A stretch of 64,000 nt of DNA, taken from Acidaminobacter sp. (GTDB lineage: Bacteria; Bacillota; Clostridia; Peptostreptococcales; Acidaminobacteraceae). The stretch spans positions 2,463-66,462 of the forward strand of contig NZ_JAOTSB010000018.1 of assembly GCF_030247605.1 (NCBI RefSeq). Direction: 5' to 3'. Positions 1 to 64,000 of this stretch are shown here, piece after piece (within the stretch, counting starts at the first letter, position 1; each line of letters opens with the position of its first letter). Position numbers and translations under genes: made by a program. The notes under the pieces were generated by a model. It searched no databases, was not told the DNA's origin, and saw only the letters and a program-made list of their open reading frames with translations.

Positions 1-1080
1 CTGTGGAATGGTCGTCATGAGTGCGCCAAACTTAGGAATGAAGCCTGCGACCAGAACGAAGACTGCAGCGAACAAGAAGACAACGCGGCTGACAACTTTC
101 GTTGTGGAGACGATACCGACGTTCTGGCTGTATGTCGCAACTGGCAGACCACCAAAGAAAGCGCCAACTATGGAAGCCATGTTGCTGGCAATGATGCCGC
201 CGCGGAGCTCAGTATCCGTAACTTCGCGGTTCATACCGCCAATAGTGGTAGCGGACAAGTCGCCGACTGCTTGGATCGAGTTGACAATAAAGATAACAGC
301 CATGGAGACGATCGCTGCCGGGTGGAATTCAATTGGGAACTGGCCGAGAGCCGGAAGTGCAAACCAGGACTTTTGGCCGATGGCTGCGAAATTGACCATA
401 CCAAGCGGGAGCGCAATAGCATAACCGACGAGAATACCGATCAAGATCGAGGACAGTTTAACGATGCCCTTGCCAAATTGGCCGACGATCAATACTGTAA
501 TAAGTGTAGCGAAACCGACGATGAGCTGGTTAGGTGCGCCAAAGAGCTCAGGCGCTGTTGCTTTGAGACCTGCGCCGCCGCCAATGTAGTTGACAGCTGT
601 CGTATAGAGGGAGAGACCGATACTCATAACGACTGTGCCCGCAACAATCGGCGGGAAGTATTTTCTGAGTGGTTTGATAAAGATTCCGACCAAGATCCCT
701 ATGACACCGCCGATAATCTGTGCGCCGAGGATCCCCGGGAGTCCGTATTGTGAGCCAATAGCGGTCATAGTAGGTATGTAAGCAAAGCTGACACCCATGA
801 TGACTGGGAGCTTGGAGCCGACGATCATGACTGGGAACAGCTGAATCAGCGTAGCAATAGCTGCGAGGAACATTGCACTTTGAACGAGTGTGGCGGCGTC
901 TGCACCTTGGCCGGCGATGCCTGTTTTAGCAGCGAGGGCATTGACAGTACCTGAAATGATCAGGGCTGGCGTAATGTTGCCTACGATCATAGCAAGGACG
1001 TGCTGGAAAGAAAGCGGCAGTGCGGTCAGGAAATCAGGTTTGCCATAAAAATCAAAGATCGATGTGGACTTAGTGCTCAT
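1..1080 (-). CDS. NCS2 family nucleobase (xanthine/uracil-type) permease; N-terminus complete, C-terminus cut by window edge
   Basis: Manual reverse translation from ATG at 1080 (RBS GGAGGGGAG upstream) gives MSTKSTSIFDFYGKPDFLTALPLSFQHVLAMIVGNITPA...ATYSQNVGIVSTTKV. The frame stays open to base 1. It is a paralog of the permease at 25685-27043. It is absent from the ORF track because it has no stop in the window. Confidence 0.85.
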   Translation of the reverse strand, partial: MSTKSTSIFDFYGKPDFLTALPLSFQHVLAMIVGNITPALIISGTVNALAAKTGIAGQGADAATLVQSAMFLAAIATLIQLFPVMIVGSKLPVIMGVSFAYIPTMTAIGSQYGLPGILGAQIIGGVIGILVGIFIKPLRKYFPPIVAGTVVMSIGLSLYTTAVNYIGGGAGLKATAPELFGAPNQLIVGFATLITVLIVGQFGKGIVKLSSILIGILVGYAIALPLGMVNFAAIGQKSWFALPALGQFPIEFHPAAIVSMAVIFIVNSIQAVGDLSATTIGGMNREVTDTELRGGIIASNMASIVGAFFGGLPVATYSQNVGIVSTTKVVSRVVFLFAAVFVLVAGFIPKFGALMTTIPQ

Positions 1081-1135
1081 AAAATCTCCCCTCCAAAATG
1101 GTGTTGACATAGAATTATGAGTGCGTTTGCGTTAA

Positions 1136-1176
1136 ATAAAAAGAGTCAGCATCAATGCGCGTGCATTAATACTGAC
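1136..1176 (-). terminator. Intrinsic terminator inside the 5' leader of the permease gene (attenuator)
   Basis: 14-bp stem (1145-1158 with 1163-1176, two G-U pairs) followed by a U-run on the minus strand. It lies about 60 nt upstream of the start codon. Confidence 0.6.
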
Positions 1177-1392
1177 CCTGTAAAGCCTGAATCTTTGCTG
1201 GGTTCCAGCAGTTTTGATGAAGTTTTGAGTGACAGATACCGCATCAATCGGTTTCTGCTATGGGGCTAGTATATCATAGCAACAAAAAGGTTACAAGATT
1301 ATTTCACAGAAAAATGTGAAAAGTTCAAACGGAACGCGTATCACCTGCACGGCGGAAGGCTTGGAGGAACATGACTAAAGTTGAAATTGATC

Positions 1393-2733
1393 TTAAAGGA
1401 CGCCGTCTTCCCTCATAGCCAGCAGGCTTCGAACCGCGCCATATTGAGAATGGGCGAAGGTCAGACCGCCCTGGAAGAAAACGTCGAAAGGCTCACGAAT
1501 TGGCGCGTCAGCGCTGAGCTCAATCGAGGAGCCTTGAACAAAGGCGCCGGCAGCCATGATGACATCGCTGGTATAACCTGGCATGGCCCAAGGGAGCGGA
1601 ACCACATGGGCATCCACGGGTGCCGCGCTCTGGATGCCGCGGCAGAAGCTGATGACCCGGTCGGCGCTGCTCAGTCGGACGGCTTGAATGATATCACTGC
1701 GGTTTGCGTCCCATTTTGGATTGACATCAAAGCCGAGGCGCTCATAGAGGCGGGCGCAGAAGACCGCGCCTTTCAGTGCGGAGGCAACGACGTTTGGCGC
1801 CATGAAGAGGCCTTGAAGAATAGTGCGGTTCTGTCCAAAAGTCAAGCCGCACTCTCCGCCTATGCCCGGGGTAGTCATGCGATAGGAGACGAGTTCTACC
1901 AAGTCTTTGCGTCCGACGATATAGCCGCCGCTGAGGGCCAGGCCGCCGCCGGGATTTTTTATGAGGGAGCCGGCCATGAGGTCCGCGCCAACGCTGGTGG
2001 GCTCCTGGGTATCAATGAATTCGCCGTAGCAATTGTCGACCATAACAATGACATCCGGATCAATGGCTTTTATATGACGAATCATGCCGGCGATTTCCGG
2101 CACGGTCAGGGAGCGGCGCCAGCTGTAGCCGCTGGAACGCTGGAGGTAGATCATGCGGGGGCGCTCGGCACTGACGCAGGTGGCGATACGCTCCAAGTCG
2201 AGGCTTCCGTCCTCCAGTAGGTCGATCTGGGCATAGCGGATGCCATATTCGGACAAAGAACCCTGCCCTCTTGCCGATGGCTGCCTGTCAGCAAAACTTC
2301 CGGCACCGGCAGCTTTAACCACTGTCGAATCATTTTTTGTCGTGATCCCAATCACCTGATCCAAAGTGTCATAGGGTTTGCCCGTGACGCTGATCATCAG
2401 GTCGCCGGGGCGCAGTGTTCCCTGCAGGCAAAGGGCCAGCGCGTGAGTGCCGTTGACAATGAGGGGGCGCACCAGGGCAGCCTCTGCGTCGAAAACGGTG
2501 GCGTAGATTTTCTCAACAGTTTCGCGACCAGGATCATCATAGCCGTAGCCGGTGTTCCAGGCGAAATGCATGTCACTTAAGCGGTGCTCCTGCATGCCTT
2601 TCAGGATTTTGATCTGATTATAGGACGCCTTCGCGTCGATGTCAGCATTCAGAGCGGTAATGTCCTGCTCCACGTCTTGGACGAGGGTCAGAACATCTTC
2701 CGGGATGCCGAGAAGTTCAAGATAATGTGGCAA
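1393..2733 (-). CDS. Methionine gamma-lyase family / aluminium-resistance (YnbB-like) PLP protein
   Basis: 467-aa ORF with the family-typical NTGYGYDDPGRE and GSLIKNPGGG segments. The likely true start is the in-frame TTG at 2733, preceded by AGGGAGG; the ORF itself extends to 2796. Confidence 0.8.
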   Translation of the reverse strand: MPHYLELLGIPEDVLTLVQDVEQDITALNADIDAKASYNQIKILKGMQEHRLSDMHFAWNTGYGYDDPGRETVEKIYATVFDAEAALVRPLIVNGTHALALCLQGTLRPGDLMISVTGKPYDTLDQVIGITTKNDSTVVKAAGAGSFADRQPSARGQGSLSEYGIRYAQIDLLEDGSLDLERIATCVSAERPRMIYLQRSSGYSWRRSLTVPEIAGMIRHIKAIDPDVIVMVDNCYGEFIDTQEPTSVGADLMAGSLIKNPGGGLALSGGYIVGRKDLVELVSYRMTTPGIGGECGLTFGQNRTILQGLFMAPNVVASALKGAVFCARLYERLGFDVNPKWDANRSDIIQAVRLSSADRVISFCRGIQSAAPVDAHVVPLPWAMPGYTSDVIMAAGAFVQGSSIELSADAPIREPFDVFFQGGLTFAHSQYGAVRSLLAMREDGVL

Positions 2734-2946
2734 AAGGCAGACCTCCCTTTGGGATTTTGTTATGCGAGGTATTTCTTTACGGGGTGAAGTGGACATGAAA
2801 CGTTTTTGAGTGTCGTTTAACCTGGTTCAAAATATTACCCGAAAAATTACCTTCTTATTATTCACTTTTTTGTCACCGTCGTCAAGGCGCGGTCAATGAC
2901 TTTAGGGACGAATTGGTTGGATAAACGACCATCGGCAAAAAAACAT

Positions 2947-2977
2947 AAAAAAGAGCGCTCCATAAAGGAGCGCCCTT
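2947..2977 (-). terminator. Intrinsic terminator after hfq
   Basis: GC-rich hairpin GGGCGCTCC/GGAGCGCTC followed by a U-run on the minus strand. Confidence 0.7.
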
Positions 2978-3015
2978 CAGAGTTATGCGCCACAAGAGAT
3001 TAGGTTGCGGTTAAA

Positions 3016-3267
3016 CTAATCAACGACAGGCGGGTCCTCCGGTCTGCCGGTATTGAAATTGACCGCACGGCTAGGGATAATGGTTGAAATGGCGTGTTTG
3101 TAGATCATTTGCTGCTTGCCCTCACTGTCAAGGACTATGGTATAACTGTCAAAACCTTTGACATGGCCCTTGATCTGGTAGCCGCTGATGAGAAAAATGG
3201 TGATTTGGGTTTTATCCTTTCTCACCTGGTTGAGAAAAATGTCCTGCAGATTCAATGAGACTTTCAT
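3016..3267 (-). CDS. hfq: RNA chaperone Hfq
   Basis: 83 aa; [11 protein letters not shown]...[25 protein letters not shown] Sm-like core. Confidence 0.95.
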
Positions 3268-3271
3268 ACGA

Positions 3272-4273
3272 TTAACCCTCCCGTGACAATTTTTGACGAA
3301 TGGCTCTCTCTATCTGATCGATGACCGAATCGAGATCCGTCAGGCCGGCTGTGTCAAACCACTGAAGGGTCGGATATCGCTTGAACCAAGTGAGCTGACG
3401 CTTGGCGTAGCGCCTGGAGCTTTGCTTGATCAAATCCTTGGTCTCTTCAAGTGTTGCCAGTCCGTCTAGATATCGGAATACTTCCTTGTATCCTATACCC
3501 TGCATGGACTGACTTTTATCACTTAAACCCAAGTTTTTCAAAAAAATTATTTCGTCGATGAGGCCCGCCTCAAACATAAGGTCGACTCGCCGGTCAATCC
3601 GCTCATAGAGCGCTTGCCTATGGTCAGTGAGTCCGAGCAAAATAAAATTGAAACGCGGATTCGGAACGGGCGCGGTGTCGAAAGCCGGCGTCGCGGCACC
3701 TGTGGTCTCAAGCAGCTCCAGGGCGCGGACCACACGCCTTACATTATTGGGGTGGATTCGATCCGCAGCTTCGGGATCCTGGGCTCTGAGCCTATCATGG
3801 AGGGCATCCTTGCCCTCCTCTGTAGCTATGGCTTCAAGCCGTTTGCGCAGGGCGGCGTCCCCGCTGGCTCCGGAAAAATCCCGGTCAAACAGCAAAGCGT
3901 CGAAGTAGAGACCGGTGCCACCAACCAGAATGGGCAGTCTGCCCCTGGATAGAATGTCCTCCAGGCACTGCTCCGCAGCCGCTTTATAATCAGCGGCTGT
4001 AAATGGAAGATTGGGGTCCGCCACGTCCATCATGTGGTGAGGTACGCCCTCCTGCTCTTCTTTAGAAGGCTTCGCGCTGCCTATGTTCATGTGACGGTAA
4101 ATCTGCATGGAGTCCGCAGACACAATTTCGCCGTCAAGCCTGTGACAGAGCTCAATGGAGATCTTCGTCTTGCCAACTGCGGTTGGGCCTGCGAGCATGA
4201 CCACGTCTCTGGGGGATGCCGTGGGAGCTGGTTCGGCTGAATGGGCAGAAGTTTTTGAAAGTTGTAGAGTCAT
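3272..4273 (-). CDS. miaA: tRNA dimethylallyltransferase
   Basis: P-loop GPTAVGKT, then SADSMQIYR and GGTGLY motifs; lies between mutL and hfq. Confidence 0.95.
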
Positions 4274-4297
4274 ATCTCACCTGCTCACGTTAAGTTC

Positions 4298-6526
4298 TCA
4301 AGTTCTGAGGAATTTTTTCTCAATTTCCTGCCGTTCCATTCGCACCACGAGTGGCCGTCCGTGTGGGCAGGTATAAGGCGATTCAAGGGTTCTGAGCTCT
4401 TTGATCAATTGGGCCGCTTCAAAGGGCGTCAAGGCGTCGTTGGATTTGACAGCGGCCTTACAGGCCATGCTCATCAACCGGTCTTCAATGGGTTTCTGTG
4501 CGGCAGCGCGCAGTTCGTGGGCACTTTCTTTGTCCTTCAGCTGCTCAAAGAACCGCTTGGTACCAGGGACATCAAACAGCATTGGGACCTCTCTTAAGAT
4601 GAAGTCCGTTTCGCCGAAAGGTTCCAGGGTGAAACCAATTTTTTCAAGGGTCTCACTTCTCTCGCCCAGGAGCAGCGCTGTCGCTTGGTCGCATTCAATC
4701 AGAATGGGTTCGACTAAAAGCTGCCTCACGACTTCGCGACGCTCATAGTCGCGTTTCATCTTGGCATAAAGTATTTTTTCATGGGCGGCATGCTGATCTA
4801 TCAAAAGGATATGATTTTCCTTTTCATACATCAGGAAGGATTTGAAGAGCTGGCCAACATAGCGCGCGCTGTCATAAAGCGTCTCAGTGGGGGCCGTTTC
4901 GGTTGGTCTTGCGGCTTCTTCAAGTCCCGCAAATCTTGTCTCCGGGATCACGAGATTTTCGAGCAGCGTCGAGTCGAATCGGATGGGTTCGGAGTGCTTT
5001 GTAAAATCACGCCCGCCATAGCTGCTGCCCGACTCCCGGCTGACATTTGAGGTTTGTGTGACAGGCACATTTTTGGAGTTGGTGCCAGTCACGGAGATGG
5101 CGCTTGGGTCTGTCTCCGGATCTAAGTCGGTGCCCGTCACCGAGTCAGTATGGGTGCCTGTCACCAAATTCGTTTTGGTGTCTGACACTGATTCTGTTTT
5201 GGTGCCTGTCACTGAATTGAGTTTAGTGTCTGACCCCAAAGTGGATTCGGTGCCAGAGCTTGAACTATCTCGCCTTATATTTATGCCATTATATGGTGAT
5301 TCCGTAGGGCTTTTTGGTCTGTTGAACGAATCCAGAGCAGGTACTGGTGCCGATGGTCCCGGTTCGAAGGCCGGTTTCGCCACAAAACTTTTAACGGGAA
5401 CCTGCTGCCGCTGCTCAAGGGCCCGCTTCAACTCAACGGATAAAAAGTTCCGAAGGGCATCTTCCCTCTCGAACTTGATCTCCGTCTTTTGGGGATGAAT
5501 ATTGACATCACAGGCATCAGGCTGGATTTCCAGGTAAAGGAGCACCGCCGGAAACCGGCTTCCCGGAAGCAGTCCCTGATAGGCATATTGAATCGCGTCC
5601 AGCGTCATGCGGCTCTTCACGTAGCGCCCGTTGACAAAGGTCATCTGATAGTTGCGGTTGCCCCGTGTATAGTCAATCTTGGAGGCCCAGCCTGTCACTT
5701 TGACAAGCTCATTTTCAAAGCTGAACTCGAATAAAGAACGTGTCAGCCCACGCTCTAAAGTGGCGTAAGCCGCTGAAAAAACCTTATCATCTCCCGGCGT
5801 CTTGAAGACCAGCCTCTTATCGAGGACGAACTGAAAGGAAATCCCGGGATGGGACAAGGCCAGCTTGGTCATCAAGTCACTGATATAAGCGGCTTCTGAG
5901 GCCGCAGATTTCATAAACTTCAGCCGTGCCGGCGTATTGAAGAAAAGATCTTTGACGACAACGGTCGTACCGTGGGCCGCAGAGGTTGCTCTGCGGTCAG
6001 TCTCCCGGCCGCCGGCCAGGGTCATGTGAAGGCCTTCCTCGTCCTTTTGCCGCCGCGTGGTCAGCTCCAGATACGACACAGCTGCAATGCTGGACAGCGC
6101 TTCACCTCTAAAACCCAAAGTCCTGAGGGACACCAGGTCGTCTATGGAGGCGACTTTGCTGGTAGCGTGGCGTTCAAAAGCCAGGGGCACATCCTCCGGA
6201 TTCATGCCGCAGCCGTTGTCTGTGACGCGAATGTACTTCTTCCCGCCCTGCTCGACCTCGACGACAATACGGGTAGACCCGGCATCAATCGCGTTTTCAA
6301 CCAATTCTTTGATGACCGCCGCAGGGCGTTCGACAACCTCGCCGGCAGCGATTTTATCCGATACTTGAGGTGACAGTCTTTGGATCCGTTTGGGCTCGGG
6401 GAGGGTATGGGCTTCGGTGACCACTGGATGAATCTGTTCTGGTACGGATGAAGTCAAGACATCATCACCTTCATGTCCAGCGAGCTGTTCTTCATTCATT
6501 GATTTGTTTGGTTGGGTCATCCTCAT
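4298..6526 (-). CDS. mutL: DNA mismatch repair protein MutL with an expanded repetitive linker
   Basis: IAAGEVVERPAAVIKELVENAIDAG GHKL ATPase N-terminus and a C-terminal dimerisation/endonuclease domain (DQHAAHEKI). 742 aa, against roughly 615-630 aa for E. coli and B. subtilis MutL. Confidence 0.95.
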   Translation of the reverse strand: MRMTQPNKSMNEEQLAGHEGDDVLTSSVPEQIHPVVTEAHTLPEPKRIQRLSPQVSDKIAAGEVVERPAAVIKELVENAIDAGSTRIVVEVEQGGKKYIRVTDNGCGMNPEDVPLAFERHATSKVASIDDLVSLRTLGFRGEALSSIAAVSYLELTTRRQKDEEGLHMTLAGGRETDRRATSAAHGTTVVVKDLFFNTPARLKFMKSAASEAAYISDLMTKLALSHPGISFQFVLDKRLVFKTPGDDKVFSAAYATLERGLTRSLFEFSFENELVKVTGWASKIDYTRGNRNYQMTFVNGRYVKSRMTLDAIQYAYQGLLPGSRFPAVLLYLEIQPDACDVNIHPQKTEIKFEREDALRNFLSVELKRALEQRQQVPVKSFVAKPAFEPGPSAPVPALDSFNRPKSPTESPYNGINIRRDSSSSGTESTLGSDTKLNSVTGTKTESVSDTKTNLVTGTHTDSVTGTDLDPETDPSAISVTGTNSKNVPVTQTSNVSRESGSSYGGRDFTKHSEPIRFDSTLLENLVIPETRFAGLEEAARPTETAPTETLYDSARYVGQLFKSFLMYEKENHILLIDQHAAHEKILYAKMKRDYERREVVRQLLVEPILIECDQATALLLGERSETLEKIGFTLEPFGETDFILREVPMLFDVPGTKRFFEQLKDKESAHELRAAAQKPIEDRLMSMACKAAVKSNDALTPFEAAQLIKELRTLESPYTCPHGRPLVVRMERQEIEKKFLRT
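5058..5262. repeat. 24-bp phased array (9 units) with core GTGNCNGNCAC, in frame inside the mutL linker
   Basis: Cores start at 5058, 5082, 5106, 5130, 5154, 5178, 5202, 5226 and 5250, exactly 24 bp apart. The first core is GTGACAGGCAC and the last is GTGCCAGAGCT, as in the intergenic arrays. Confidence 0.85.
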
Positions 6527-9189
6527 CTCCCCTTTCCGCTGCTGCCGTTAATTCTTCGCGCCTCATTGATCAGGCGGTCCAGCGCGCCCATAGCCTCAAG
6601 GGGTGTCATTTTCAGCACGTCCAGGGTTGCCATCTCTGACACAAGGTTTTCGGCCTGGCCGGACGTCAGAAAGCTCAGCTGCTGCATCACAGGCGTTGGC
6701 TCAGAAGGCATAACCGGGTCGAGGTCATTTAGCTGCTGAATATTATTATTGATATCATTTTCCTCAAGCTTTTTCAGAATCTGTCTTGCCCGCGTCACCA
6801 CAGCCTCCGGCAGGCCCGCCAGCCGAGCCACCTGAATGCCGAAGCTCTGATTGGCGCCGCCGCGGACGATCTTGCGAAGGAACACAATATCCTCTCCCTG
6901 CTCCCGAACGGCAATGCAGAAGTTCTTGACACCGCTGAACTTCCCTTCCAGCTCCGTCAGCTCGTGATAATGGGTCGCAAACATAGTCTTTGCGCGGATG
7001 CCGCTGCGTCGTGACAGGTGCTCTACCACGGCCCAGGCAATACTGAGGCCGTCATAAGTGCTGGTGCCCCGGCCTATTTCATCCAGCAGAATGAGCGACT
7101 GTGACGTCGCGTGGCGCAGGATGTGGGACAGCTCGATCATCTCCACCATAAAGGTGGATTGGCCCTGTGAGAGGTCATCAGAGGCGCCTACGCGGGTAAA
7201 GATCCGGTCTACCGGGAACAGTGATGCCCGGTGGGCTGGGACGAAGGAGCCAATCTGATACAGCAGCGTAATCAGCGCTACCTGCCGCAGATAGGTCGAC
7301 TTACCGGCCATGTTGGGGCCGGTGATGATGTGAAATTGCTGCTCATCCTGGTCCAGGGACGCATCATTGGGGATGAACGGCACCTTGGGGAACATCTTTT
7401 CGATCACCGGATGTCGTCCGCCTTCAATGGTTAAAGCACCGGGCTCTCCAGTGAGGGGGCGGCAGTAATTCTGCACATAGGCCAGCTCCGCCAGACCCGT
7501 GAGGACATCAATGGAAGCCACTGCATCTGCAGTTCGTTTCAGCCGTGAGACTTCGGCCAGCACTAAAGTACGAATCTCGCTGAACAGCTCATATTCGAGG
7601 CCGGTGATGCGCTCCTCGGCACCCAAAACCTTTTCCTCCAGGGACTTCAGTTCCGGGGTAATATAGCGCTCGGAATTGGCCAAGGTCTGCTTGCGCTGGT
7701 AATCCTCCGGGGCCAGGTGACTGTTGGTGCGGGTGATATCCAGATAATAGCCAAAGACTTTATTGAAGCCCACTTTAAGGGATTTTATGCCGGTACGCTG
7801 ACGTTCGCGGGTCTCCAGATCCAGGATCCACTGCTTCCCGTTTTGGACAATATCCCTCAGTTCAGCCAGGTCGGCGTTGTAATCAGAGCGGATCAAGCCC
7901 CCCTCTTTGACAGAGATGGGCGGCTCGTCCGCGATGGAACGGTCTATTAAATCATAAACGTCTTCAAGAGGATCAATCTCGCCCCTGAGTTGATTGAGCA
8001 GAGTCGCGTCCGCGTCGCTGAGGATGGCCTTGAGGTCCGGCAGAATAGCCAGGGAGGATTTCAGCGCCAGAAGGTCCCTGGCATTGACAGTCCCGAAGAC
8101 CAGCTTCGAAGAAAGTCGTTCCAGGTCGTAAACGGACTTGAGGAGCTCCCGGACCTCACTCCGGAGGATCAGATCGTTGACGAAGAGGTCAACGGTTTCC
8201 AGGCGCTGCTCAATAGCCTCTGTATCCAGCAGTGGCCGTTCGAGCCATTGGCGTAGCCTGCGGCCGCCCATGCTGGTGGCCGTATGGTCCAGAACCCAAA
8301 GGAGTGAACCGCGCTTGCGCTTATCCCTAAGGGTCTCTACAATCTCCAGGTTGCGCCAGGCAAACTTGTCCAGCATCATGAACTGACCGGTCTGATAGAC
8401 CAGGATCTGCTCAAAATGCCGGAGATCCACCTTTTGGGTTTCTTCAATATAAGCCAGCAAGCCGCCCACAGCGCCCAGCTGAGCACTGTCAGGAACGAGG
8501 CCCAGCCCTTCCAGGGACAAAACACTATAAACCCGACGAATCAATGGTGCAGCTTGATTAGGGTCGAAATAAGCATCCGGTACTGTGGTCATAGTGTAGC
8601 CTTCGGCCGTCAAGGTTGACATAATATTATTATGTAAACCGTCAAACCCTTTACTCACAATAATCTCACTTGGCTTAACTTTGAGAATTTCTTCCAGCAC
8701 CCGGTCAACGCCTTTTTCGGGATCAAAAAGGGTTGTCTTCAGCTCGCCCGTCGTAATATCCGCGTAGGCCACAGACCAGGCATTCCTCTCATTCAGCGCC
8801 AGGACGTAGTTATTTTCCCTCTCATCCAAAAAGGCCGGATCAATGACCGTACCCGGCGTCAGGATCCGCACCACTTCACGCTTGACCAGCCCCTTGGCGA
8901 GGGCCGGATCCTCCACCTGCTCGCAGATGGCAACTTTGTAGCCCTTTTCCACCAGTCTTGAGAGGTACACATCCGCCGCATGATAAGGGACGCCGCATAG
9001 CGGCGCCCGTTCCTCCAGACCGCAGTTGCGGCCGGTCAGCGTCAATTCCAGCTCCCTGGAAGCGGTGACAGCGTCATCAAAAAACATCTCATAAAAGTCG
9101 CCGAGCCTATAAAACAGGATATAGTCCTGATAGCTGTTCTTAATCTCAAAATACTGCCGCATCATGGGCGTCAACTTGTCGTAGTCCAC
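6523..9189 (-). CDS. mutS: DNA mismatch repair protein MutS
   Basis: 888 aa; MMRQYFEIK N-terminus and Walker A GPNMAGKST. Confidence 0.97.
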   Translation of the reverse strand: MDYDKLTPMMRQYFEIKNSYQDYILFYRLGDFYEMFFDDAVTASRELELTLTGRNCGLEERAPLCGVPYHAADVYLSRLVEKGYKVAICEQVEDPALAKGLVKREVVRILTPGTVIDPAFLDERENNYVLALNERNAWSVAYADITTGELKTTLFDPEKGVDRVLEEILKVKPSEIIVSKGFDGLHNNIMSTLTAEGYTMTTVPDAYFDPNQAAPLIRRVYSVLSLEGLGLVPDSAQLGAVGGLLAYIEETQKVDLRHFEQILVYQTGQFMMLDKFAWRNLEIVETLRDKRKRGSLLWVLDHTATSMGGRRLRQWLERPLLDTEAIEQRLETVDLFVNDLILRSEVRELLKSVYDLERLSSKLVFGTVNARDLLALKSSLAILPDLKAILSDADATLLNQLRGEIDPLEDVYDLIDRSIADEPPISVKEGGLIRSDYNADLAELRDIVQNGKQWILDLETRERQRTGIKSLKVGFNKVFGYYLDITRTNSHLAPEDYQRKQTLANSERYITPELKSLEEKVLGAEERITGLEYELFSEIRTLVLAEVSRLKRTADAVASIDVLTGLAELAYVQNYCRPLTGEPGALTIEGGRHPVIEKMFPKVPFIPNDASLDQDEQQFHIITGPNMAGKSTYLRQVALITLLYQIGSFVPAHRASLFPVDRIFTRVGASDDLSQGQSTFMVEMIELSHILRHATSQSLILLDEIGRGTSTYDGLSIAWAVVEHLSRRSGIRAKTMFATHYHELTELEGKFSGVKNFCIAVREQGEDIVFLRKIVRGGANQSFGIQVARLAGLPEAVVTRARQILKKLEENDINNNIQQLNDLDPVMPSEPTPVMQQLSFLTSGQAENLVSEMATLDVLKMTPLEAMGALDRLINEARRINGSSGKGR

Positions 9190-9206
9190 TTCAGAACCCC
9201 CTCAAC

Positions 9207-10679
9207 CTAAGCCAGCACTTCCACTATATCCCCAACCAGGGAGAAATTTTTAGACTTCGTGATCTTGACCATGGCAAAGGCCCCGACTAAGTCCAGGGGT
9301 CCCTCAAACGCCACCAGATGATTATGGCGGGTGCGGCCAATCAGCGTGCCTTCCCCATCCTTGCCCTGCTGCTCAACCAGAACCTCGTATGTCTCACCCA
9401 CGTGGACTTTGTTCTTCTCGATCACAATTTCGTTCATCCGCTTCAGCATCCGGTCAAACCGCGCGTGCTTCACGTCCTCCGGCACCTGGTCCTCACGCTC
9501 CGCAGCCGGCGTGCCCGTCCGGATGGAATACATAAACGTAAACGCCGAATCATAGCGGGCCTGCTCGATCAGTGACATGGTCTCTTCGTGGTCCTCCTCC
9601 GTCTCCCCGGGAAAACCGACAATAATGTCCGTCGTTACCGCAAGTCCAGGGATGCGCTTTCGCGCCCGCTCCAGAATGTCCAGATACTGCCCTTTGGTGT
9701 AGTGCCGGTTCATGGCCTTCAGCACCCGGTCGCTCCCAGACTGAACCGGCAGGTGCAGGTACTCGCAGATGTTTTCACAGCGAGCCATGACTTCGATCAG
9801 CTCGTCTGAAATGTCCTTAGGATGGCTGGTCATAAACCGGATCCGTTTTAGTCCTTCAATTTTGCTGACGCGCTCCAGGAGTGACGGGAAGTCTTTTACA
9901 GCCTCAAAGCCTTCTCCAGTGCTTTCTGCCGATGGTTCCAGCCCCCGCCCATAAGAATTGACATTTTGCCCGAGCAGCGTCACTTCTTTGGCGCCGTCCC
10001 GAACCAGTCCCTCGATTTCCCTGACTATGGACTCCGGCGTCCTGCTCCGTTCCCGACCCCGTGTATAAGGCACAATACAATAGGTGCAGAAGTTATTGCA
10101 GCCGTACATGATGTTGACATACGCCTTGATGCCCACTTTGCGCGTCACCGGAAGGCCTTCTATGACTTCGCCCTCCGAATCCCAAACATCCACCAGCAGA
10201 TGTGAGGACGTATAGGTCTGTGACAGCAGATGCGGGAACTGATGAAGATTGTGCGTCCCAAAAACCAGGGATACATGGGCATACTTAGCCTTGATTTCCT
10301 CAACCACGTGAGGCTGCTGCATCATGCAGCCGCAGACAACAATACGCAGATCCGGATTCTTTTTTTTAAGCGGTTTCAGCGCGCCAAGATTGCCATAGAC
10401 TCTGAGCTCAGCGTTTTCTCTGACACAGCAGGTGTTGAAAATTATGAGATCAGCATCTTCCTTCTTCAGTGCTTCCACATAACCCATTTCTCCGAGCATG
10501 CCCGTCAATTTTTCAGAGTCGTGCTCATTCATCTGACAGCCATAGGTCATGATCATGAACCGCCGCTTCCGGTCGTGGTCGACCTCGAACTGCGCATTCA
10601 GATTTCGTTGTATTTGAATATAATAGGACTGGTCTGCGTAAGCAGACGCAGAAAGTGGCGGCCTTTCAGTGCGTTTCAA
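9207..10679 (-). CDS. miaB: tRNA-i6A37 methylthiotransferase
   Basis: YGCQMNEHDSE UPF0004 domain, radical SAM CNNFCTYC, C-terminal TRAM domain. Confidence 0.93.
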   Translation of the reverse strand: MKRTERPPLSASAYADQSYYIQIQRNLNAQFEVDHDRKRRFMIMTYGCQMNEHDSEKLTGMLGEMGYVEALKKEDADLIIFNTCCVRENAELRVYGNLGALKPLKKKNPDLRIVVCGCMMQQPHVVEEIKAKYAHVSLVFGTHNLHQFPHLLSQTYTSSHLLVDVWDSEGEVIEGLPVTRKVGIKAYVNIMYGCNNFCTYCIVPYTRGRERSRTPESIVREIEGLVRDGAKEVTLLGQNVNSYGRGLEPSAESTGEGFEAVKDFPSLLERVSKIEGLKRIRFMTSHPKDISDELIEVMARCENICEYLHLPVQSGSDRVLKAMNRHYTKGQYLDILERARKRIPGLAVTTDIIVGFPGETEEDHEETMSLIEQARYDSAFTFMYSIRTGTPAAEREDQVPEDVKHARFDRMLKRMNEIVIEKNKVHVGETYEVLVEQQGKDGEGTLIGRTRHNHLVAFEGPLDLVGAFAMVKITKSKNFSLVGDIVEVLA

Positions 10680-10932
10680 TGTGTTTCCTCCTCATAAAAA
10701 CTTAAAATCAGCTATTTGAAGCGATAAAATTTCATCCCTTTATTATATCAGAAATTTTAGATGGCACCAACCTGAACGCTTTTCAAGTCAGAAGAAATAG
10801 TGAAAGATTTTATATGTAAACAATGTGTGAACACCATGACGCTTTTTCTCCTTTTAGGTGTATAATACTATTACTGAGTCATTCAAAACAGATGATGCAA
10901 AAAATCTTATTTAGGTGAGGGATCCCGTCCAT

Positions 10933-12357
10933 ATGCAATCGACTCTGAAGCAAAACACATTATGGGGTTATGGATTTGGAAATTTTGGCTATGGGGTAAT
11001 CTCCCAGGCCGTTTCTACTTTTTTGATGTTTTATGCCACAGCAGTTCTCGGCATGAACGGCGCCTGGGTTGGGATGATTGTGAGTATAGGCGTGATCTGG
11101 GATGCCGTTTCGGATCCAATCATGGGTTATTTATCTGATCAGACACGCTCAAAGCGCTTTGGCCGGAGACACCTTTACCTTTGGATTGGCGGTATTGGCA
11201 TTGCCCTCAGCAACGCGCTCTTATGGTACATCCAGCCGGAGATGAGCCTAACGGTCAAACTTATTTCCATGGCTACCTGGATCCTCGTACTTAAGACCTT
11301 TCTGACCATTTATATCACCCCTTACACTGCCCTTTCCGCCGAACTGACAGAAGGCTACGAGGAGCGCACGAAGATTCAAGCAGTGAAGACAGCCTTTTTT
11401 CTGATGGGAATCTTCTTCACAGCAGCACTTGGTTTGGTCCTCTTTTTCAAGCCCACCGCTGAATACCCGGTAGGACAGCTGAACCCGGCAGGCTACCAGG
11501 CTATGGGTACGGCAACCTCGATCCTCATGTTGATTTCCATGGCAGGTGTTATCCTGACAACAAAGCGCATGATCCCCTATTTGAATGGACGGATTCTCTC
11601 TGAAGGACAGGTTGGCATAAAGCACTTTGTAAAATCGATCCGACACGCTTTCACCAACAAAGACTACACTGCCGTTGTCATAGGCTATCTGTTCACCAAC
11701 CTCTCCAGTGCCTTAATCAATACCATAGGCCTCCATGTCTTCACCTACACCTTTTCACTCAACAGCTCAGGAATAGCTATGATTATAGGCGCCCAGATCC
11801 TGATCAGCATCTTGAGTCAGCCTGTATGGGCAATGCTGTCAGACAAAATGGAAAAACGTGAATTGATCAAGCTGGGTCTTCAGATTTCAATAGTTGGCTG
11901 CTTATATTTTATGCTTATGGTCATTTTCAGAAATTATTTTGACTTTCAATTTTATCACTTAATTCCATTTAGCTTATTGGCTGGTTTTGGCACCGGCGGT
12001 CTCTATACCCTGCCCCAGTCTATGATTGCTGACACGGTGGACGTCAACGCCCTGGAAGTGGGAATGCGTCAGGAAGGCGTCTTCTTTGGCTGCATGACCC
12101 TTTCCTATAAATTGTCGCAATCCGTAGCTGTTTTTCTGCTCGGTTTTGTACTCGAATTATCCGGATTCAATGCAGAGCTGGGCGCCCAGTCGCCGAATAC
12201 AGGCTTGGTGCTCGGGCTGGTGCTGGCCCTTGGCGGCATTCTCTTCTTTGTGTTCGCGTATTGGGCATTCAAACCCTATTCTCTTGATCGCGACAAAGTC
12301 AACGACGTGCATCGTGAGCTGCAGCGGCGCATAGCTGAAGGCAGAGTCAAACTTTAA
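10933..12357 (+). CDS. GPH/MFS family glycoside-pentoside-hexuronide:cation symporter-like transporter
   Basis: Twelve-TM-like hydrophobic profile and the DPIMGYLSDQTRSKRFGRR motif typical of MelB/GPH transporters. The ATG at 10933 is preferred over the GTG at 10915. Confidence 0.8.
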   Translation: MQSTLKQNTLWGYGFGNFGYGVISQAVSTFLMFYATAVLGMNGAWVGMIVSIGVIWDAVSDPIMGYLSDQTRSKRFGRRHLYLWIGGIGIALSNALLWYIQPEMSLTVKLISMATWILVLKTFLTIYITPYTALSAELTEGYEERTKIQAVKTAFFLMGIFFTAALGLVLFFKPTAEYPVGQLNPAGYQAMGTATSILMLISMAGVILTTKRMIPYLNGRILSEGQVGIKHFVKSIRHAFTNKDYTAVVIGYLFTNLSSALINTIGLHVFTYTFSLNSSGIAMIIGAQILISILSQPVWAMLSDKMEKRELIKLGLQISIVGCLYFMLMVIFRNYFDFQFYHLIPFSLLAGFGTGGLYTLPQSMIADTVDVNALEVGMRQEGVFFGCMTLSYKLSQSVAVFLLGFVLELSGFNAELGAQSPNTGLVLGLVLALGGILFFVFAYWAFKPYSLDRDKVNDVHRELQRRIAEGRVKL

Positions 12358-12374
12358 AGGTGAGAAAAAAACAG

Positions 12375-12416
12375 GAACCGGCGTCTTTTTCGCGCCGGTT
12401 CTGATTTGTTTTTTGC
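12375..12416 (+). terminator. Intrinsic terminator after the GPH transporter gene
   Basis: GAACCGGCG/CGCCGGTTC stem followed by a T-rich tract. Confidence 0.75.
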
Positions 12417-12420
12417 ATTA

Positions 12421-12492
12421 AAATAGACAGATGGTCATCAATGTGATTTCCATCTGTCTATTTTTGAGGGGCTGCGTTGCAGCAACCCCTTC
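12421..12492. terminator. Two hairpins between convergent genes (rpsA terminator region)
   Basis: ATAGACAGATGG/CCATCTGTCTAT 12-bp stem flanked by A/T runs, plus a GGGGCTGC...GCAGC..CCCC hairpin next to the rpsA stop. Confidence 0.6.
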
Positions 12493-12516
12493 ATTATAAT
12501 CTCCAAACTCGCTTAA

Positions 12517-13683
12517 TTACTCTTCCTCAGAAGCCTCAACATCATCAGAGAACGCGCCGTCAACAGTTGCTTCGATAGTCTCGACAACTTCTGCTTCTTC
12601 CGCTTCCTCAGCCGCTTCTTCTTCAGCTTCCTTCATGGAAAGCTTGATTCTGCGGTTTTCGAGATCCACATCCAGGAGCTTGACGAGACGCTTCTCGCCG
12701 ACTTTAAGCTCGTCAGAAGGCTTCTCTACACGCTTGCGCGCGATTTGAGAAACGTGGACAAGGCCTTCAACACCCGGCTCGAGCTCGACGAATGCACCAA
12801 AGTCAGTCAGATTGACGACTTTGGACTCGAAGATGCCGCCGATTGTGTAGTGATCCATGAACGTCGTCCAAGGGTCGCCTTTGAGCTGCTTAATGCTGAG
12901 GGAAATCTTCTCAGTTTCTTTATCGATAGAAATAACTTTGACTTCTACGACATCACCAATTTTGACAACTTCCTGCGGCTTGTTGATGCGGCCCCAAGTG
13001 AGTTCTGAAATGTGTGCCATGCCGTCGATGCCGCCGAGGTCGATAAAGACGCCAAAGCTTGTGATGCGCTTGACTTCGCCTTGAACGACAGCGCCTTCAA
13101 AGACTTTTTCCCAAACCGCTTCCTTCTTCGCAGCGTTCTCTTTTTGAAGAACAGTCTTGCGTGAGAAGACAGCGCGGCGCTTTTCGCGGTTGAACTCGAT
13201 GATTTTGACCATCATTGTCTTGCCAACGTATTCCTTGAGATCGTTGACATAACGGGTAGAAATCTGGGATGCAGGGATAAAGCCGCGCGCTTCCTGATAG
13301 TAAGCGACGACGCCGCCTTTGACGGTTTCAGTGACTTTGACTTCAATCTCCTGCTCAGCAGCATAAGCTTCCTCGAGAAGACCCCAGTCTGCGTACATGC
13401 TGACGCGCTTGAGGGACAAGAGGACGTTGCCGTCGCCATTGTCATTTTTGATGACATAAACTTCGATTTCCTGATTCTCTTCGAAAACGCTGAGATCAGC
13501 TGGTGTTGCTGCGCTTGAGATCTCTTCGAGAGGAATGACGCCATCCGCTTTATATCCAATGTTGACGATGATCTCGTCACTTTTGACCTGGACAACTTTG
13601 CCTTTTACGATCGATCCGCTGCGCGGAGCGCGTAAAGACTCGTCAATCTGATCCATGAATTGTTCCATTGAGTTGTTTTCCAT
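12517..13683 (-). CDS. rpsA: 30S ribosomal protein S1 (four S1 domains)
   Basis: Repeated G.VV.G.V....GVFIDLGG-type S1 motifs and an acidic C-terminal tail. Confidence 0.9.
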   Translation of the reverse strand: MENNSMEQFMDQIDESLRAPRSGSIVKGKVVQVKSDEIIVNIGYKADGVIPLEEISSAATPADLSVFEENQEIEVYVIKNDNGDGNVLLSLKRVSMYADWGLLEEAYAAEQEIEVKVTETVKGGVVAYYQEARGFIPASQISTRYVNDLKEYVGKTMMVKIIEFNREKRRAVFSRKTVLQKENAAKKEAVWEKVFEGAVVQGEVKRITSFGVFIDLGGIDGMAHISELTWGRINKPQEVVKIGDVVEVKVISIDKETEKISLSIKQLKGDPWTTFMDHYTIGGIFESKVVNLTDFGAFVELEPGVEGLVHVSQIARKRVEKPSDELKVGEKRLVKLLDVDLENRRIKLSMKEAEEEAAEEAEEAEVVETIEATVDGAFSDDVEASEEE

Positions 13684-13699
13684 GTAGGTTACCTCGCCT

Positions 13700-14572
13700 T
13701 CAACTATTTGAAATTTTTTTTAACTGATTCAAGATGTCATCCATCACCCAATCCGGTGTGGATGCTCCAGCCGTTATTCCTATATTATCACAGTTCAACA
13801 AATTTATCATCTGTAAATCTGCCGCAGATTCAATAAAATAGGTATTTTCACAATTTTTTTTACAAATTTCGTAGAGTTTCTTTGTATTTGACGAATGGGG
13901 ACCCCCTACCACCAGCATGCAGTCGACTTCGGAAGAAAGGGTCTCTGCGCTCGCCTGTCGTTCGGAGGTGGCTTTGCAGATCGTGTTGTGTGCGACAAGA
14001 TGCATGGCGCGCTCAGATAGGTGTGCGTAAACCGAGTCCCACAGAGACAGGCGTATGGTTGTCTGTGCCACCAGCATGAGGGGGTGGGAGAAGTGACCAT
14101 CGGCAGATATGTTCTGGCTCTCCCAAGCCACAAGCGCCTCCAGAGAATCCACCACAAACACCGGACCATGACACCAGCCGGCAATGCCGACAACCTCCGG
14201 ATGCGTGGCAGTGCCTACAATCATTACTGCTGAACCATCCTGACTGAAGCCGTCCACGAGTCTGTGGATTTTTTTTACGAAAGGACACGTGCCATCCACC
14301 AATGGAATTCCAAGGGAAGCCGCCTCATCGTGAAAGGACTTGGGGACACCGTGGGAACGGATGACCACGGTTTTGCCGGTACCCTGAACCTCCTTCAGAT
14401 CCTCAATGACGCTGACGCCTTCTTGTTCCAGCTTTCGAACCACATCCCGGTTGTGAATCAGCTCGCCATAGGTGACCGCGCCTGCAGGAGCCTTCCTGGC
14501 ATCCAAAGTCAGCTCCAGTGCACGCTTGACGCCAAAGCAAAATCCGGAGGCAGAGGCTATTCTGATATTCAT
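13700..14572 (-). CDS. ispH: 4-hydroxy-3-methylbut-2-enyl diphosphate reductase
   Basis: MNIRIASASGFCFGVKRA start and conserved cysteines. The ATG at 14572 is preferred over the longer ORF start at 14617. Confidence 0.92.
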   Translation of the reverse strand: MNIRIASASGFCFGVKRALELTLDARKAPAGAVTYGELIHNRDVVRKLEQEGVSVIEDLKEVQGTGKTVVIRSHGVPKSFHDEAASLGIPLVDGTCPFVKKIHRLVDGFSQDGSAVMIVGTATHPEVVGIAGWCHGPVFVVDSLEALVAWESQNISADGHFSHPLMLVAQTTIRLSLWDSVYAHLSERAMHLVAHNTICKATSERQASAETLSSEVDCMLVVGGPHSSNTKKLYEICKKNCENTYFIESAADLQMINLLNCDNIGITAGASTPDWVMDDILNQLKKISNS

Positions 14573-14576
14573 GGAC

Positions 14577-15167
14577 CTATGCCCTCCCCTTGTAAAGCTC
14601 AATGTGAGCATAGACATTTTTTAGAATCTCAAACACCGCATTTTCATAATCCGGACCGGTGGGTTTGCCCTCAAACTGAAGGGTTACCAAGGGATGGATA
14701 ATGATCCGCACTTTTGAGAAAAATTTATAGGTTGAATCTATGGTCACCGGCTGAATGGGTACCCCAGCCTTGTGTGCAATCATGCCCACACCCGCTTTGG
14801 GCGGCAGCGGGGTCAGACCCGGATTACGCGTTCCTTCCGCAAAAATCAGCACGCTTTCCCCACCTTTGAGAAACCGCAGCGCCGCCTTGACCGCGCCAAT
14901 ATCGTTGCCGGTCCGGTCCACGGGGAACCCGCCGCAGCCCCTGAAGAACCAATCGAAAAGCCGGTTGCTGAACAGCTCTTTTTTAGCCATGAAGCGGATG
15001 TAGTCCGGGATAAAGGTGCCAAACACCAGCGGATCTTTGTAATCGATATGATTGGGACAGACGACTTTGGGCTGAGCGGGGTCCCAGTTTTCGCGTCCAA
15101 CGACCTCTACCCGGTAGATCACCCGGTAAAGCACATTGAAAATGAATTTGATAAATACCTTCAGCAC
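14577..15167 (-). CDS. plsC: 1-acyl-sn-glycerol-3-phosphate acyltransferase
   Basis: NHIDYKDP (NHxxxxD) and FAEGTR acyltransferase motifs. Confidence 0.9.
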   Translation of the reverse strand: MLKVFIKFIFNVLYRVIYRVEVVGRENWDPAQPKVVCPNHIDYKDPLVFGTFIPDYIRFMAKKELFSNRLFDWFFRGCGGFPVDRTGNDIGAVKAALRFLKGGESVLIFAEGTRNPGLTPLPPKAGVGMIAHKAGVPIQPVTIDSTYKFFSKVRIIIHPLVTLQFEGKPTGPDYENAVFEILKNVYAHIELYKGRA

Positions 15168-15916
15168 GGAGGCGCCTCCCCTCTTCGCAACTTTTCTACA
15201 GCGTCGCAGATAGCTGCCACGACCTGGTCAATACTCTTTCCCGTGGTATCAATGCGAAACGCGTCCTCCGCCATGACCAGCGGAGAATCCTCGCGGCTGC
15301 TGTCCACCTGATCCCGGTGGGCAATGTCTTTAAGGATCGTGTCGAAGTCTGCGGAAAAGCCCCGGGCTTCAAACTCCAGGAACCGCCTGCGTGCCCGCTC
15401 TTCAAGGGAGGCTGTCAGGAAGAATTTGTAGCGCGTTTCAGGGAGCACCACGGTGCCAATATCGCGGCCGTCCATGACGACGCTTCGGCCCTCTGCCTGG
15501 GCGCGCTGCATTTTGACCAGGTGCCTGCGCACTGCCGACATGGCAGCTACCTGAGAGACCCGGCGGGTGACTTCCTGAGTCCGGATGGCCTCTGAGACGT
15601 CCCTTCCGTCCAGAATGACCTGTTCAGTGTAGAGCTCCAGGCCGGTGGTATCCAGAAGGTGATCAATTTCGAGGTCGAGTTCAGGGGTCAGTTCGGGGGT
15701 GCTTTGGAGTGTGTTTTCGCGACCATCGGCAAATCCATCCAGCTTATGAAAGAGGCCGGTTTCAATGAACTTCAGGGCAATGGCCCGGTACATGGCGCCG
15801 GTGTCTATATAGTCACAGCCCAGCGCTTTGGCCACCCTGCGGGCAACAGTGCTCTTGCCCGAGCCGGCGGGCCCGTCCAGCGCAATCTGGATTTTACTAG
15901 TCGAATCTGATTCCAT
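15161..15916 (-). CDS. cmk: Cytidylate kinase, carrying a roughly 25-residue internal insertion
   Basis: IALDGPAGSGKST P-loop, then DTGAMYR and MDGRDIGT. 251 aa, against about 225 aa typical. Confidence 0.92.
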   Translation of the reverse strand: MESDSTSKIQIALDGPAGSGKSTVARRVAKALGCDYIDTGAMYRAIALKFIETGLFHKLDGFADGRENTLQSTPELTPELDLEIDHLLDTTGLELYTEQVILDGRDVSEAIRTQEVTRRVSQVAAMSAVRRHLVKMQRAQAEGRSVVMDGRDIGTVVLPETRYKFFLTASLEERARRRFLEFEARGFSADFDTILKDIAHRDQVDSSREDSPLVMAEDAFRIDTTGKSIDQVVAAICDAVEKLRRGEAPPC

Positions 15917-16119
15917 ATGGCAAAACTCCTTCGTTGAAAATGCTTATCATCTCATTATAATACAATATAAAAAGCGTCGCAAGGCCGGCGGTCCATAGTT
16001 TGCAAGGGACCCATCAGCGCGTGTCTGAATTAAACCACCTATACTGACTAAAGCGCGTAAATTGCCTAAACCGCCAGGGGAACCGAAAAATTTTCACAAA
16101 AAGCTTCTTGAACCAACAC

Positions 16120-16151
16120 AAAAAGGAGGCCGCGTCTTTGGCTGGCCTCCC
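16120..16151 (-). terminator. Intrinsic terminator after the RpiR-family gene
   Basis: GGAGGCC...GGCCTCC hairpin followed by a U-run on the minus strand. Confidence 0.65.
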
Positions 16152-16203
16152 CCCTGCATTTCATGGATGACATGCGCACCGGCCTGAACAGGCGGTCACA
16201 GAA

Positions 16204-17070
16204 TCACTTAGGGTTGTAGATCTTATATTCGTTCCAGATATTCTCGAGCTTCTCGAAGTTTTCTTCCACACGTTCCATTTCCTTGATCGAAACCATCTGG
16301 ATCAGCGCGTTGATGAGGCTCATAGGCGCGACCAGGGAGTCGATAAAGGTATTCATGCCGTAGCGGGCGAAGAGTGAGTGCTTGACCATAGGCACAAGGG
16401 GCGCCATAGGGCTGTCTGTGATGCCTATTATAGTCGCCCCCTGAGTCGTCGCAAACTCAACGATCTCAAAGGTCCGCTTCGCGTAGCGCGGGAAGGAAAT
16501 GGTGATGAGCAGGTCGTCTTTGGTGATATTGACGAGGTGGTCAAAGACATCCAGCGCGCCGGCAGTGACCACGACCACATCCTTCAGGATGAAGTTGAGG
16601 TAAAAGCCGAGGTAATTGGCCAGAACGGAGGAACTGCGCATGCCCAGGATATAGACGCGCCGGGCGTTGTGAATCTCCTCGACGATCTGGGGCATGGTCT
16701 CTTCATCCACGCCGTCCAGCGTGCGCCGGATGTTGTCCATGTCCGCGTTCATGACCTTTTTCGTATAACTGGATTCCTTCTCCAAATCCTTGGAAAGCTC
16801 AAAGCGCTGAACTGTGGTCAGCTTGGTCTTGATGGATTCCTGAAGACCCTTCTGCAGCTTGGGATACCCGTCATAGCCCAGGGCGTTGGCAAAGCGTACG
16901 ACCGTGGATTCGCTCACGCCCGTAGAATCACCCAGGGTGGAAGCTGTCATAAACGCCACTTTGTCGTAGTTCTGGAGGATAAAGTCAGCAATCCGCTTTT
17001 GACCTTTACTCAGTTTAATATAATTTTTCTCTATGCGATTGAGTAAATCATTATGATCGGCCATGGCCAA
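16204..17070 (-). CDS. MurR/RpiR family transcriptional regulator (HTH_6 + SIS)
   Basis: N-terminal LSKGQKRIADFIL...STVVRFANALGYDGY HTH and a C-terminal SIS domain. Confidence 0.9.
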   Translation of the reverse strand: MAMADHNDLLNRIEKNYIKLSKGQKRIADFILQNYDKVAFMTASTLGDSTGVSESTVVRFANALGYDGYPKLQKGLQESIKTKLTTVQRFELSKDLEKESSYTKKVMNADMDNIRRTLDGVDEETMPQIVEEIHNARRVYILGMRSSSVLANYLGFYLNFILKDVVVVTAGALDVFDHLVNITKDDLLITISFPRYAKRTFEIVEFATTQGATIIGITDSPMAPLVPMVKHSLFARYGMNTFIDSLVAPMSLINALIQMVSIKEMERVEENFEKLENIWNEYKIYNPK

Positions 17071-17090
17071 GACCGCCCTTCCTGGGATAA

Positions 17091-17627
17091 TTAATTGTTG
17101 ACCAATGCATAGCCTTCAATGAGGGCTGAGCGGTTGAGGTCAATGGTGCCCTTTGGAACGCGGGCGAGGACTGCGCCTTCAACTTGCTCTCTGGTCAGAA
17201 CGTCAATCAGTTCAGTGAGTACGCCGATGGCGACAATATTAGCAACAATGCCTTTGCCGAGCTTGTCTGTCGCCGTGCTGATGATTGGAAGGCTGTAAAT
17301 CTTGCCAGCCTTCAGATCCGCAGGAAGCGTGATGGAGTCGTCAACGACGACAATACCATTTGGATTGATGCCTTTGATATACTTGTCGCAAGCGTCTTGT
17401 GTAAGGGCCAGGAACAAGTTGAGATCCTGAACCTTAGGGAAGTCGATCTCAGCGTCGCTGATGATGACTTCAGCCTTGGAAGCGCCGCCGCGGGCTTCAG
17501 GGCCGTAGCTTTGTGTCTGAATGGCATTGAGGCCGGAGTTGATGGCCGCCTCCGCCAGAATGATTCCTGCCAGGATCAGGCCTTGTCCGCCGGATCCGGA
17601 GAGTCTGAGTTCAAATTGGTTTCCCAT
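17091..17627 (-). CDS. korC: 2-oxoacid:ferredoxin oxidoreductase gamma subunit
   Basis: ELRLSGSGGQGLILAGIILAEAA signature. Confidence 0.88.
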   Translation of the reverse strand: MGNQFELRLSGSGGQGLILAGIILAEAAINSGLNAIQTQSYGPEARGGASKAEVIISDAEIDFPKVQDLNLFLALTQDACDKYIKGINPNGIVVVDDSITLPADLKAGKIYSLPIISTATDKLGKGIVANIVAIGVLTELIDVLTREQVEGAVLARVPKGTIDLNRSALIEGYALVNN

Positions 17628-17632
17628 GACAA

Positions 17633-18457
17633 TTACTCCTTCCTCAAGCGGTCTACGATTTTTTGGTACTCAGCCGAGTATTCAGGCAGCTGCGTGTTGT
17701 GCTTGAACTCGCCCATCAGGAACTTGCCCTGGAGCTGTTCCGGCGTCATACGCTCAGCGGCTTTGACGTCGACGAAGGACTCTTTGAGGAAGTTCATCAT
17801 AGCGACAGCAGAGCCTTTTTTGTTCTTACGGCCGTAGTAAGTCGGGCAGACGGAAATCGCTTCAACGAGGGAGAACCCTTCGTGTGCAATCGCTTTCTGG
17901 ATGTAGTTCGTCATTTGAGTCGCGTGGAACGCTGTAGTTCTGGCAGCGTAAGTTGCGCCGGCAGCAGCAGCGAGGTTCGCGATGTCAAACGGACGGTCGA
18001 TGTTGCCGTAAGGCGCGGTGGTGCCAAAATCGCCATGCGGCGTCGTTGGTGAGTACTGACCGCCGGTCATGCCGTAGATGTTGTTGTTAAAGACGATCGT
18101 CGTGATGCCGATGTTTCTTCTGGCAGCATGGATCAAGTGGTTGCCGCCTATAGCAGACGCGTCGCCGTCACCGGAGATGACGATGACTTTCATGTCAGGC
18201 TTCGCAAGCTTGATGCCTGTAGCAAACGCGAGCGCACGGCCATGGGTCGTGTGAAGCGTGTTGAAGTCCATGTAGCCAGGGGCTCTGGAAGAGCAGCCAA
18301 TACCCGATACAATTGTGACCTTGTCTTTGTCAAGACCGAGGTTTTCAATGGCGCGGATGATGGAGTGCATGATGATGCCGTGGCCGCAACCCGGGCACCA
18401 GATATGCGGAAGGCGCGAGTCGCGCATATACTTGCTGACAAGTTCGCTGTTCTTCAC
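17633..18457 (-). CDS. korB: 2-oxoacid:ferredoxin oxidoreductase beta subunit (TPP-binding)
   Basis: WCPGCGHG and GDGD..AIGGNH TPP motifs. Confidence 0.9.
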   Translation of the reverse strand: MKNSELVSKYMRDSRLPHIWCPGCGHGIIMHSIIRAIENLGLDKDKVTIVSGIGCSSRAPGYMDFNTLHTTHGRALAFATGIKLAKPDMKVIVISGDGDASAIGGNHLIHAARRNIGITTIVFNNNIYGMTGGQYSPTTPHGDFGTTAPYGNIDRPFDIANLAAAAGATYAARTTAFHATQMTNYIQKAIAHEGFSLVEAISVCPTYYGRKNKKGSAVAMMNFLKESFVDVKAAERMTPEQLQGKFLMGEFKHNTQLPEYSAEYQKIVDRLRKE

Positions 18458-19594
18458 TTATAAAACCTCCTTGACTTTTTTCACGATATCTGAAGGTACA
18501 AAGACATCGCCATCAGCACGTCCGAGGAAGTGAAGCTCAGCTTCCGATTTGACGACGCGCTCGACTTCCAGCATCAGCTGGCCAAGGTTGTGCTCAACGA
18601 CGAGAACTTTATTGACTTGCTTGGCGCGGGCGAGGGTCGCCTCTACCGGATACGGCCAGATGGTGATAGGTCGCAGCATGCCGACTTTGATGCCTTCAGC
18701 GCGAAGCTTGTTGATGGCATTTTTTGCAGTTCTCGCTGTAGAACCGTAAGCCACGATCATGATTTCAGCGTCATCCATGAGGTACTCGTCATAAGAGATC
18801 AGGTCCTCGAGGTTGTCCGTGATTTTAGCCATGAGGCGGTTGATTTTAACGCCAGCCTTGACGGTGCTGTTCGTTGGGAAGCCCATGTCGTCGTGGAAGA
18901 GGCCGGTGATGTGGTAACGGTAGCCTTCACCGAAGCCAGCCATACGAGGCACGAGGTCGCCTTCGCGAACGCCGTAAGGAATGTAATCTTCACCTTCAAC
19001 CGGCTTTAAGCGGTCAAAGATCTCAAGCTCGTCCGCGTTCGGGATCTCAATGCGCTCGCGCATGTGACCGACGACTTCGTCCGGCATGAGGATGACAGGT
19101 GTTCTATATTTTTCAGCAAGATTAAAGGCGCGAACTGTTTCGTAGTACATTTCAGTGACGGACTGCGGTGAAATGGCGATGACCGGATGGTCGCCGTGAG
19201 TACCCCACATAGCCTGCATGACGTCGCCCTGACCAGGTGACGTAGGAAGACCTGTAGACGGGCCGCCGCGCATGACGTTGACGATGACGAGCGGAATCTC
19301 AGCAAGCGCCGCGTAGCCAATGTTTTCCTGCTTCAGTGAGAAACCGGGACCACTTGTAGCCGTCATGGATTTGAAGCCGGCGATGCTTCCGCCGATCGCT
19401 GCAGCAATACCTGCAATCTCATCTTCCATTTGGATGAATTTACCGCCGACTTCAGGGAGCTTTTCCGCTGAGCCCTCAGCAATTTCTGTGGACGGTGTGA
19501 TTGGATAGCCGGCGAAGAACTTCATGCCGGCAGCGAGTGCGCCAGCGACGCAAGCTTCATTGCCCTGCATGAGTTTGACGATGCGTTTACTCAT
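18458..19594 (-). CDS. korA: 2-oxoacid:ferredoxin oxidoreductase alpha subunit
   Basis: MQGNEACVAGALAAG..FFAGYPITPSTEI N-terminus. Confidence 0.9.
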   Translation of the reverse strand: MSKRIVKLMQGNEACVAGALAAGMKFFAGYPITPSTEIAEGSAEKLPEVGGKFIQMEDEIAGIAAAIGGSIAGFKSMTATSGPGFSLKQENIGYAALAEIPLVIVNVMRGGPSTGLPTSPGQGDVMQAMWGTHGDHPVIAISPQSVTEMYYETVRAFNLAEKYRTPVILMPDEVVGHMRERIEIPNADELEIFDRLKPVEGEDYIPYGVREGDLVPRMAGFGEGYRYHITGLFHDDMGFPTNSTVKAGVKINRLMAKITDNLEDLISYDEYLMDDAEIMIVAYGSTARTAKNAINKLRAEGIKVGMLRPITIWPYPVEATLARAKQVNKVLVVEHNLGQLMLEVERVVKSEAELHFLGRADGDVFVPSDIVKKVKEVL

Positions 19595-19802
19595 TGTCTA
19601 TACCTCCCAAAAAAATGGCGAAATCCGGGCAGCGCAGTTCACACTGACCGCACTTGATGCAGTTCTCACGATCATTCATGTTCACTTTGCCATTATCGTC
19701 GAATCCGAGGACTTTTTTAGGGCAGAACGCGATACAGATGCCGCAACCTTTACACCAATTTTTGTTGATCTTGATTTCCAGTTGCTCTTTACTCTTGCTC
19801 AA
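19587..19802 (-). CDS. korD: 2-oxoacid:ferredoxin oxidoreductase delta subunit (2x[4Fe-4S] ferredoxin)
   Basis: CKGCGICIAFCP and CIKCGQCELRCP clusters; TTG start 8 nt after GGAGG. Confidence 0.85.
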   Translation of the reverse strand: MSKSKEQLEIKINKNWCKGCGICIAFCPKKVLGFDDNGKVNMNDRENCIKCGQCELRCPDFAIFLGGIDNE

Positions 19803-19879
19803 GTCAACGACCTCCTTAAGAATAACTACATTTCAATGATAACACATAGTCACAATTTTGCAAGATAGATTTCATCTTA

Positions 19880-19897
19880 TTATGAAATCTTTCACAA
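19880..19897 (-). promoter_or_regulatory. Rex-like operator candidate upstream of the kor operon
   Basis: The minus strand reads TTGTGAAAGATTTCATAA, against the Rex consensus TTGTGAAnnnnTTCACAA. It lies just upstream of a putative TTGCAA(-35)/TGtTATCAT(-10) promoter and overlaps the 9-bp palindrome AGATTTCAT/ATGAAATCT. Confidence 0.35.
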
Positions 19898-20057
19898 AAT
19901 CGCAAGTTGACGTGCATAAAGTATAATTGTGCGTGTGTATTTTGGTATACAAAAAGAGATTCTGCCGATGGTCACATCTTCTATCCCCTTCTCCAATCTG
20001 GGTTCGGGCGGGATGCTCACTGTGGTTTGGTGGTGGCGGGAAACCATCGGCTCAAAA

Positions 20058-20114
20058 AAGGAAAAAAACGCGTTTGTTTGTTTATTCATTAACAAACAAT
20101 TGAACGCGTTTTTA
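20058..20114 (-). terminator. Intrinsic terminator after surE
   Basis: AAACGCGTT...AACGCGTTT stem with an inner TTGTTTGTT/AACAAACAA stem and a U-run on the minus strand. Confidence 0.65.
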
Positions 20115-20127
20115 TTCATTATTTAGC

Positions 20128-20883
20128 CTACTCCAGTTTAAATTGATCGCTGTCTATCAGCGGCTCGTGGAAGTCGTTGAAATTGAAGCGGATAGGCGTG
20201 AGGCTCACCCGGTTCCGGGAAATGGCGTAGACATCCGTGTCGATCTGATCCGGCGGGATCAGGAGGTCGCCGGCGATCCAGTAGTACTCCCCGCCTCGGG
20301 GGCTGGTGCGGCGCTGGACGGAATTTTCGTAGACCATTTTTCCGAGCTTGCAGTAGGAAATGCCTTCGTAATCATCTGCCGGCGGGAAGTTGATGTTGAC
20401 GGCGTTATAGTCCCATTTGAAGGCGGACAGCAAGGTTTCGAGGTTGTCGCGGATAAATTCGGCGGCTTTACGAAAACCGGATTCTGCGCCGGAATAATGG
20501 GAAATGGCGAAACTCGGGATGCCGTGGAAGCTGCCTTCCAGCGCGGCAGCGACCGTGCCGGAATAAATGACGTCGATGCCCAGGTTAGGGCCGTTGTTGA
20601 TGCCGGAGAGGACCAGGTCGAACTTGACCTCTTCAAACTTGGCGAGACCAATTTTGACGCAGTCCGCTGGAGTGCCGTTGATGGCCCACTCTGCTGAGCT
20701 TCCCGGATAGAGGTGGGTCCGGCGGGCGTGGACGATGTCGTGCATGGTCAGCGCGTGACTCTTGGCGCTCTGCTGATACTCCGGCGCAGCGATATAGACT
20801 TGGTGATGGGGTATGAGGGCTTCGGCGAGGGCTTTCAGACCGGCGGCCTGGATGCCGTCGTCGTTGCTGATGAAGATGTTCAT
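20128..20883 (-). CDS. surE: 5'/3'-nucleotidase SurE
   Basis: MNIFISNDDGI start at 20883. The 52-codon upstream extension of the ORF overlaps the neighbouring gene and is not expected for SurE. Confidence 0.9.
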   Translation of the reverse strand: MNIFISNDDGIQAAGLKALAEALIPHHQVYIAAPEYQQSAKSHALTMHDIVHARRTHLYPGSSAEWAINGTPADCVKIGLAKFEEVKFDLVLSGINNGPNLGIDVIYSGTVAAALEGSFHGIPSFAISHYSGAESGFRKAAEFIRDNLETLLSAFKWDYNAVNINFPPADDYEGISYCKLGKMVYENSVQRRTSPRGGEYYWIAGDLLIPPDQIDTDVYAISRNRVSLTPIRFNFNDFHEPLIDSDQFKLE

Positions 20884-20923
20884 AGAGGGATCACTGCCTT
20901 TCAGGGTGTGACTGTTTAGGTTG

Positions 20924-21364
20924 TTAAAGCTGGACGGGGGCTTTTTTAGCGCTGTTGCAGCCTTGGCAGCCTCTGTCGAAGAACGGGTCGATTTCGAGGG
21001 CGAGGCGGTCCTTAACCTCCGGATCTGCTTCAAAGCCAAAGCGGGTCAGGTAGCCCGAGATTTCGGTATTGTTGTCAGCATAAACCCAGCCGAAGCCGCG
21101 GTTGAGCATGTAGAACATAATGGCTCTCAGGAGACCATCGGCAAACTTTTTGTTTCTGAGGGCAGGCGTCATATAGAGGTGGCGGATGGTGGGATCCAGA
21201 ATGACGAGCTCCGCGGTGACAAAGCCGAGGACCTTTTCCTTTTCCCGTGCGACGACAACTTCGAGGTTTTGAGGGAAATTCGCAGGGACGGTGATCCCCT
21301 CTTCCTCTATGAATTTCTGAAGATCTGCGAAATCTTCTTTTTCAGCGGTTTTTAAAAGCATCAT
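20924..21364 (-). CDS. GNAT-like N-acetyltransferase (tentative)
   Basis: 146 aa with an acetyltransferase-like VVAREKEKVLGFV...LYMTPALRNKKFADGLL segment; family call is weak. Confidence 0.5.
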   Translation of the reverse strand: MMLLKTAEKEDFADLQKFIEEEGITVPANFPQNLEVVVAREKEKVLGFVTAELVILDPTIRHLYMTPALRNKKFADGLLRAIMFYMLNRGFGWVYADNNTEISGYLTRFGFEADPEVKDRLALEIDPFFDRGCQGCNSAKKAPVQL

Positions 21365-21415
21365 GATAGTCAGGCTCCTTTGTGTTTTGAAATTTTCGAA
21401 CGGTTTTGATGGTAG

Positions 21416-21575
21416 GTGACAGGCGCCAGTTTGAAGTGAGTGTCTGACACTGAGTTGAAGTGAGTGTCTGACACTGAGTTGAAGTGAGTGTCTGACACTG
21501 AGTTGAAGTGAGTGTCTGACACTGAAATCGTTTCGGTGCCAGAGCTTGCGAGAATGTTTCTCAATAAATGTCGTT
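21416..21575. repeat. 24-bp phased array (6 units) plus conserved tail
   Basis: Cores at 21416 (GTGACAGGCGC), at 21440, 21464, 21488 and 21512 (GTGTCTGACAC, four identical 24-bp units) and at 21536 (GTGCCAGAGCT). Tail is TGCGAGAATGTTTCTCAATAAATG. Confidence 0.9.
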
Positions 21576-22299
21576 ATTTAAGAGCTTTCAACGCTGCTAC
21601 TTCTTCCGGGGTCAGGTGGCGCCAGGCTCCGGACTTTAAATCTCCGAGTTCCAGCGGACCTATGGACAGGCGGCGAAGGCGTTTGACATTGGCACTGAGC
21701 GCTTCGACCATTCTGCGGATCTGACGGTTCTTTCCTTCGCGGATCCCCACAATCAGCCCTTTGCCCTTCTGTCTTTCGACGAAAGCCGGCTGAGTGACGT
21801 AGTCCCCAATATCAACGCCGTCACGCAGCTTTGCAAGCTCGGTATCCGTCAGTAAGCGATCAGTCTCAACGTAGTAGCGCTTTTCGAATTCATGGCTCGG
21901 GTGGGTCAGGAGGTGGGTTAGGGCGCCGTCATCGGTTAAGAGGATCAGGCCTTCGGAGTCATAGTCCAGTCGGCCAACGGGATAAACCCGGCGGTCAATC
22001 CGGACCAGATCCAGTGCGGTGGGCCGGCCAAAGTTGTCCTTGACGGAGGTGATGTAGCCCGTGGGCTTGTTGAGCATCACGTAGACGTGATCGGCGGCTG
22101 TCTGGATCAGGGTGCCATCGACTTCAACCCGGTCACTCTCGGGTGAAATGGAGGTGCCAAGCTCGCGGACAACCTCACCGTTGACCTTGACCCTGCCGTC
22201 GAGGATCATCCCCTCCGCACTTCTGCGGGAGGCGACGCCGCAGTGGGCCATATATTTCTGAAGCCGCATCATTGTCTTCGAATCGGTTGTAGTGGTCAT
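21574..22299 (-). CDS. rluB: 23S rRNA pseudouridine synthase (RluB/RsuA family)
   Basis: S4 domain (RLQKYMAHCGVASRR) plus the GRLDYDSEGL catalytic motif. Confidence 0.9.
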   Translation of the reverse strand: MTTTTDSKTMMRLQKYMAHCGVASRRSAEGMILDGRVKVNGEVVRELGTSISPESDRVEVDGTLIQTAADHVYVMLNKPTGYITSVKDNFGRPTALDLVRIDRRVYPVGRLDYDSEGLILLTDDGALTHLLTHPSHEFEKRYYVETDRLLTDTELAKLRDGVDIGDYVTQPAFVERQKGKGLIVGIREGKNRQIRRMVEALSANVKRLRRLSIGPLELGDLKSGAWRHLTPEEVAALKALK

Positions 22300-22982
22300 A
22301 GTGTTTCGTCCCTTTCGTAGGGGATGGTAACGTCATCCTCTTCGGACAAAGCGCTCTGTTCAGCTGCAGTCGTTTCTGAAACCGATCCGTCCGACCCATC
22401 CAACCCATCCGAACCATCCGTTTCATCCGCTTCACGGGCCTCAAGCAGGTTGATCAGACGCTCGGCGCCGTCAAAGGTCGTGAGATCCGGAAGCTCTTCC
22501 AGGGACCTCAGACCAAAAGTTCTGAGAAACTCGTCCGTCGTGCCGTAAAGCATCGGTCGGCCAATCTTCTCCAGCCTGCCCTTTTCTTCAATAAGCCCGC
22601 GCTCGATCAAAATCTGCAGGGGCTTGTCCGACTTGACGCCCCGGGTGTAATCGATCTCCGACCGGGTCACAGGCTGTTTGTAGGCGATAATGGCGAGTGT
22701 CTCCAGCGTCGCCGGGGACAAGCCTCTGGATTTAGTGGTCTTCATGACGCGCTCGATAAAGTCTGCATTTTCCGGTGCGCTGGCCATCTGAACGGCGTCG
22801 CGGATGAACAGCAGGCGCATCCCCCGCTCCCCGGACTCGTATTCCTTGCGCAGGGTTTCCAGCAGTTCCACGGTCCAGCTCATGGGTAGATCCAGGGCTG
22901 CCGCCAGCCGGTCGATTGCCACAGGCTCGCCGCTGACAAACAGAATGGATTCTATGGCGCTTCGGTAGGAACGTTCTTCCAT
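22296..22982 (-). CDS. scpB: Segregation and condensation protein B
   Basis: SAIESILFVSGEPV N-terminus and the LETLAIIAYKQPVTRSEID winged helix; repetitive acidic DGSDG tail. Confidence 0.9.
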   Translation of the reverse strand: MEERSYRSAIESILFVSGEPVAIDRLAAALDLPMSWTVELLETLRKEYESGERGMRLLFIRDAVQMASAPENADFIERVMKTTKSRGLSPATLETLAIIAYKQPVTRSEIDYTRGVKSDKPLQILIERGLIEEKGRLEKIGRPMLYGTTDEFLRTFGLRSLEELPDLTTFDGAERLINLLEAREADETDGSDGLDGSDGSVSETTAAEQSALSEEDDVTIPYERDETL

Positions 22983-25099
22983 CAGTCGGTCTCCCCTTCT
23001 TCATCGTAGTGGTCTTCTTTGTGGTTTTTGTTTTGGTTATCGCCGCGGGCTTGTGGGTTTTGGACCTGGGAACCATCGGCAGCGGTATTGGTGTCTTGGG
23101 ACTGAGACGTCTCATACCAGTGCTCCAGCAGGGACTCCTGAATCAATTCCTCTTCAGTTTCCGATGGTTCCCTGCGCCGAATCAGGATGCCGCTGAACAT
23201 CTCGTCCTGAACCACACGAACGCGCTTCAGCTTCAAAAGCTCAAGAAGGGCCAGAAACGTGGTTACAACGACGTTGCGGGTTGCGCCGCCCTCGAACAGG
23301 GCTTCAAAGGAAATGTCGTTCACTTCCTTGAGGCGGGCCGTCAGCGCCTTGATGGCGTCCTCCACGGCGTAGGGCTCACGGTTCAGGGTAGAGAAAAAAT
23401 GCTCTCTGTGGGTATCGGTGCGATCCAGTTTGGTGAGCACCCGTTTTAGGGCTTCTGTGAGAAGGTCAATCTCGGTAGGCTCGTTGAGGGTTTCCGGATT
23501 CTGAGGGAGGATTTCAGAGAGATCTGAGGCCTCCCGAGTGAAATAAGCGCCGTCCTGCAGCTCGAGGCCACTGAGGAGCCTTGCGGCTTCCTTGTAGCGC
23601 TTGTACTCGACGAGTTTGGTGACGAGCTCCGTACGCGGGTCCTCGGCCACATCCCAGGCTTCGAAAATGCCCGCTTCACGGTCCGGCAGCAGCATCATGG
23701 ACTTGATCTCAAGGAGCGTGGCGGCCATGACCAGGAATTCGCCGGCAATGTCGACGCGTGCCGTTTCCATATGGATCAGGTAGTCGAGGTACTGGGTGCA
23801 GAGGGTGGCCACAGGGATATCGTAGATATCGATTTCGTTGTCCTGGATCAGGTGGAGCAGGAGGTCCATAGGGCCTTCGAAGGCATCCAGCTTGACGGAG
23901 TAGGCGGCATTGCCGGATGGGGATGGTGAATGGGATTCGGGTTGGGTTGGGTGATCATCGGCATCTGGTTGGTCTTTTGGGGGTGTTGCAAGTTCGGGTT
24001 TATGTGGAAGGACCTCGTGGAGGTTCAGTTGCTGGGCCAGGGCGTCTGGGGACGTGGTGTTCAGTGCGCGGGCCGCATTTTTGAGTTTGCGGGGCAGCGA
24101 GCACTGTCGGAAGCGCTCTGCGAAGTCCGGGGAGGTTTGGGAAAAATAACCGAACAGGTGACTCGCCTTGTCGTCACCGCAGAGACCGGGGGCGTGCTCG
24201 ACGACCCGGGCAAAGGCTATGGCCTGGATCAGGGCCTCAGAGGTTGGTGCTGTGTTGTCCTCTGTTGTGATCAGAAGACCTAGGTCGAGCATCAAGCGAA
24301 CAGCCTCTTCGCAGTGGCCGTCACTGAAGTTGAGGAACAGCTCGCGCATAATGCGGTCATTGGTCAGGGTTTTCAGTACACCCGCTTCTATGGCTTCTTT
24401 CATTTGTTTTTCTGTTGTGTCCACCGGGGTCAGACCTACTCGGGCCATGTAGCGGACCGCGCGGTACAGACGGGTGGGATCGTCGTAAAAGCTCTGGTCA
24501 TGAAGGACTCTAAGGGCTTGGGCTTTCAAGTCGTCGAGGCCTTTTAGGGGATCCAGCAGCTGGATCAGGATCGTGCGGGTGGTGCTTAAGTCGCATGTTT
24601 CAGGGTCCACATAGTCCAGGAGTTCCAGCTCGAGGGCCATGGCATTGACGGTGAAGTCCCGGCGTTTCAGGTCGTCCTCAATGGTGCCCGGCGTGACTGT
24701 GGGAAGCTGGCCAGGAGCTTCATAGCGTTCGCTGCGGGCGGTGATCAGATCGATCTCCCCTGTGTCCAGGATGCCTGAGGCGGTCATGAAGCGGTCGTAG
24801 TACTGCCAGTCAATGTTAGTGAGGCGGTCGGTTAGTTTGGTGATCTCGCCTTCTATCACCACGTCCAGGTCGCGGACGTCGCTGCCTAGAATCAGGTCAC
24901 GGACAGCACCGCCGACGAGGAAGACTCTGAGGGTGGCGTTTGGAGTTTCGGATTTATAATCTTCAGCTGCGAGCAGAAGCTGGGTCAAAATGCCGTCGTG
25001 GGCGCGATTCAGTGCGTTGACCCTGTCTTCAAGGTGCGCAATGAGTTCTTCCAGCGGCAGTGCCAGCAGCGATTGAGTTTGAGTGATTAGGTCGGTCAC
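22982..25099 (-). CDS. scpA: Fusion protein: CCA-adding/poly(A) polymerase family nucleotidyltransferase (N-terminal about 390 aa) + ScpA kleisin (C-terminal about 300 aa)
   Basis: N-terminal part has LVGGAVRDLILG..VRDLDV, RSERY, DLKRRDFTVNAMA and FYDDPTRLYRAVRY. After a P/Q/D/S-rich linker comes YSVKLDAFEGPMDLLLHLIQDNEIDIYDIPV (ScpA N-terminus). Single 705-codon frame, ending where scpB starts. Confidence 0.8.
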   Translation of the reverse strand: MTDLITQTQSLLALPLEELIAHLEDRVNALNRAHDGILTQLLLAAEDYKSETPNATLRVFLVGGAVRDLILGSDVRDLDVVIEGEITKLTDRLTNIDWQYYDRFMTASGILDTGEIDLITARSERYEAPGQLPTVTPGTIEDDLKRRDFTVNAMALELELLDYVDPETCDLSTTRTILIQLLDPLKGLDDLKAQALRVLHDQSFYDDPTRLYRAVRYMARVGLTPVDTTEKQMKEAIEAGVLKTLTNDRIMRELFLNFSDGHCEEAVRLMLDLGLLITTEDNTAPTSEALIQAIAFARVVEHAPGLCGDDKASHLFGYFSQTSPDFAERFRQCSLPRKLKNAARALNTTSPDALAQQLNLHEVLPHKPELATPPKDQPDADDHPTQPESHSPSPSGNAAYSVKLDAFEGPMDLLLHLIQDNEIDIYDIPVATLCTQYLDYLIHMETARVDIAGEFLVMAATLLEIKSMMLLPDREAGIFEAWDVAEDPRTELVTKLVEYKRYKEAARLLSGLELQDGAYFTREASDLSEILPQNPETLNEPTEIDLLTEALKRVLTKLDRTDTHREHFFSTLNREPYAVEDAIKALTARLKEVNDISFEALFEGGATRNVVVTTFLALLELLKLKRVRVVQDEMFSGILIRRREPSETEEELIQESLLEHWYETSQSQDTNTAADGSQVQNPQARGDNQNKNHKEDHYDEEGETD

Positions 25100-25565
25100 C
25101 GGGACCCCTCCTTCTTTAACTCAATTATTATAACAAAAAGCCTGCCTTGGTCATAGTGCGGGGCTGGAAATTTTGCTTGACGCGGTGTTGGGGTTGTCGG
25201 GGTACATCATGGAGAAAGTGGATTAGGTTGTATGCAATGTAGTTTACTTTCTGTGGGATGTACTCTAAAACTTTGAAATATTTGCGACCATCGGCACAAA
25301 TTTAGGTTATTGTCATTAATTTTCGATATTTATTGACAAAATTTCGAGCTTGATTTTGTGAACTTTTACAAATAGTCAGACTTTTAATTTTGTGATACAT
25401 TTGTAACCAGCAACAGATCAAAGTGCCTGCACGCAGTCCGGAAACCATGGGTTCGCCAGACTGACGGCATTGAGACGCTGCGAAACAATAGCGCACTACA
25501 TACCAGACACCACAACTTCATACACGTAGGCAATCGTGAAGATGAATCGCATTCAAGCTTCATAC

Positions 25566-25612
25566 GGCCGGCAGTCAGGGGTTTACAAACCTCTGTTTGC
25601 CGGCCTTTTTTA
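25566..25612 (+). terminator. Intrinsic terminator inside the 5' leader of the second NCS2 permease (attenuator)
   Basis: GGCCGGCA...TGCCGGCC stem followed by TTTTTT, 73 nt upstream of the ATG at 25685. Confidence 0.7.
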
Positions 25613-25684
25613 TTTCACAAGGAGGGATTCAACCTTAATTTTTTCAGGCGGCGCTACTCACCTACTTTTTGAGGAGGAACACAC

Positions 25685-27043
25685 ATGAGAGTCAAGCAAA
25701 CTTCTGAAATCCTTTACAAGATCAATGACAAACCACCTATGCACATCAGCCTCGTCCTTGCGTTTCAGCACATTCTGGCAGCCTTCGGCGGGATCGTGGC
25801 CGTGCCGCTCGTCATCTCCGGCGTTCTGGGCGTCAACACCGCAGACACAGCTTACCTGGTCAGCGCGGCGATCTTCATGGCCGGCGTCACCACTTGGATT
25901 CAGGCCCGCGGCATCTGGAAAATCGGCGCGAAAGTGCCATGCGTCATGGGTACGGACTTTACGTTTGTGGGACCTTCCATCGCGGTTGGCTCCATGCTGG
26001 GGCTTCCAGGCATCTTCGGTGCCACGGTGCTCGGCTCCTTCATTGAAATCATCCTTAGCCGTTTTATTAAGCCCCTCAGAAAATTTTTCCCGCCGATTGT
26101 CACCGGTACCGTCGTCGCACTCATCGGGCTGACGCTCCTTCCTGTCTCCATTGACTGGGCAGCAGGCGGCTACGGCGCGGCGGACTATGGCAGTGTCCTC
26201 AACATTTCGATTGCTATGGCAGTGCTGGTCATCACAGTCCTCCTCAACCGCTATGGCAAAGGCTTCATCAGCTCTGCCTCCGTCATTATTGGCCTCGTCT
26301 TTGGCTACATCATCTGCTGGCCACTCGGTCTTCTCAATATGCAAGCCGTTGCGGACGCTTCTTTGTTCGCCATTCCAACGCCGCTCAAGTTCGGCATTAC
26401 GTTCAGTATGGCTGCCGTGATCCCCTTCATCACCGCTTACCTCGTGACGACCATTGAAACGGTGGGATGTCTGATGGCCGTGGGTGAAGCTGCGGAGCAA
26501 GAGTTGACGGATGAACAACTATCGGCAGGGATTCTGGCGGATGGTGTGGGCAGCTTCCTCGCCGGTTTCTTCAACGCAGGTCCGAACACCTCCTTCAGCC
26601 AGAACGTCGGCCTGATCCCAATGACCAAAGTCGCCAGCCGCCACGTGGTTTCCCTGGCGGGCATTGTGCTGGTGCTCCTCGGCATCTTCCCAAAAGTCGG
26701 CGCGCTGATCGCGATCATCCCGAACCCGGTTCTGGGCGGCGCTGGCATCATCATGTTCGGCATGGTGGCATCCGCGGGCATCAAAACCCTGAAGGATGTG
26801 CCGCTCAACAACCGCAACATGATCATAATCGCGGTTTCCATTGGTCTGGGCCTTGGCGTCACGGTGCGTCCGGAGTTCCTCAGCCAGCTCCCTGACTTCG
26901 TCAAGAGCCTCTTCTCCTCCGGCATCAGCGCGGGCACCATCACGGCGCTCCTCCTCAACATCTTCCTCAAAGAAGAGGTCGAAGAGCAAGACTCTGCCGA
27001 TGGTCACGACTACAACACCCAGGAAGCAAATCAAATCGCGTAG
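25685..27043 (+). CDS. NCS2 family xanthine/uracil permease
   Basis: 452 aa with SLVLAFQHILAAFGGIVAVPLVI and FSQNVGLIPMTKVASR motifs; RBS GAGGAGG. Confidence 0.93.
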   Translation: MRVKQTSEILYKINDKPPMHISLVLAFQHILAAFGGIVAVPLVISGVLGVNTADTAYLVSAAIFMAGVTTWIQARGIWKIGAKVPCVMGTDFTFVGPSIAVGSMLGLPGIFGATVLGSFIEIILSRFIKPLRKFFPPIVTGTVVALIGLTLLPVSIDWAAGGYGAADYGSVLNISIAMAVLVITVLLNRYGKGFISSASVIIGLVFGYIICWPLGLLNMQAVADASLFAIPTPLKFGITFSMAAVIPFITAYLVTTIETVGCLMAVGEAAEQELTDEQLSAGILADGVGSFLAGFFNAGPNTSFSQNVGLIPMTKVASRHVVSLAGIVLVLLGIFPKVGALIAIIPNPVLGGAGIIMFGMVASAGIKTLKDVPLNNRNMIIIAVSIGLGLGVTVRPEFLSQLPDFVKSLFSSGISAGTITALLLNIFLKEEVEEQDSADGHDYNTQEANQIA

Positions 27044-27081
27044 GTGTTGAGGATTGGTTTAAAACGATAATTATTAAAGGT

Positions 27082-27137
27082 AAACGCCTGAAGCCCCCTT
27101 TCGCGCCCGCGAAAGGCTGCTTCAGGCGTTTCTTCTT
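27082..27137 (+). terminator. Intrinsic terminator after the permease gene
   Basis: AAACGCCTGAAGC/GCTTCAGGCGTTT 13-bp stem followed by a T-rich tract. Confidence 0.75.
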
Positions 27138-27354
27138 GGAAGCGTCTCCCACCGAAATTTTTGCCAATGATTACAAACGGTTTGAGATGGAAGGAGGTCT
27201 CTCTGACACCAATTTCCGTTTTGGCTGTAATTTGAGCCCACGCCCTCTCTGTGAAGTCGTTACATTGTTTGGGCATTGACATTGTGATAAAATTTACAAA
27301 GATAAATGGACTCTGAAAACAGGCTTCGAGGCGCATTGGCAAAATTTTGAGTTT

Positions 27355-27435
27355 GTGACGTGGACAACTTCAGAGTTGGTGACTCGGACAACTTTCAATC
27401 CGGTGCCAGAGCATGCGTGAATAGTTCTCAATTAG
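27355..27435. repeat. 24-bp phased array (3 units) plus conserved tail, upstream of the sensor kinase
   Basis: Cores at 27355 (GTGACGTGGAC), 27379 (GTGACTCGGAC) and 27403 (GTGCCAGAGCA). The tail TGCGTGAATAGTTCTCAATTA matches the tail at 21547. Confidence 0.8.
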
Positions 27436-27491
27436 GTTATCAGTTGCTGTGTCCCTGTCTTTCTACGCCACCGCAAGAAAGGAAATCGCCT

Positions 27492-30044
27492 ATGACTAAG
27501 CGTTTCAATAGATTGAGGTTTTCTATCTCTGTCCTTTTCTCATTGATCTTTGCATTGCTCTTTGCCCTGGGATGGAGCTGTCTCCCCGCTTTTGCGACTG
27601 CACCGGATACGGAGGTGGATGAAGGGACCATCGGCAGCGCACCGTCCTATACGCATTCCCAGCCGGGCCTGACAGAGCTCGTTCTGCAGCTGCGCTGGGA
27701 CCACCAGTTCCAGTTCGCCGGCTATTACGCCGCCCAGTGGATGGGCTACTATGAAGAGGAAGGCCTGAATGTCGACATTCGATCTGCTTTCACGGCACAG
27801 AGTCCGGACATCCTGGATGCTGCCCTTGAGGTCGAGGAAGGACGCGCGGACTTTGGCGTGGGTGCCGCGAACCTCATGATGGCACAGGACGACGGCATGG
27901 ATCTGATCCTTGTGGCCTCCATCTTTCAGCGCAGCGCTGTCGAATACGTCACCTTGCTGGAAGACCGCGGCAACACCGTGTTCGACCTGTCCCAGCTGCA
28001 TATCGCCAGAAGGCCGGGGGATCTTCTGGACCTGGAGCTTCAGGCTCTCCTCGCGAGTGAGGGCATTGCGCCCTATGCCACCCGAACCACGGACATCACC
28101 AGGGACTTCACCCTGGAGGACCTGATCAACAAAACCTTTGACGTCGTTCCAGACTTCCTTGGACAGATTCCCTACGCCGCAGAAAAGGCCGGCGTTCCCG
28201 TTAAGGTGATCCGGCCGGCGGAGCACGGCATTGATTTTTATGGGGACACGCTTTTTACATCAGGGAAACTTGCCCGGAGCAATCCGGAGCTCGTTGAGCG
28301 GTTCCGGCGCGCGAGCATCAAGGGCTGGTTTTATGCTCTGGAGCATCCCATGGAGATCTCGGAGCTGATCGTGACGCGGCTGGCAGCCCCGGACGCGGCC
28401 CCGGAGAGGCAAGCCGCCCTCCTCGACTTCAACCTTTACCAGGCCGGGAAGGTCCTGGAGCTGACCCACTATCCCATTGTCGAGGTCGGCAACATCAACC
28501 CCTTCCGGTGGATTAAAATGGCAGAGGCCATGAAGAGCCTGGGCATGATTGAGGAAGTGCCGGACCTGGACGCCATGATCTTTGACTACGATCAGGTCAA
28601 GATGACTCAGCTTGAAAACACCCGTAAAAACCTGGCCTATGCCTTTCTGATCCTGACTGCCCTAATTACCTTTTTTTTCGTCGTTTACCTCAAGCGCCGC
28701 AATACCCTCCTCCTGAAGGAGATCGACGACCGCCAGCTCGCCGAGCGGCAGCTGGTCCTCAGCAACGCGCGTTATGAAACCATTTTCCGCAGCTCCGTTC
28801 TGGGGATCACTGTGACGGATTCGGAGGGCAACATCCGCCATGTGAACGACGCCTGGTGCAGCATGACCGGGTACACAGCGGATGAGCTTAGCGGCATGAA
28901 TATCAACCAGCTGATCGCAGCCGACAGCAGGGACCTGGACGCCGGCCTGCACCGCGACCTTATGGAAGGCCGCATTTCCAGCTATTCCATGGAGAAAAAG
29001 TATCTCCGAAAGCCAGATCCCCAAAATCCTGACCAGGAAGACCACTTCCACGGCCGCATGGTTCTCACCTGCATCTGGGATTCCGGCGCTGACGCCATGC
29101 TCAATATGAGTATGGTGACGGACATCACCAAGGAAGTGAGAGATGCCCAGGCGGTGCGCCGGGCGGAAGAGCGCTTTCGGAAGATCATTGGTCAAGTCGC
29201 TCAGGAAATAGGCGGTTCAGCCGTGTCCCTCGTGGGAAGTCCGGTGGCCGGCGAGCTGTCCATGAATCTGGAGGAGATCAACCTCGAGCTGGAGCGGCTC
29301 TTTACCCGGGAGCTGGAGGAAAACCGGCGCAAGGACGCGCTGATTCGCTATCAGGGCCGCATGGCGGCCATGGGCGAGATGATTGGCAGCATAGCCCACC
29401 AGTGGCGCCAGCCCCTGCACACCCTGCGCCTGGTCCTCATGAACCTCAGGGATCCCGGGAACGATCCGGATTACGTGGAGTCCTGCTACCTCAAGGCGAA
29501 CGCGCTGATCCGCCGCATGTCGGAGACCATTGACGACTTCCGGTATTTCTCAAATCCCCGAACTGAGCCCCGCGCCTTCACTGTGGCGGAGTCGGTGCGG
29601 CTGGTGCAGGGCCTGGTGGACGAGCAGCTGCGCGTGTCCGGCATCACCCTTTCGACCGAGAATTTAGAGAGCCTTCAGCCGATGGTCGGTTTCGACAACC
29701 AATTCTCCCACGTTCTCTTCAACCTGATCTCCAACGCTATAGATGCCCTGAAGCACAACCCGCCCGGGAAGCCGCGTACCATCCGCGTCGCTGGGGAACA
29801 GCGTGAGATGTTGCTGACCGTGCGCATTGAGGACTCAGGACCGGGGATACCGTCAACAGATGCGGACAGCGTTTTTGAAATGTACTATACGACCAAAGAA
29901 GCCCAGGGCGGAACCGGACTTGGATTGCCTATGGCCAGATCCATCATAGAAACCGCTTTTGGCGGACGCCTCACCCTGGTGCCTGCTGAAGCCGGCTGTG
30001 CGTTTGAAATTGAGGTACCGGTTAGTGGAAAGGTTGGTGAATGA
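27492..30044 (+). CDS. Sensor histidine kinase with extracytoplasmic SBP-like (NMT1/SsuA-type) domain, TM, PAS, dimerisation/His and HATPase_c
   Basis: Signal/TM MTKRFNRLRFSISVLFSLIFALLF after an AAAGGAAA RBS. Then QFQFAGYYAAQWMGYYEEEGL (SBP fold), a PAS segment, the H-box IGSIAHQWRQPL and the G-box GGTGLGL. The ORF-track start at 27360 would translate the repeat array. Confidence 0.88.
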   Translation: MTKRFNRLRFSISVLFSLIFALLFALGWSCLPAFATAPDTEVDEGTIGSAPSYTHSQPGLTELVLQLRWDHQFQFAGYYAAQWMGYYEEEGLNVDIRSAFTAQSPDILDAALEVEEGRADFGVGAANLMMAQDDGMDLILVASIFQRSAVEYVTLLEDRGNTVFDLSQLHIARRPGDLLDLELQALLASEGIAPYATRTTDITRDFTLEDLINKTFDVVPDFLGQIPYAAEKAGVPVKVIRPAEHGIDFYGDTLFTSGKLARSNPELVERFRRASIKGWFYALEHPMEISELIVTRLAAPDAAPERQAALLDFNLYQAGKVLELTHYPIVEVGNINPFRWIKMAEAMKSLGMIEEVPDLDAMIFDYDQVKMTQLENTRKNLAYAFLILTALITFFFVVYLKRRNTLLLKEIDDRQLAERQLVLSNARYETIFRSSVLGITVTDSEGNIRHVNDAWCSMTGYTADELSGMNINQLIAADSRDLDAGLHRDLMEGRISSYSMEKKYLRKPDPQNPDQEDHFHGRMVLTCIWDSGADAMLNMSMVTDITKEVRDAQAVRRAEERFRKIIGQVAQEIGGSAVSLVGSPVAGELSMNLEEINLELERLFTRELEENRRKDALIRYQGRMAAMGEMIGSIAHQWRQPLHTLRLVLMNLRDPGNDPDYVESCYLKANALIRRMSETIDDFRYFSNPRTEPRAFTVAESVRLVQGLVDEQLRVSGITLSTENLESLQPMVGFDNQFSHVLFNLISNAIDALKHNPPGKPRTIRVAGEQREMLLTVRIEDSGPGIPSTDADSVFEMYYTTKEAQGGTGLGLPMARSIIETAFGGRLTLVPAEAGCAFEIEVPVSGKVGE

Positions 30045-30871
30045 GGATGAATGTCGAAAGAAAGACTGATGTTAGTGAAGCCGGTGTGCCCGGGAGCCCG
30101 GAAGCGCCGAGACCTGAGGCGCTCCTGAACACCCTGCGCCTGCTTTATGTGGAGGACGACCAGGAAGCCTTGGAAGAGCTGGCGCATTTTCTCAAGAAAC
30201 GCGTCGCCTCCCTGGCGGTGGCTTCCAATGGCTTGGAAGCTTTGGAGCTGTGCAGGCGCCAGACTTTTGATGTCATCCTGTGCGACCTATGGATGCCCAA
30301 GATGGACGGCTTCACGCTGATTCAGACCCTTCGTGAAGAAGCCGTTTTGACTCCAGTCATCATCACCTCCGCGTTCTCGGACCTGGAAACGGTGCTGAAA
30401 GCGATTGATCTGGGCATAGTCAAGTACTGCGTCAAGCCTATAGAAGCCGATGAACTCCTGGACAGCCTCTGCCGAATAGCCCAGGACAAGCTGTCTTCTT
30501 CCGGGGAAGCTACAGGCCGACTGATGGACCGTCAGCAGCGCCTTGAAGCCGAAAAGGCTTTGAAAAGCGCTTTCGCCCATTTACTGAAGTCGCTGACGGG
30601 CAAAGGCCCCAGAGAAGTACACGTCTCACTGGGCGCCCATGATTTGGAAATCTGGGCGACGGAAGTCCAGTCGCCTTTTGAGACCTCACTGCTGGGGCTC
30701 AAGGAGCATTCAGGCGTCGTGCCCTATCTCAGGAAGTCCTTGTATACGGGCTATCAGCAACGTTTTGAAGCGCTGATAGCGGATCACCTGAAGGTGTCCG
30801 CTTCTTTGGAAGAGGTAAGGGTCGTGATTGAAGAAAATACCGATTGGCTGGTGTTTAAGCTGAGAGGGTGA
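30041..30871 (+). CDS. Response regulator: REC receiver + DUF2294-like C-terminal domain, no recognisable DNA-binding domain
   Basis: LLYVEDDQEA...DVILCDLWMPKMDG receiver. The C-terminus LEAEKALKSAFAHLLKSLTGKGPREVHVSL...WLVFKL matches my recollection of DUF2294. The start overlaps the kinase stop (ATGA). Confidence 0.8.
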   Translation: MRMNVERKTDVSEAGVPGSPEAPRPEALLNTLRLLYVEDDQEALEELAHFLKKRVASLAVASNGLEALELCRRQTFDVILCDLWMPKMDGFTLIQTLREEAVLTPVIITSAFSDLETVLKAIDLGIVKYCVKPIEADELLDSLCRIAQDKLSSSGEATGRLMDRQQRLEAEKALKSAFAHLLKSLTGKGPREVHVSLGAHDLEIWATEVQSPFETSLLGLKEHSGVVPYLRKSLYTGYQQRFEALIADHLKVSASLEEVRVVIEENTDWLVFKLRG

Positions 30872-30898
30872 TTTTATGGATGGGGAAACTTCAAGTGA

Positions 30899-31040
30899 GT
30901 GACAGTCACCAAAGTTGAGTGAGTGACAGTCACCGAAGTAGAGTGAGTGTCAGACACCGAAGTAGAGTGAGTGTCAGACACCAACCCAAAACTAGTGCCA
31001 GAGCTTCACACAATTCTCGAACAATTTATTGGTGAGTCAT
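30899..31040. repeat. 24-bp phased array (5 units) plus tail, immediately after the response regulator gene
   Basis: Cores at 30899 and 30923 (GTGACAGTCAC), at 30947 and 30971 (GTGTCAGACAC) and at 30995 (GTGCCAGAGCT). Confidence 0.88.
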
Positions 31041-31060
31041 CCAACACCACGCACACAAGC

Positions 31061-31090
31061 AAAAAACCGCCAAAAAGAGGCGGTTTTTTG
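31061..31090. terminator. Bidirectional intrinsic terminator
   Basis: AAAAAACCGCC...GGCGGTTTTTT, located between convergent genes. Confidence 0.8.
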
Positions 31091-31109
31091 CTTGAATTTT
31101 TCAATTTTC

Positions 31110-31328
31110 TCAACCACGCAAATTGCGCAGCATCCTCAAATAAGTGTCTTCGTCAATGTCGCCTTTAGCATACCTGTTCTTCAGCGTCGCCTCGGCATTG
31201 TATTTTGAATCGTTGTAGCCTAATCCCGACAAGCCGGTCTGAAAAACAGTCTGTCTGCCTGAAGTGTCATTGCCTTTTAACGCGAGATAAATAACATAGC
31301 CAATTATACCCCAAAAGATGATCATCAT
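31110..31328 (-). CDS. SHOCT-domain small membrane protein
   Basis: One N-terminal TM helix plus C-terminal LKNRYAKGDIDEDTYLRMLRNL. Confidence 0.75.
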   Translation of the reverse strand: MMIIFWGIIGYVIYLALKGNDTSGRQTVFQTGLSGLGYNDSKYNAEATLKNRYAKGDIDEDTYLRMLRNLRG

Positions 31329-31465
31329 GATCGATCCCTCCCTTATTCTCCTTTTAGTTTAGCAAAATGGTGTGGAGGTTTAATGGAGGTGGGTGAAAAA
31401 CGCACTGGTTGTAAGTTGCTCTGGCGCTCCCCCCGCAATTGCAAAACAAGCACGCTCCTATACTT

Positions 31466-31520
31466 ACAAAAAAACGGACAGGAGATGTCTCGATTCTGCA
31501 ACCGAGACGCCCCTGTCCGT
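31466..31520 (-). terminator. Intrinsic terminator after the ferritin-like gene
   Basis: ACGGACAGG/CCTGTCCGT outer stem with an inner GTCTCG/CGAGAC stem and a U-run on the minus strand. Confidence 0.75.
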
Positions 31521-31552
31521 TTCCTTTTTATCTCTTCAAGTTTCAGCAAGCC

Positions 31553-32044
31553 CTAAAACGGCGCAAACCCCTGATCCGCCCACCAGGTATTCTGGAGTTT
31601 ATCATACTCCTTGGAGAACATATCCAGGTGGACCTGCTCCCATTTGGCCAGAGTGCCGAACAGCGAGCGAGCCGCAGTGATCTCAGAGCGCTTGGCAGCA
31701 TTCTCATAAAATTCTACAGACATGCGCTCCATTTGGATGCCAATGCCAAAGACGGAAACGGCCAGGCTCGCGCTGGTTCTGTCGAGATTTTCCCACTGAA
31801 AGATATTTGGACTTGGCGGATTATCCATCATGGAAAGCTTGATGACGTCTTCTTCGCTGTCTCTAACCTTCTCAAACAGCTCTTTCAGCCACTCAATGTG
31901 CTTTCTTTCTTCCTCTGCCAAAGTCGAAAAAGCTTCTTTGACAGCAGGATCTGTGGTTTTTTCGTGGGCCATTTTGTAAAACTCATAGCCTTCAAGCTCG
32001 TTGATGATTGCCGTTTGAATGATTTTAAGCTCCTGATCCTTCAA
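31553..32044 (-). CDS. Ferritin-like / rubrerythrin diiron-domain protein
   Basis: Two E..H-containing helices (LAEEERKHIEWL and LAKWEQVHLDMF). Confidence 0.75.
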   Translation of the reverse strand: MKDQELKIIQTAIINELEGYEFYKMAHEKTTDPAVKEAFSTLAEEERKHIEWLKELFEKVRDSEEDVIKLSMMDNPPSPNIFQWENLDRTSASLAVSVFGIGIQMERMSVEFYENAAKRSEITAARSLFGTLAKWEQVHLDMFSKEYDKLQNTWWADQGFAPF

Positions 32045-32147
32045 AGTTGAACCCTCCCTATGGTGTATGATCTATAAACAAATTAATTCCAACTATTTCT
32101 TTTTCTTAGATAACCTTACCTTTTATCTTATTGCTTTATGACCCTAT

Positions 32148-32202
32148 TACCTCACTACCTCACTACCCCACTACCTCACTACCCACTGCCTCAGTACCTC
32201 AC
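32148..32202. repeat. 8-bp tandem repeat TACCTCAC (about 7 units)
   Basis: TACCTCAC TACCTCAC TACCCCAC TACCTCAC TACCCAC TGCCTCAG TACCTCAC. The last units overlap the final codons and stop of pdp. Confidence 0.8.
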
Positions 32203-33516
32203 AACCCCATCCTTGCTCACCACAGCGTGAATCAGCTTCGGTACGGTTACGTCCTCCTCCTGGATCTGATAAGCCCCCAGAAGTCTCTCCCTGGCCTCCT
32301 CCAGCCGCGCGTCGCTGTTGGTGTGGAGATAAGCCAGGACCTCGCCCTGCTTCACCGCGTCCCCGACCTTTTTGACCAGCACTATGCCGGCGCCGTGGTC
32401 AATAACGCTGTCCAGGGTCTCGCGACCCGCACCTAAAATAGTGGCGCTGATGCCGACCTCATCAGATTGTATATGGGCAATGTGCCCCCCGCGCACAGAC
32501 AGAACCGGCTCAATGATCCGGGCCCCCGGAAGCGTCTCCGGCGCGTCAATCTGTGACACCTCGCCGTGCTGGGCAGCCACAAAAGCCTTCAGCTTCTCGT
32601 AAGCCGCACCGCTGCGCAGGGCATCCAGGACAAGTTCTGAGCCTTCCTCCGGAGATTTGGCCTTACCGCCCAGGTACACCATCATGCCGCCAAGTCTCAG
32701 GCAAAGTTCACGCAAATCCTGCGGCCCCTCTCCCCTCAGCGTCGCAATGGCTTCCTTGACTTCCAAGGCATTCCCTATCGCATAGCCCAGCGGCTGATCC
32801 ATCCCGGTGACCACTGCAATGACTTCCCTGCCCATACCATCGCCAATATCCACCATAATCTGCCCCAGCTCAATAGCGCCGTCCACGGTTTTCACAAAGG
32901 CGCCGCTGCCCACTTTGACGTCCAGGACAATGGCGTCACTGCCCGCCGCAAGCTTCTTGCTCATGACACTGGCCGCAATCAGGCTGACGTTGTCAACTGT
33001 CGCGGTGACGTCCCGCAGTCCGTAAAGCTTTTTATCCGCCGGCGCAATGTTCTTCGACTGGCCAATAACTGCCAGCCCCACCTCATTGACCTGTCGGATA
33101 AAGTCATCTGAAGACACCTCGACCATCAGGCCGGAGATGGACTCCAGCTTGTCCAGCGTGCCCCCCGTGTGACCGAGCCCCCTGCCGGACATCTTGGCAA
33201 CCGGCACGCCGCAAGCCGCGACCATCGGCCCAAGAAGGATCGTGGTCTTGTCCCCTACGCCGCCGGTGGAATGCTTATCCACCTTGATGCCGGCAATGCT
33301 GGAGAGGTCCACCGTATCCCCGGAATGCATGACGGCCTCGGTGAGATCTACCGTTTCGCGGCGATCCATTTTATTGAGGAAAATGGCCATCAGAAGCGCC
33401 GAAACCTGGTAATCCGGAATTTGGCCATTGGTGTAGCCCTCGACGAAAAACCGGATTTCCTCCCTGGTCAGCGTCCCGCCGTCGCGCTTTTTGTGAATGA
33501 TGTCATACATGCGCAT
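32191..33516 (-). CDS. pdp: Pyrimidine-nucleoside (thymidine) phosphorylase
   Basis: MRMYDIIHKKRDG...KHSTGGVGDK and SGRGLGHTGGTLDKLE motifs. Confidence 0.95.
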   Translation of the reverse strand: MRMYDIIHKKRDGGTLTREEIRFFVEGYTNGQIPDYQVSALLMAIFLNKMDRRETVDLTEAVMHSGDTVDLSSIAGIKVDKHSTGGVGDKTTILLGPMVAACGVPVAKMSGRGLGHTGGTLDKLESISGLMVEVSSDDFIRQVNEVGLAVIGQSKNIAPADKKLYGLRDVTATVDNVSLIAASVMSKKLAAGSDAIVLDVKVGSGAFVKTVDGAIELGQIMVDIGDGMGREVIAVVTGMDQPLGYAIGNALEVKEAIATLRGEGPQDLRELCLRLGGMMVYLGGKAKSPEEGSELVLDALRSGAAYEKLKAFVAAQHGEVSQIDAPETLPGARIIEPVLSVRGGHIAHIQSDEVGISATILGAGRETLDSVIDHGAGIVLVKKVGDAVKQGEVLAYLHTNSDARLEEARERLLGAYQIQEEDVTVPKLIHAVVSKDGVVRY

Positions 33517-33535
33517 GGTTAATCCTCCTTGCTAC

Positions 33536-34360
33536 TTACTTCAGTATCGGTACCACAGCCTTAACCAATGCTGTAAACGTTGATTTTACACGCTCCGCGG
33601 TCTCGACAACCTCGCTGTGATGCAGCGGCTGATCCAGAATGCCGGCAGCCATGTTGGTAATACAGGAAATTCCTACCGTTTTTATACCGCAGTGATTGGC
33701 AACGAGCGCCTCCGGCACCGTGGACATGCCCACCGCGTCCGCGCCAATAATCCGGGCCATGCGCACCTCTGCCGGCGTCTCGTAGGACGGCCCCGGCGAC
33801 ATGGCGTAGACCCCCCGCTGGAGGCGAATCCCCATGGACTTTGCCAGGGCGCGGATCTCGGCATTCAAGGCCCTGTCATAGACCTCTGACGCATCCGGGA
33901 ACCTCGGCCCAAACCGCTCATCATTTGGCCCAATCAGCGGATTGTGGCCGGACAGGTTCAAATGGTCCTCAATCAGCATCAAGTCCCCCGGCTCGTACCC
34001 GGTGTTGACCCCGCCTGCCGCATTCGTCAGCAGCAGGTGCGTCACACCCAGCAGCTTCATGACGTAAACCGGCATGGCCACCGACCCAATGTCGTAGCCC
34101 TCGTAATAATGGAACCGCCCCTGCATGGCAATGACGCTGCGCCCTTCAAATTCCCCAATGACGAACCGCCCGGCGTGGCCCTCCACCGTCGAAACCGGGA
34201 AGCCCTCCAGTGTGTCGTAAGGGACGTAGACCGGGTTCGAGATTTCGTCCGCCAGTCCCCCGAGTCCGCTGCCCAGAATCAGACCCACTTCCGGCGCCTT
34301 GCTGATCTTACCCCTCAGCGCCTCCGCCGCAGCGGTCATCACGTCGTATGTCAGTTTCAC
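33536..34360 (-). CDS. punA: Purine nucleoside phosphorylase (PunA/PNP type)
   Basis: LGSGLGGLADE, GRFHYYEGY and VGMSTVPE motifs. Confidence 0.93.
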   Translation of the reverse strand: MKLTYDVMTAAAEALRGKISKAPEVGLILGSGLGGLADEISNPVYVPYDTLEGFPVSTVEGHAGRFVIGEFEGRSVIAMQGRFHYYEGYDIGSVAMPVYVMKLLGVTHLLLTNAAGGVNTGYEPGDLMLIEDHLNLSGHNPLIGPNDERFGPRFPDASEVYDRALNAEIRALAKSMGIRLQRGVYAMSPGPSYETPAEVRMARIIGADAVGMSTVPEALVANHCGIKTVGISCITNMAAGILDQPLHHSEVVETAERVKSTFTALVKAVVPILK

Positions 34361-34430
34361 AAAAAATCCCCCTCATAAAAAGTTCAAAAACTTTTTTTTA
34401 GCCGATGGTCACCCAAAAGCCCCCATCCCA

Positions 34431-35648
34431 TTACGCCCTAAAGATCTCCCCGGCAAAGCTGCGTCCGTGATCCATGGGGGTCAGACCCAGAAGCTCAGCG
34501 GTCGTCTGCGCAATATCGGCAAAAGTCTCGCGTGTCCCTAAGGACACCCCTTCTTTGACATAATGCCCCGCCACAAGGAGCGGCACATATTCCCTGGTGT
34601 GATCCGAACCCTTGAAGCCCGGATCATTGCCGTGGTCGGCAATCAGGATTAAGAGATCGTCCGACCTCATGGTGTTCATGAGTTCAGGAAGTCGTTGATC
34701 AAAAGCCTCCAGAGCCAGTCGGTAACCCTCAGCATCTCTTCGGTGGCCAAACTTTGCGTCGAAATCCACCAGATTTGTGAAGAGGATGCCGGTCGAGTCC
34801 GTTTTCAAGTAGTCCAGCGTCTTGTCCACCCCATCCATGTTGTCCTTGGTGTGAACCTCCTCTGTGATGCCCTGGCCGTTAAAAATGTCGTAGATTTTAC
34901 CCACCGCCTGAACGTCATAACCCGCCTCTTTGGCCTTGTCCAGTACTGTAGGTTCAAAAGGGTTTATGGAGTAATCCCGGCGGTTGGAGGTTCTGGTGAA
35001 GGCGCCGGGCGTCCCAATAAATGGCCGCGCGATAACCCGCGCCACCTGATCCTTGCCCCTCAAAATTTCTCTGGCAATGTCGCACATGCGGTAGAGCTCG
35101 TCCAGTCCCACGACTTCCTCGTGAGCGGCGATCTGAAAGACGCTGTCCGCGGAGGTGTAGACTATGGGATTGCCGGTTTCCATGTGCTCCTTGCCATAGG
35201 TTTCTATGACCTCGGTGCCGGAAGCCGGCTTGTTGCACAGTGCTTTACGTCCGGTCTGACTTTCGAAGGCGTCGATGATGTGGGGCGGGAAACCATCGGG
35301 ATAAGTCTGGAAGGGCTCTGAAATCTTTAAGCCGGTAATTTCCCAATGGCCGGTTGTGGTATCCTTGCCGTTCGAAATCTCGCTCATGCGGCCATATGCA
35401 CCGCGCGGCGCTTCCGTCCTGGGAACATAATCAATGCCCTCAATGTGCCCCAGGCCCAGCTGTACCAGATTAGGCAGATTCACGGTCGACCCTGAGCTCA
35501 GAATACTTCTCAGGGTATTCGCCCCGCTGTCGCCAAACTCAGCTGCGTCCGGCAGCTCGCCTATGCCAACGCTGTCCAGGACGAAAAGAATCACCCGCTT
35601 AATGGGTCCCGGCGGGACAGGCTTATTGGTCTTCGCAGAATTAGTCAT
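34431..35648 (-). CDS. deoB: Phosphopentomutase
   Basis: VLDSVGIGELPDA, TTGHWE and ADHGNDP motifs. Confidence 0.95.
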   Translation of the reverse strand: MTNSAKTNKPVPPGPIKRVILFVLDSVGIGELPDAAEFGDSGANTLRSILSSGSTVNLPNLVQLGLGHIEGIDYVPRTEAPRGAYGRMSEISNGKDTTTGHWEITGLKISEPFQTYPDGFPPHIIDAFESQTGRKALCNKPASGTEVIETYGKEHMETGNPIVYTSADSVFQIAAHEEVVGLDELYRMCDIAREILRGKDQVARVIARPFIGTPGAFTRTSNRRDYSINPFEPTVLDKAKEAGYDVQAVGKIYDIFNGQGITEEVHTKDNMDGVDKTLDYLKTDSTGILFTNLVDFDAKFGHRRDAEGYRLALEAFDQRLPELMNTMRSDDLLILIADHGNDPGFKGSDHTREYVPLLVAGHYVKEGVSLGTRETFADIAQTTAELLGLTPMDHGRSFAGEIFRA

Positions 35649-35847
35649 CTAAACAAATCACCTCATTTTGAGATTGAACCATTTGGTGTTAACTGGACAC
35701 TTTTAATCATACCCATAAAACGTCGAATGAAGACTTGAAACTGCAAAAAAATGATGCCGATGGTGGCGGGAATGGGGGTGACAAGCGCTGGCTGGAGACA
35801 CACCTTTCCACGCAGCCCCTATCTCCACCCCTTTTTCTTCTTCCATT

Positions 35848-35875
35848 AAAAAAGACCCGCACACCGCGCGGGCCT
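35848..35875 (-). terminator. Intrinsic terminator after xerD
   Basis: GGCCCGC...GCGGGTC hairpin followed by a U-run on the minus strand. Confidence 0.65.
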
Positions 35876-35937
35876 TAAGTCTCAATCTCGATCTCATAAT
35901 CTTAATTTTTACATATGCTTAATTCCAAAGTCAAAGA

Positions 35938-36825
35938 CTACGACTTCCTCGCATTCTTCCTCGCGGTGTTCGCCATATCCTGCTTGACGGCGGTATACAG
36001 GTGCGTCGTCGTCAGATCCGAATGGCCCAGCATCTCCTTGACCGCCTTGAGCTCCACACCGCTTTCGATCATGTGGACAGCGAACGAGTGTCTCAGCGTA
36101 TGCGGCGTGATGGTCTTTTTGATGCCCGCCTGCTCTGTGTACTTCTTGATCAGCTTCCAAAAGCCTTGACGCGTCAGACGCTGTCCGGCGTTGTTGACGA
36201 AAGCGGATTCATCACAAATTACACCCCGGCGACAGATTTTCTCGCGGCCGACTTTCAAATAATGCTCAAGGGCTTCAATGGAGGATTTCCCAATAGGGAC
36301 CACCCGTACTGAATTTCCGGTGCTGCAGCGTATGTAACCCAGGCTGAGATTGATGTCCTCAATATTCAGGGACACGAGCTCAGACACCCTGAGGCCGGTC
36401 GAATACAAGACTTCAAGCATGGCTTTGTCTCTGAGGCCAATTGGAGAATGATCCGACGGTTCTGCCAGCAGCCGTTCAACCTCATCTACCGTCATAATTT
36501 CCGGGAGCTTCTTCTCAAATTTGGGACGCTTCAGCTTTTTTGCCTGATTGTGCTCCACAATCTTCTGATCTTGTAGATAGTCAAAAAAGGTGCGCAGCGT
36601 CGCCAAAACACGTGACTGTGTTGCAGCGGACTTGCCCATCTGATCCAGATGCTGAATGAAGGTCTGCATGTCGTGGGTTCTGACCTCGGAGATTTCACTT
36701 ACGCCTTTGGTCTCAAGATAGTCCACCATGTCCCTAAGGTCACGGGTGTAGGCTTCCAGAGTATTGCGGGAAAGTTGCCGTTCGTTTTCAATATGATGGA
36801 TAAAGTGCTGAACATATTTTTTCAT
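35938..36825 (-). CDS. xerD: Tyrosine site-specific recombinase XerD/XerC family
   Basis: SRNTLEAYTRDL N-terminal SAM-like domain, catalytic R...HTLRHSFA...GH...TT..Y. Confidence 0.85.
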   Translation of the reverse strand: MKKYVQHFIHHIENERQLSRNTLEAYTRDLRDMVDYLETKGVSEISEVRTHDMQTFIQHLDQMGKSAATQSRVLATLRTFFDYLQDQKIVEHNQAKKLKRPKFEKKLPEIMTVDEVERLLAEPSDHSPIGLRDKAMLEVLYSTGLRVSELVSLNIEDINLSLGYIRCSTGNSVRVVPIGKSSIEALEHYLKVGREKICRRGVICDESAFVNNAGQRLTRQGFWKLIKKYTEQAGIKKTITPHTLRHSFAVHMIESGVELKAVKEMLGHSDLTTTHLYTAVKQDMANTARKNARKS

Positions 36826-37163
36826 AGCTACCCCTCAGACCTGTCGCTGACGGCGACGAATTGGATAAAGCGACATAGTGTGTATGACATAAAATTTTTT
36901 GCTGTGTTGGGCAGTCTAAAGCTGCCCAGATGCAAATGACGGGATCATAATACTTCAATTTCCGGATGTTTGAAGGGGTTGATGCCTTGGTTCCTTTTCA
37001 GAACCTGTCTATGTGCTGCACAAAACCTAAAGTTAAGAAACTAAACAAACCTTTATAAAACGTTTTAGCGTACTATACCAGTATAGCCCTCAAAACCGTC
37101 GAGTTCAATAGCCCAGGCGCTTTTTCCCCGGATATTTGATCACAGTGAACTACCGTACGCCCT

Positions 37164-37955
37164 TTAACTGCTGGCCTCGTGATTGACCTCATTTCGAACA
37201 TGGTGGGCAATATAGGCAATAAATTCGCCATTGGTGATCCTGCCCTCGCTGAGTGGCATATTCAAATTGAAGAAATTGGCGAACAGCTCTTTGGAGCCAC
37301 GCTGGAAAGTCAGCTCCACCGCGTTTCGGATCGAGCGCTCCACTCTCTGAGAGGTAGAATCGTGCCGCTTCGCAATGCCGGGATACAATGTCTTCGTAAT
37401 TTTCATAAGATGGCTCTCGTCCTCATAGACCATGGCCACCGCGTCGCGGAGATAGACAAAGCCTTTGATGTGAGGCGGCACCCCAAGCATTTGCAGAACC
37501 TCGGTGATGACGCGCTGCACTGCGAAATCATCTCCTGGCGAAGCCGCTGGTGTGACAGAGAGGTTCTTTGACTCTTCCTGGATGATTTGCTCCAGACGTT
37601 CAATGAGAAGGTCAAAATCAATAGGCTTGACCATGTAATATTTTGCACCAAGACCAATTGCCTGGCTGGTCAGTGAATCCTGACCTATGGCAGAAAGAAT
37701 GATGATTTTAGGGTGATAATCTTTGACCCCGGACTGGTTAAACCGCTCCAGAACCCCAAGGCCATCCAGCATAGGCATGATCATATCCAGAATGACAAGA
37801 TCAGGCCGCATGGAGAGCATCAGTTCGAGCGCTTTCTCACCATTATTGGCCTCACCAATAACCTCAAAAGTATCGCTGAATTCAATCCTGTCTTTCAGAA
37901 GTTCGATGAAATTTTGATTGTCGTCTACCAAGAGGACTTTAACTTTTTCTGTCAT
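37164..37955 (-). CDS. spo0A: Sporulation/stationary-phase master regulator Spo0A
   Basis: REC domain (LLVDDNQ...DLVILDMIMPMLDG) plus the Spo0A-specific C-terminus GVPPHIKGFVYLRDAV...LYPGIAKRHDSTSQRVERSIRNA. Confidence 0.93.
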   Translation of the reverse strand: MTEKVKVLLVDDNQNFIELLKDRIEFSDTFEVIGEANNGEKALELMLSMRPDLVILDMIMPMLDGLGVLERFNQSGVKDYHPKIIILSAIGQDSLTSQAIGLGAKYYMVKPIDFDLLIERLEQIIQEESKNLSVTPAASPGDDFAVQRVITEVLQMLGVPPHIKGFVYLRDAVAMVYEDESHLMKITKTLYPGIAKRHDSTSQRVERSIRNAVELTFQRGSKELFANFFNLNMPLSEGRITNGEFIAYIAHHVRNEVNHEASS

Positions 37956-37972
37956 ACGCGCCAGGACTCCTT

Positions 37973-39637
37973 TTAAGGTTCATTAAGCAAGGATCTTGCG
38001 TGTTCAAGTGCGGTCTCGTTGATTTCGCCGCCGCCAATCATGCGCGCGATCTCTTCCACGCGGCGATCGCCAGAGGCGCTCAGAACTTCTGTATAAGTAC
38101 GATCCTGATCGACTCTTTTTTCTATAACAAGATGACAGCTGCCCTTAGAGGCAATTTGAGGCAAATGGGTCACCAGAATCACCTGGTTGTCATCCGCGAT
38201 CTGAACCAGCTTTTCAGCCACACGGGACGCCGTTCTGCCGCTGATGCCGGAATCGATTTCGTCAAATATCTGAGTGCTGGCATAGCGGGCGCGGCGGTTG
38301 ATGAGCTTCACCGCCAGCATGATGCGGGACAACTCGCCGCCGGAAACAATTTTCCTGAGCTCCTTCATAGGCTCCCCCGGATTGGTGGAGATCAGCCACT
38401 GGATGTGAGCACTGCCCTCAAGCCTGACAGAAGTCCCTTCAACCACAGTGAGCGCCTGCTTAAGGCCTTCAAAGCCCAGACTGGAGAGTTCTTTATGGAG
38501 AACTGCGGCGAAACGGTTGGCAACCTCCTGACGGGCCTCTGAAAGTACTTTGTCCTGCCGATGGTAGGCTGCCAGCGCCTTGTCAAGTCGTCCGATGATC
38601 TCTTCTTTTTCTTCTGTATAGCTTGCCAGGGACTCAAGCTCTTTTTTCATAGACTTATAATGTGCCAGAATATCCGGAATCGTTCCGCCGTATTTACGTC
38701 TCAAATCGAAGATCAACGCCATTCGCGCTTCAATTTTCGCGATTTCGTGTTCATCTGGCTGATCTGAGGCATCAAAGCTGCCTACAAGGTCATGAATGGC
38801 ACTTTCCAAAGTCAGATACCCTTCCTCCAGCTGATCCGCCAAAGTGCCCCAGCGGTGCTGAAGCTGGGAAAGTTCAGAAAGCTGACGGCGCGTCTTTGAG
38901 ATCTGGCTTAAATAACCGTCTTCAGATAGAGCATCTGCCTCAATCTGGGAAACCAAGGCTGCAATGCGTTCAAAATGCTTAAGTGCGCTGTAAGTCTCTT
39001 CAAGGGTTTCTTCTTCGCCGTCTTTCAAAGCAGCGTCATCCAGTTCATCCAGCTGAAACTGGAGAAAATCCATGCGCCGGGCCACTTCAGCAGGATCCAT
39101 GGCAAACTTTTCAAGGCTTTCCTCGAGGGCAAACACCGCTTTGGCAGCGGAAGCCACCTCGTTCAAAGGTGTACTCAGCTCTTTGTGACCAAATTCATCA
39201 ATGAGTCCCAGATAGTTGGAAGGCGTGAGCAGCATCTGATGTTCGTGCTGGCCGGAAATATCCACCAGACCAGCCGCCAGCTCTCTGACTACAGCGGCGG
39301 GCACCATGCGCGCGCCAAGTCTGTAGACCGACTTTCCGGAATCAGTGATTTCTCTGGAAAGAAAGAGATCCCCTTCCTCAAGGCTGTAGCCCAGGGACTT
39401 GATTTGTTCAGCAAAGCCCTCAGAGCGCACCTCAAACACACCTTCCAGAAGGAGCTTGTCAGCTCCGGTTCTGAGAAAGTCACGTCCTCCTTTGCCGCCA
39501 AGCAAAAGTCCAATCGCTTCAAAAATCATGGATTTGCCGGAACCGGTTTCGCCCGTAATGACATTTAAGCCTTCGCCAAAGTTGACGGAGGCTTGTTCTA
39601 TGATCAAAAAATTTTCCAGATAGAGCTGTTTCAGCAT
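37973..39637 (-). CDS. recN: DNA repair protein RecN
   Basis: GETGSGKS Walker A, long coiled coil, SGGELSRIMLA signature. Confidence 0.95.
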   Translation of the reverse strand: MLKQLYLENFLIIEQASVNFGEGLNVITGETGSGKSMIFEAIGLLLGGKGGRDFLRTGADKLLLEGVFEVRSEGFAEQIKSLGYSLEEGDLFLSREITDSGKSVYRLGARMVPAAVVRELAAGLVDISGQHEHQMLLTPSNYLGLIDEFGHKELSTPLNEVASAAKAVFALEESLEKFAMDPAEVARRMDFLQFQLDELDDAALKDGEEETLEETYSALKHFERIAALVSQIEADALSEDGYLSQISKTRRQLSELSQLQHRWGTLADQLEEGYLTLESAIHDLVGSFDASDQPDEHEIAKIEARMALIFDLRRKYGGTIPDILAHYKSMKKELESLASYTEEKEEIIGRLDKALAAYHRQDKVLSEARQEVANRFAAVLHKELSSLGFEGLKQALTVVEGTSVRLEGSAHIQWLISTNPGEPMKELRKIVSGGELSRIMLAVKLINRRARYASTQIFDEIDSGISGRTASRVAEKLVQIADDNQVILVTHLPQIASKGSCHLVIEKRVDQDRTYTEVLSASGDRRVEEIARMIGGGEINETALEHARSLLNEP

Positions 39638-39647
39638 CTGAAAACCT

Positions 39648-40097
39648 CTACTTTGTCATATTTCTAAAAACTTCCAGGGCTTCGTCCATTTCAAAGCCAT
39701 CTCTGATGACGAGGAAAATAGTGTCATCCCCGGCTATGGTGCCGGCGACCTCTTTGAGATCCACAGCGTCAATGGCAGCGGCAGCTGCATTGGCGGCGCC
39801 TATCAGTGTTTTGATGATGATCATATTGCCGGCATGATCAATAGAGAGGACAGAATCCTTGAACAGCTTCATAAAACGATCTGTCACGACGCTCTCCTGC
39901 TGCTTGATAGTAGCGTACTTGTACTTGCCCTCGCGGGTGAGCACTTTGATCAGCCGCAGCTCCTTGATGTCCCTGGATACCGTAGCTTGAGTGACATTGA
40001 AGCCGGACTGTCTCAGACTGTTGGCGAGATCCTCCTGGGTTTCAATTTCGTTGTTTTCGATCAATTCCAGAATTTTAGCATGTCTTGAATATTTCAA
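39648..40097 (-). CDS. argR: Arginine repressor
   Basis: SRHAKILELIENNEIETQEDLA...VTQATVSRDIKEL and GTIAGDDTIF motifs. Confidence 0.93.
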   Translation of the reverse strand: MKYSRHAKILELIENNEIETQEDLANSLRQSGFNVTQATVSRDIKELRLIKVLTREGKYKYATIKQQESVVTDRFMKLFKDSVLSIDHAGNMIIIKTLIGAANAAAAAIDAVDLKEVAGTIAGDDTIFLVIRDGFEMDEALEVFRNMTK

Positions 40098-40364
40098 TTC
40101 AAGGCCCCCCTATCAGTGTGTCACACAAAAACCTCTGAAAACTCCGCTTTTTATGGAAAGCTTTTACAACCATAAGATGGCCTGCGTCACCGGTGACTTT
40201 TTCCGGTGATGCTGATCCGGACGGCCTTTGACAGCTCAGGTTTTCAGCGGTGTCGTTGGTCGTCGACATCTTCAGTGGTTTCAGGATGCAATTGGATATT
40301 CGCTATTAACGTATAATTTTCCTTCTTTTGCATAAAATATTTTTTAATTTTTTTGAAATTTTTT

Positions 40365-41180
40365 TTAGCCAAGAGACTGATGCGTTTCAGCCACTAGGTT
40401 TGAAACATAAATATCATCAACAATCAGACGGTCTACTCTTGCTTCGTCGCGGGTCGCATAGCATAAAAACTCAACATTTCCCTTAGGCCCTTTAATAGGC
40501 GAGTAGGTGAGTTTGACCGTATAAAGACCCGCTTTTTCAGCCTCGTGAATGACGCTCAGCAGCACCTGTTTGTGAATCTCAGGATCTCTCACTACCCCGT
40601 GCTTGCCCACGGATTCCCGTCCGGCTTCAAACTGGGGTTTAATCAGGTACACGGTTTCACCCTGGTCAGCCAACAACACTTTCATGACAGGAAAAATCAG
40701 TTTCAGTGAAATAAAAGCAACATCGACGGAGATGAAATCCACCGGGTTGCCCCCGATACTTTCCAGGGTCAGATGCCGGGCATTGGTTCGCTCCATATTC
40801 ACAACCCGTTCGTCACTGCGAAGTTTCCAGTCCAGCTGGCCATAACCGACGTCTACAGCATAAACCAATGACGCGCCGTTTTGCAGCATGCAGTCTGTAA
40901 ATCCGCCTGTGGAAGCGCCAATATCCATACAGCGCTTACCTGTCAGATCGAGGCCATAAGCTTCAACCGCTTTTTCAAGCTTTAGTCCGCCCCGGCTTAC
41001 ATACTTCAGTGCAGCGCCTTTCATTTCCACCACAGAGGTTTCTTTAATCAGCGTTCCTGCCTTGTCCACGACCTGGCCATCCACCAGGATGATCCCTGCC
41101 ATAATGGCGCCCTTAGCTTTTTCTCTGGACTCGAAAAACCCGTCTTCGACAAGTCGCACATCCAATCGCGCTTTACTCAT
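40365..41180 (-). CDS. tlyA: TlyA family rRNA (cytidine-2'-O)-methyltransferase
   Basis: S4 domain plus FtsJ-like DIGASTGGFTDC. Confidence 0.92.
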   Translation of the reverse strand: MSKARLDVRLVEDGFFESREKAKGAIMAGIILVDGQVVDKAGTLIKETSVVEMKGAALKYVSRGGLKLEKAVEAYGLDLTGKRCMDIGASTGGFTDCMLQNGASLVYAVDVGYGQLDWKLRSDERVVNMERTNARHLTLESIGGNPVDFISVDVAFISLKLIFPVMKVLLADQGETVYLIKPQFEAGRESVGKHGVVRDPEIHKQVLLSVIHEAEKAGLYTVKLTYSPIKGPKGNVEFLCYATRDEARVDRLIVDDIYVSNLVAETHQSLG

Positions 41181-43116
41181 AGTCCACCCCGTTCGCCTCC
41201 GCCGGATGCGATGAGATTTTTCCCGTAGTTCCCTGATCCGGCTCCTGAGTTATTCCCCGCTCTTTGATCAAAGCTTCGCCAATGCGCGCGGCGACCCTTT
41301 TGCCGGATAGCCCCAGCTGTTCATGCAGCTGAGGTATGGCGCCATGCCCCACGAAGGTATCGGGCACTGCAAAGTTGATGACTTTATAGTGTCCGGCGTC
41401 CAGCGCCAGTGTAATCCGTTCGCCGAATCCGCCGGTCAGGACGTTGTCTTCCAAAGTGAAAACCGCCCGCGCTTCTCCTATACATTGGGTTACAGCATCC
41501 ACAGATAAGGGCTTTAAGCGCCTAGGATTGATGAGTTTGCCGCGATAGCCCTGCGCGGTGAGGGTTTCAAAGGCCTCGAGGGCATTGGAGAAGACGTTGC
41601 CTACGGCGATCAGGGCAAAGTCGTCACCTTCGTACCGTTCGACGAATGGCTCGTCCACGCTGCCTTTGAAAGGCAGCAAAGTTGATGCGGCGCCCCTTGG
41701 ATAGCGGACAGTCACCGGGCCGGATTCGCGTTTCATGACAAAGGCCAGTGTCGCTTCCAGCTCATCCCCGTCCTTAGGGGAATAAATGGCCATATTTGGG
41801 AGGGGCTGCAGGAAGGACAGATCGAACATCCCGTGATGGGTTTCACCATCCTGGCCGACCAGACCAGCGCGGTCCACCGCTAAGGTTACGTTGGCGTTCT
41901 GGATGCACACATCGTGGAGAACCTGGTCATAAGCGCGCTGCAGGAAGGTGGAGTAGACCGCGAACACCGGTTTCATGCCGGCGGCAGCGAGTGACGCAGA
42001 CAGGGTTACGGCATGCTGTTCTGCAATGCCAACGTCAAAAAACCGTTTAGGATGCCGGGCTCTGAAGCTTTCGAGGCCGGTGCCGTCACACATGGCGGCT
42101 GTGAGGGCGACGATGCGCTGATCATCGGCCGCAAGGCGCGTCAATGTGTCCCCAAAGGTTTGCGATAAAGTTTTGACTGCAGGAAGCTCGGAGACCCCCT
42201 TGGAAAGTGAAAACTTTCCAACGCCATGGTATTTGTCCGGATCCAGCTCAGCAGGCAGAAAGCCCTTGCCCTTCTTAGTCAGGACGTGGATCAGGATGGG
42301 GCCGTCATGGGCTTCCTTGGCGCGATTCAGTGAAAGGGTCAGTGCCCTGAGGTCATGGCCGTCTACCGGTCCAATATAGGTGATGCCAAGATCTTCAAAC
42401 AACATACCAGGCACAAAGAAATATTTGACGGAGCCTTTTAGGCGCTTGAGGCCTCGGGCCATAGCTTCACCGACACCCGGGACTTTACCCAGGATGGATT
42501 CGGTCTCGCCTTTGAGCCAATAGTAGTTGTTGCTGGTACGAATTCGATCGAGATATTTTGACAGACCCCCGACGTTTTCGGAGATCGACATTTCGTTGTC
42601 ATTGAGAATAATGATGACCTTTTCGCGGTCGTGGCCAATGTGGTTCAAGGCTTCGAAGGCCATGCCGCCGGTGAGGGCGCCGTCACCGATTACCGCTATA
42701 ACGTTCTCTTTAGTGCCTTTCAGCGAGCGCGCCTTGGCAAAGCCGAGGGCTGCGGACAGCGAAGTGCTGCTGTGACCGGCTTCAAAGGCGTCGTGCTCGG
42801 ATTCTGAGCGCTTCAAAAAGCCGCTCATTCCGTCCAACTGACGCAGAGTTGGAAACTGGTCCCGTCGTCCGGTCAGCAGCTTGTGGACATAGCCTTGGTG
42901 GCCAACGTCAAAAATGATCTTGTCCTCCGGGGAGTTAAAGACCTTGTGCAGTGCTATGGTCAGCTCGACAATGCCCAGGTTGGAGGCCAGGTGGCCGCCG
43001 GTTTTCGACAGGGATTCGAGTAGAAATTGACGAATTTCTATAGCTAAAATTTTGAGTTCCGCCTCGGAGAGCTTTTTCAAGTCCGCCGGGGACTGGATGT
43101 GATCCAGGTGTCGCAT
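41173..43116 (-). CDS. dxs: 1-deoxy-D-xylulose-5-phosphate synthase
   Basis: GGHLASNLGIVELT, DVGHQGYVHK and GDGALTGGMAFEA motifs. Confidence 0.96.
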   Translation of the reverse strand: MRHLDHIQSPADLKKLSEAELKILAIEIRQFLLESLSKTGGHLASNLGIVELTIALHKVFNSPEDKIIFDVGHQGYVHKLLTGRRDQFPTLRQLDGMSGFLKRSESEHDAFEAGHSSTSLSAALGFAKARSLKGTKENVIAVIGDGALTGGMAFEALNHIGHDREKVIIILNDNEMSISENVGGLSKYLDRIRTSNNYYWLKGETESILGKVPGVGEAMARGLKRLKGSVKYFFVPGMLFEDLGITYIGPVDGHDLRALTLSLNRAKEAHDGPILIHVLTKKGKGFLPAELDPDKYHGVGKFSLSKGVSELPAVKTLSQTFGDTLTRLAADDQRIVALTAAMCDGTGLESFRARHPKRFFDVGIAEQHAVTLSASLAAAGMKPVFAVYSTFLQRAYDQVLHDVCIQNANVTLAVDRAGLVGQDGETHHGMFDLSFLQPLPNMAIYSPKDGDELEATLAFVMKRESGPVTVRYPRGAASTLLPFKGSVDEPFVERYEGDDFALIAVGNVFSNALEAFETLTAQGYRGKLINPRRLKPLSVDAVTQCIGEARAVFTLEDNVLTGGFGERITLALDAGHYKVINFAVPDTFVGHGAIPQLHEQLGLSGKRVAARIGEALIKERGITQEPDQGTTGKISSHPAEANGVDYE

Positions 43117-43189
43117 GGACTTCCGACCTTTCAGATAAGACAGAATTTGCCAGGACGAGAGGTCCTGGCTTGAGGTTGAATAGTTTTCA

Positions 43190-43633
43190 TCAAATCATCA
43201 CATTTGCCACGACAATGCCCAGTATGGCACCGGCAAAGACTTCGTAAGGCGTGTGTCCGATCAGTTCCTTCAGCTTGTCCTGGCTGAAGGGCTTATGCTG
43301 GTAAGCGTCTTCGATGATCTGGTTGAGTATAGCTGCCTGTATGCCCACCGAGCGCCTGACGCCGCTGGCATCATACATTACCACCAGGCTGGTGACCAGC
43401 GCTACAGCATATAATGGCGAATCCCAGCCCATATGAAGTCCCACCGCAGTGGAAAGTCCCATTACCAGTGAACTGTGGGAGCTTGGCATGCCCCCGGATC
43501 CGATCATCCGGTACAAGTTGAGTTTACGGTCGGTGATCAGCGTCAATATGACCTTCAGTGCCTGAGCTATGAACCAGCTGATAAATGCCACCTGGAACAT
43601 TCGGTTGTTGACGATGCCTGGAAAAAAGGACAT
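43190..43633 (-). CDS. Divergent PAP2 (acid phosphatase/vanadium haloperoxidase-related, DUF212) membrane protein
   Basis: GGMPSSHS motif. The ATG at 43633 follows a GAGGGG RBS. Confidence 0.85.
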   Translation of the reverse strand: MSFFPGIVNNRMFQVAFISWFIAQALKVILTLITDRKLNLYRMIGSGGMPSSHSSLVMGLSTAVGLHMGWDSPLYAVALVTSLVVMYDASGVRRSVGIQAAILNQIIEDAYQHKPFSQDKLKELIGHTPYEVFAGAILGIVVANVMI

Positions 43634-43732
43634 GGACTCACCCCTCTTTGTCACTTTTCAGTTGTCACGCTTTAGTTTACACTTTTCGTTAATTGTTCTC
43701 TTGGCGCTTCCCTGATGACTCAATAGTTCCCT

Positions 43733-44629
43733 TTATTTGTCCCTGTAACACAGATATTTGAACAGCGCCTCAAGGAACGCCGTATCGCCTTCGAATTCAT
43801 TCAGAATTGAAATGGCATGATCTACCCGCTCTTTGACAATTTTCTTTGAGACATCAGAACCAAGCAGCATAGGATAGGTGGTCTTGTCATTTCGCAGGTC
43901 GCTGCCCCGGGGCTTGCCCATTGCGGCTGAGGAGCTCTCAATATCGAGGATGTCATCCACGATTTGGAAGGCCATGCCAATATTAAGTCCTATGGTTTCC
44001 ACCTTGCCCAGGGCTTCTTTTCCGGCGCCGCCAATAATGGCGCCCGCCATCATGGCTGCCTTGATCAGATCCCCCGTCTTATGTAAATTAACGTAGTCCA
44101 GGGTTTCGACGCCAATAGCCTCACCCTCGCACATAATATCCGCTACCTGTCCCAGGATCATCCCCCGGCACCCGGATTTCTCCGCAATGATTTTTGCCGC
44201 GTGAACGTAGCGCTGCATTTTGGCCGGATCCTGTAGTGCCTTGCTGAGCATATTCTCGTAGGCGTAGTTCAGAAGCGCGTCCCCTGCCAGAATGGCCGTT
44301 GCTTCACCAAAGACAATGTGATTCGTCGGTTTGCCCCGGCGCAGGTCATCATTGTCCATTGCAGGGAGGTCGTCGTGAATCAGGGAATAAGTATGGATCA
44401 TCTCAATGGAAGCCGCGAAGTCCACAGCATCCTCCTCAGTGCCTCCAAAAAGCTTGCAGAACTCCATGAGGAGCAGCGGTCTAAGCCGCTTGCCGGAAGC
44501 CGTCAGGCTGTATCGCATGGCCTTGTTGATCTTCTCAATAAATTTATTGTCACTGCGGATGAAATAGCCGTTCAGGTAGGCGTCCATCTGCTCCGCCTTC
44601 AATTCAAACTGTTTCAAAAACTGAGTCAT
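43733..44629 (-). CDS. ispA: Polyprenyl (farnesyl/geranylgeranyl) diphosphate synthase
   Basis: LIHDDLPAMDNDDLRRG and FQIVDDILD aspartate-rich motifs. Confidence 0.93.
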   Translation of the reverse strand: MTQFLKQFELKAEQMDAYLNGYFIRSDNKFIEKINKAMRYSLTASGKRLRPLLLMEFCKLFGGTEEDAVDFAASIEMIHTYSLIHDDLPAMDNDDLRRGKPTNHIVFGEATAILAGDALLNYAYENMLSKALQDPAKMQRYVHAAKIIAEKSGCRGMILGQVADIMCEGEAIGVETLDYVNLHKTGDLIKAAMMAGAIIGGAGKEALGKVETIGLNIGMAFQIVDDILDIESSSAAMGKPRGSDLRNDKTTYPMLLGSDVSKKIVKERVDHAISILNEFEGDTAFLEALFKYLCYRDK

Positions 44630-44865
44630 TCCTCCACCTCCGAGGTTTGATCAAAGGGCTTCAGTTCCTCCCCGGTGAGAATCCTGACGCGGCGCTCGGC
44701 GTCTTCAATCATGCTGAGGCAGTCACGGTAAAGGGCGACACCCGACTCGAACTCCGCCAAAGCTTTGTCAAGAGGTTGGTCACCTTTTTCCAGTGTCGCG
44801 GTAATTTTTCTCAGAGTCTCAAGTTTTTCCTCTAGGGTTTGGTTGGCTTTCGCTGCTTTAGGCAT
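44626..44865 (-). CDS. xseB: Exodeoxyribonuclease VII small subunit
   Basis: 79 aa; LEEKLETLRKI...LDKALAEFESGVALYRDC. Confidence 0.9.
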   Translation of the reverse strand: MPKAAKANQTLEEKLETLRKITATLEKGDQPLDKALAEFESGVALYRDCLSMIEDAERRVRILTGEELKPFDQTSEVEE

Positions 44866-44870
44866 GGCTT

Positions 44871-46082
44871 CTAGAGAGCCTCCTTTGTAATGGCTTCGAC
44901 GGTGACGTCCAGGACGCCGTCTCTGAGTTTGGCCTTCAGTTTCTGGCCGGGTTTAGCTTTGGAAACCTCATCCACAGCATGTCCGGACGCATCCGTCAAG
45001 ACTGCGTAGCCCCTTCCCAGGACACCCAGCGGCGACAGCGCGTTCAGCGCTGCCCCAAGCTCTGACAGAGCGGTTTTTTCGCGCCTGAGGCGGTTCTGAA
45101 GGCTCTGATCCAGGTGATCCCGTTCGTAGTCCAGGGTCATGCGTTTCTGATTCAGGCCGTCCTGCAGCCGCTTCAACTCGGACTGGGGCGAGTGACGCTC
45201 AATTTCATGCCGCAGTGTCATGAGCCTTGCGGCAATTTTGGCGTGCATGCGGTTTAAGCTGCCTGCGAGTTCGCTGACCAGCATTTTGTCGCTGGGGAAT
45301 AAAAGCTCAGCCCCTGCCGATGGTGTCGGCACCCGCTGATCGCTCACAAAATCCGATATGGTAAAGTCCGTCTCATGCCCTACGGCCGAGACAACTGGAA
45401 TTTCAGAATCATGGATGGCTTCCGCCACGACGCGCTCATTGAAGGCCCAGAGCTCTTCAATGGAACCGCCGCCTCGGCCGATCAGAAGAACATCGGCCAA
45501 CTTCTTTTCGTTGGCATAGCGGATAGCTTTGGCAATGGACGCAGCAGCGCCTTCACCTTGAACCGCTGCCGGCAGAAGGATGACCTCTGGGAGGCGGGAA
45601 CGCCTGAAGCCCACGTTGAGAATGTCCTGGATGGCGGCGCCGGTAGGTGATGTGACCACGGCAATGCGCTCCGGAAGCTCGGGAATGGGCTTTTTGTGTT
45701 TTGGGTCAAAATAGCCAAGGGCTGCCAGTTCTGTCTTCAAGGCTTCGAAGCGCTGATAGAGGTCGCCTACGCCCAGGCGCTCGACGCTTCTGACATAGAG
45801 CTGGTAGCGGCCGTCGCGTTCGTATATGGAAATGTTGCCGGTGCAGGATGCCATCATGCCGTCTGAGAGGTCAATCTGGCTGAGAATCGTATCTGAGCGG
45901 AACATTACGCAGCTGAGGCGGGCCTCGCCGTCCTTCAGCGTAAAGTAAAGGTGTCCGCTGGAATGTTTTTTGAAGTTGGAGATTTCCCCTTCCACCGTCA
46001 GGTGGTGCAGGATGGGATCACGGTTCATGAGCTGCTTGATGTAATTGTTGACTTCAGCGACCTTAAGGGGTCTGAGCTTCAT
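44871..46082 (-). CDS. xseA: Exodeoxyribonuclease VII large subunit
   Basis: OB-fold N-terminus (GEISNFKKHSSGHLYFTLKD) and catalytic GRGGGS. Confidence 0.95.
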   Translation of the reverse strand: MKLRPLKVAEVNNYIKQLMNRDPILHHLTVEGEISNFKKHSSGHLYFTLKDGEARLSCVMFRSDTILSQIDLSDGMMASCTGNISIYERDGRYQLYVRSVERLGVGDLYQRFEALKTELAALGYFDPKHKKPIPELPERIAVVTSPTGAAIQDILNVGFRRSRLPEVILLPAAVQGEGAAASIAKAIRYANEKKLADVLLIGRGGGSIEELWAFNERVVAEAIHDSEIPVVSAVGHETDFTISDFVSDQRVPTPSAGAELLFPSDKMLVSELAGSLNRMHAKIAARLMTLRHEIERHSPQSELKRLQDGLNQKRMTLDYERDHLDQSLQNRLRREKTALSELGAALNALSPLGVLGRGYAVLTDASGHAVDEVSKAKPGQKLKAKLRDGVLDVTVEAITKEAL

Positions 46083-46230
46083 AGGGGAATGGCCACCTCC
46101 GTCTGAATGTGGATCAGGAAATCATGGGAACTAGCGAGATATCGTGGAAACTCGTGAAAAGTCAGGCTTGCGTAATAAGCAGGTTTTCTGCCGGGGTTTA
46201 AGCTGGCGCTTGATAGTCTGGTCCATTTGG

Positions 46231-47253
46231 CTATTCAACAGCAGTCTGGCCGCTGTTCCGGCTCCCCTGCTGATAGCATGCCTTCGCGATCAGCGCGACG
46301 CCAACGGCATTGTCGCTGGAATCCGCCACGCTGGCGTAACGAGCGGTTAAAGGCTGCGGCAGTGCGTTAAAGCCCTGCTCAAGCGCAGCTCTGAGTCTCA
46401 GGTTAGAGGCAACGCCGCCTATGATCAGGATATCTTTTATGGCAGTCAGTTCTGGATCCGGATCGCTTTCAAGGGTCTTAACGGCCTCGAGGAGTGTTCT
46501 GGCCATACAGTCTATCAGGCCTGCCGCCACATCTGCGGGCTGTTTTCCTGCTTCGATCAGACTGTAAGCCTTGTTTTCAAGGCCGGAGAGATTGAACCAG
46601 GCAGCGGACTTAACTTTGGGAAAGGTGCAGGGCTTGAGCGTTTTCTTGTCTTCAGCATCCAGAATCAAGGCTTCCAGTGGTTTGCCAGCGGGAAAAGACA
46701 GGCCGAGGTGAACGCCGATCCGGTCGATCAACTGTCCAAAGCTGAGGTCTTTAGTGCCCCCAATGAGCACTGCCTGAAATCCCGTGCCCAGAAAGCGGCA
46801 GCTTAAGATTTCCGTGGTCCCTCCGGACAGATGGACAGCGAGAAACGGCCGTTCCAGAAGCGTCGGGTGCGTTTGGCAGCCTGCCATAATATGACCGTCC
46901 TGATGGGTCGTCTTATAGAGCGGAACGCCCAGGGCGACAGATAAGTTTTCTGCCAGACGGACGCCAGCTTGAAAGACTGGCATATAACTGCCCTCTACGT
47001 CTCTTGGAGCGGCGCTGACGGCTATGGCAGACAGCTTTGGATGGCCGGCCTCAGTCAGTGCGTGTTCAAGTCGCTCAGGGAAGTGATTGACATGCTGAAA
47101 AAAAGCCTCGGATTGCCTCAGCCCACGTTCGCCGTCTTTGACGTCCAGCAGTCTGCGCGCGTCAGAAAGGCAAACCCCTGTCTCGTCCACGACTGCGACA
47201 GAGGTTGTATAAGCACTGGTATCGATGCCCAGGAAGAATTGTTTAGTGCTCAT
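46231..47253 (-). CDS. Peptidase M22 / Kae1-TsaD-like (O-sialoglycoprotein endopeptidase family) protein
   Basis: FLGIDTSAYTTSVAVVD ASKHA-fold N-terminus and HLSGGTTE. Confidence 0.75.
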   Translation of the reverse strand: MSTKQFFLGIDTSAYTTSVAVVDETGVCLSDARRLLDVKDGERGLRQSEAFFQHVNHFPERLEHALTEAGHPKLSAIAVSAAPRDVEGSYMPVFQAGVRLAENLSVALGVPLYKTTHQDGHIMAGCQTHPTLLERPFLAVHLSGGTTEILSCRFLGTGFQAVLIGGTKDLSFGQLIDRIGVHLGLSFPAGKPLEALILDAEDKKTLKPCTFPKVKSAAWFNLSGLENKAYSLIEAGKQPADVAAGLIDCMARTLLEAVKTLESDPDPELTAIKDILIIGGVASNLRLRAALEQGFNALPQPLTARYASVADSSDNAVGVALIAKACYQQGSRNSGQTAVE

Positions 47254-47662
47254 GAGGTGTCACTTCTTCGTGACGGACCATTTCTCCCAGGACCCCGTTG
47301 ACAAAACCCGGCGTCTCGTCGTCAGAAAAGCGCTTGGCGAGATTGACGGCCTCGTTGATGGCGACTGCCGTGCTGACTTCCTCAATAAATAAGATCTCGG
47401 TGGTGGCGAGTCTCAGAATAGAGACGTCGAGCTTCGCGAGGCGGTCAAATGTCCAGCCCTTGAGGTATTTGCCTATGGCGATGTCGATGGTTTCACGATT
47501 ATCGGCAAAAGCATTGACGACACTGTGGACATATCTGAGGTCGTCAGACTCCGTCATGTTGTCGCTGATATAGTTTTCAAAAGATTTTGACGCGAAATCC
47601 TCATGAATGGCCATTTGATACAGGACGTTCATGGCGATTTCACGCGCGAGTTTTCTGCTCAT
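47243..47662 (-). CDS. nusB: Transcription antitermination factor NusB
   Basis: RKLAREIAMNVLYQ start and EAVNLAKRF segment. Confidence 0.93.
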   Translation of the reverse strand: MSRKLAREIAMNVLYQMAIHEDFASKSFENYISDNMTESDDLRYVHSVVNAFADNRETIDIAIGKYLKGWTFDRLAKLDVSILRLATTEILFIEEVSTAVAINEAVNLAKRFSDDETPGFVNGVLGEMVRHEEVTPHEH

Positions 47663-47919
47663 AAGCTGATTAAGCCCTCCGTATTGTCACACGAGTTGGG
47701 ACGCCGCTGAATCTGCGGCGATAACGGCGATAAGGATCGTCAAAGTATGGCGGCAAAAATTCGCCTGAAGCTTCCTTTTACTGATTTGCGGGAAACTATG
47801 GCGAATTTTGTACGTGTTCTGCACGCCTGCAGTATGTCGACTTCTGTCTGGCAGCGGACATCAGTGTGTTGTAACTGATCCGCTGCTGCCTACCCGGTGA
47901 TCAAGCTTCATGTATTTTC

Positions 47920-48309
47920 TTATTCGGCTTTCGCCGGTGCTTCTTCTTTTTTCTTGAGGTTGATGCCGTTGACGTGAACGTTGACAGCCAGGACCTTGAG
48001 TCCGGTCATGGATTCAACGGCCGTTTTGACGTTTTCCTGAACCCTCCAGGAGACATCCGGAATTTTGACGCCGTAATCGACGATCAGGTTGAGGTCGATC
48101 TCGACTTTGTCGTCTTTGACCTCGACTTTGACCCCTTTGGAAAAATTCTTCTTGCCTAGCATTTCCACGAGGTCCTCGGTGATCTTGCCGCTGAGGCCGC
48201 TGATGCCGGTGATTTCTGCTGCTGCAATGGATGAAATGATGCCTATAACGTCATCCGATATATTGACATTGCCATATTCAAGTTCGTCAAGCTGAGTGTT
48301 TTCAGTCAT
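47920..48309 (-). CDS. Asp23/Gls24 family alkaline-shock protein
   Basis: GNVNISDDVIGIISSIAAAEITGISG motif. The ATG at 48309 follows GGAGG. Confidence 0.88.
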   Translation of the reverse strand: MTENTQLDELEYGNVNISDDVIGIISSIAAAEITGISGLSGKITEDLVEMLGKKNFSKGVKVEVKDDKVEIDLNLIVDYGVKIPDVSWRVQENVKTAVESMTGLKVLAVNVHVNGINLKKKEEAPAKAE

Positions 48310-48500
48310 GTTCAAACCTCCAATCGTATACGTCCTCATTATACCAAAAACGCATAAAGAAGTACAAACAAAAAGGCCGCGGCGCATCAGCCCACGGCCC
48401 CAAGATTTTAATCTTGCAAATGCTTTCTTACGTCGAGTTCGACGTCCTTTTGTGACATACCCTGGGATCTGGTGAATCTGTTGGAATGGATCAAGCGAAA

Positions 48501-48953
48501 TTACTCGCTTTCCACCTCATCGATTTCTTCCATGTCGTCGTCTTCGTCTTCGTCATCGTCGCAGCCGCAGCCACAGCAGCTGTCGCACTCGTCTTCGTCA
48601 CAGACAACAAATTCGTTGCCGCAGCCTGGGCAGACAATTTCTGCGCAGCCATTGTCGTCGAACTCTTCCTCAGCGATCAGGATTTCCTCGCCGCAGTCCG
48701 GGCATTCGAAGGAGTCGAATTCGTCATCATAGTCCTCGAGGGTTTCCTCGATGTCCGCAACGTCATCGCTCAGCGCTTCGACAAACTCGTCGATCTCGTC
48801 GACGTTTTCCTGGATATCGTCAAGTTCGTAGACGATGTCCTCAAGGACGCTTATGATCTCCTTCAGGAGCTTGCCTTCCTTCGAATTCTTCTCGATTTCG
48901 AGGCCTTCCGCGAGTCCTTTCAAGTATGACACTCTTTCAAACAGCATGCTCAT
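48501..48953 (-). CDS. Highly acidic zinc-ribbon protein (conserved clostridial hypothetical)
   Basis: CPDCG...CPGCG ribbon, then a CDSCCGCGC cluster and a D/E tail. Confidence 0.7.
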   Translation of the reverse strand: MSMLFERVSYLKGLAEGLEIEKNSKEGKLLKEIISVLEDIVYELDDIQENVDEIDEFVEALSDDVADIEETLEDYDDEFDSFECPDCGEEILIAEEEFDDNGCAEIVCPGCGNEFVVCDEDECDSCCGCGCDDDEDEDDDMEEIDEVESE

Positions 48954-49052
48954 AAACCTCCCTGTGAAATGGATAAGTGGTGGACGTCAAATGCCTTTGG
49001 TGCTTTTGCTTTGTTGCTTTTGCACGTGCTTGCGCAGTGCGGTGTTTATAGG

Positions 49053-49610
49053 TTACGCTCTTGAGAGGTACTCGTCAGATCGTGTGTCGATCTTGATCTT
49101 GTCGCCTTCCTCTACAAATAGCGGAACGTCAATGTAAGCGCCAGTTTCAACTTTGACCTTTTTAGTCGTATTGGAAGCCGTGTCGCCTTTGACACCCGGC
49201 TCAGCTTCAATAACTGCGAGAATGACAAAGTTAGGTGCATCAACCTGGAAGCATTTGCCCTTGTAAAACTTAAGGGTAGCAGAGTCGTTCTCGCGAAGGT
49301 ACCGGATGGCGTCCTCAACTTCTTCGTGGTGAAGCGGAATCTGGTCGAAGGTTTCATTGTCCATGAAGTAGTACAGCTCGCCGTCTGAATAAAGGAACTG
49401 CATCTCTTTCGTTTCGATATGCGCTCTCGGGAATTTCTCCGATGGATTGAACGCCTCCTCGCGGATCGCGCCAGTAATCAAACTCTTATACTTCGTGCGA
49501 ACGAAAGCTGCGCCCTTGCCAGGCTTAACGTGCTGGAAATCCACGACGACAAACGGCTCGCCGTTGATCTCGAAGGTCATTCCTTTTCTAAATTCACTTG
49601 CTGATACCAT
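49053..49610 (-). CDS. efp: Translation elongation factor P
   Basis: [38 protein letters not shown] motif; second ATG preferred as start. Confidence 0.96.
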
Positions 49611-49632
49611 GAACATTTCCCCTTCTGAAAAA

Positions 49633-50706
49633 TTAAAGTTCCATCAATTGTTTTGGCGAATGACTCAAGACCACGCAGCCGTCTTTTTTCACAACGACCA
49701 GGTCCTCGATTCTGACACCGCCGAAGCCAGGAATATAAATCCCCGGCTCATCTGTCACTACCATGTTCTCCAGCAGCGTCTTCGTGCCGGTTGGCGACAG
49801 TCTTGGTTCTTCGTGAATTTCGAGCCCCACCCCGTGACCGAGGCCGTGACCGAAATATTCTCCATATCCCCTAGATGATATTACATCTCGTGCTATTTTG
49901 TCAACGTTTATGCCGTTAATCCCTTCACGAATTGCGTCCAAAGCTTTCTCTTGGGCTTCCAGAACCGTATTGTAAATTTCTTTCTGCTTTTCAGAGGCTT
50001 TGCCGACCACCACTGTTCTGGTCATGTCTGAGCAGTAGCCTTCGTAGACGCAGCCAAAGTCGAGCGTAAGAAAATCGCCGTCCTCAATGAGCTTGTCTGA
50101 GGCAACGCCGTGAGGCATTGCAGACCTCAGCCCGGACGCCGCGATGGTCTCAAAAGACAACCCGCTGGCCCCAAGTTTTTTCATGTAAATTTCCAGCTCC
50201 AGTGCTACTTCACGCTCAGAAACCCCTGGCCGGATGTAGCCTGTAATGTGCTCAAAAGCCTTGTCTGCAATTTCAGCAGCTTTCGCGATCTTCTCGATCT
50301 CCCAATCTTCCTTAATGAGTCTCAGTGCCTCTATTTCCGCGCCTGCAGGGATCAGGGTGATCTCAGGCAGTTTTTCTGACAGATTTTTGTAAAACTGATA
50401 GGTCACATAGTTATCTTCGAAGGCCAGTTTTTGAATTCCAGCTTCCTTCAAAACTGCTTCAAGGGGTCGATCCGCATTGTGGAGCTGGACTTCAAAGTCA
50501 GGACACTGTGCTTTGGCTTGCTCTGTGTATCTAAAATCCGTGATGAACCACTGGGTCTCAGGAAGGATTAAAACGTATCCGCTGGTACCGGTGAAACCCG
50601 AAAAATAGCGACGGTTTTCAGGTTTAAAAGACAGGAGTGCATCTGCGTTCAAACTGGATAAAAGCTTACGTGAACTGCTTAAGAGATGATTAGACAAGGA
50701 CGTCAC
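49633..50706 (-). CDS. M24 family Xaa-Pro aminopeptidase/dipeptidase
   Basis: Creatinase-like N-terminal domain, [13 protein letters not shown] and GGVRIED; GTG start. Confidence 0.9.
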
Positions 50707-50799
50707 CTGCTTTGTGAGATTTTTGTTGTTGGCTGATGTGTCATTGATTTAAATGCCATCCCTATCATATCACATTTTTTATATGGTTAGAAGAAGTTG

Positions 50800-50906
50800 G
50801 TGACGCGGACAGAATTTGATTTAGTGCCAGTCACTGAGTTGAGGTTGGTGTCTGACACTCAGTCAAGTTTGGTGTCTGACACTCAGTCAAGCTTGGTGTC
50901 AGGCAC
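50800..50906. repeat. 24-bp phased array (5 units), degenerate terminal unit
   Basis: Cores at 50800 (GTGACGCGGAC), 50824 (GTGCCAGTCAC), 50848 and 50872 (GTGTCTGACAC) and 50896 (GTGTCAGGCAC). Confidence 0.85.
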
Positions 50907-50961
50907 TCACTACAATTCAGACACAATTCGTGAGGCATTCCCGGTCCACCGAATCAAAAAA

Positions 50962-50999
50962 CTGCTGCAAATGGTCATTTTACAGACCATCGGCAGCAG
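50962..50999. repeat. CTGCCGATGGTC-family hairpin (degenerate left arm)
   Basis: CTGCTGCAAATGGTC - loop - GACCATCGGCAGCAG. Confidence 0.7.
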
Positions 51000-51034
51000 T
51001 AGTTTCGCTTTCCTATAAATTACTTCACCTTCAT

Positions 51035-51136
51035 ATTAAATAACATCTCGCTGACTGAGCAGCAAAAAGAGATTCAACAAGAGAAAGAGCAGATTCGCGA
51101 TCAACATAGCAAAAAGAAGAAATTTTCTTTTTTTCA
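51035..51136 (-). CDS. Possible 33-aa hydrophobic peptide
   Basis: Manual translation MKKRKFLLFAMLIANLLFLLLNLFLLLSQRDVI, directly downstream of the DUF5658 gene. No homology support. Confidence 0.25.
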
Positions 51137-51151
51137 TGGGTTTGTTCATCT

Positions 51152-51454
51152 CTAGAACAAAATCATTCGGTGATACAGCACCACCGTCGAATACGCTGCA
51201 AACGGCACCCAGGCCAGCGTCACCAAAGACCGTCCGATCTTATGCCGCAGCTGCCACAGGAGCACGAGAAGAAGCGGCACAAGAAACAGCTTCACAAGCG
51301 GAAACTCGAATGTGCCCACCATAGGCGCCAAAAACGGATTGGCTTCCTTAAACCCCCGCTCCAAAGCTTCAAGAGTCATCAGGTAGTCCACTTTATTAAA
51401 CGCCGCAATTCCAATCAACTGCAGCCACAGCAAACGTTCCATTGATTTCGGCAT
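51152..51454 (-). CDS. DUF5658-like small membrane protein
   Basis: 100 aa; FNKVDYLMTLEALERGFKEANPFL followed by TM helices. Confidence 0.7.
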   Translation of the reverse strand: MPKSMERLLWLQLIGIAAFNKVDYLMTLEALERGFKEANPFLAPMVGTFEFPLVKLFLVPLLLVLLWQLRHKIGRSLVTLAWVPFAAYSTVVLYHRMILF

Positions 51455-51630
51455 AACCTCATCCCCAAACTAGAAAATGATCAGCCGGTTACGCCACTGG
51501 ATCCCTGCAGCCAAAGCGTCCAAATGCAGCTGCAGCTCAACTCCTCTGATGGCCTATTAATACCCAGAATGGCTGCGCGGAAAACAATCAATTGAGAATA
51601 ATTATCGATTGAAAAAGATTTTAAAACATA

Positions 51631-51660
51631 TGCCGATGGTCACCCCACCCACCATCAGCG
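51631..51660. repeat. CTGCCGATGGTC-family hairpin
   Basis: TGCCGATGGT - CACCCCACCC - ACCATCAGCG (one mismatch). Confidence 0.7.
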
Positions 51661-51670
51661 GTTATGTAAA

Positions 51671-51720
51671 TGTGAAACTTGGTGTCATGTGAAACTTGGT
51701 GTCAGACACCCAGTTTCACA
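51671..51720. repeat. 17-bp tandem duplication ending in a 16-bp-stem hairpin centred on GTGTCAGACAC
   Basis: TGTGAAACTTGGTGTCA x2, then GACACCCAGTTTCACA, about 150 nt upstream of the MFS gene. Confidence 0.8.
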
Positions 51721-51871
51721 TCCATCCCCGCCCATCCAACAACACTCTCGAACTTTGACCCCTAGATATGCTATACTGACCCTAAGCCAAAATCGGCCTG
51801 AGCCCGGCCCATTAAACCCATGACCGGCAATCAATCCCCAACCCCACAACGACATTTTTCAGGAGCGCAAG

Positions 51872-53044
51872 ATGACACGAGAACCCCTTTGGACACGAAA
51901 CTTCATCACTATTTCCATAGTCTTTTTCCTAGTCGCCCTGGTCTTCTACCTTCTCATGGTAACCATGGCCTCCTACGCCGCCACGGCCTTCAACGTCACT
52001 GAAAGCATGGCGGGCCTCGTCACGGGCATTTTCATCATAGGCGCCCTGACCGGCAGGATCTTCACCAGCAAACTCATGTCCCAAATTGGCAGCAGACGCA
52101 CCCTGCTGATAGGGCTTGGCCTGTTTACAACAGGTTCAGGGCTTTATTTTTTCGCGGTCAACATTCCGCTGCTGCTGACCATTCGCTTTTTCCACGGCAT
52201 GTCGACGGGGATCACCCTCAATGCCTCCGCGACCCTGGTCGCCCTCATGATCCCCTTCGCCAGGCGGGCCGAGGGGATTGGCTACTTCAGCACAGCCTCC
52301 GTCCTTTCTACAGCCCTCGGGCCGTTTCTCGGCATCTTTCTGCTGGAAAAAGCCGGCCTCCATTTCATATTTGGCTTTTGCCTGGCAATCAGCCTCATCA
52401 GCTTCGTCTTGTCCCTGAGGATCAGCGCACCGGCAGCGGATGCCGCTTCCAGCCCCACCCAAAAAGGCTTCAGACTCTCCGACACCTTTGAAATCACAGC
52501 GCTCCCCATCTCTTTGATCACAATGTTGTTAGGCTTCTCCTACTCCAGCATCTTGTCCTTCATCACCCTCTACGCCAAAGCCGTAGACCTCGTCTGGGCC
52601 GCCAGCTTTTATTTCGTCGTTTATGCCATCACCATCATCCTAACCCGGCCCTTCACCGGCCGCCTGATGGACCAGAGGGGCGCCAATCTCGTCGCTTACC
52701 CCACCCTCCTGACCTACGTCGCTGGTATGGTCCTGCTGAGCCAGTCCCGTCACGGGATTGTACTCCTCCTCGCCGCCGCCATTATAGGTTTGGGATACGG
52801 CAACTTCAACTCCGTCGCCCAAACCCTCTCCATCAGCAGGGTCCCAAGCGCGCGCATCTCTGTTGCCACGACCACGTATTTCATTTTCCTGGAGCTGGGC
52901 CTCGGCCTTGGCCCGTACCTCCTCGGCACCCTGATCTCGCTGACCGGCTACCGCGTTATGTATCTGAGCATGTCAGGCGTCATCGTGGTCGCGGCGGTGC
53001 TTTATCATCTGTTTTATGGAAGACATGAGCACAGGCAAGAATGA
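51872..53044 (+). CDS. MFS transporter
   Basis: 390 aa with a twelve-TM profile and the GRIFTSKLMSQIGSRR loop motif. Confidence 0.88.
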   Translation: MTREPLWTRNFITISIVFFLVALVFYLLMVTMASYAATAFNVTESMAGLVTGIFIIGALTGRIFTSKLMSQIGSRRTLLIGLGLFTTGSGLYFFAVNIPLLLTIRFFHGMSTGITLNASATLVALMIPFARRAEGIGYFSTASVLSTALGPFLGIFLLEKAGLHFIFGFCLAISLISFVLSLRISAPAADAASSPTQKGFRLSDTFEITALPISLITMLLGFSYSSILSFITLYAKAVDLVWAASFYFVVYAITIILTRPFTGRLMDQRGANLVAYPTLLTYVAGMVLLSQSRHGIVLLLAAAIIGLGYGNFNSVAQTLSISRVPSARISVATTTYFIFLELGLGLGPYLLGTLISLTGYRVMYLSMSGVIVVAAVLYHLFYGRHEHRQE

Positions 53045-53092
53045 GTCGATTCAGCAGCTCTTACAATGGAAATTTCCCAAAAACCCAAAACG

Positions 53093-53133
53093 TCTGCCGA
53101 TGGTCACTTAACCCACCATCGGCAGATGTTTTT
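53093..53133 (+). terminator. Intrinsic terminator after the MFS gene, built from a CTGCCGATGGTC inverted pair
   Basis: TCTGCCGATGGT - loop - ACCATCGGCAGA followed by TGTTTTT. Confidence 0.8.
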
Positions 53134-53240
53134 AATTTTGGATTAAAAGAAGGAAGACGGTGTCAGCTGCTAGCATCTATCAACCCCTTCTTCCTTCCAT
53201 TTAGCACCAAAATGCTTGCTTCTTGAAACCAAAAACGTTG

Positions 53241-53711
53241 CTAATCCCCATTCTCAATCACAAAGTACAACGGGTCTCTCTGTTCAATCTCAAGACTCGT
53301 CTCAAACATCACTTTGCCGGTGTCGAGTTCTTCAACAGTTAAATGCACCTCAAAGGATTCCGCCTTAATTTCGTGATCAGGATCCACCGTCCAGTAAATT
53401 TTGTGCTCGTTCGTCATCACGTCGCGCCCCAGAACCTCTATACGGCCCATCCCACTGGCGCTGCCGTGCCACTTGAGGAAAGCACCCTCCTCCGCGATCC
53501 AGTGGTAGACATAATTTTTATTCTTGAGTTCCCGGGTAAACACCGCAACCAGAGGGATTCCAGGCGTTGTGGACATGTATGGAGAGTATTCAAAGAGTTC
53601 CGGTTTGATGGTCAGGCTGGAGTCATCCGCTGAGCAGCCTGGGAGAGAAAGGATCATGGCCAATAACGCCAGAATCGTCAACGCAGCTTTTAGGACATTC
53701 CTTGATTTCAT
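53241..53711 (-). CDS. Lipoprotein of unknown function
   Basis: MKSRNVLKAALTILALLAMILSLPGC lipobox; ATG at 53711 preferred. Confidence 0.75.
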   Translation of the reverse strand: MKSRNVLKAALTILALLAMILSLPGCSADDSSLTIKPELFEYSPYMSTTPGIPLVAVFTRELKNKNYVYHWIAEEGAFLKWHGSASGMGRIEVLGRDVMTNEHKIYWTVDPDHEIKAESFEVHLTVEELDTGKVMFETSLEIEQRDPLYFVIENGD

Positions 53712-53845
53712 GTTATGGCCACCTCTCATACGAAAACGTTGTCTGGTGCTGCCCACTATTATTCTAATTCATTATCTATATACCACTTGTCCGACATGAC
53801 AATCTTTCAAGTTCTCTTGAGGACTTCAAATACCTCCACAAGAAA

Positions 53846-53887
53846 AATTTCTGCCGATGGTCACATAATCAACCATCGGCAGAAATT
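53846..53887 (-). terminator. Intrinsic terminator after gdhA, built from a CTGCCGATGGTC inverted pair
   Basis: 16-bp stem AATTTCTGCCGATGGT/ACCATCGGCAGAAATT with a U-run on the minus strand. Confidence 0.8.
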
Positions 53888-53962
53888 CAATTATAGTGGA
53901 AGGCGGGGTTGACAGGCGCTAGCCGCAGACACCAATTTCCAGCTTCATATTCCTTACCATTA

Positions 53963-55300
53963 TCAATAATCCCCCTGCAGCATCATGGCCTCCGCAACCC
54001 TAATAAAGCTCGCGATATTCGCGCCAGCCACGAGATCATGGCCAAAGCCGTACTTCCTGGAAGCGGCCAGACAATCCTTGTAAATGTTGTTCATGATCAC
54101 CTTTAGGATCGCGTCGACTTCCTCGAAGGTCATGCTCTGGCGCATGGAGTTCTGGGTCATTTCCACCGCGGAAATCGCCACGCCGCCCGCATTGCTGGCC
54201 TTCGCAGGCGTCAGCAGGATGCCCTCGTCCATCAGGAATTTCATGGCGTCATAAGTCGTTGGCATATTGGCGCCCTCACAGACGGCCAAGACCCCATTGG
54301 TTACCAGCTTCTCCGCGCTCTTAAGATCAATATCATTCTGCGTCGCGCACGGAAACGCGATATCACACTTGAGATTCCATATGTTTCTGAGCCCTTCGAC
54401 GAACTCTGCCTTTGGATGATCTTTCAGGTACTCCTTGATCCGTCCGTGCCGGACTTCCTTCAGTTCTATCATGGCTGGGACGTCTATACCGTCCGGGTCA
54501 TAGACGTAGCCGCTGGAATCGCTCATAGCCAGCACCTTGATGCCAAACTCTGTCGCTTTCACCGCCGTATACAAAGCCACGTTGCCCGAGCCGGAAATGA
54601 CCGCTGTCTTACCCGTCAGCTCAATGTTGTTCTCCTCAAACATGGCCTTCGTGAAATAGAGCAGCCCGAATCCCGTCGCTTCCTTGCGGCCGTGGGAGCC
54701 GCCATAAATAATATGTTTGCCGGTCAGGACGCCGCTCTCATGCGCCCCGGTCAGACGCCGGTACTGGCCGAACAGGAACCCGATTTCCCTGGAGCCCACA
54801 CCTATGTCTCCCGCAGGCACGTCAATATCAGGTCCTATGTGTCTGTAAAGCTCGCTCATAAAGCTCTGGCAAAAGCGCATGATCTCCGCGTCGCTCTTAC
54901 CTTTCGGGTCAAAATCCGCGCCACCCTTGGCACCGCCAATTGGCCGTCCGGTCAGGGAATTCTTGAAGGTTTGCTCAAAGCCCAGAAACTTCAGGATACT
55001 GAGATTCACGGTAGGATGGAATCTGAAACCGCCCTTGTACGGTCCTCTGGCCCCGTTGAACTGAATTCGGAAGCCTCTGTTGACAATGAGTTCCCCTTTG
55101 TCGTTGACCCACGGAACCCTGAAAATGATCGTCCTCTCCGGCTCTGCTATTCGCTCAAGGATATTGGCCTTTTCAAACTCCGGGTGCTGCTTGATGACCG
55201 GCGCCAAAGAGGTAAACACCTCTTCTACCGCCTGGATAAACTCCGGTTCATTTGCGTTTCTTGCTTTGATGTTTTCAATGGCTTTTTCCAAGTACGTCAT
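53963..55300 (-). CDS. gdhA: Glutamate dehydrogenase
   Basis: RIQFNGARGPYKGGFRFHP and GGAKGG motifs. The ATG at 55300 follows GGGAGGG. Confidence 0.95.
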   Translation of the reverse strand: MTYLEKAIENIKARNANEPEFIQAVEEVFTSLAPVIKQHPEFEKANILERIAEPERTIIFRVPWVNDKGELIVNRGFRIQFNGARGPYKGGFRFHPTVNLSILKFLGFEQTFKNSLTGRPIGGAKGGADFDPKGKSDAEIMRFCQSFMSELYRHIGPDIDVPAGDIGVGSREIGFLFGQYRRLTGAHESGVLTGKHIIYGGSHGRKEATGFGLLYFTKAMFEENNIELTGKTAVISGSGNVALYTAVKATEFGIKVLAMSDSSGYVYDPDGIDVPAMIELKEVRHGRIKEYLKDHPKAEFVEGLRNIWNLKCDIAFPCATQNDIDLKSAEKLVTNGVLAVCEGANMPTTYDAMKFLMDEGILLTPAKASNAGGVAISAVEMTQNSMRQSMTFEEVDAILKVIMNNIYKDCLAASRKYGFGHDLVAGANIASFIRVAEAMMLQGDY

Positions 55301-55528
55301 GGTGATCCCTCCCAAACGGATATTCATACATTTAAAAACCAATTGATAACGCTGATAAAATTAACCGAATGATCATGAACGTGTTCGAATTAGTTAATTT
55401 ATTGCTTAACAAGATTTATTCGAAGCGTTATCCTAAAACAACTTATTGAGGATTTTTACCCATCGCATAAATAATTATTCATATTTTTCTTAACCAAGCG
55501 GTGCCAGAAATTTCGAATTCCCCCCCCC

Positions 55529-55569
55529 AAAAAAAATGCCTGCCGATGGTCATTTTCACCCATCGGCAG
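55529..55569 (-). terminator. Intrinsic terminator after the MerR gene and 115-bp element, built from a CTGCCGATGG inverted pair
   Basis: CTGCCGATGG/CCATCGGCAG stem. On the minus strand it is followed by T8 and then G9. Confidence 0.75.
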
Positions 55570-55591
55570 CCTTTAGTATTTATTTGGATTT

Positions 55592-55720
55592 AACTTCATT
55601 TTCCCGTACCTGGTAGTAAAAGTGAAGATAATGAAGTTGCTTTTCGTGAAATCTAGTAATATCAGTCTTTACAAAATACTTGTACGTCGGTGTTCCGAAA
55701 AACGTGCCAGGTACGGGACC
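55592..55720. repeat. 115-bp TIR-bounded element, copy 1 (MITE-like or structured 3'-UTR RNA)
   Basis: CCCGTACCTGG at 55603-55613 and CCAGGTACGGG at 55707-55717. About 94% identical to copy 2 and about 88% to copy 3 by manual alignment. Confidence 0.85.
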
Positions 55721-55724
55721 CCGC

Positions 55725-56531
55725 TTAATCAGCTACCCTCATTTGAACTTCTGTCAAAAATTCCTCTTGCTGAACGGTATAACGATTGTCAATATGGTAC
55801 AGCTCAAATGGGTCACCCAGCACGTCCATATCACGCGTATTCGCGTAATTCAGTATCTTCCGGATTTGATCCGAACTTTGCGCATACGTTCCGCGGTAAT
55901 AGACGCTGAGATACCGTCCTGCTGGAAGCATAAAATCGAAGTGGTCAGTTTCATTCTCCAAAATAATAAATACAGAATTAAACACCCCGTTGCCGCCCTT
56001 ATAAAAGTTTTCCATGGAGGGAACAGCTCCAATGGACAAGTTGCCCAGCTCACAAAGTATGGCGTCATGCTTCATGTGGAGTTTGTTGATGGCAAAATCA
56101 GTTTCCTCATCTCGGGTAATCTCAGCGTTGAGGCGCAGGCAGAACCTGTCTGAGTAAGTTCTGACGACGCATTCTCCAACCTGAACAGAAGACAAATAGT
56201 TCAACATTTCCATGCGGGAGTGAAGGGCTGCTTTGGCAGCACGAAGGGTCTCCAATTGTGTTTCAATAAGGGCCTGTTCTTCCTGAATCAACACCAAAGA
56301 ATTTGTGATGCATTGATCATCCAAATAGGCCTTGATCTGCTTAAAAGAAAAATCGAGACTTCTAAGATCCCGAATGATATTCAGCTTATAAATTTCTTTT
56401 AGGCTGTAAAGGCGATAGCCGTTATCGTCCCGTTTAGGGGTCAATATCCCGAGTTTCTCATAATATCGCAGCGAATCAATGCCAATCTTGTAGAGCTTTG
56501 ATATCTGATTGATCTTGTAATAGTCTTTCAT
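55725..56531 (-). CDS. MerR family transcriptional regulator with GyrI-like effector-binding domain
   Basis: YKINQISKLYKIGIDSLRYYEKLGIL HTH and a C-terminal GyrI-like domain; ATG at 56531. Confidence 0.88.
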   Translation of the reverse strand: MKDYYKINQISKLYKIGIDSLRYYEKLGILTPKRDDNGYRLYSLKEIYKLNIIRDLRSLDFSFKQIKAYLDDQCITNSLVLIQEEQALIETQLETLRAAKAALHSRMEMLNYLSSVQVGECVVRTYSDRFCLRLNAEITRDEETDFAINKLHMKHDAILCELGNLSIGAVPSMENFYKGGNGVFNSVFIILENETDHFDFMLPAGRYLSVYYRGTYAQSSDQIRKILNYANTRDMDVLGDPFELYHIDNRYTVQQEEFLTEVQMRVAD

Positions 56532-56648
56532 TAAAAGGATCACCTCATTATTAAAACTTAAGAACATCACTTGACCCTAGTATTATACCAGGGTTTACAC
56601 TTAGGATGTGATACAAATTGTTCCAGTCAAAAAGAGAGGTTAACCATC

Positions 56649-57332
56649 ATGACAACGATTCATAACACATCTTTATCAGTTAATAATTCCTATGCCAACT
56701 TACTTACCCCTAAGAAACTATTGGTCATTATAATTGGGACGGCGTTGCTGTCCTTTGGTTTGTATAACGTCCATCGGCAGGCTTCACTCTCTGAAGGTGG
56801 TGTGCTGGGGTTGATATTGCTGCTTGACCACTGGTTTGGATTAACGCCTGGCCTCGTGTCTCCCGCGCTCGATGCTTTGTGCTACGCGATGGCGTTTAAG
56901 GCTCTTGGCAAAGACTTTCTCAAAATATCCGCGGTTTCGGCGGTTAGCCTAGGGGGATTTTTTATGCTGTGGACGCAGTTTCCACCCCTGCTGCCGAACC
57001 TCACTGAGATGCCGCTGCTGGCGTCCATAATTGGAGGCCTCTTTGTAGGGGTCGGCGCGGGCTTGGTGATTCGCCAGGGTGGCACCACAGGTGGGGATGA
57101 CGCCTTGGCGCTGACACTCTCAAAACTCACAGGCTGCCGCTTATCCCTCGCTTACCTGGCGACAGATTTGACAGTGCTGCTGCTTTCACTGACCTATATT
57201 CCGTTCGGACGTATTGGTTTTTCAATAGTGACGGTTGTGATCTCATCTTTGCTGATTGATTATGTTAAAAATTTTACTGCTGGTAAATCAAACAAAACAA
57301 GCTCTGTGGAAATTTCTGTGAATGAAGCATGA
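56649..57332 (+). CDS. YitT-family (DUF161) integral membrane protein
   Basis: Multi-TM with QGGTTGGDDALALTL. The ATG at 56649 follows GAGAGG. Divergent from the MerR gene. Confidence 0.75.
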   Translation: MTTIHNTSLSVNNSYANLLTPKKLLVIIIGTALLSFGLYNVHRQASLSEGGVLGLILLLDHWFGLTPGLVSPALDALCYAMAFKALGKDFLKISAVSAVSLGGFFMLWTQFPPLLPNLTEMPLLASIIGGLFVGVGAGLVIRQGGTTGGDDALALTLSKLTGCRLSLAYLATDLTVLLLSLTYIPFGRIGFSIVTVVISSLLIDYVKNFTAGKSNKTSSVEISVNEA

Positions 57333-57403
57333 CTTCATTAAAATGTATGATGTAGAATGGATGGATTGTTGAATAGATCGGATAAAACCTAAATCAAAAA
57401 CTG

Positions 57404-57455
57404 AAAGCTGCCGATGGTCGCTTGTGTATATGACGACCATCGGCAGCTTTTTCAT
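57404..57455. terminator. Bidirectional terminator hairpin built from a CTGCCGATGGTC inverted pair
   Basis: 17-bp stem AAAGCTGCCGATGGTCG/CGACCATCGGCAGCTTT with T-runs on both strands, between convergent genes. Confidence 0.8.
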
Positions 57456-57576
57456 TTTCCCGTACCTGGTAGTAAAAGTGAAGATAATGAAGTTGTTTTT
57501 CGTGAAAACAAGCAATATCAGTCTTTGCAAAATATTTGTACGTTGGTGTTCCGAAAAACGTGCCAGGTACGGGACC
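57448..57576. repeat. 115-bp TIR-bounded element, copy 2
   Basis: CCCGTACCTGG at 57459-57469 and CCAGGTACGGG at 57563-57573; same 115-bp span as copy 1. Confidence 0.85.
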
Positions 57577-57581
57577 CGTTC

Positions 57582-58316
57582 TTAATAGCATTTATAAGCA
57601 TTCTTAGGCAGCGTCATCCAACCGCGCGCTTCATCTTGATGCACAAGAATCGTCCGTTCCCAGTTCAAATAGACCATCTTGACCATGTCTTCACACAGCC
57701 CGACCTGATCCGAATCATCGACATGGGAACCATCCAGGCCGCAGACGCGCTCTGCGCCTGTAACTTTTTTCAACTCAGCCGCTTTGAGGCTATCTCCGGC
57801 AGCGCCGGCATAAATCTTGCCTTTGATCCTGCCGTCGTGGCCATTCAGTCGAAGCCCCACGCCAGCAATAGCGCCTATCACCCCGCCACCTGTCCCGCCA
57901 TGCTCGGACAAATGAACCTTCGTGGATTCTGCCAGCTCATAAGCCATGGCTTTCGTCACCAAACCCGCTTTTGCCTGCCGACCAAAGGCAATCAGCCGCT
58001 CCAGACCCTGAATCTGATCCCGAACCGCAACACACAGGCCTGGGTCTGACCCTTCTTCGCTGACCTCCAGCAGATGCTCCTGGGCCAGCGCGATCACCTG
58101 CGCCAGAGCGCCGCATACCAGTTCTGCTTCAAAACACATGGCGCTGTTATGGGAGGTGTAAGGCACCTCCTCATGGACATAGAGCTGGTGCCTGGTAATA
58201 TAGCGGGTCGTTCCCAGTCCGAGGGCTTCAATCTTCTGCCGCAGCGCCTCCGCGTGGTGGCCTGTGCCTGGGGTGCCCAGACTGTCGGTGTCATCTATAG
58301 CTATCAATACTCTCAT
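57582..58316 (-). CDS. Hypothetical protein resembling the N-terminal ATP-utilising domain of archaeal TiaS
   Basis: MRVLIAIDDTDSLGTPGTG start, PYTSHNSAMCF, SDPGL and a GGTGGGVIGAIAGVG segment resemble, from memory, the TiaS N-terminal domain. No OB fold or zinc ribbon. 24-nt gap and a GAGGTGA RBS after the SBP gene. Confidence 0.6.
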   Translation of the reverse strand: MRVLIAIDDTDSLGTPGTGHHAEALRQKIEALGLGTTRYITRHQLYVHEEVPYTSHNSAMCFEAELVCGALAQVIALAQEHLLEVSEEGSDPGLCVAVRDQIQGLERLIAFGRQAKAGLVTKAMAYELAESTKVHLSEHGGTGGGVIGAIAGVGLRLNGHDGRIKGKIYAGAAGDSLKAAELKKVTGAERVCGLDGSHVDDSDQVGLCEDMVKMVYLNWERTILVHQDEARGWMTLPKNAYKCY

Positions 58317-58340
58317 CTCATCACCTCTGCCTCATAGGGC

Positions 58341-59453
58341 TCATGAAGATTTTGCCGCGCGCATGCCGACGCCGGACAGGATTTCTTCGATTTCTTCAGA
58401 GTCAAATTCAAGTCCAAAGTAGGTCCCGTAGTAATCCTTTGTATACTGAACCAGATCCAGATCCTCAAATTTTTCAGGATAAAAGAGCTGAGCCATGTAC
58501 AGGACAGCCATAGGTGTCTCTATGGAGCCGGGATGGCCCCATCTGGAAATGCCTACAGGAAGCGTAAACACCTGCCCGGACTGGACTGCCTCAAGGCCCT
58601 GCCACTTGGCATCCGTCCGGATATAGTCTGCCACCAGATACTCATTGGCCAGGATCGCCTCCGGTTTCCAGCCGTAGATTTCTTCCAGGGTCACAAAGGT
58701 TTTTTCATCAGCCATGGCAGCGCCAGCCTCCGCGGAGACATTGATCAGACCCGCCAGGGTGGTCACTTCTTCCTGAATGCTGCCCATGGCATCCGTTCTG
58801 GTCGCTTCATTGACAGAGTGATAGACGCGGACGCGTTCTTCCATAGGAATGTCGCTGATGCGCGCCTGGACCATGGCAATGGCAGCTTCATAAAAATCCA
58901 GATAAGCCTGTGCAGCCTCCTGACGGTTCAGGACCTCGCCCAGTACTTGAATGGAACGCTTTTGTTCCTCAATGTTGGTGTAATCAATGACAACATAGGG
59001 GATGCCGGCCTTGTCCAACTTTTCCGTTTCTGCCCCGCTGAGGGCTATGGAATGGCGGATCAGCGCGATCTCAGCGCCTGAAGCGATCAGTTCCTCAACA
59101 TTGATGACGCCGGTCGCCGAAGGGACACTCAGCCTATCAATGTCAGCGCGTTTCATCCGCATCAGCTGATCGCGTTTGAGTCCCTCCACCAGGGCGACGA
59201 TCTGATCCTGGGTGTCAAGGAGAGTCATGCCATGGCCGGCGTAGGCGTAAAGACATGCGATCTTCAGCTCGCCTTCTGGTATTTCAACTGTTCTGCCATC
59301 ACAGTCAACAATGCTTCGGGTGGCGGCCGCCTCTTCCAGAGCTGGCGGAGTGGCTTCAACCGGCTTTGTTTGTGGCGCGCAGGCGGTGAGTAAGAGGACC
59401 ATCGGCAGAAAAAGCACTGCTGAGAGTAAAGTGGCACGCCAATGACGTTTCAA
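58341..59453 (-). CDS. ABC transporter substrate-binding lipoprotein, Fe3+-siderophore/cobalamin (FecB/BtuF) type
   Basis: Lipobox LLLTAC and a class III periplasmic-binding-protein-like sequence. Confidence 0.85.
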   Translation of the reverse strand: MKRHWRATLLSAVLFLPMVLLLTACAPQTKPVEATPPALEEAAATRSIVDCDGRTVEIPEGELKIACLYAYAGHGMTLLDTQDQIVALVEGLKRDQLMRMKRADIDRLSVPSATGVINVEELIASGAEIALIRHSIALSGAETEKLDKAGIPYVVIDYTNIEEQKRSIQVLGEVLNRQEAAQAYLDFYEAAIAMVQARISDIPMEERVRVYHSVNEATRTDAMGSIQEEVTTLAGLINVSAEAGAAMADEKTFVTLEEIYGWKPEAILANEYLVADYIRTDAKWQGLEAVQSGQVFTLPVGISRWGHPGSIETPMAVLYMAQLFYPEKFEDLDLVQYTKDYYGTYFGLEFDSEEIEEILSGVGMRAAKSS

Positions 59454-60268
59454 TTTGCGTCCCTCCTCTTGTCTGGAACCGCCATGATGTAGCTGAAAGG
59501 AAGCCCGTCCATGACCCCAGTATGGGTAACGACTCTGGTATGATACAGGCGTTCAATCGTGTCGCTGGTCAAGACCTTCGACGGCTTGCCCTGCGCAATC
59601 AGCTGGCCCTGCTCCATAATGCCCACTCTGACCGGCATGCCGCTGTTTTCAAAGTAAAGCGGATGATTCAGGTCATGGGTTGTCAGCATGAAGGAAAGGC
59701 CCTCGGTCCGGGTGAGGGCGCAGATCAGGTTCAAAATTTCATTTTCGTTCTTAAAATCCAGATGCGAAGTGGGCTCGTCCATGATGATCAGCTTTGCCTT
59801 CTGGGCCAGCGCCCGGGCGATCATGACGAGCTGCAGCTCGCCGCCGCTGATCTGGGTGTAGGGCTTTTGGGAGATCGCCTCCAGGCCCGTCATAGCAATG
59901 GCCTCCCGGGCGATTTCCCGGTCGCGCCTGTCAGGACTCGAAAAGGTGCCTGTCGCAAAAGTCCGCCCCATTAACACAATTTCAAAAACAGAATAAGGAA
60001 ACGTCTTGGCGTGCAGCTGAGGCACAAAGGCGATCTGCGACGCGACTTCAGCGGGCTTAAGGGTATGAATAGACCGGCTGCCGAGGCTGATGTCACCGGA
60101 CTTCAGCGGATGCTGGCCCAGGACACAGTCAATCAGCGTTGTCTTGCCGCAGCCATTGGGGCCGAGGAGGCAATAAATCTCCCCCGGGGCGACTTTCAGG
60201 CTGATCCCGCGAAGCGTATGCTCTGTCCCATAAGAAAAATTAAGGTTGTCAATACTCAATAATGTCAT
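59450..60268 (-). CDS. ABC transporter ATP-binding protein (FepC/BtuD type)
   Basis: Walker A GPNGCGKTT, signature SGGELQ, Walker B IIMDEP. ATGA overlap with the permease stop. Confidence 0.92.
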   Translation of the reverse strand: MTLLSIDNLNFSYGTEHTLRGISLKVAPGEIYCLLGPNGCGKTTLIDCVLGQHPLKSGDISLGSRSIHTLKPAEVASQIAFVPQLHAKTFPYSVFEIVLMGRTFATGTFSSPDRRDREIAREAIAMTGLEAISQKPYTQISGGELQLVMIARALAQKAKLIIMDEPTSHLDFKNENEILNLICALTRTEGLSFMLTTHDLNHPLYFENSGMPVRVGIMEQGQLIAQGKPSKVLTSDTIERLYHTRVVTHTGVMDGLPFSYIMAVPDKRRDAN

Positions 60269-61287
60269 GCCCAATTCTCCCCTTTGGTCCGTTTCAAAAG
60301 ATAGATGAAAAATGGCCCGCCAACCAGCGCCGTGACTATACCGAGCGGAATCTCCGCGCCGGTCAGGGTCCTGCAGAGAGTATCCACCAGGAGCATGAAG
60401 CTTGCGCCCAGGGAAATAGAGGCAGGAATCAGCTTTCTGTTGTCGTTGCCGACCAGCATCCGCCCTACATGGGGGATGACAAGGCCAATCCAGCCCACCA
60501 CACCGCTGACGCTGACCGCTCCGGCCGTCGCTAAAGTCGCGAAGCCAATCAGAAAGAACTTGACGACTTTGACGTTGATGCCAAGACTCCTGGCCTCCCT
60601 GTCGCCCATGGAAATGATGTTGAGCCGGAAGCTGAGCAGCAGCAGTCCAACCAGTCCTAGTCCCATTGGGATGCTGCTCATCAGAATGTCCTGACTCCTG
60701 GCAGCGCTGAGGCTCCCCATGAGCCAGAAGGTGATCGCCGGCAGCTTATTCAGCGGATCCGCGACGTATTTCACCAGCTGCAGCAGCGCGGAAAAAATGG
60801 AGGAGATCACCGTACCGCCCAGAACCAGCATAATGGTTGAGGTCGAGGACGATTTGTAGACTCTGCCCACCAGATAACTGGCCCCAACGGCCACGATGCC
60901 AAAGACAAAGGCGAACACCGGCGTCCACAGGGTCCCAAACAGCAAAATCGAAATAGCTGCCCCAAAGCCCGCCCCCGAAGACACGCCAAGGATTCCGGGG
61001 CTGGCGAGGGGATTTCGAAACAGCGCCTGATAGGCCGCACCAGACACGGCTAACGCGCTCCCGGTTGCCATGGCCAGAAATGTCCTTGGCAAGCGGATTT
61101 CCATGACAATGGTATACAGATCCTTCACGACCAGGGCGGACTGGCCTGTCGCCGCACGAAATAGAATCTCAAAAACTGTGCCGGCCGGGATTTCAAACCT
61201 GCCGGTGCTCATGGAAATCACGGCCATAAGGATTGGCAGGACCACGAAGATCAATAGTCTCAAGATCAATTTCAGAGTCAGCTTCAT
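60265..61287 (-). CDS. FecCD/BtuC family ABC transporter permease
   Basis: 340 aa multi-TM with IRLPR, GILGVSSGAG and GEIPLGIVTALVGGPFF. Confidence 0.92.
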   Translation of the reverse strand: MKLTLKLILRLLIFVVLPILMAVISMSTGRFEIPAGTVFEILFRAATGQSALVVKDLYTIVMEIRLPRTFLAMATGSALAVSGAAYQALFRNPLASPGILGVSSGAGFGAAISILLFGTLWTPVFAFVFGIVAVGASYLVGRVYKSSSTSTIMLVLGGTVISSIFSALLQLVKYVADPLNKLPAITFWLMGSLSAARSQDILMSSIPMGLGLVGLLLLSFRLNIISMGDREARSLGINVKVVKFFLIGFATLATAGAVSVSGVVGWIGLVIPHVGRMLVGNDNRKLIPASISLGASFMLLVDTLCRTLTGAEIPLGIVTALVGGPFFIYLLKRTKGENWA

Positions 61288-61290
61288 ACT

Positions 61291-61980
61291 TTATGAACGC
61301 TTTTTCTTCATCCAGTACCCGGCGATCAGCATCACAGCTGCAATGCCGGCCATGACATAGATCATGGAGGATGGCGCGCTGTCGGTGCCAGCTTCCTCTG
61401 CGGCTGGCGCTTCGGCTATTGGTGCTTCGGCTGTTGGCGCTTCAGCAGCAGGTGCTTCAGTCGTTGCCGGCGCTTCAGTCGTAATTGGAGTCTCCCCGCC
61501 GGCGGCGGCTGTCGTGAAGCTGATGACAATGTCCTCTGCCAGGCTGGCCCCGCTCTTTGAAGTCAGAGCTTTGCTGATCGTCACTATGTATTCCGTTCCG
61601 GCTTCCAGTTCTGCCGATGGTTTCACCACCACATCATTCTTCTTATCAGGCTCAACCTGCGAATCTGCCATCAGCACTTCATAGGCGACTTCACCGCCGT
61701 CTTTCTTCTCCAGCTTGAAGCACGCCAGGTTGGCTTCTTTGACACTGAGGTCCGTCACGTTCTTGCTGAACACCATGGTGACAGACGGGGTCAGACCTAC
61801 TTCGGTTTGTCCATCCGTGACCGTTGAGGAAACTAGCGTGAGCGGCTCTGAGCTGTTGCCGCCGGTGCCTCCCCCGGTTCCACCGCCAGTTCCACCGCCA
61901 GAACCGTCTGCGGAGGAAATGATCAAGGGCATAAACAGGAGGGCTAATGCAATGCTTACAAGGACTGAAACTTTTTTCAT
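61291..61980 (-). CDS. Surface protein: signal peptide, Gly-rich spacer, SbsA/Big_5-like Ig domain, TEAPA repeats, C-terminal TM anchor
   Basis: MKKVSVLVSIALALLFMPLII signal, GGGTGGGTGGGTGG spacer, an Ig-like segment, (T/A)EAP repeats, then MAGIAAVMLIAGYWMKKKRS. ATG at 61980. Confidence 0.75.
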   Translation of the reverse strand: MKKVSVLVSIALALLFMPLIISSADGSGGGTGGGTGGGTGGNSSEPLTLVSSTVTDGQTEVGLTPSVTMVFSKNVTDLSVKEANLACFKLEKKDGGEVAYEVLMADSQVEPDKKNDVVVKPSAELEAGTEYIVTISKALTSKSGASLAEDIVISFTTAAAGGETPITTEAPATTEAPAAEAPTAEAPIAEAPAAEEAGTDSAPSSMIYVMAGIAAVMLIAGYWMKKKRS

Positions 61981-62045
61981 GATGTCGACCCCTTTACAAT
62001 TTGATGTGTCGCAGCAGCTAAAGGAAAGGCGCGCTGGTTTTTGGA

Positions 62046-62075
62046 CAAAAAAAGACACTCGGAAAGTCGAGTGTA
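62046..62075 (-). terminator. Intrinsic terminator within the 5' leader of the ABC importer operon (attenuator)
   Basis: ACACTCG-ACTTTC-CGAGTGT followed by T7 on the minus strand, about 65 nt upstream of the first gene. Confidence 0.7.
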
Positions 62076-62265
62076 CCGGTTATTGCCTATGAGTCATCAC
62101 AAAAACAGCGGTGATCCCATAGACACGTCAGACTCTTTCTTTCCAAAACGGGAGGCTGTGGGATTTCTCCCCTAACCCAGGTTGGTGACCATAGCAAAAA
62201 GTAAGCCGTAGGTCATTCAACTCGAAATGAGCGCGATATTCAGTTGGCAGTTTTGACATGTCTAG

Positions 62266-62294
62266 AGTATAACATACTCTTGATAGGGGTTAAA
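62266..62294 (-). promoter_or_regulatory. Putative promoter of the ABC importer operon
   Basis: The minus strand has an extended -10 TGTTATACT and a weak -35 TTTAAC at 17-nt spacing. Confidence 0.35.
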
Positions 62295-62363
62295 GGGACT
62301 TCGCGGCTGCGAGGGAGAATTTGGAGGAATGGGCTTTCGAGACTTGAAGCCCAGAAGATTTTA

Positions 62364-62401
62364 GCCGATGGTCAGATGGCGTACATCACATGACCATCGG
62401 C
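62364..62401. repeat. CTGCCGATGGTC-family hairpin between divergent transcription units
   Basis: GCCGATGGTCA - 16-nt loop - TGACCATCGGC. Confidence 0.75.
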
Positions 62402-62579
62402 AGCTAATATCTTCATGCCTTTCTTGTAGTGTACACAAAAACTAATAACGAACGCAGGTCCAAACTCTACCCCTTCCCTTCCCAAATGTTGTATAATTAG
62501 ACAAAGCTTTTATATGGCTGACGGGGATCTGGCCATTTATTACCCGTTAAAGTCAAACCAACAAGCGAGGGGATCAAAC

Positions 62580-63602
62580 ATGAGCAAAGTCTACTTCATA
62601 AAAAATGAAAGCCTCAATGACGATCAGCTGGGATCAGATGCATTGAAGCTGCTTAAGACAGTGGTCGCGGCGTCCGGGCATACCTTTGAAAAGGAGGTCC
62701 CGCTCAAAGTGCATTTTGGAGAAAAAGGTAATACGACCTTTCTGTCAGCCAAATGCTACGACCCAACCATTCAATATCTGAAAGAGATGGGGGTCTCCCC
62801 TTCCTACATAGAAACCAACGTTCTCTACAGAGGATCGCGAACCACCACGGATAAGCACCTGGAAACCGCGAAAGCCCACGGCTTCTCCCAGATTCCAATT
62901 ATCATTGCGGACGGTGACCTCGGTACAGAGTATGTTGAGGTAGAGATCCCTGGAGAGTATATAAAAAAGTGTAAAATTGGAAAAGGTTACGGCAGGTTTA
63001 ACCAATTTATTGTCATGAGCCATTTCAAAGGCCATATTCAAGCTGGGTTTGGCGGGGCTTTGAAGCAGCTGGCCATGGGCTTTGCGGCCAGAGGCGGCAA
63101 GCTGGAGCAGCATGCCGGCATCGCGCCGGTTGTGTCTGCAAAAAAATGTGTGTCCTGTGGACTCTGTATCGAAAAATGTGACTTTGATGCCATTGAAATG
63201 ATTAATACTGCGGTGATTGATCCGGACAAATGCGTGGGCTGCGCGGGCTGTATTGCTGTCTGCCCGGAAGGCGCCATCCGCAACTCCTGGTCGGGCTCCA
63301 ACTTCCTGGAGAAGCTATCAGAATACGCCCTGGGTGCAGCCAAAGACAAGGACATCATCTACATCTCCTTCATCAGCAATGTCACCGAGGAATGCGACTG
63401 CACCGGCATCCACATGAAGCCCATTGCGGATAATATTGGCGTTCTAGCCTCGAAAGATCCTGTAGCGCTGGATACCGCCTGCCTGGACCTGCTTCAGCAG
63501 CGCAGCCGCAAGAAGCTCTTTGAGAATGGTCGAGTGTCTTTGAAGCACGCTGAAAAGATTGGGCTGGGGACTATGGCGTATGAATTGGTTGCGCTGGATT
63601 AG
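62580..63602 (+). CDS. DUF362 domain protein with 2x[4Fe-4S] ferredoxin insert
   Basis: MSKVYFIK...LKVHFGEKGN start, CVSCGLCIEKC and CVGCAGCIAVCP clusters. The ATG at 62580 follows GAGGGG. Confidence 0.85.
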   Translation: MSKVYFIKNESLNDDQLGSDALKLLKTVVAASGHTFEKEVPLKVHFGEKGNTTFLSAKCYDPTIQYLKEMGVSPSYIETNVLYRGSRTTTDKHLETAKAHGFSQIPIIIADGDLGTEYVEVEIPGEYIKKCKIGKGYGRFNQFIVMSHFKGHIQAGFGGALKQLAMGFAARGGKLEQHAGIAPVVSAKKCVSCGLCIEKCDFDAIEMINTAVIDPDKCVGCAGCIAVCPEGAIRNSWSGSNFLEKLSEYALGAAKDKDIIYISFISNVTEECDCTGIHMKPIADNIGVLASKDPVALDTACLDLLQQRSRKKLFENGRVSLKHAEKIGLGTMAYELVALD

Positions 63603-63626
63603 GAAAGATCAAAAATGATAAAGCTG

Positions 63627-63655
63627 GCCGATGGTTGTTATAATTCACCATCGGC
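63627..63655 (+). terminator. CTGCCGATGGTC-family hairpin after the DUF362 gene
   Basis: GCCGATGGT - loop - ACCATCGGC; weak T-run. Confidence 0.55.
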
Positions 63656-63657
63656 AT

Positions 63658-63781
63658 AACTTCATTTTCCCGTACCTGGTAACGCCAGTGAAGTTAATGA
63701 AGTTACTTTTCGTGAAAGCAAGCAATATCAGTCTTGACAAAATAATTGCACGTTGGTGTTCCGAAAAACGTGCCAGGTACA
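63658..63781. repeat. 115-bp TIR-bounded element, copy 3 (right inverted repeat truncated)
   Basis: CCCGTACCTGG at 63669-63679; the right end CCAGGTAC at 63773-63780 stops short of GGG. Confidence 0.8.
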
Positions 63782-63784
63782 GAA

Positions 63785-63828
63785 AAAAGGCTGCCGATGG
63801 TCATTTGAAGCGCCATCTGCAGCCTTTT
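63785..63828 (-). terminator. Intrinsic terminator after the ParE/RelE gene, built from a CTGCCGATGG inverted pair
   Basis: AAAAGGCTGCCGATGG / CCATCTGCAGCCTTTT (one mismatch), with a U-run on the minus strand. Confidence 0.7.
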
Positions 63829-64000
63829 ACAATAAATTTCGATATTCCCTTCGTGCATCTACAATTCCATATATGATGATTTCTTCTTGCTCAACAAATA
63901 TCCTATAAAATATGAGATGCCTTTCAACGATCAAGACTCGGTAACCTTGCTTTTTTAAAATCGAGTATCTTGGCAAACTTCCTGATTCAGGAAAATCCTT
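63827..64000 (-). CDS. RelE/ParE family type II toxin, C-terminal 57 codons only (N-terminus beyond window)
   Basis: Manual reverse translation gives KDFPESGSLPRYSILKKQGYRVLIVERHLIFYRIFVEQEEIIIYGIVDARREYRNLL followed by a stop. This is the typical ParE/RelE C-terminal pattern. Confidence 0.7.
   Translation of the reverse strand, partial: KDFPESGSLPRYSILKKQGYRVLIVERHLIFYRIFVEQEEIIIYGIVDARREYRNLL

Follow-up and report, generated by a model that had tools for sequence, protein, structure and literature searches.

Acidaminobacter, a member of the class Clostridia, carries a word of 10-12 bases, cTGCCGATGGTc, that occurs about 60 to 1000 times more often than expected by chance, within genes as well as in pairs that form terminator hairpins. 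From its observed abundance, its distribution, its constraint at the DNA level, its origin by point substitution and its sharing across the genus, we consider that there is about an even chance that the word is DNA uptake sequence-like, kept by a process that recognizes the sequence in duplex DNA, most likely uptake bias. If it is an uptake word, it may represent the first sequence-specific DNA uptake system of a Gram-positive bacterium.

In this study, the window is a 64 kb stretch of the core chromosome of Acidaminobacter sp. (Clostridia), analysed together with related DNA amounting to a few hundred kb, some of it chosen because it contained a pair. Across the whole window and both strands, CTGCCGATGGTC is found 13 times as an exact match, while 0.01 copies are expected from dinucleotide shuffles and 0.011-0.018 under Markov models of order 1-4, which bears out the excess of the 12-mer suspected in a preliminary description of this DNA. 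For the 9-mer core GCCGATGGT the count is 34 against 0.51 expected; its over-representation had been recognized correctly, but the number of copies had been put at about 28. One-mismatch variants of the 12-mer are changed at positions 1, 2, 11 and 12 only, positions 3-10 being invariant. The feature is an oriented, genus-specific DNA word with the core TGCCGATGGT and weaker outer positions (c...c), flanked by AT-rich sequence on the 5' side and by C-rich, G-poor sequence on the 3' side. Copies span the window from 2.9 kb to 63.8 kb, thus the feature is present in, but not limited to, the region 50962-63828 to which it had been assigned; their density rises from 3.6 per 10 kb over the first 50 kb to about 11 per 10 kb over the final 14 kb. 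Judging by GC skew and gene orientation, the window belongs to a single replichore, yet the copies show no strand skew (19 on the + strand, 15 on the - strand, p = 0.6). The word is about 9-fold enriched between genes (21.5 intergenic vs 2.4 genic copies per 10 kb), and about half of the copies are paired, the singles comprising 13 genic and 5 intergenic ones.

The hairpin sites are the following, L130 and L131 being the orthologous loci of two relatives.
50962..50999: inverted pair of an exact right arm and a left arm, CTGCAAATGGTC, with 2 mismatches; situated as a terminator 3' of a DUF5658 gene, T-run on the - strand; orthologues in L130 and L131, with arms varying by point changes.
51630..51660: aTGCCGATGGTC, then the C-rich tract CACCCCACCCACC, with a partial reverse arm in the window genome only; non-terminator position 5' of a c-di-GMP-II riboswitch, with divergent promoters on either side; one copy plus the C-tract and no pair in L130 and L131.
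53087..53132: inverted pair, 18-bp stem flanked by an A-run and a T-run; bidirectional terminator separating a convergent MFS gene and 171-aa gene; kept in L130 and L131, with a compensatory CAGCC...GGCTG change in L131.
53845..53888: inverted pair, 19-bp stem; terminator 3' of gdhA (- strand); present in L131, missing from L130 along with the adjoining 171-aa gene.
55540..55569: inverted pair, left arm exact, right arm with 2 mismatches; terminator 3' of a MerR-family gene, T-run on the - strand.
57403..57451: inverted pair, perfect 12/12, 18-bp stem; bidirectional terminator separating a convergent yitT gene and 244-aa gene; arms identical in three genomes, 15-nt loop with 5-6 differences.
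62362..62403: inverted pair between a divergent Moco-riboswitch operon (- strand) and a DUF362 gene (+ strand); no T-run on either strand, thus not a terminator.
63627..63655: the 9-mer core as an inverted pair, 3' of the DUF362/4Fe-4S gene; weak T-tail.
63785..63828: exact 12-mer and degenerate reverse arm; T-run on the - strand, thus probably the terminator of a - strand gene to the right.
19962..20053: long pair, arms about 70 nt apart, just downstream of the surE 3' end; inner tracts, one C-rich and one G-rich, pair with each other (dG -37 kcal/mol); architecture of the class seen in the long hairpins of loci L068, L132, L144 and L159.

The last of these is newly found, and the nine hairpins described previously all fold as claimed, with stems of 10-19 bp, dG of -12 to -35 kcal/mol and unrelated loops. 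Some gene labels were wrong: the gene before the 63627 hairpin encodes a DUF362/4Fe-4S protein rather than the TiaS-like protein it had been taken for.

Terminator use of most pairs is strongly indicated, and the word is present in 6 of 22 terminator-like hairpins (about 27%). Most hairpins do lie where terminators were said to be, but the view that the copies are mostly inverted pairs forming terminators was overstated given the single copies and the two of nine hairpins, at 51631 and 62364, that are placed at divergent promoters rather than gene 3' ends, lack T-runs and lie upstream of the c-di-GMP-II and Moco riboswitch, respectively. It might be proposed that the word is a preferred terminator stem chosen at the RNA level, by an RNA-binding protein or for optimal termination, with the genic copies being incidental. 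The location of most pairs at gene 3' ends with correctly directed T-runs, several of them bidirectional, and the compensatory double change that retains pairing at the 53093 site accord with this proposal, which is nevertheless quite improbable, since the 13 genic singles are about 28-fold in excess and half antisense, single copies form no hairpins, the two pairs in divergent promoter regions have no T-runs, ordinary terminators with unrelated stems operate alongside, and loops of 6-18 nt exceed the termination optimum. The conserved unit is the single oriented site and not the hairpin: for 48 single copies, the native downstream sequence gives no better folding than a shuffled one (p = 0.95). 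The order of arms within pairs is biased (26 vs 3, p = 1.5e-5).

Single copies between genes are found at five positions.
2927..2938, - strand: directly past an ordinary motif-free terminator downstream of hfq.
21133..21144, - strand: TTGCCGATGGTC, between surE and rluB; it may fall within a borderline GNAT-like ORF.
25286..25297, - strand: GTGCCGATGGTC.
34399..34410, + strand: C-rich 3' flank CACCCAAAAGCCCCC; kept in the relative with 93% RecN identity.
35754..35765, + strand: core kept in the same 93% relative.

The genic copies are as follows.
5347..5358, + strand: mutL, antisense, peptide PSA.
9926..9937, + strand: miaB, antisense.
14095..14106, - strand: ispH, sense, exact, peptide SADGH.
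15721..15732, - strand: cmk, sense.
23071..23082, - strand: PolyA_pol-ScpA fusion gene, sense.
26994..27005, + strand: xanthine/uracil permease gene, sense, exact.
27626..27637, - strand: histidine kinase gene, antisense, exact, peptide GTIGS.
29676..29687, + strand: histidine kinase gene, sense; counterpart in the 93% relative GCCGATTGT, one substitution off.
33220..33231, - strand: pyrimidine-nucleoside phosphorylase gene (pdp), peptide GPMV.
38555..38566, + strand: recN, antisense.
45314..45325, + strand: xseA, antisense, peptide TPSAG.
59397..59408, - strand: periplasmic-binding-protein gene, sense, exact, peptide LPMV.
61611..61622, + strand: Big_5-domain gene, antisense.

These 13 copies compare with 0.47 expected (p = 5e-15), an excess of about 28-fold; seven are sense and six antisense, and five of the six frames are used (peptides ADG, PMV, HRQ, TIG and PSA). 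They are held at the DNA level rather than the protein level. Synonymous changes alone created the pdp copy, GPMV being constant in all relatives, and the replacements YHKL -> YHRQ in a variable region created the recN copy; the xseA copy is kept in four Acidaminobacter genomes, synonymous sites included. Comparison with relatives revealed no indels at genic copies, all of which arose by point substitution; genome-private copies are 1-2 substitutions away from their counterparts, and two non-sister lineages each acquired the dxs copy. Substitution toward the word at synonymous sites, in parallel in two lineages, is also what a directional mutation or repair bias would produce (HIP1-like, or very-short-patch repair of near-matches), with the word itself functionless. 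This is improbable, because known cases involve 4-8 bp, mostly palindromic words in modest excess, while the present word is non-palindromic, 10-12 bp long and about 60- to 1000-fold over-represented, and because the bias in pair orientation and the C-rich flanking tract would be left unexplained.

A REP-like or MITE-like hairpin moved by RAYT (IS200/IS605-type Y1) or another transposase, the REP/RAYT form of which was raised in the preliminary description, would account for conserved stems with variable loops frequent at gene ends, as in REPs; a few hairpins of ~100 nt with G-rich and C-rich arms resemble elements, and one A. hydrogenoformans locus contains a fragment of an ISL3 transposase. 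However, genic copies occupy five frames, single copies form no hairpin, only 12 nt are common while loops and flanks are unrelated, the hairpins are orthologous in three genomes and altered by point substitution, insertion polymorphism is absent, the sole presence/absence difference being a whole-gene indel, target-site duplications are absent, the flanks being complementary and not direct, and the window holds no Y1 transposase. Genuine whole-element repeats with the same 10-mer do occur in two MAGs, one of Planctomycetota and one of Cytophagales, but the Acidaminobacter word does not resemble them, and mobility is very improbable here. Least probable of all are Ssn-related (NTS-like) hairpin repeats cut by a transformation-modulating GIY-YIG single-strand nuclease: NTS are abundant gene-adjacent hairpins and Ssn homologues occur across phyla, but these repeats are about 30 bp long and built on the conserved palindrome ATTCCC-N8-GGGAAT with oriented flanks that are also conserved, and SRM/NTS are described around genes and not inside them, whereas Acidaminobacter shares a 12-mer arm only and has plentiful single genic copies. 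No GIY-YIG gene was found in the window. The REP/RAYT, MITE, Ssn/NTS and Chi readings each miss a defining feature.

Between two genomes, 89 of 90 intergenic motif positions (98.9%) are identical, compared with 79.3% of other intergenic DNA (p = 2e-8), and per-site differences at pairs are 0.058 in arms, 0.265 in loops and 0.283 in flanks. The word recurs on many contigs of relatives, including A. hydrogenoformans (DSM 2784), an uncultured Acidaminobacter MAG and metagenome contigs of Acidaminobacter-like type, the last reaching as many as 12 copies in 13 kb; a single local duplication, considered earlier as a possible source, does not explain this. The count at the syntenic recN locus falls from 6 in the window to 5 in the 93% relative and just 1-2 in relatives at 71-79%, and two syntenic outgroup loci (44% RecN identity) contain none. 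The word is common to Acidaminobacter and missing from the sister-lineage loci.

Such conservation would also be expected of the main rival, a genome-wide site of a DNA-binding protein unconnected with uptake, each site being kept by selection, for example as a 'self' marker for a repair or defence nuclease or as the site of a nucleoid or termination-associated factor. The sharp core and strong conservation suit a sequence constraint on duplex DNA, the oriented site with its asymmetric C-rich flank suggests a polar footprint of about 25-30 bp, and some pairs occupy non-terminator positions. On the other hand, known sites of comparable density are strand-skewed (Chi, KOPS), unlike the Acidaminobacter word, other known sites (parS, matS, Noc or SlmA) are limited to tens of copies, about a thousand selected sites, some forcing amino-acid replacements, are harder to maintain than a transmission bias, and a candidate protein is not evident in the window; we therefore regard this explanation as unlikely, albeit a serious one.

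The uptake reading agrees with every sequence-level property of DNA uptake sequences that could be compared, namely hyper-abundance, genic copies in many frames, lack of strand skew, inverted terminator pairs, conservation within the genus with absence from outgroups, and copies that arose through point substitution. Uptake bias is the driving process that this pattern suggests: the competence machinery would, through a surface DNA receptor, favour fragments bearing the word, and homologous recombination would then spread word-bearing alleles, so that word-creating point mutations would accumulate where protein or intergenic function tolerates them. Head-to-head copies (word, 6-18 nt loop, reverse complement) beside A and T runs have probably been co-opted as bidirectional intrinsic terminators, after which selection for pairing would maintain them as well. 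Gram-positive models such as Bacillus and Streptococcus take up DNA without sequence specificity, thus the prior for uptake is low. The 64-kb window and about 385 kb of Acidaminobacter-type DNA, partly redundant and only a few percent of a genome, yielded no competence gene, no prepilin signal and no ComEC-like ORF, and no literature on Acidaminobacter competence was found. The uneven density among relatives at the recN locus and the C-rich 3' flank, which has no described counterpart in DUS, also count against uptake. In the literature searched we found no report of a comparable motif outside Neisseriaceae and Pasteurellaceae, in agreement with the earlier remark that Clostridia offer no precedent.

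Among known systems, the DUS of Neisseriaceae (GCCGTCTGAA and 12-mer dialects) are likewise non-palindromic 10-12-mers at about one copy per 1-2 kb, genic and intergenic, without strand skew, forming inverted pairs as terminator stems, shared within a clade and missing outside it, with genic copies in a subset of frames and in variable protein regions. They differ in sequence, in lacking the C-rich 3' flank, in their share of terminators (37-55% vs about 27% in Acidaminobacter) and in their host, a diderm Betaproteobacterium rather than a monoderm Clostridia member of a different phylum, in which a ComP-type outer-membrane receptor cannot therefore be assumed; the uptake role in Acidaminobacter is putative. 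The USS of Pasteurellaceae (AAGTGCGGT and AT-rich flanks), for which ComN is the predicted receptor, share a strong core, a weaker asymmetric flank composition and many coding-region copies. USS are present in 17-29% of terminators in one source and up to 22% in another, similar to the about 27% in Acidaminobacter, and a preferred configuration has been reported for USS hairpin pairs, as for the pairs here (26 vs 3); the Acidaminobacter flank is C-rich and G-poor rather than AT-rich, and taxon and sequence are different. REP/BIME (RAYT) sequences are also abundant gene-end hairpins with conserved stems and variable loops, but they are whole palindromes, lie outside genes and carry a conserved 5' tetranucleotide, while the Acidaminobacter unit is a single 12-mer, also genic, and derived from point mutation, not insertion. 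Ssn-related motifs (NTS/dRS3), associated with the GIY-YIG ssDNA nuclease SsnA, are abundant hairpin repeats that modulate transformation in Neisseria, but comprise a conserved ~30 bp hairpin, flanks included, clustered near particular genes and near ssnA, which is not the case in Acidaminobacter. HIP1 (GCGATCGC) of cyanobacteria is a hyper-abundant short word of genes and spacers, kept at the DNA level like the Acidaminobacter word, but is an 8-bp palindrome without terminator-pair organisation. Finally, Chi and KOPS/SRS are over-represented words read by DNA-processing machines, but they are 5-8 bp long and strongly co-oriented with replication, whereas the Acidaminobacter word is 10-12 bp long and unskewed (19:15).

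In the 64-kb window, the 12-mer word CTGCCGATGGTC was found 13 times, as compared with 0.01 copies expected from dinucleotide-preserving shuffles and 0.011-0.018 from Markov models of order 1-4, and counting in the window thus substantiated the over-representation claimed in the preliminary description. The 9-mer core, GCCGATGGT, occurs 34 times versus 0.51 expected, or about one core per 1.9 kb; an earlier count by eye of about 28 was too low, and the copies span 2.9 kb to 63.8 kb, that is the whole window rather than the stretch 50962-63828 to which the feature had been assigned. Uptake sequences number hundreds to thousands per genome, and by extrapolation about a thousand copies would be expected in an Acidaminobacter genome. 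When all copies are aligned, the word lengthens to t-C-T-GCCGATGGT-C, and its 5' side is rich in A/T. Among one-mismatch 12-mers, variation is confined to positions 1, 2, 11 and 12 while positions 3-10 are invariant, and the core is therefore very sharply defined. In length (9-12 bp), non-palindromic form and abundance far above composition, the word in this window is comparable to uptake sequences.

Pfam annotation identified the window as ordinary core chromosome of a spore-forming Firmicute, with mutS, mutL, miaA, hfq, miaB, ispH, cmk, a 2-oxoacid:ferredoxin oxidoreductase, surE, scpA/B, xerD, spo0A, recN, argR, dxs, ispA, xseA/B, nusB, efp, gdhA and transporters, and detected no transposase, GIY-YIG nuclease or competence gene within the 64 kb. 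The RecN protein is 100% identical to an NCBI 'Acidaminobacter sp.' protein and 79% identical to RecN of A. hydrogenoformans; the genus is placed in Clostridia, Peptostreptococcales, Acidaminobacteraceae. The minus-strand gene at 22982-25099 encodes a fusion protein, ScpA with a PolyA_pol domain (CCA-adding / poly(A) polymerase head) at its N terminus; the fusion recurs at 17845-19803 of a retrieved locus (L127), the two proteins having 705 and 652 aa, versus a plain ScpA of about 248 aa in both outgroup loci.

The 34 cores divide into 21 in spacers (21.5 per 10 kb) and 13 in genes (2.4 per 10 kb), and Acidaminobacter-like loci outside the window region hold a further 30 intergenic and 25 genic cores. 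The genic copies alone are in 28-fold excess (13 vs 0.47 expected, p = 5e-15) and lie hundreds of bp away from gene ends. Seven are sense and six antisense, and since they fall into five of six possible frames and their peptides are mutually unrelated (SADGH, LPMV, YHRQ, GTIGS, xPSAx), selection at the protein level cannot explain the word. Genome-maintenance genes (mutL, recN, xseA, scpA) carry 4 of the 13 genic copies, a small sample, and make up about 21% of the coding DNA of the window. Gene orientation and GC skew indicate a single replichore for the window, within which 19 cores lie on the plus and 15 on the minus strand (p = 0.6); the absence of skew excludes Chi- or KOPS-type signals. 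The -10 element of sigma-D promoters is GCCGATAT-like, and such a promoter was rejected on the unfit spacing of TAAA and on the presence of copies in genes on both strands.

All nine hairpins listed in the preliminary description fold as claimed, with stems of 10-19 bp, dG of -12 to -35 kcal/mol and unrelated loops, and a tenth, long pair absent from that list was found at 19962-20053. The majority of the 10 pairs lie at the 3' end of a gene and have a correctly oriented T-run; among them are several bidirectional ones, flanked by an A-run and a T-run. By starting position, the pairs classified are:

19962: predicted intrinsic terminator (GC-rich hairpin, T-run, gene 3' end)
50962: predicted intrinsic terminator, same features
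53087: predicted intrinsic terminator, same features
53845: predicted intrinsic terminator, same features
55540: predicted intrinsic terminator, same features
57403: predicted intrinsic terminator, same features
63785: predicted intrinsic terminator, same features
51630: no T-run, not classed as terminator; between divergent promoters upstream of a riboswitch
62362: no T-run, not classed as terminator; between divergent promoters upstream of a riboswitch

No Rfam family covers the hairpins of the word. The only Rfam matches in the window are two riboswitches, both with a motif copy or pair just upstream of the promoter:

51474-51556, minus strand: c-di-GMP-II riboswitch, preceding a DUF5658 gene
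62119-62241, minus strand: Moco (Moco/tungsten) riboswitch, preceding a Big_5 / FecCD / ABC / periplasmic-binding-protein operon

A census of terminators by our own strict perfect-stem rule was used, a stock scan limited to loops of 3-8 nt having missed most hairpins of the word. Under this rule the word is present in 6 of the 22 terminator-like intergenic hairpins, and ordinary terminators with unrelated stems coexist with the word-bearing ones. This share matches the 17-29% of terminators reported to contain the uptake signal sequence (USS) in Pasteurellaceae, and is lower than the 37-55% reported for the DNA uptake sequence (DUS) in Neisseria. A purely RNA-level terminator module, in which the word would be kept for termination alone, fails on the genic copies and on the single copies that form no hairpin. 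The arrangement of close pairs is strongly preferred: in all Acidaminobacter-type DNA examined, 26 have the word followed by its reverse complement, compared with 3 in the opposite order (p = 1.5e-5) and none in direct order. The three opposite-order pairs, like the long pair of the window, fold into hairpins about 100 nt long, with a C-rich tract on the 3' side of the word pairing with a G-rich tract. Such long hairpins, with dG of -40 to -52 kcal/mol, were seen in five retrieved loci (L132 5049-5148, L142 97-196, L159 6809-6908, L144 9155-9256 and L068 2918-3053, the last with 77 nt separating the arms); in each, a G-rich tract and the reverse-complement word are followed, across an AT-rich spacer of about 30 nt, by the word and a C-rich tract, and these hairpins may represent a distinct class of element built on the word.

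The window also contains a second repeat family, consisting of short tandem arrays with a period of 24 bp (17 bp at 51670), in which an approximately 11-bp palindrome (for example GTGTC[T/A]GACAC or GTGACGCGGACA) alternates with a spacer of about 13 nt:

5129-5217: array inside mutL, in frame in the MutL linker, 8 codons per unit
21431-21525: tandem array
27349-27394: tandem array
30894-30984: tandem array
50845-50909: tandem array
51670-51704: tandem array, 17-bp period

These arrays are mostly intergenic or promoter-proximal. At the orthologous 50.8-kb site, the relative with 93% RecN identity (L130) and a second relative with orthologous hairpins (L131) carry arrays of another unit, GGTGACGCGGACAGGATTTGATTT, indicating that the unit turns over fast.

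Single copies, defined by the lack of a partner with ≤2 mismatches within about 50 nt downstream, were informative about the conserved unit. In the 48 singles analysed, C immediately follows the core in 77%; at the third position past it, C accounts for 73% and A never occurs. From +7 to +16 the sequence is rich in C (40-54%) and poor in G (about 10%), with z = 9.9 versus random positions. Their folding energy with the real downstream sequence (-10.08 kcal/mol) equals that with shuffled downstream sequence (-10.04 kcal/mol, p = 0.95), and ACCATC-like partners are not enriched near them; we therefore reject the idea that singles are decayed or cryptic hairpins. Since singles are not hidden hairpins, what is conserved is an asymmetric site some 25-30 bp long, 10 bp of which form a hard core, and a hairpin is a secondary arrangement of two such sites. 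The main rival to an origin through DNA uptake holds that the word is the site of a genome-wide DNA-binding function unrelated to uptake. The oriented C-rich flank would suit the polar footprint of such a protein, and we give this reading about one chance in four.

Comparison of three genomes with 10-15% DNA divergence showed hairpins at orthologous positions, whose arms are held constant and whose loops and flanks diverge. Per site, pairwise differences amount to 0.058 for arms versus 0.265 for loops and 0.283 for flanks (p = 2e-8 and 3e-18, respectively); in the 57404 hairpin, all 24 arm bases are identical in the three genomes, compared with 5-6 differences in the 15-nt loop. One hairpin has undergone a compensatory double change (CTGCC...GGCAG to CAGCC...GGCTG) which preserves the stem, so pairing is also under selection. 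The sole presence/absence difference seen for a hairpin is a whole-gene indel relative to L130 at 53241-53888; the window and L131 both have the hairpin at 53845-53888 and a 171-aa gene without Pfam match, and L130 lacks the two. In 28.2 kb aligned between the window and the relative with 93% RecN identity (88.8% identity), 11 of the 13 alignable window copies are intact, versus 34% expected (p = 3e-4), and intergenic motif positions are identical at 89 of 90 sites versus 79.3% for the remaining intergenic DNA. Each genome has two private copies, three of the four being only 1-2 substitutions off the word and the fourth being the copy in dxs.

Codon alignments of recN, dxs, pdp and xseA revealed no indels at genic copies. 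In pdp the peptide GPMV is invariant and synonymous changes alone made the word, while in recN a change from ancestral YHKL to YHRQ in a variable region completed it. The xseA copy is kept in four genomes, synonymous sites included. In dxs, LPVD changed to LPMV in two non-sister lineages, yielding CTGCCGATGGT[G/C], which could reflect either parallel gain or transfer between lineages. These changes amount to substitution directed towards a DNA word and accepted at places where the protein permits.

This history also bears on mobile repeats, since kinship with REP elements was the other precedent raised in the preliminary description. REP elements are strictly extragenic, while 13 copies here are genic; their unit is an entire imperfect palindrome of 20-40 nt bearing a conserved 5' tetranucleotide, while here only the 12-mer arm is common and singles are not hairpins; and instead of insertion polymorphism or target-site duplications we observed orthologous hairpins in three genomes, point substitution and flanks that are complementary, not direct. 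We accordingly rejected REP/RAYT elements and MITEs on genic location, shared unit, and lack of insertion polymorphism and target-site duplications; no RAYT (Y1 transposase) gene was found in the 64-kb window. The Ssn/NTS (SRM) repeats of Neisseria are by definition hairpins about 30 bp long, with oriented flanks around a conserved palindrome and a GIY-YIG ssnA gene alongside. Their anatomy does not fit, as loops and flanks are unrelated here and the window encodes no GIY-YIG protein.

A genome-collection scan for the inverted pair TGCCGATGGT-N4-34-ACCATCGGCA returned, among the matches listed, mostly chance singletons in unrelated phyla, and repeated matches in A. hydrogenoformans DSM 2784 and an uncultured Acidaminobacter MAG, whose loci have the word alone in common and differ in loops and flanks. 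Six 8-kb loci of A. hydrogenoformans contain 13 more copies besides the pairs by which they were selected. A stricter 22-base pattern, for which about one chance match is expected, recovered 46 metagenome stretches; those that are Acidaminobacter-like (GC 0.45-0.57) have 7-12 cores per 10-13 kb. Seven viral contigs contain a pair, which is about chance level, and two of similar GC (L003, L005) are not assignable to this host. Syntenic recN loci, chosen without regard to the motif, have the following copy numbers:

Copies of the word per recN locus
window: 6
93% RecN identity: 5
A. hydrogenoformans (79%): 1
76% identity: 2
71% identity: 1
two outgroups (44%): 0 and 0

By these counts the word is genus-wide, densest in the lineage of the window and absent from the outgroup loci; it is present in at least five Acidaminobacter lineages. 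No distinct dialect was detected in the small samples of relatives. In deeper relatives, a single find was CGGCAATG in a 21.6-kb locus (L126, ENA ERZ15185953 NODE_1), where this 8-mer occurs 12 times versus about 0.7 expected, with a strand bias of 3:9, and shows neither pairing nor a longer consensus; it probably reflects codon usage, the alternative being a skewed (Chi-like) word of that lineage.

Elsewhere the 10-mer sits in ordinary repeats with conserved loops and flanks. In the Planctomycetota MAG CAVOUO01 (loci L012, L020, L021, L028, L059, L063, L064, L071, L100, L118 and L123), GCCGATGGT is part of a dispersed palindromic element of about 36 bp, and in the Cytophagales MAG JAAFKA01 (loci L061, L065, L081, L083 and L085) it lies in tandemly repeated units of about 62 and 145 bp; the mobile or tandem appearance of these repeats sets the Acidaminobacter pattern apart. 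In addition, CTGCCGATGGTGAGCGACGCCGTGATCACCATCGGCAG and its variants form a near-identical 38-nt palindromic site in contigs of GC about 0.70 from several metagenomes (L138, L140, L148, L153, L162, L169, L173 and L175), with no further copy of the word in the vicinity; this most likely represents a single orthologous site, conserved in some unrelated organism.

What remains after these rejections is a sequence-specific process acting on duplex DNA genome-wide. DUS and USS are the only described class with the full property set of the Acidaminobacter word. The most likely mechanism, to which we give about an even chance, would be uptake-biased molecular drive, whereby word-bearing DNA is preferentially taken up and the word accumulates, with pairs of the word co-opted as terminators; the uptake step is one that we infer. 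A somewhat more doubtful proposal, which we make tentatively, is that Acidaminobacter possesses sequence-specific DNA uptake, which would be the first such system in a monoderm (Gram-positive) bacterium and would give uptake sequences a third independent origin, with the word cTGCCGATGGTc and its C-rich flank read by a new type of receptor (a minor pilin of a ComG pilus or a ComEA-like protein). To our knowledge, DNA uptake in Gram-positive model organisms is not sequence-specific. Neither the window nor about 385 kb of related, partly redundant DNA yielded competence genes, and the latter contained housekeeping genes only, without prepilin signals or ComEC-size ORFs; a literature search found no paper on competence in Acidaminobacter.

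Uptake sequences are the textbook case of a genome shaped by its own DNA-uptake machinery. If uptake is the cause here, this would be a third, independent case, in an anaerobic spore-forming Gram-positive and hence in a new phylum and cell-envelope type, and the phenomenon would not be tied to the diderm route of type IV pilus and outer membrane; there would be a new receptor to seek, and the 'molecular drive versus selection' debate would become testable in a very different lineage. If uptake is not the cause, the pattern is still a very strong constraint at the DNA level, pointing to a genome-wide DNA-binding activity. In practice, the word might serve as a tag for transforming a genus without genetic tools, and as a marker that separates core from foreign sequence in MAGs of Acidaminobacter.

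Two proteobacterial families, Neisseriaceae and Pasteurellaceae, are the only ones for which recent surveys describe uptake sequences, one of these surveys being a k-mer screen of terminators across thousands of genomes, and our literature search on motif strings gave only chance primer matches, in agreement with the earlier statement that no such motif had been described for Clostridia. At the level of sequence, the uptake-sequence-like reading is supported by abundance, genic and intergenic copies, terminator pairs, clade restriction and origin by substitution. Like DUS and USS, the word is a non-palindromic 10-12-mer that recurs roughly every 2 kb, within genes as well as between them and without strand skew, arranged at terminators as inverted pairs of a preferred configuration, specific to a clade and created by substitution in permissive positions.

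Follow-up and report, generated by a model that had tools for sequence, protein, structure and literature searches.

A putative mobile, non-coding DNA repeat at the borders of accessory gene modules in Acidaminobacter-type genomes

Introduction

A stretch of 64,000 nucleotides of Acidaminobacter sp. DNA (the window; the whole of the DNA analysed here) carries, within 8.5 kb, three copies of a short element with inverted terminal repeats. A preliminary description made from the sequence left the nature of this element open between a non-autonomous MITE and a structured RNA gene or module, and the locus thus raises the question of what the element, here called E, is, and how it came to lie where it does. 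Our analysis of the window and of related loci is best explained by a lineage-specific, non-coding, non-autonomous and hairpin-forming mobile DNA repeat of the MITE or REPIN type, a reading that we consider probable though by no means secure. If it holds, E adds a new family of small mobile repeats to a clostridial lineage that has received little study, with an unusual mix of features: absence of target duplication, strict local co-orientation, placement between stop codons and terminators, and a location at the edges of modules for toxin-antitoxin and defence functions.

Results

Copies of the element in the window

E is present in the window as three direct, co-oriented copies (E1, E2 and E3), recognised both by reading the sequence and by a repeat finder (family D2). 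The copies and the palindromes around them are:

55540..55569, no strand assigned: terminator-type palindrome CTGCCGATGG...CCATCGGCAG, which on the minus strand follows E1 and is followed by T8
55595..55721, + strand: E1, with arms at 55603-55613 and 55707-55717 and a T-rich conserved flank at 55595-55602
57407..57447, no strand assigned: bidirectional terminator-type palindrome beside E2, with a GCCGATGG stem
57451..57577, + strand: E2, with arms at 57459-57469 and 57563-57573; 94% identity to E1
63625..63657, no strand assigned: palindrome with a GCCGATGG stem, between a DUF362 gene (62514-63602, + strand) and E3
63661..63787, + strand: E3, with its left arm at 63669-63679 and a right arm that ends GGTACAGA at about 63783; 85% identity
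63789..63824, no strand assigned: second palindrome beside E3, the terminator of a minus-strand ParE gene, abutting the right end of E3 (repeat family D3)

The preliminary description had placed the three copies correctly, and their ends were recovered by an 11-mer, by probes and by the repeat finder. The arm sequence CCCGTACCTGG or its complement occurs five times in the window against 0.59 expected (at 55603, 55707, 57459, 57563 and 63669) and is confined there to element ends. Probes for the left end (19 nt) and the right end (22 nt), allowing up to three mismatches, recover all three copies with an expectation of at most 0.03. The sole additional probe match in the window is a left end with three mismatches at 52880, and an nhmmer profile detected no further copies in the window.

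The identity of 88-94% first reported for the three copies was confirmed as high but is somewhat wider in range (85-94%), E3 being the lower at 85%; this copy is 94-96% identical to copies from a sister species (L025_5038 and L030_3662). Conservation outside the arms was likewise upheld on the left, where the flank is longer than first described (AACTTCATTTT) and its T-rich character is kept throughout the family, whereas the right flank ACCC is limited to E1 and E2. The string GTTAAAT lies outside the repeat and follows E1 alone. The right end of E3, described earlier as truncated, may instead be an allele (GGTACAGA), to judge from a metagenome copy (L032_1357) that has an identical end together with a compensating left arm, TCTGTACC.

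E1 adjoins a minus-strand gene of the MerR family (55725-56570), at 3 nt from its stop codon (55725-55727). Read along the minus strand, the stop codon of MerR is followed by E1, then by a hairpin with a GCCGATGG stem and by TTTTTTTT, and E1 therefore lies between a stop codon and a terminator. E2 is 4 nt from the stop codon (57582-57584) of a minus-strand gene of 244 aa, and the palindrome beside it is also found at the orthologous empty site in locus L034 and so is not part of the element. E3 is flanked by two terminator hairpins and lies 3' of a minus-strand ParE-toxin gene (stop codon 63827-63829) that continues past the window end; a homologous ParE gene and hairpin are present without the element in L037. 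The earlier observation that no transposase is nearby holds for the genes checked around the window copies, but not beyond the window, since in a sister species a RAYT-like Y1 transposase gene lies directly beside a copy.

Anatomy of the unit

The unit of E measures about 125-135 bp and is almost fixed in length, its copies aligning nearly gap-free. On the + strand it comprises the T-rich flank (TTCATTTT or TTTCTTTT), the left arm, an interior of about 90 nt and a right arm ending GGTACGG(G). The arms form an imperfect terminal inverted repeat of 11-14 bp (CCCGTACCTGG / CCAGGTACGGG), and three blocks are conserved, namely the left arm, TGAAGTTnATGAAGTTGTTTTTGnTGAAA and a 33-nt right block, GTTCCGAAAAnCGTGCCAGGTACGG. 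Over 35 copies, 86.7% of the cells of the terminal inverted repeat are paired; breaks in this stem are uncompensated in several lineages (e.g., the right arm CCTGG in L025 and L030), and mixed arm alleles exist (TCTG..CGGG and CCCG..CAGA). The + strand, opposite to most adjacent genes, is the more stable in 27 of 35 copies, with a mean of -34.3 against -31.4 kcal/mol. G.T wobbles in the terminal stem fall in 39 cells on the + strand and 14 on the minus strand; these cells are not phylogenetically independent, and the asymmetry is a hint only. At several loci, pairs in head-to-tail order and stuttered fragments of either end are frequent, as with CGAAAAACGTGCCAGGTACGGGGGTGC, which occurs three times in L004 and L027, and CTGTACCTTTTCTGTACCTGG, which is found in several loci.

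Family size and distribution

The preliminary description had proposed a search of relatives for further copies, and pattern scans followed by profile searches over all loci retrieved yielded at least 51 full-length copies, 39 of them unique. The E family thus numbers at least 50 copies, spread over related genomes of Acidaminobacter type. The opposite case that had been considered, with only three copies lying within larger segmental duplications, is contradicted both by this number and by the extent of similarity, which ends at the element borders in comparisons of the window with the other loci and within the window itself; E1 to E3 are thus not parts of larger segmental duplications, and this origin was rejected. 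One true tandem duplication was seen, of a lipoprotein gene plus E in L017.

All recovered copies come from Acidaminobacter-type DNA, namely one MAG and a few related metagenomes, and the window itself maps onto an 87-kb ENA metagenome contig (L036). The MerR-family protein beside E1 shows 100% identity to a protein recorded under Acidaminobacter sp., a name that the proteins of the source contig carry as well. A 19-mer from the right end, scanned over 185,579 species genomes (one per species), gave nine matches in a single uncultured Acidaminobacter MAG and one match in each of five unrelated genomes, with no element similarity around the latter. A left-half pattern scanned over metagenome contigs gave at least 22 loci from a handful of JGI samples. 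An origin of E from phages, plasmids or viruses was rejected, as the collections of viral contigs, phage records and plasmid records contained no copies. Part of the block conservation reflects ascertainment, because the scan patterns fixed bases in the retrieved copies; the left arm and central block are also kept in copies retrieved by the right-end pattern, and the 33-nt right block in those retrieved by the left-half pattern; copies that came from profile searches likewise keep the blocks.

Arrangement among accessory modules

Wherever a locus contains two or more copies, these are co-oriented: the window together with L036 (four copies), L025/L030 (five), L027 (seven) and L024 (six), as well as L004 with L009, L019, L020 and L032. 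By our own arithmetic, under a null of independent random orientation, the joint chance of this co-orientation is about 1e-7. The clusters occupy accessory regions at a spacing of 1-6 kb, usually with one functional module per segment. The accessory modules near copies include toxin-antitoxin systems, defence ATPases and regulators; among those recognised were a Phd-family antitoxin with a neighbouring small ORF, a HigB/HigA-like pair, YoeB/RelB, NTase pairs, an SLFN/AlbA_2 ATPase, ATPase_2/DUF234, AAA_14/DUF4143, and Shedu-like and NERD proteins. Copies within a locus mark the edges of single accessory modules, and repeats of this kind mark variable genome islands. Some segments between repeats are operons of 6 kb that carry a riboswitch of their own, and singleton copies are found on contigs of 90-260 kb beside ordinary genes.

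A long ORF on the opposite strand ends 0-60 nt from the right arm in about 20 of the 34 copies that could be scored, the gap being 12 nt or less in about eight of them; in most of the copies scored, the element precedes the terminator of the gene concerned. The genes run with the + strand instead in L024 and at singletons in L012/L023, L013, L020, L031 and L033. Co-oriented arrays beside stop codons are not predicted by the model of a classical cut-and-paste MITE.

Turnover at orthologous sites

In a sister species with about 88% nucleotide identity to the window, gene order is shared. At the site orthologous to E2 (L034, 9067-9090), the flanking genes and the terminator hairpin are alike and the element is absent, and only the last 24 nt (CCAGATACGGGAAAATGAAGTTAA) are left at the E1 site in L034. 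A full orthologue of E1, about 9% diverged, is retained in L040, with changes that include an arm (CCCATACC) and the most conserved block (GGTACATTTATCGG), while in L042 both the element and the terminator are missing at the site 3' of MerR. The changes within arm and conserved block of the L040 orthologue imply that resident copies erode at roughly the background rate, and the conservation between copies is therefore better explained by requirements of copying than by function at each site.

Presence/absence polymorphism was thus observed at the MerR 3' site and at the E2 site, with junctions that are not clean; no clean filled/empty pair was found at strain-level distance, the 'empty' sites differing by more than the element. 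At L024, the frame of a type I restriction R-subunit gene (hsdR) stops exactly at the left border of an element, and the remainder of the gene is missing. The truncated hsdR, the presence/absence at orthologous sites, the partial ends and the 51 copies together bear out the earlier suggestion of a MITE-like multi-copy element. No target-site duplication was detected in 37 copies over 160 boundary offsets (16 left by 10 right) and six lengths (2-8 nt), the best result being five to seven two-nt matches against one to three by chance. Identical copies at different sites were not seen, which counts against the MITE/REPIN reading, and no parent insertion sequence with the same terminal inverted repeats and a transposase was present in any locus retrieved.

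A candidate enzyme

The sole transposase-like gene near any copy encodes a protein of 279-283 aa in which a Y1 (IS200-like) domain at the N-terminus is combined with an HTH at the C-terminus. Among NCBIfam models it best matches REP-associated tyrosine transposase (NF047646; E = 1e-20), at 73.9 bits against a cut-off of 80, and relatives of the protein are named RayT by JGI. The gene lies downstream of comM-dprA in every relative examined, and on account of this position it appears single-copy and vertically inherited. In the MAG species, an element follows 32 nt after the stop codon of the RAYT-like gene, on one side of it only, and one assembly breaks inside that copy. In L039, a homologue with 70% identity precedes a variant of the element in which both arms have changed in concert (GTTCCTGG / CCAGGAAC). 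No element was found beside the homologues of L037, L038 and L046, and another contig ends too early. Linkage across relatives is accordingly mixed, and the RAYT-like Y1 transposase is a weak candidate for the mobilisation of E, with a link to the element that is no more than suggestive.

A group II intron in a fourth copy

The source contig (L036) holds a fourth copy about 2.4 kb past the window end, where Phd-ParE is followed by a group II intron that splits the element. The intron is recognised by Rfam models RF02005 and RF00029, and its RT/maturase matches TIGR04416. It is inserted at ...GTGCCAGGTA / CGGGAAAATG, starting with GTGCG directly after ...GTGCCAGGTA and ending just before CGGGAAAATGAAGTTA, the remainder of the arm and flank; it is compact (about 1.9 kb, the ORF beginning after about 420 nt) and sits exactly at the 3' foot of the inverted repeat. 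These borders within the arm imply that homing took the intron to the gene-sense strand of the element's long stem, at its 3' foot; this position speaks indirectly for extrusion of the inverted repeat as a stem-loop in vivo. Copies of E offer group II introns sites for homing.

Class IIC introns are described in one published account (PMC1702495) as lying just downstream of terminators or other inverted repeats. The compact size of the present intron would fit this class, which is a candidate assignment only; an assignment through RT similarity to PDB chains was dropped, as that comparison did not discriminate between classes. Like the stem-loops targeted by group IIC introns (terminators and attC sites), E carries its intron at the foot of an inverted repeat, but this says no more than that a stem-loop target is available in E, and does not define what E is.

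Discussion

A probable mobile repeat moved in trans

Under the favoured reading of E as a MITE- or REPIN-type mobile repeat, its conserved blocks would be cis-acting sequences for mobilisation by an enzyme supplied in trans, rather than RNA or protein signals. The absence of target-site duplications, the local co-orientation and the hairpin-forming ends argue against DDE cut-and-paste transposition; the data fit a single-strand or a site-specific route. Movement might thus involve a single-stranded hairpin intermediate, by a HUH/Y1-type mechanism or by another route without target duplication. New copies would tend to insert next to those already in place, or in the interval from a stop codon to its terminator hairpin, and this preference, combined with local recombination between co-oriented copies, could build the arrays. 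Two observations sit less well with a MITE or REPIN: the architecture of gene modules and the abutment on stop codons are better predicted by a model of attC-like cassettes, and the arms are not palindromes, with an interior that is as conserved as the arms.

Comparison with known systems

The known systems closest to E are REPINs and MITEs of the ERIC, Correia and RUP type and, in arrangement, the attC repeats of chromosomal integrons. With REPINs of the REP-RAYT system E shares a size of about 100-120 bp, an extragenic location, inverted arms able to fold as one long hairpin, a non-autonomous nature without target-site duplication, tens of copies and vertical inheritance within the lineage, and in one species E lies directly beside an apparently single-copy Y1-transposase gene. 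In contrast to REPINs, however, the arms of E (CCCGTACCTGG) are not palindromic REPs and have no conserved GTAG-type tetranucleotide, the interior is as conserved as the arms, and the copies of an array all point one way; the RAYT-like gene, moreover, is flanked on one side, scores below the cut-off and has no adjacent element in three of the relatives covered.

ERIC/IRU, Correia (CREE) and RUP/BOX elements are MITE-like repeats of enterobacteria, Neisseria and pneumococci, respectively, 100-160 bp in length and with terminal inverted repeats. Like E, they are non-coding, occur in intergenic regions or 3'-UTRs, are co-transcribed with their neighbours and vary in presence among relatives; they duplicate TA or other targets and lie in either orientation across the genome. 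E differs in having no target-site duplication, in its local co-orientation and in its placement at module borders, often abutting stop codons. A classical DDE MITE is likewise a short non-coding unit with terminal inverted repeats and polymorphic presence, but is set apart from E by its target-site duplication.

The attC sites of integrons (e.g., the Vibrio VCRs of about 120 bp) and of CALINs resemble E in several respects: they are imperfect inverted-repeat sites of about 120 bp in a single orientation, one follows each module, whose stop codon lies near the site or within it, many cassettes are of toxin-antitoxin type, arrays may lack an adjacent integrase, and group II introns use them as targets. 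E differs by its lack of RYYYAAC/GTTRRRY cores, of a hairpin bulged at R and L boxes and of IntI, and by solo gain and loss without genes, operon-sized segments and dispersed singletons. Since it fails at least one defining feature of each system compared, E is best described as a small mobile repeat that is a member of none of them. A superficial similarity of its minus-strand end (GGGGTC...ACGTACAAG) to the 38-bp inverted repeats of Tn3-type elements was set aside, the repeat of E being only 12-14 bp.

Cassette sites as an alternative

An alternative that we regard as unlikely, yet as the foremost among the rivals, is that E is the attC-like site of an integron-like capture system without an IntI-type integrase, in which the mobile unit would be a gene module plus E. 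A recombinase, either a Y1/HUH enzyme or an unlinked one, would then act on the folded + strand and build co-oriented arrays. This would be consistent with the single functional module per inter-repeat segment, with the common orientation of all sites of an array and with the close approach of upstream stop codons, as well as with the better folding and wobble tolerance of the strand opposite the genes. In size (about 120 nt) and in conservation within a lineage, E is comparable to the attC repeats of chromosomal integrons. Beside the DUF362 gene, moreover, two sister species hold different modules at the same conserved E position, the mixed arm alleles could be recombinant sites, and the group II intron within a site recalls the IIC-attC introns of integrons.

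Several results are at odds with such a system. No integrase or recombinase was found in the gene calls and Pfam scans of parts of L001, L003, L004 and L025, nor among the called genes of L034-L044. On reading the sequence, the core motifs RYYYAAC and GTTRRRY are absent from the ends of E, and instead of a long bulged attC hairpin only the terminal 11-14 bp pair consistently. The element was gained or lost on its own, without a gene, at the E2 and MerR sites; the singletons beside ordinary genes in long contigs, the operon-sized segments with their own riboswitch and the genes that run with the + strand in L024 and at several singletons would also be unexpected of cassettes. To our knowledge, classical integrons are rare in this phylum; if the cassette explanation were true, it would mean integron-like gene capture in Clostridia, outside the IntI world.

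A passive flank as an alternative

Improbable to a similar degree is the proposal that E is not mobile itself but is a conserved flank that spread passively, with modules exchanged by homologous recombination, for example after natural transformation, and E acting as a portable homology anchor. Variable modules bounded by co-oriented repeats would be expected on these grounds, synteny with the sister species breaks exactly at E3, comM-dprA is present, and neither transposase, target-site duplication nor identical copies were found. This explanation leaves unaccounted for, however, how E first arrived at dozens of unrelated sites, the truncation of a gene at the exact border of an element, the stuttered partial ends, and the solo presence or absence of E while both flanking genes are unchanged.

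Putative coding capacity and RNA function

The second possibility raised in the preliminary description, a structured RNA gene or module, fared poorly. As an RNA, E would act either on the minus (gene-sense) strand, as a co-transcribed module in 3'-UTRs or between cistrons that alters the stability or processing of mRNA, or on the + strand, as an independent small RNA; we judge this to be quite unlikely, and comparative data lend it no support. Its position inside transcription units, between stop codon and terminator, would suit such a role, as would the copy in L017 that lies between co-transcribed genes with no intervening terminator, and single copies fold well on the + strand (-44 and -42 kcal/mol, z about -5.5). 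Against this, the interior of E shows no secondary structure that is conserved. Applied to 35 unique copies, RNAalifold kept the terminal stem and three invariant pairs, with a covariation term of -0.17, and retained no pairs on the reverse strand, and the minimum free energy structure of E1, imposed on the alignment, paired 78.7% of cells against 78.9% in shuffles. Rfam 15 gave no match to E in the window or related loci at gathering or permissive E-value thresholds; the Rfam matches elsewhere in these sequences are riboswitches only.

The covariation claimed for the central hairpin (TTGNTTT/AAANCAA), a 7-bp stem rich in T4/A4, was upheld as a weak signal, the observed value being reached in 4-5 of 500 shuffles, but by the calibration of the tool unconstrained trees reach it in 5-25% of cases. 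A pure MITE had been envisaged as many copies with no covariation and with clear target-site duplications; the first of these features agrees with our data, and the second does not. Many copies without convincing covariation favour a MITE. Further points against an RNA are the terminal pairs broken without compensation in several lineages, a better-folding strand that is antisense to the genes that would carry E, the lack of a promoter-like site inside the copies in a sigma-70 scan, orthologous copies that decay or vanish while neighbouring genes are unchanged, and the functionally unrelated nature of these neighbours.

That E encodes a small protein (MKLLFVKSSNISLYKILVRRCSEKRARYG on the + strand, VPGTFFGT... 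on the minus strand) is extremely improbable, although both frames are open in some copies and a few third-position changes in ACG/ACA/ACC look synonymous. Neither candidate frame (MKLLFVK... on the + strand, VPGTFFGT... on the minus) survived tests of stops and of pN/pS in six frames: at most 18 of 36 copies are free of stops in any one frame, and pairwise pN/pS is 0.77-1.17 across all six. ATG is absent from many copies and stops fall at varied positions, in agreement with the earlier judgement that E is not a peptide gene.

Three other candidate functions were rejected: a sigma-54 promoter on the minus strand (TGGCACG-N4-TCGG), whose -12 GC is absent on reading the sequence; an intrinsic terminator, as a stem with a following U-run is present on neither strand and the T-run of the + strand precedes the stem; and a template or variable repeat of a DGR, as the differences between copies are not adenine-specific. 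On a practical note, several contigs end inside a copy of E, and the element thus breaks assemblies.

Over-represented 9-mer in the window

The 9-mer GCCGATGGT, with CTGCCGATGGTC as its extended form, occurs 34 times in the window, against 0.51 occurrences expected. Intergenic occurrences (21 of the 34) are mainly arranged as inverted pairs with loops of varying length, and these pairs form the terminators of many operons in the window; the remaining 13 are lone copies within ORFs, with both strands used.

53087-53136, 53844-53893, 55540-55569, 57407-57447, 62364-62401, 63625-63657, 63789-63824: GCCGATGGT sites (examples)
5349, 9928, 26996, 38557: GCCGATGGT singletons (examples)

The word was also found in the sister-species loci. 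Its distribution resembles that of an over-represented word of the DNA-uptake-sequence or Chi-like type, which to our knowledge would be unusual in a clostridial lineage; relatives carry comM and dprA.

Surroundings of the element copies

A pair of homopolymers lies directly past the terminator that comes after element copy 1, upstream of the gdh promoter region. Slippage could occur at this tract, which is absent from the orthologous site of the sister species. Two riboswitches were also identified in the window, and the operon associated with the second is located between element copies 2 and 3.

55520-55537: C9-A8 homopolymer pair (T8-G9 on the minus strand)
51474-51556, minus strand: c-di-GMP-II riboswitch, upstream of a 100-aa DUF5658-type gene
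62119-62241, minus strand: Moco/tungsten riboswitch, upstream of an ABC-transporter operon

Interrupted, extended and duplicated copies

A fourth copy of the element, on the source contig (L036), is interrupted by an intron with a 464-aa RT/maturase, inserted in the arm of the element exactly at GGTA|CGGG; stuttered partial arms (GTACCTGCATGCCCGTACCCGGACTTGCCCGTACCTGG) lie upstream of this copy.

L036 142-2037, about 2.4-4.3 kb past the window end: compact group II intron

Several array copies in the MAG species carry an extra conserved stretch of ~190 nt (L004 1700-1890 and 2900-3090; the D2, D3 and D6 families of L027), giving a repeated unit of ~320 nt. This extension, which follows the element on the gene-sense strand, includes a strong terminator (AAGCGCCTCCGGAG..CTCCAGGGGCGCTT) and the ~100 nt that precede the next gene, and the opposite side of the extended copies carries G-rich GGGGGTGC stutters. 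At one end of the MAG array, a chimeric, almost palindromic copy (L003 1848-2003, equal to L029 682-837) begins with a left arm of the normal kind, but its interior is foreign and is followed by the reverse complement of the left half of an element and then by two stuttered right ends.

In locus L017 (8384-10148), downstream of an ECF sigma/anti-sigma pair, a lipoprotein gene and its element are duplicated in tandem with a period of 870 bp. The element sits here between co-transcribed genes: it starts 1 nt past the stop codon, and the RBS of the following gene lies ~35 nt beyond its end.

Other repeats

The contig with a 68%-identical RAYT-like gene (L045) ends 46 nt past the stop codon of this gene (3700-3746), within a GGGACGAGGGACAAG tandem repeat that may represent another repeat family adjoining the RAYT-like gene. 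A repeat finder detected the D1 family at four places in the window, which are probably repeat-containing coding regions.

5079-5262, 21413-21548, 30896-31007, 50797-50932: D1 repeats, 24-nt period
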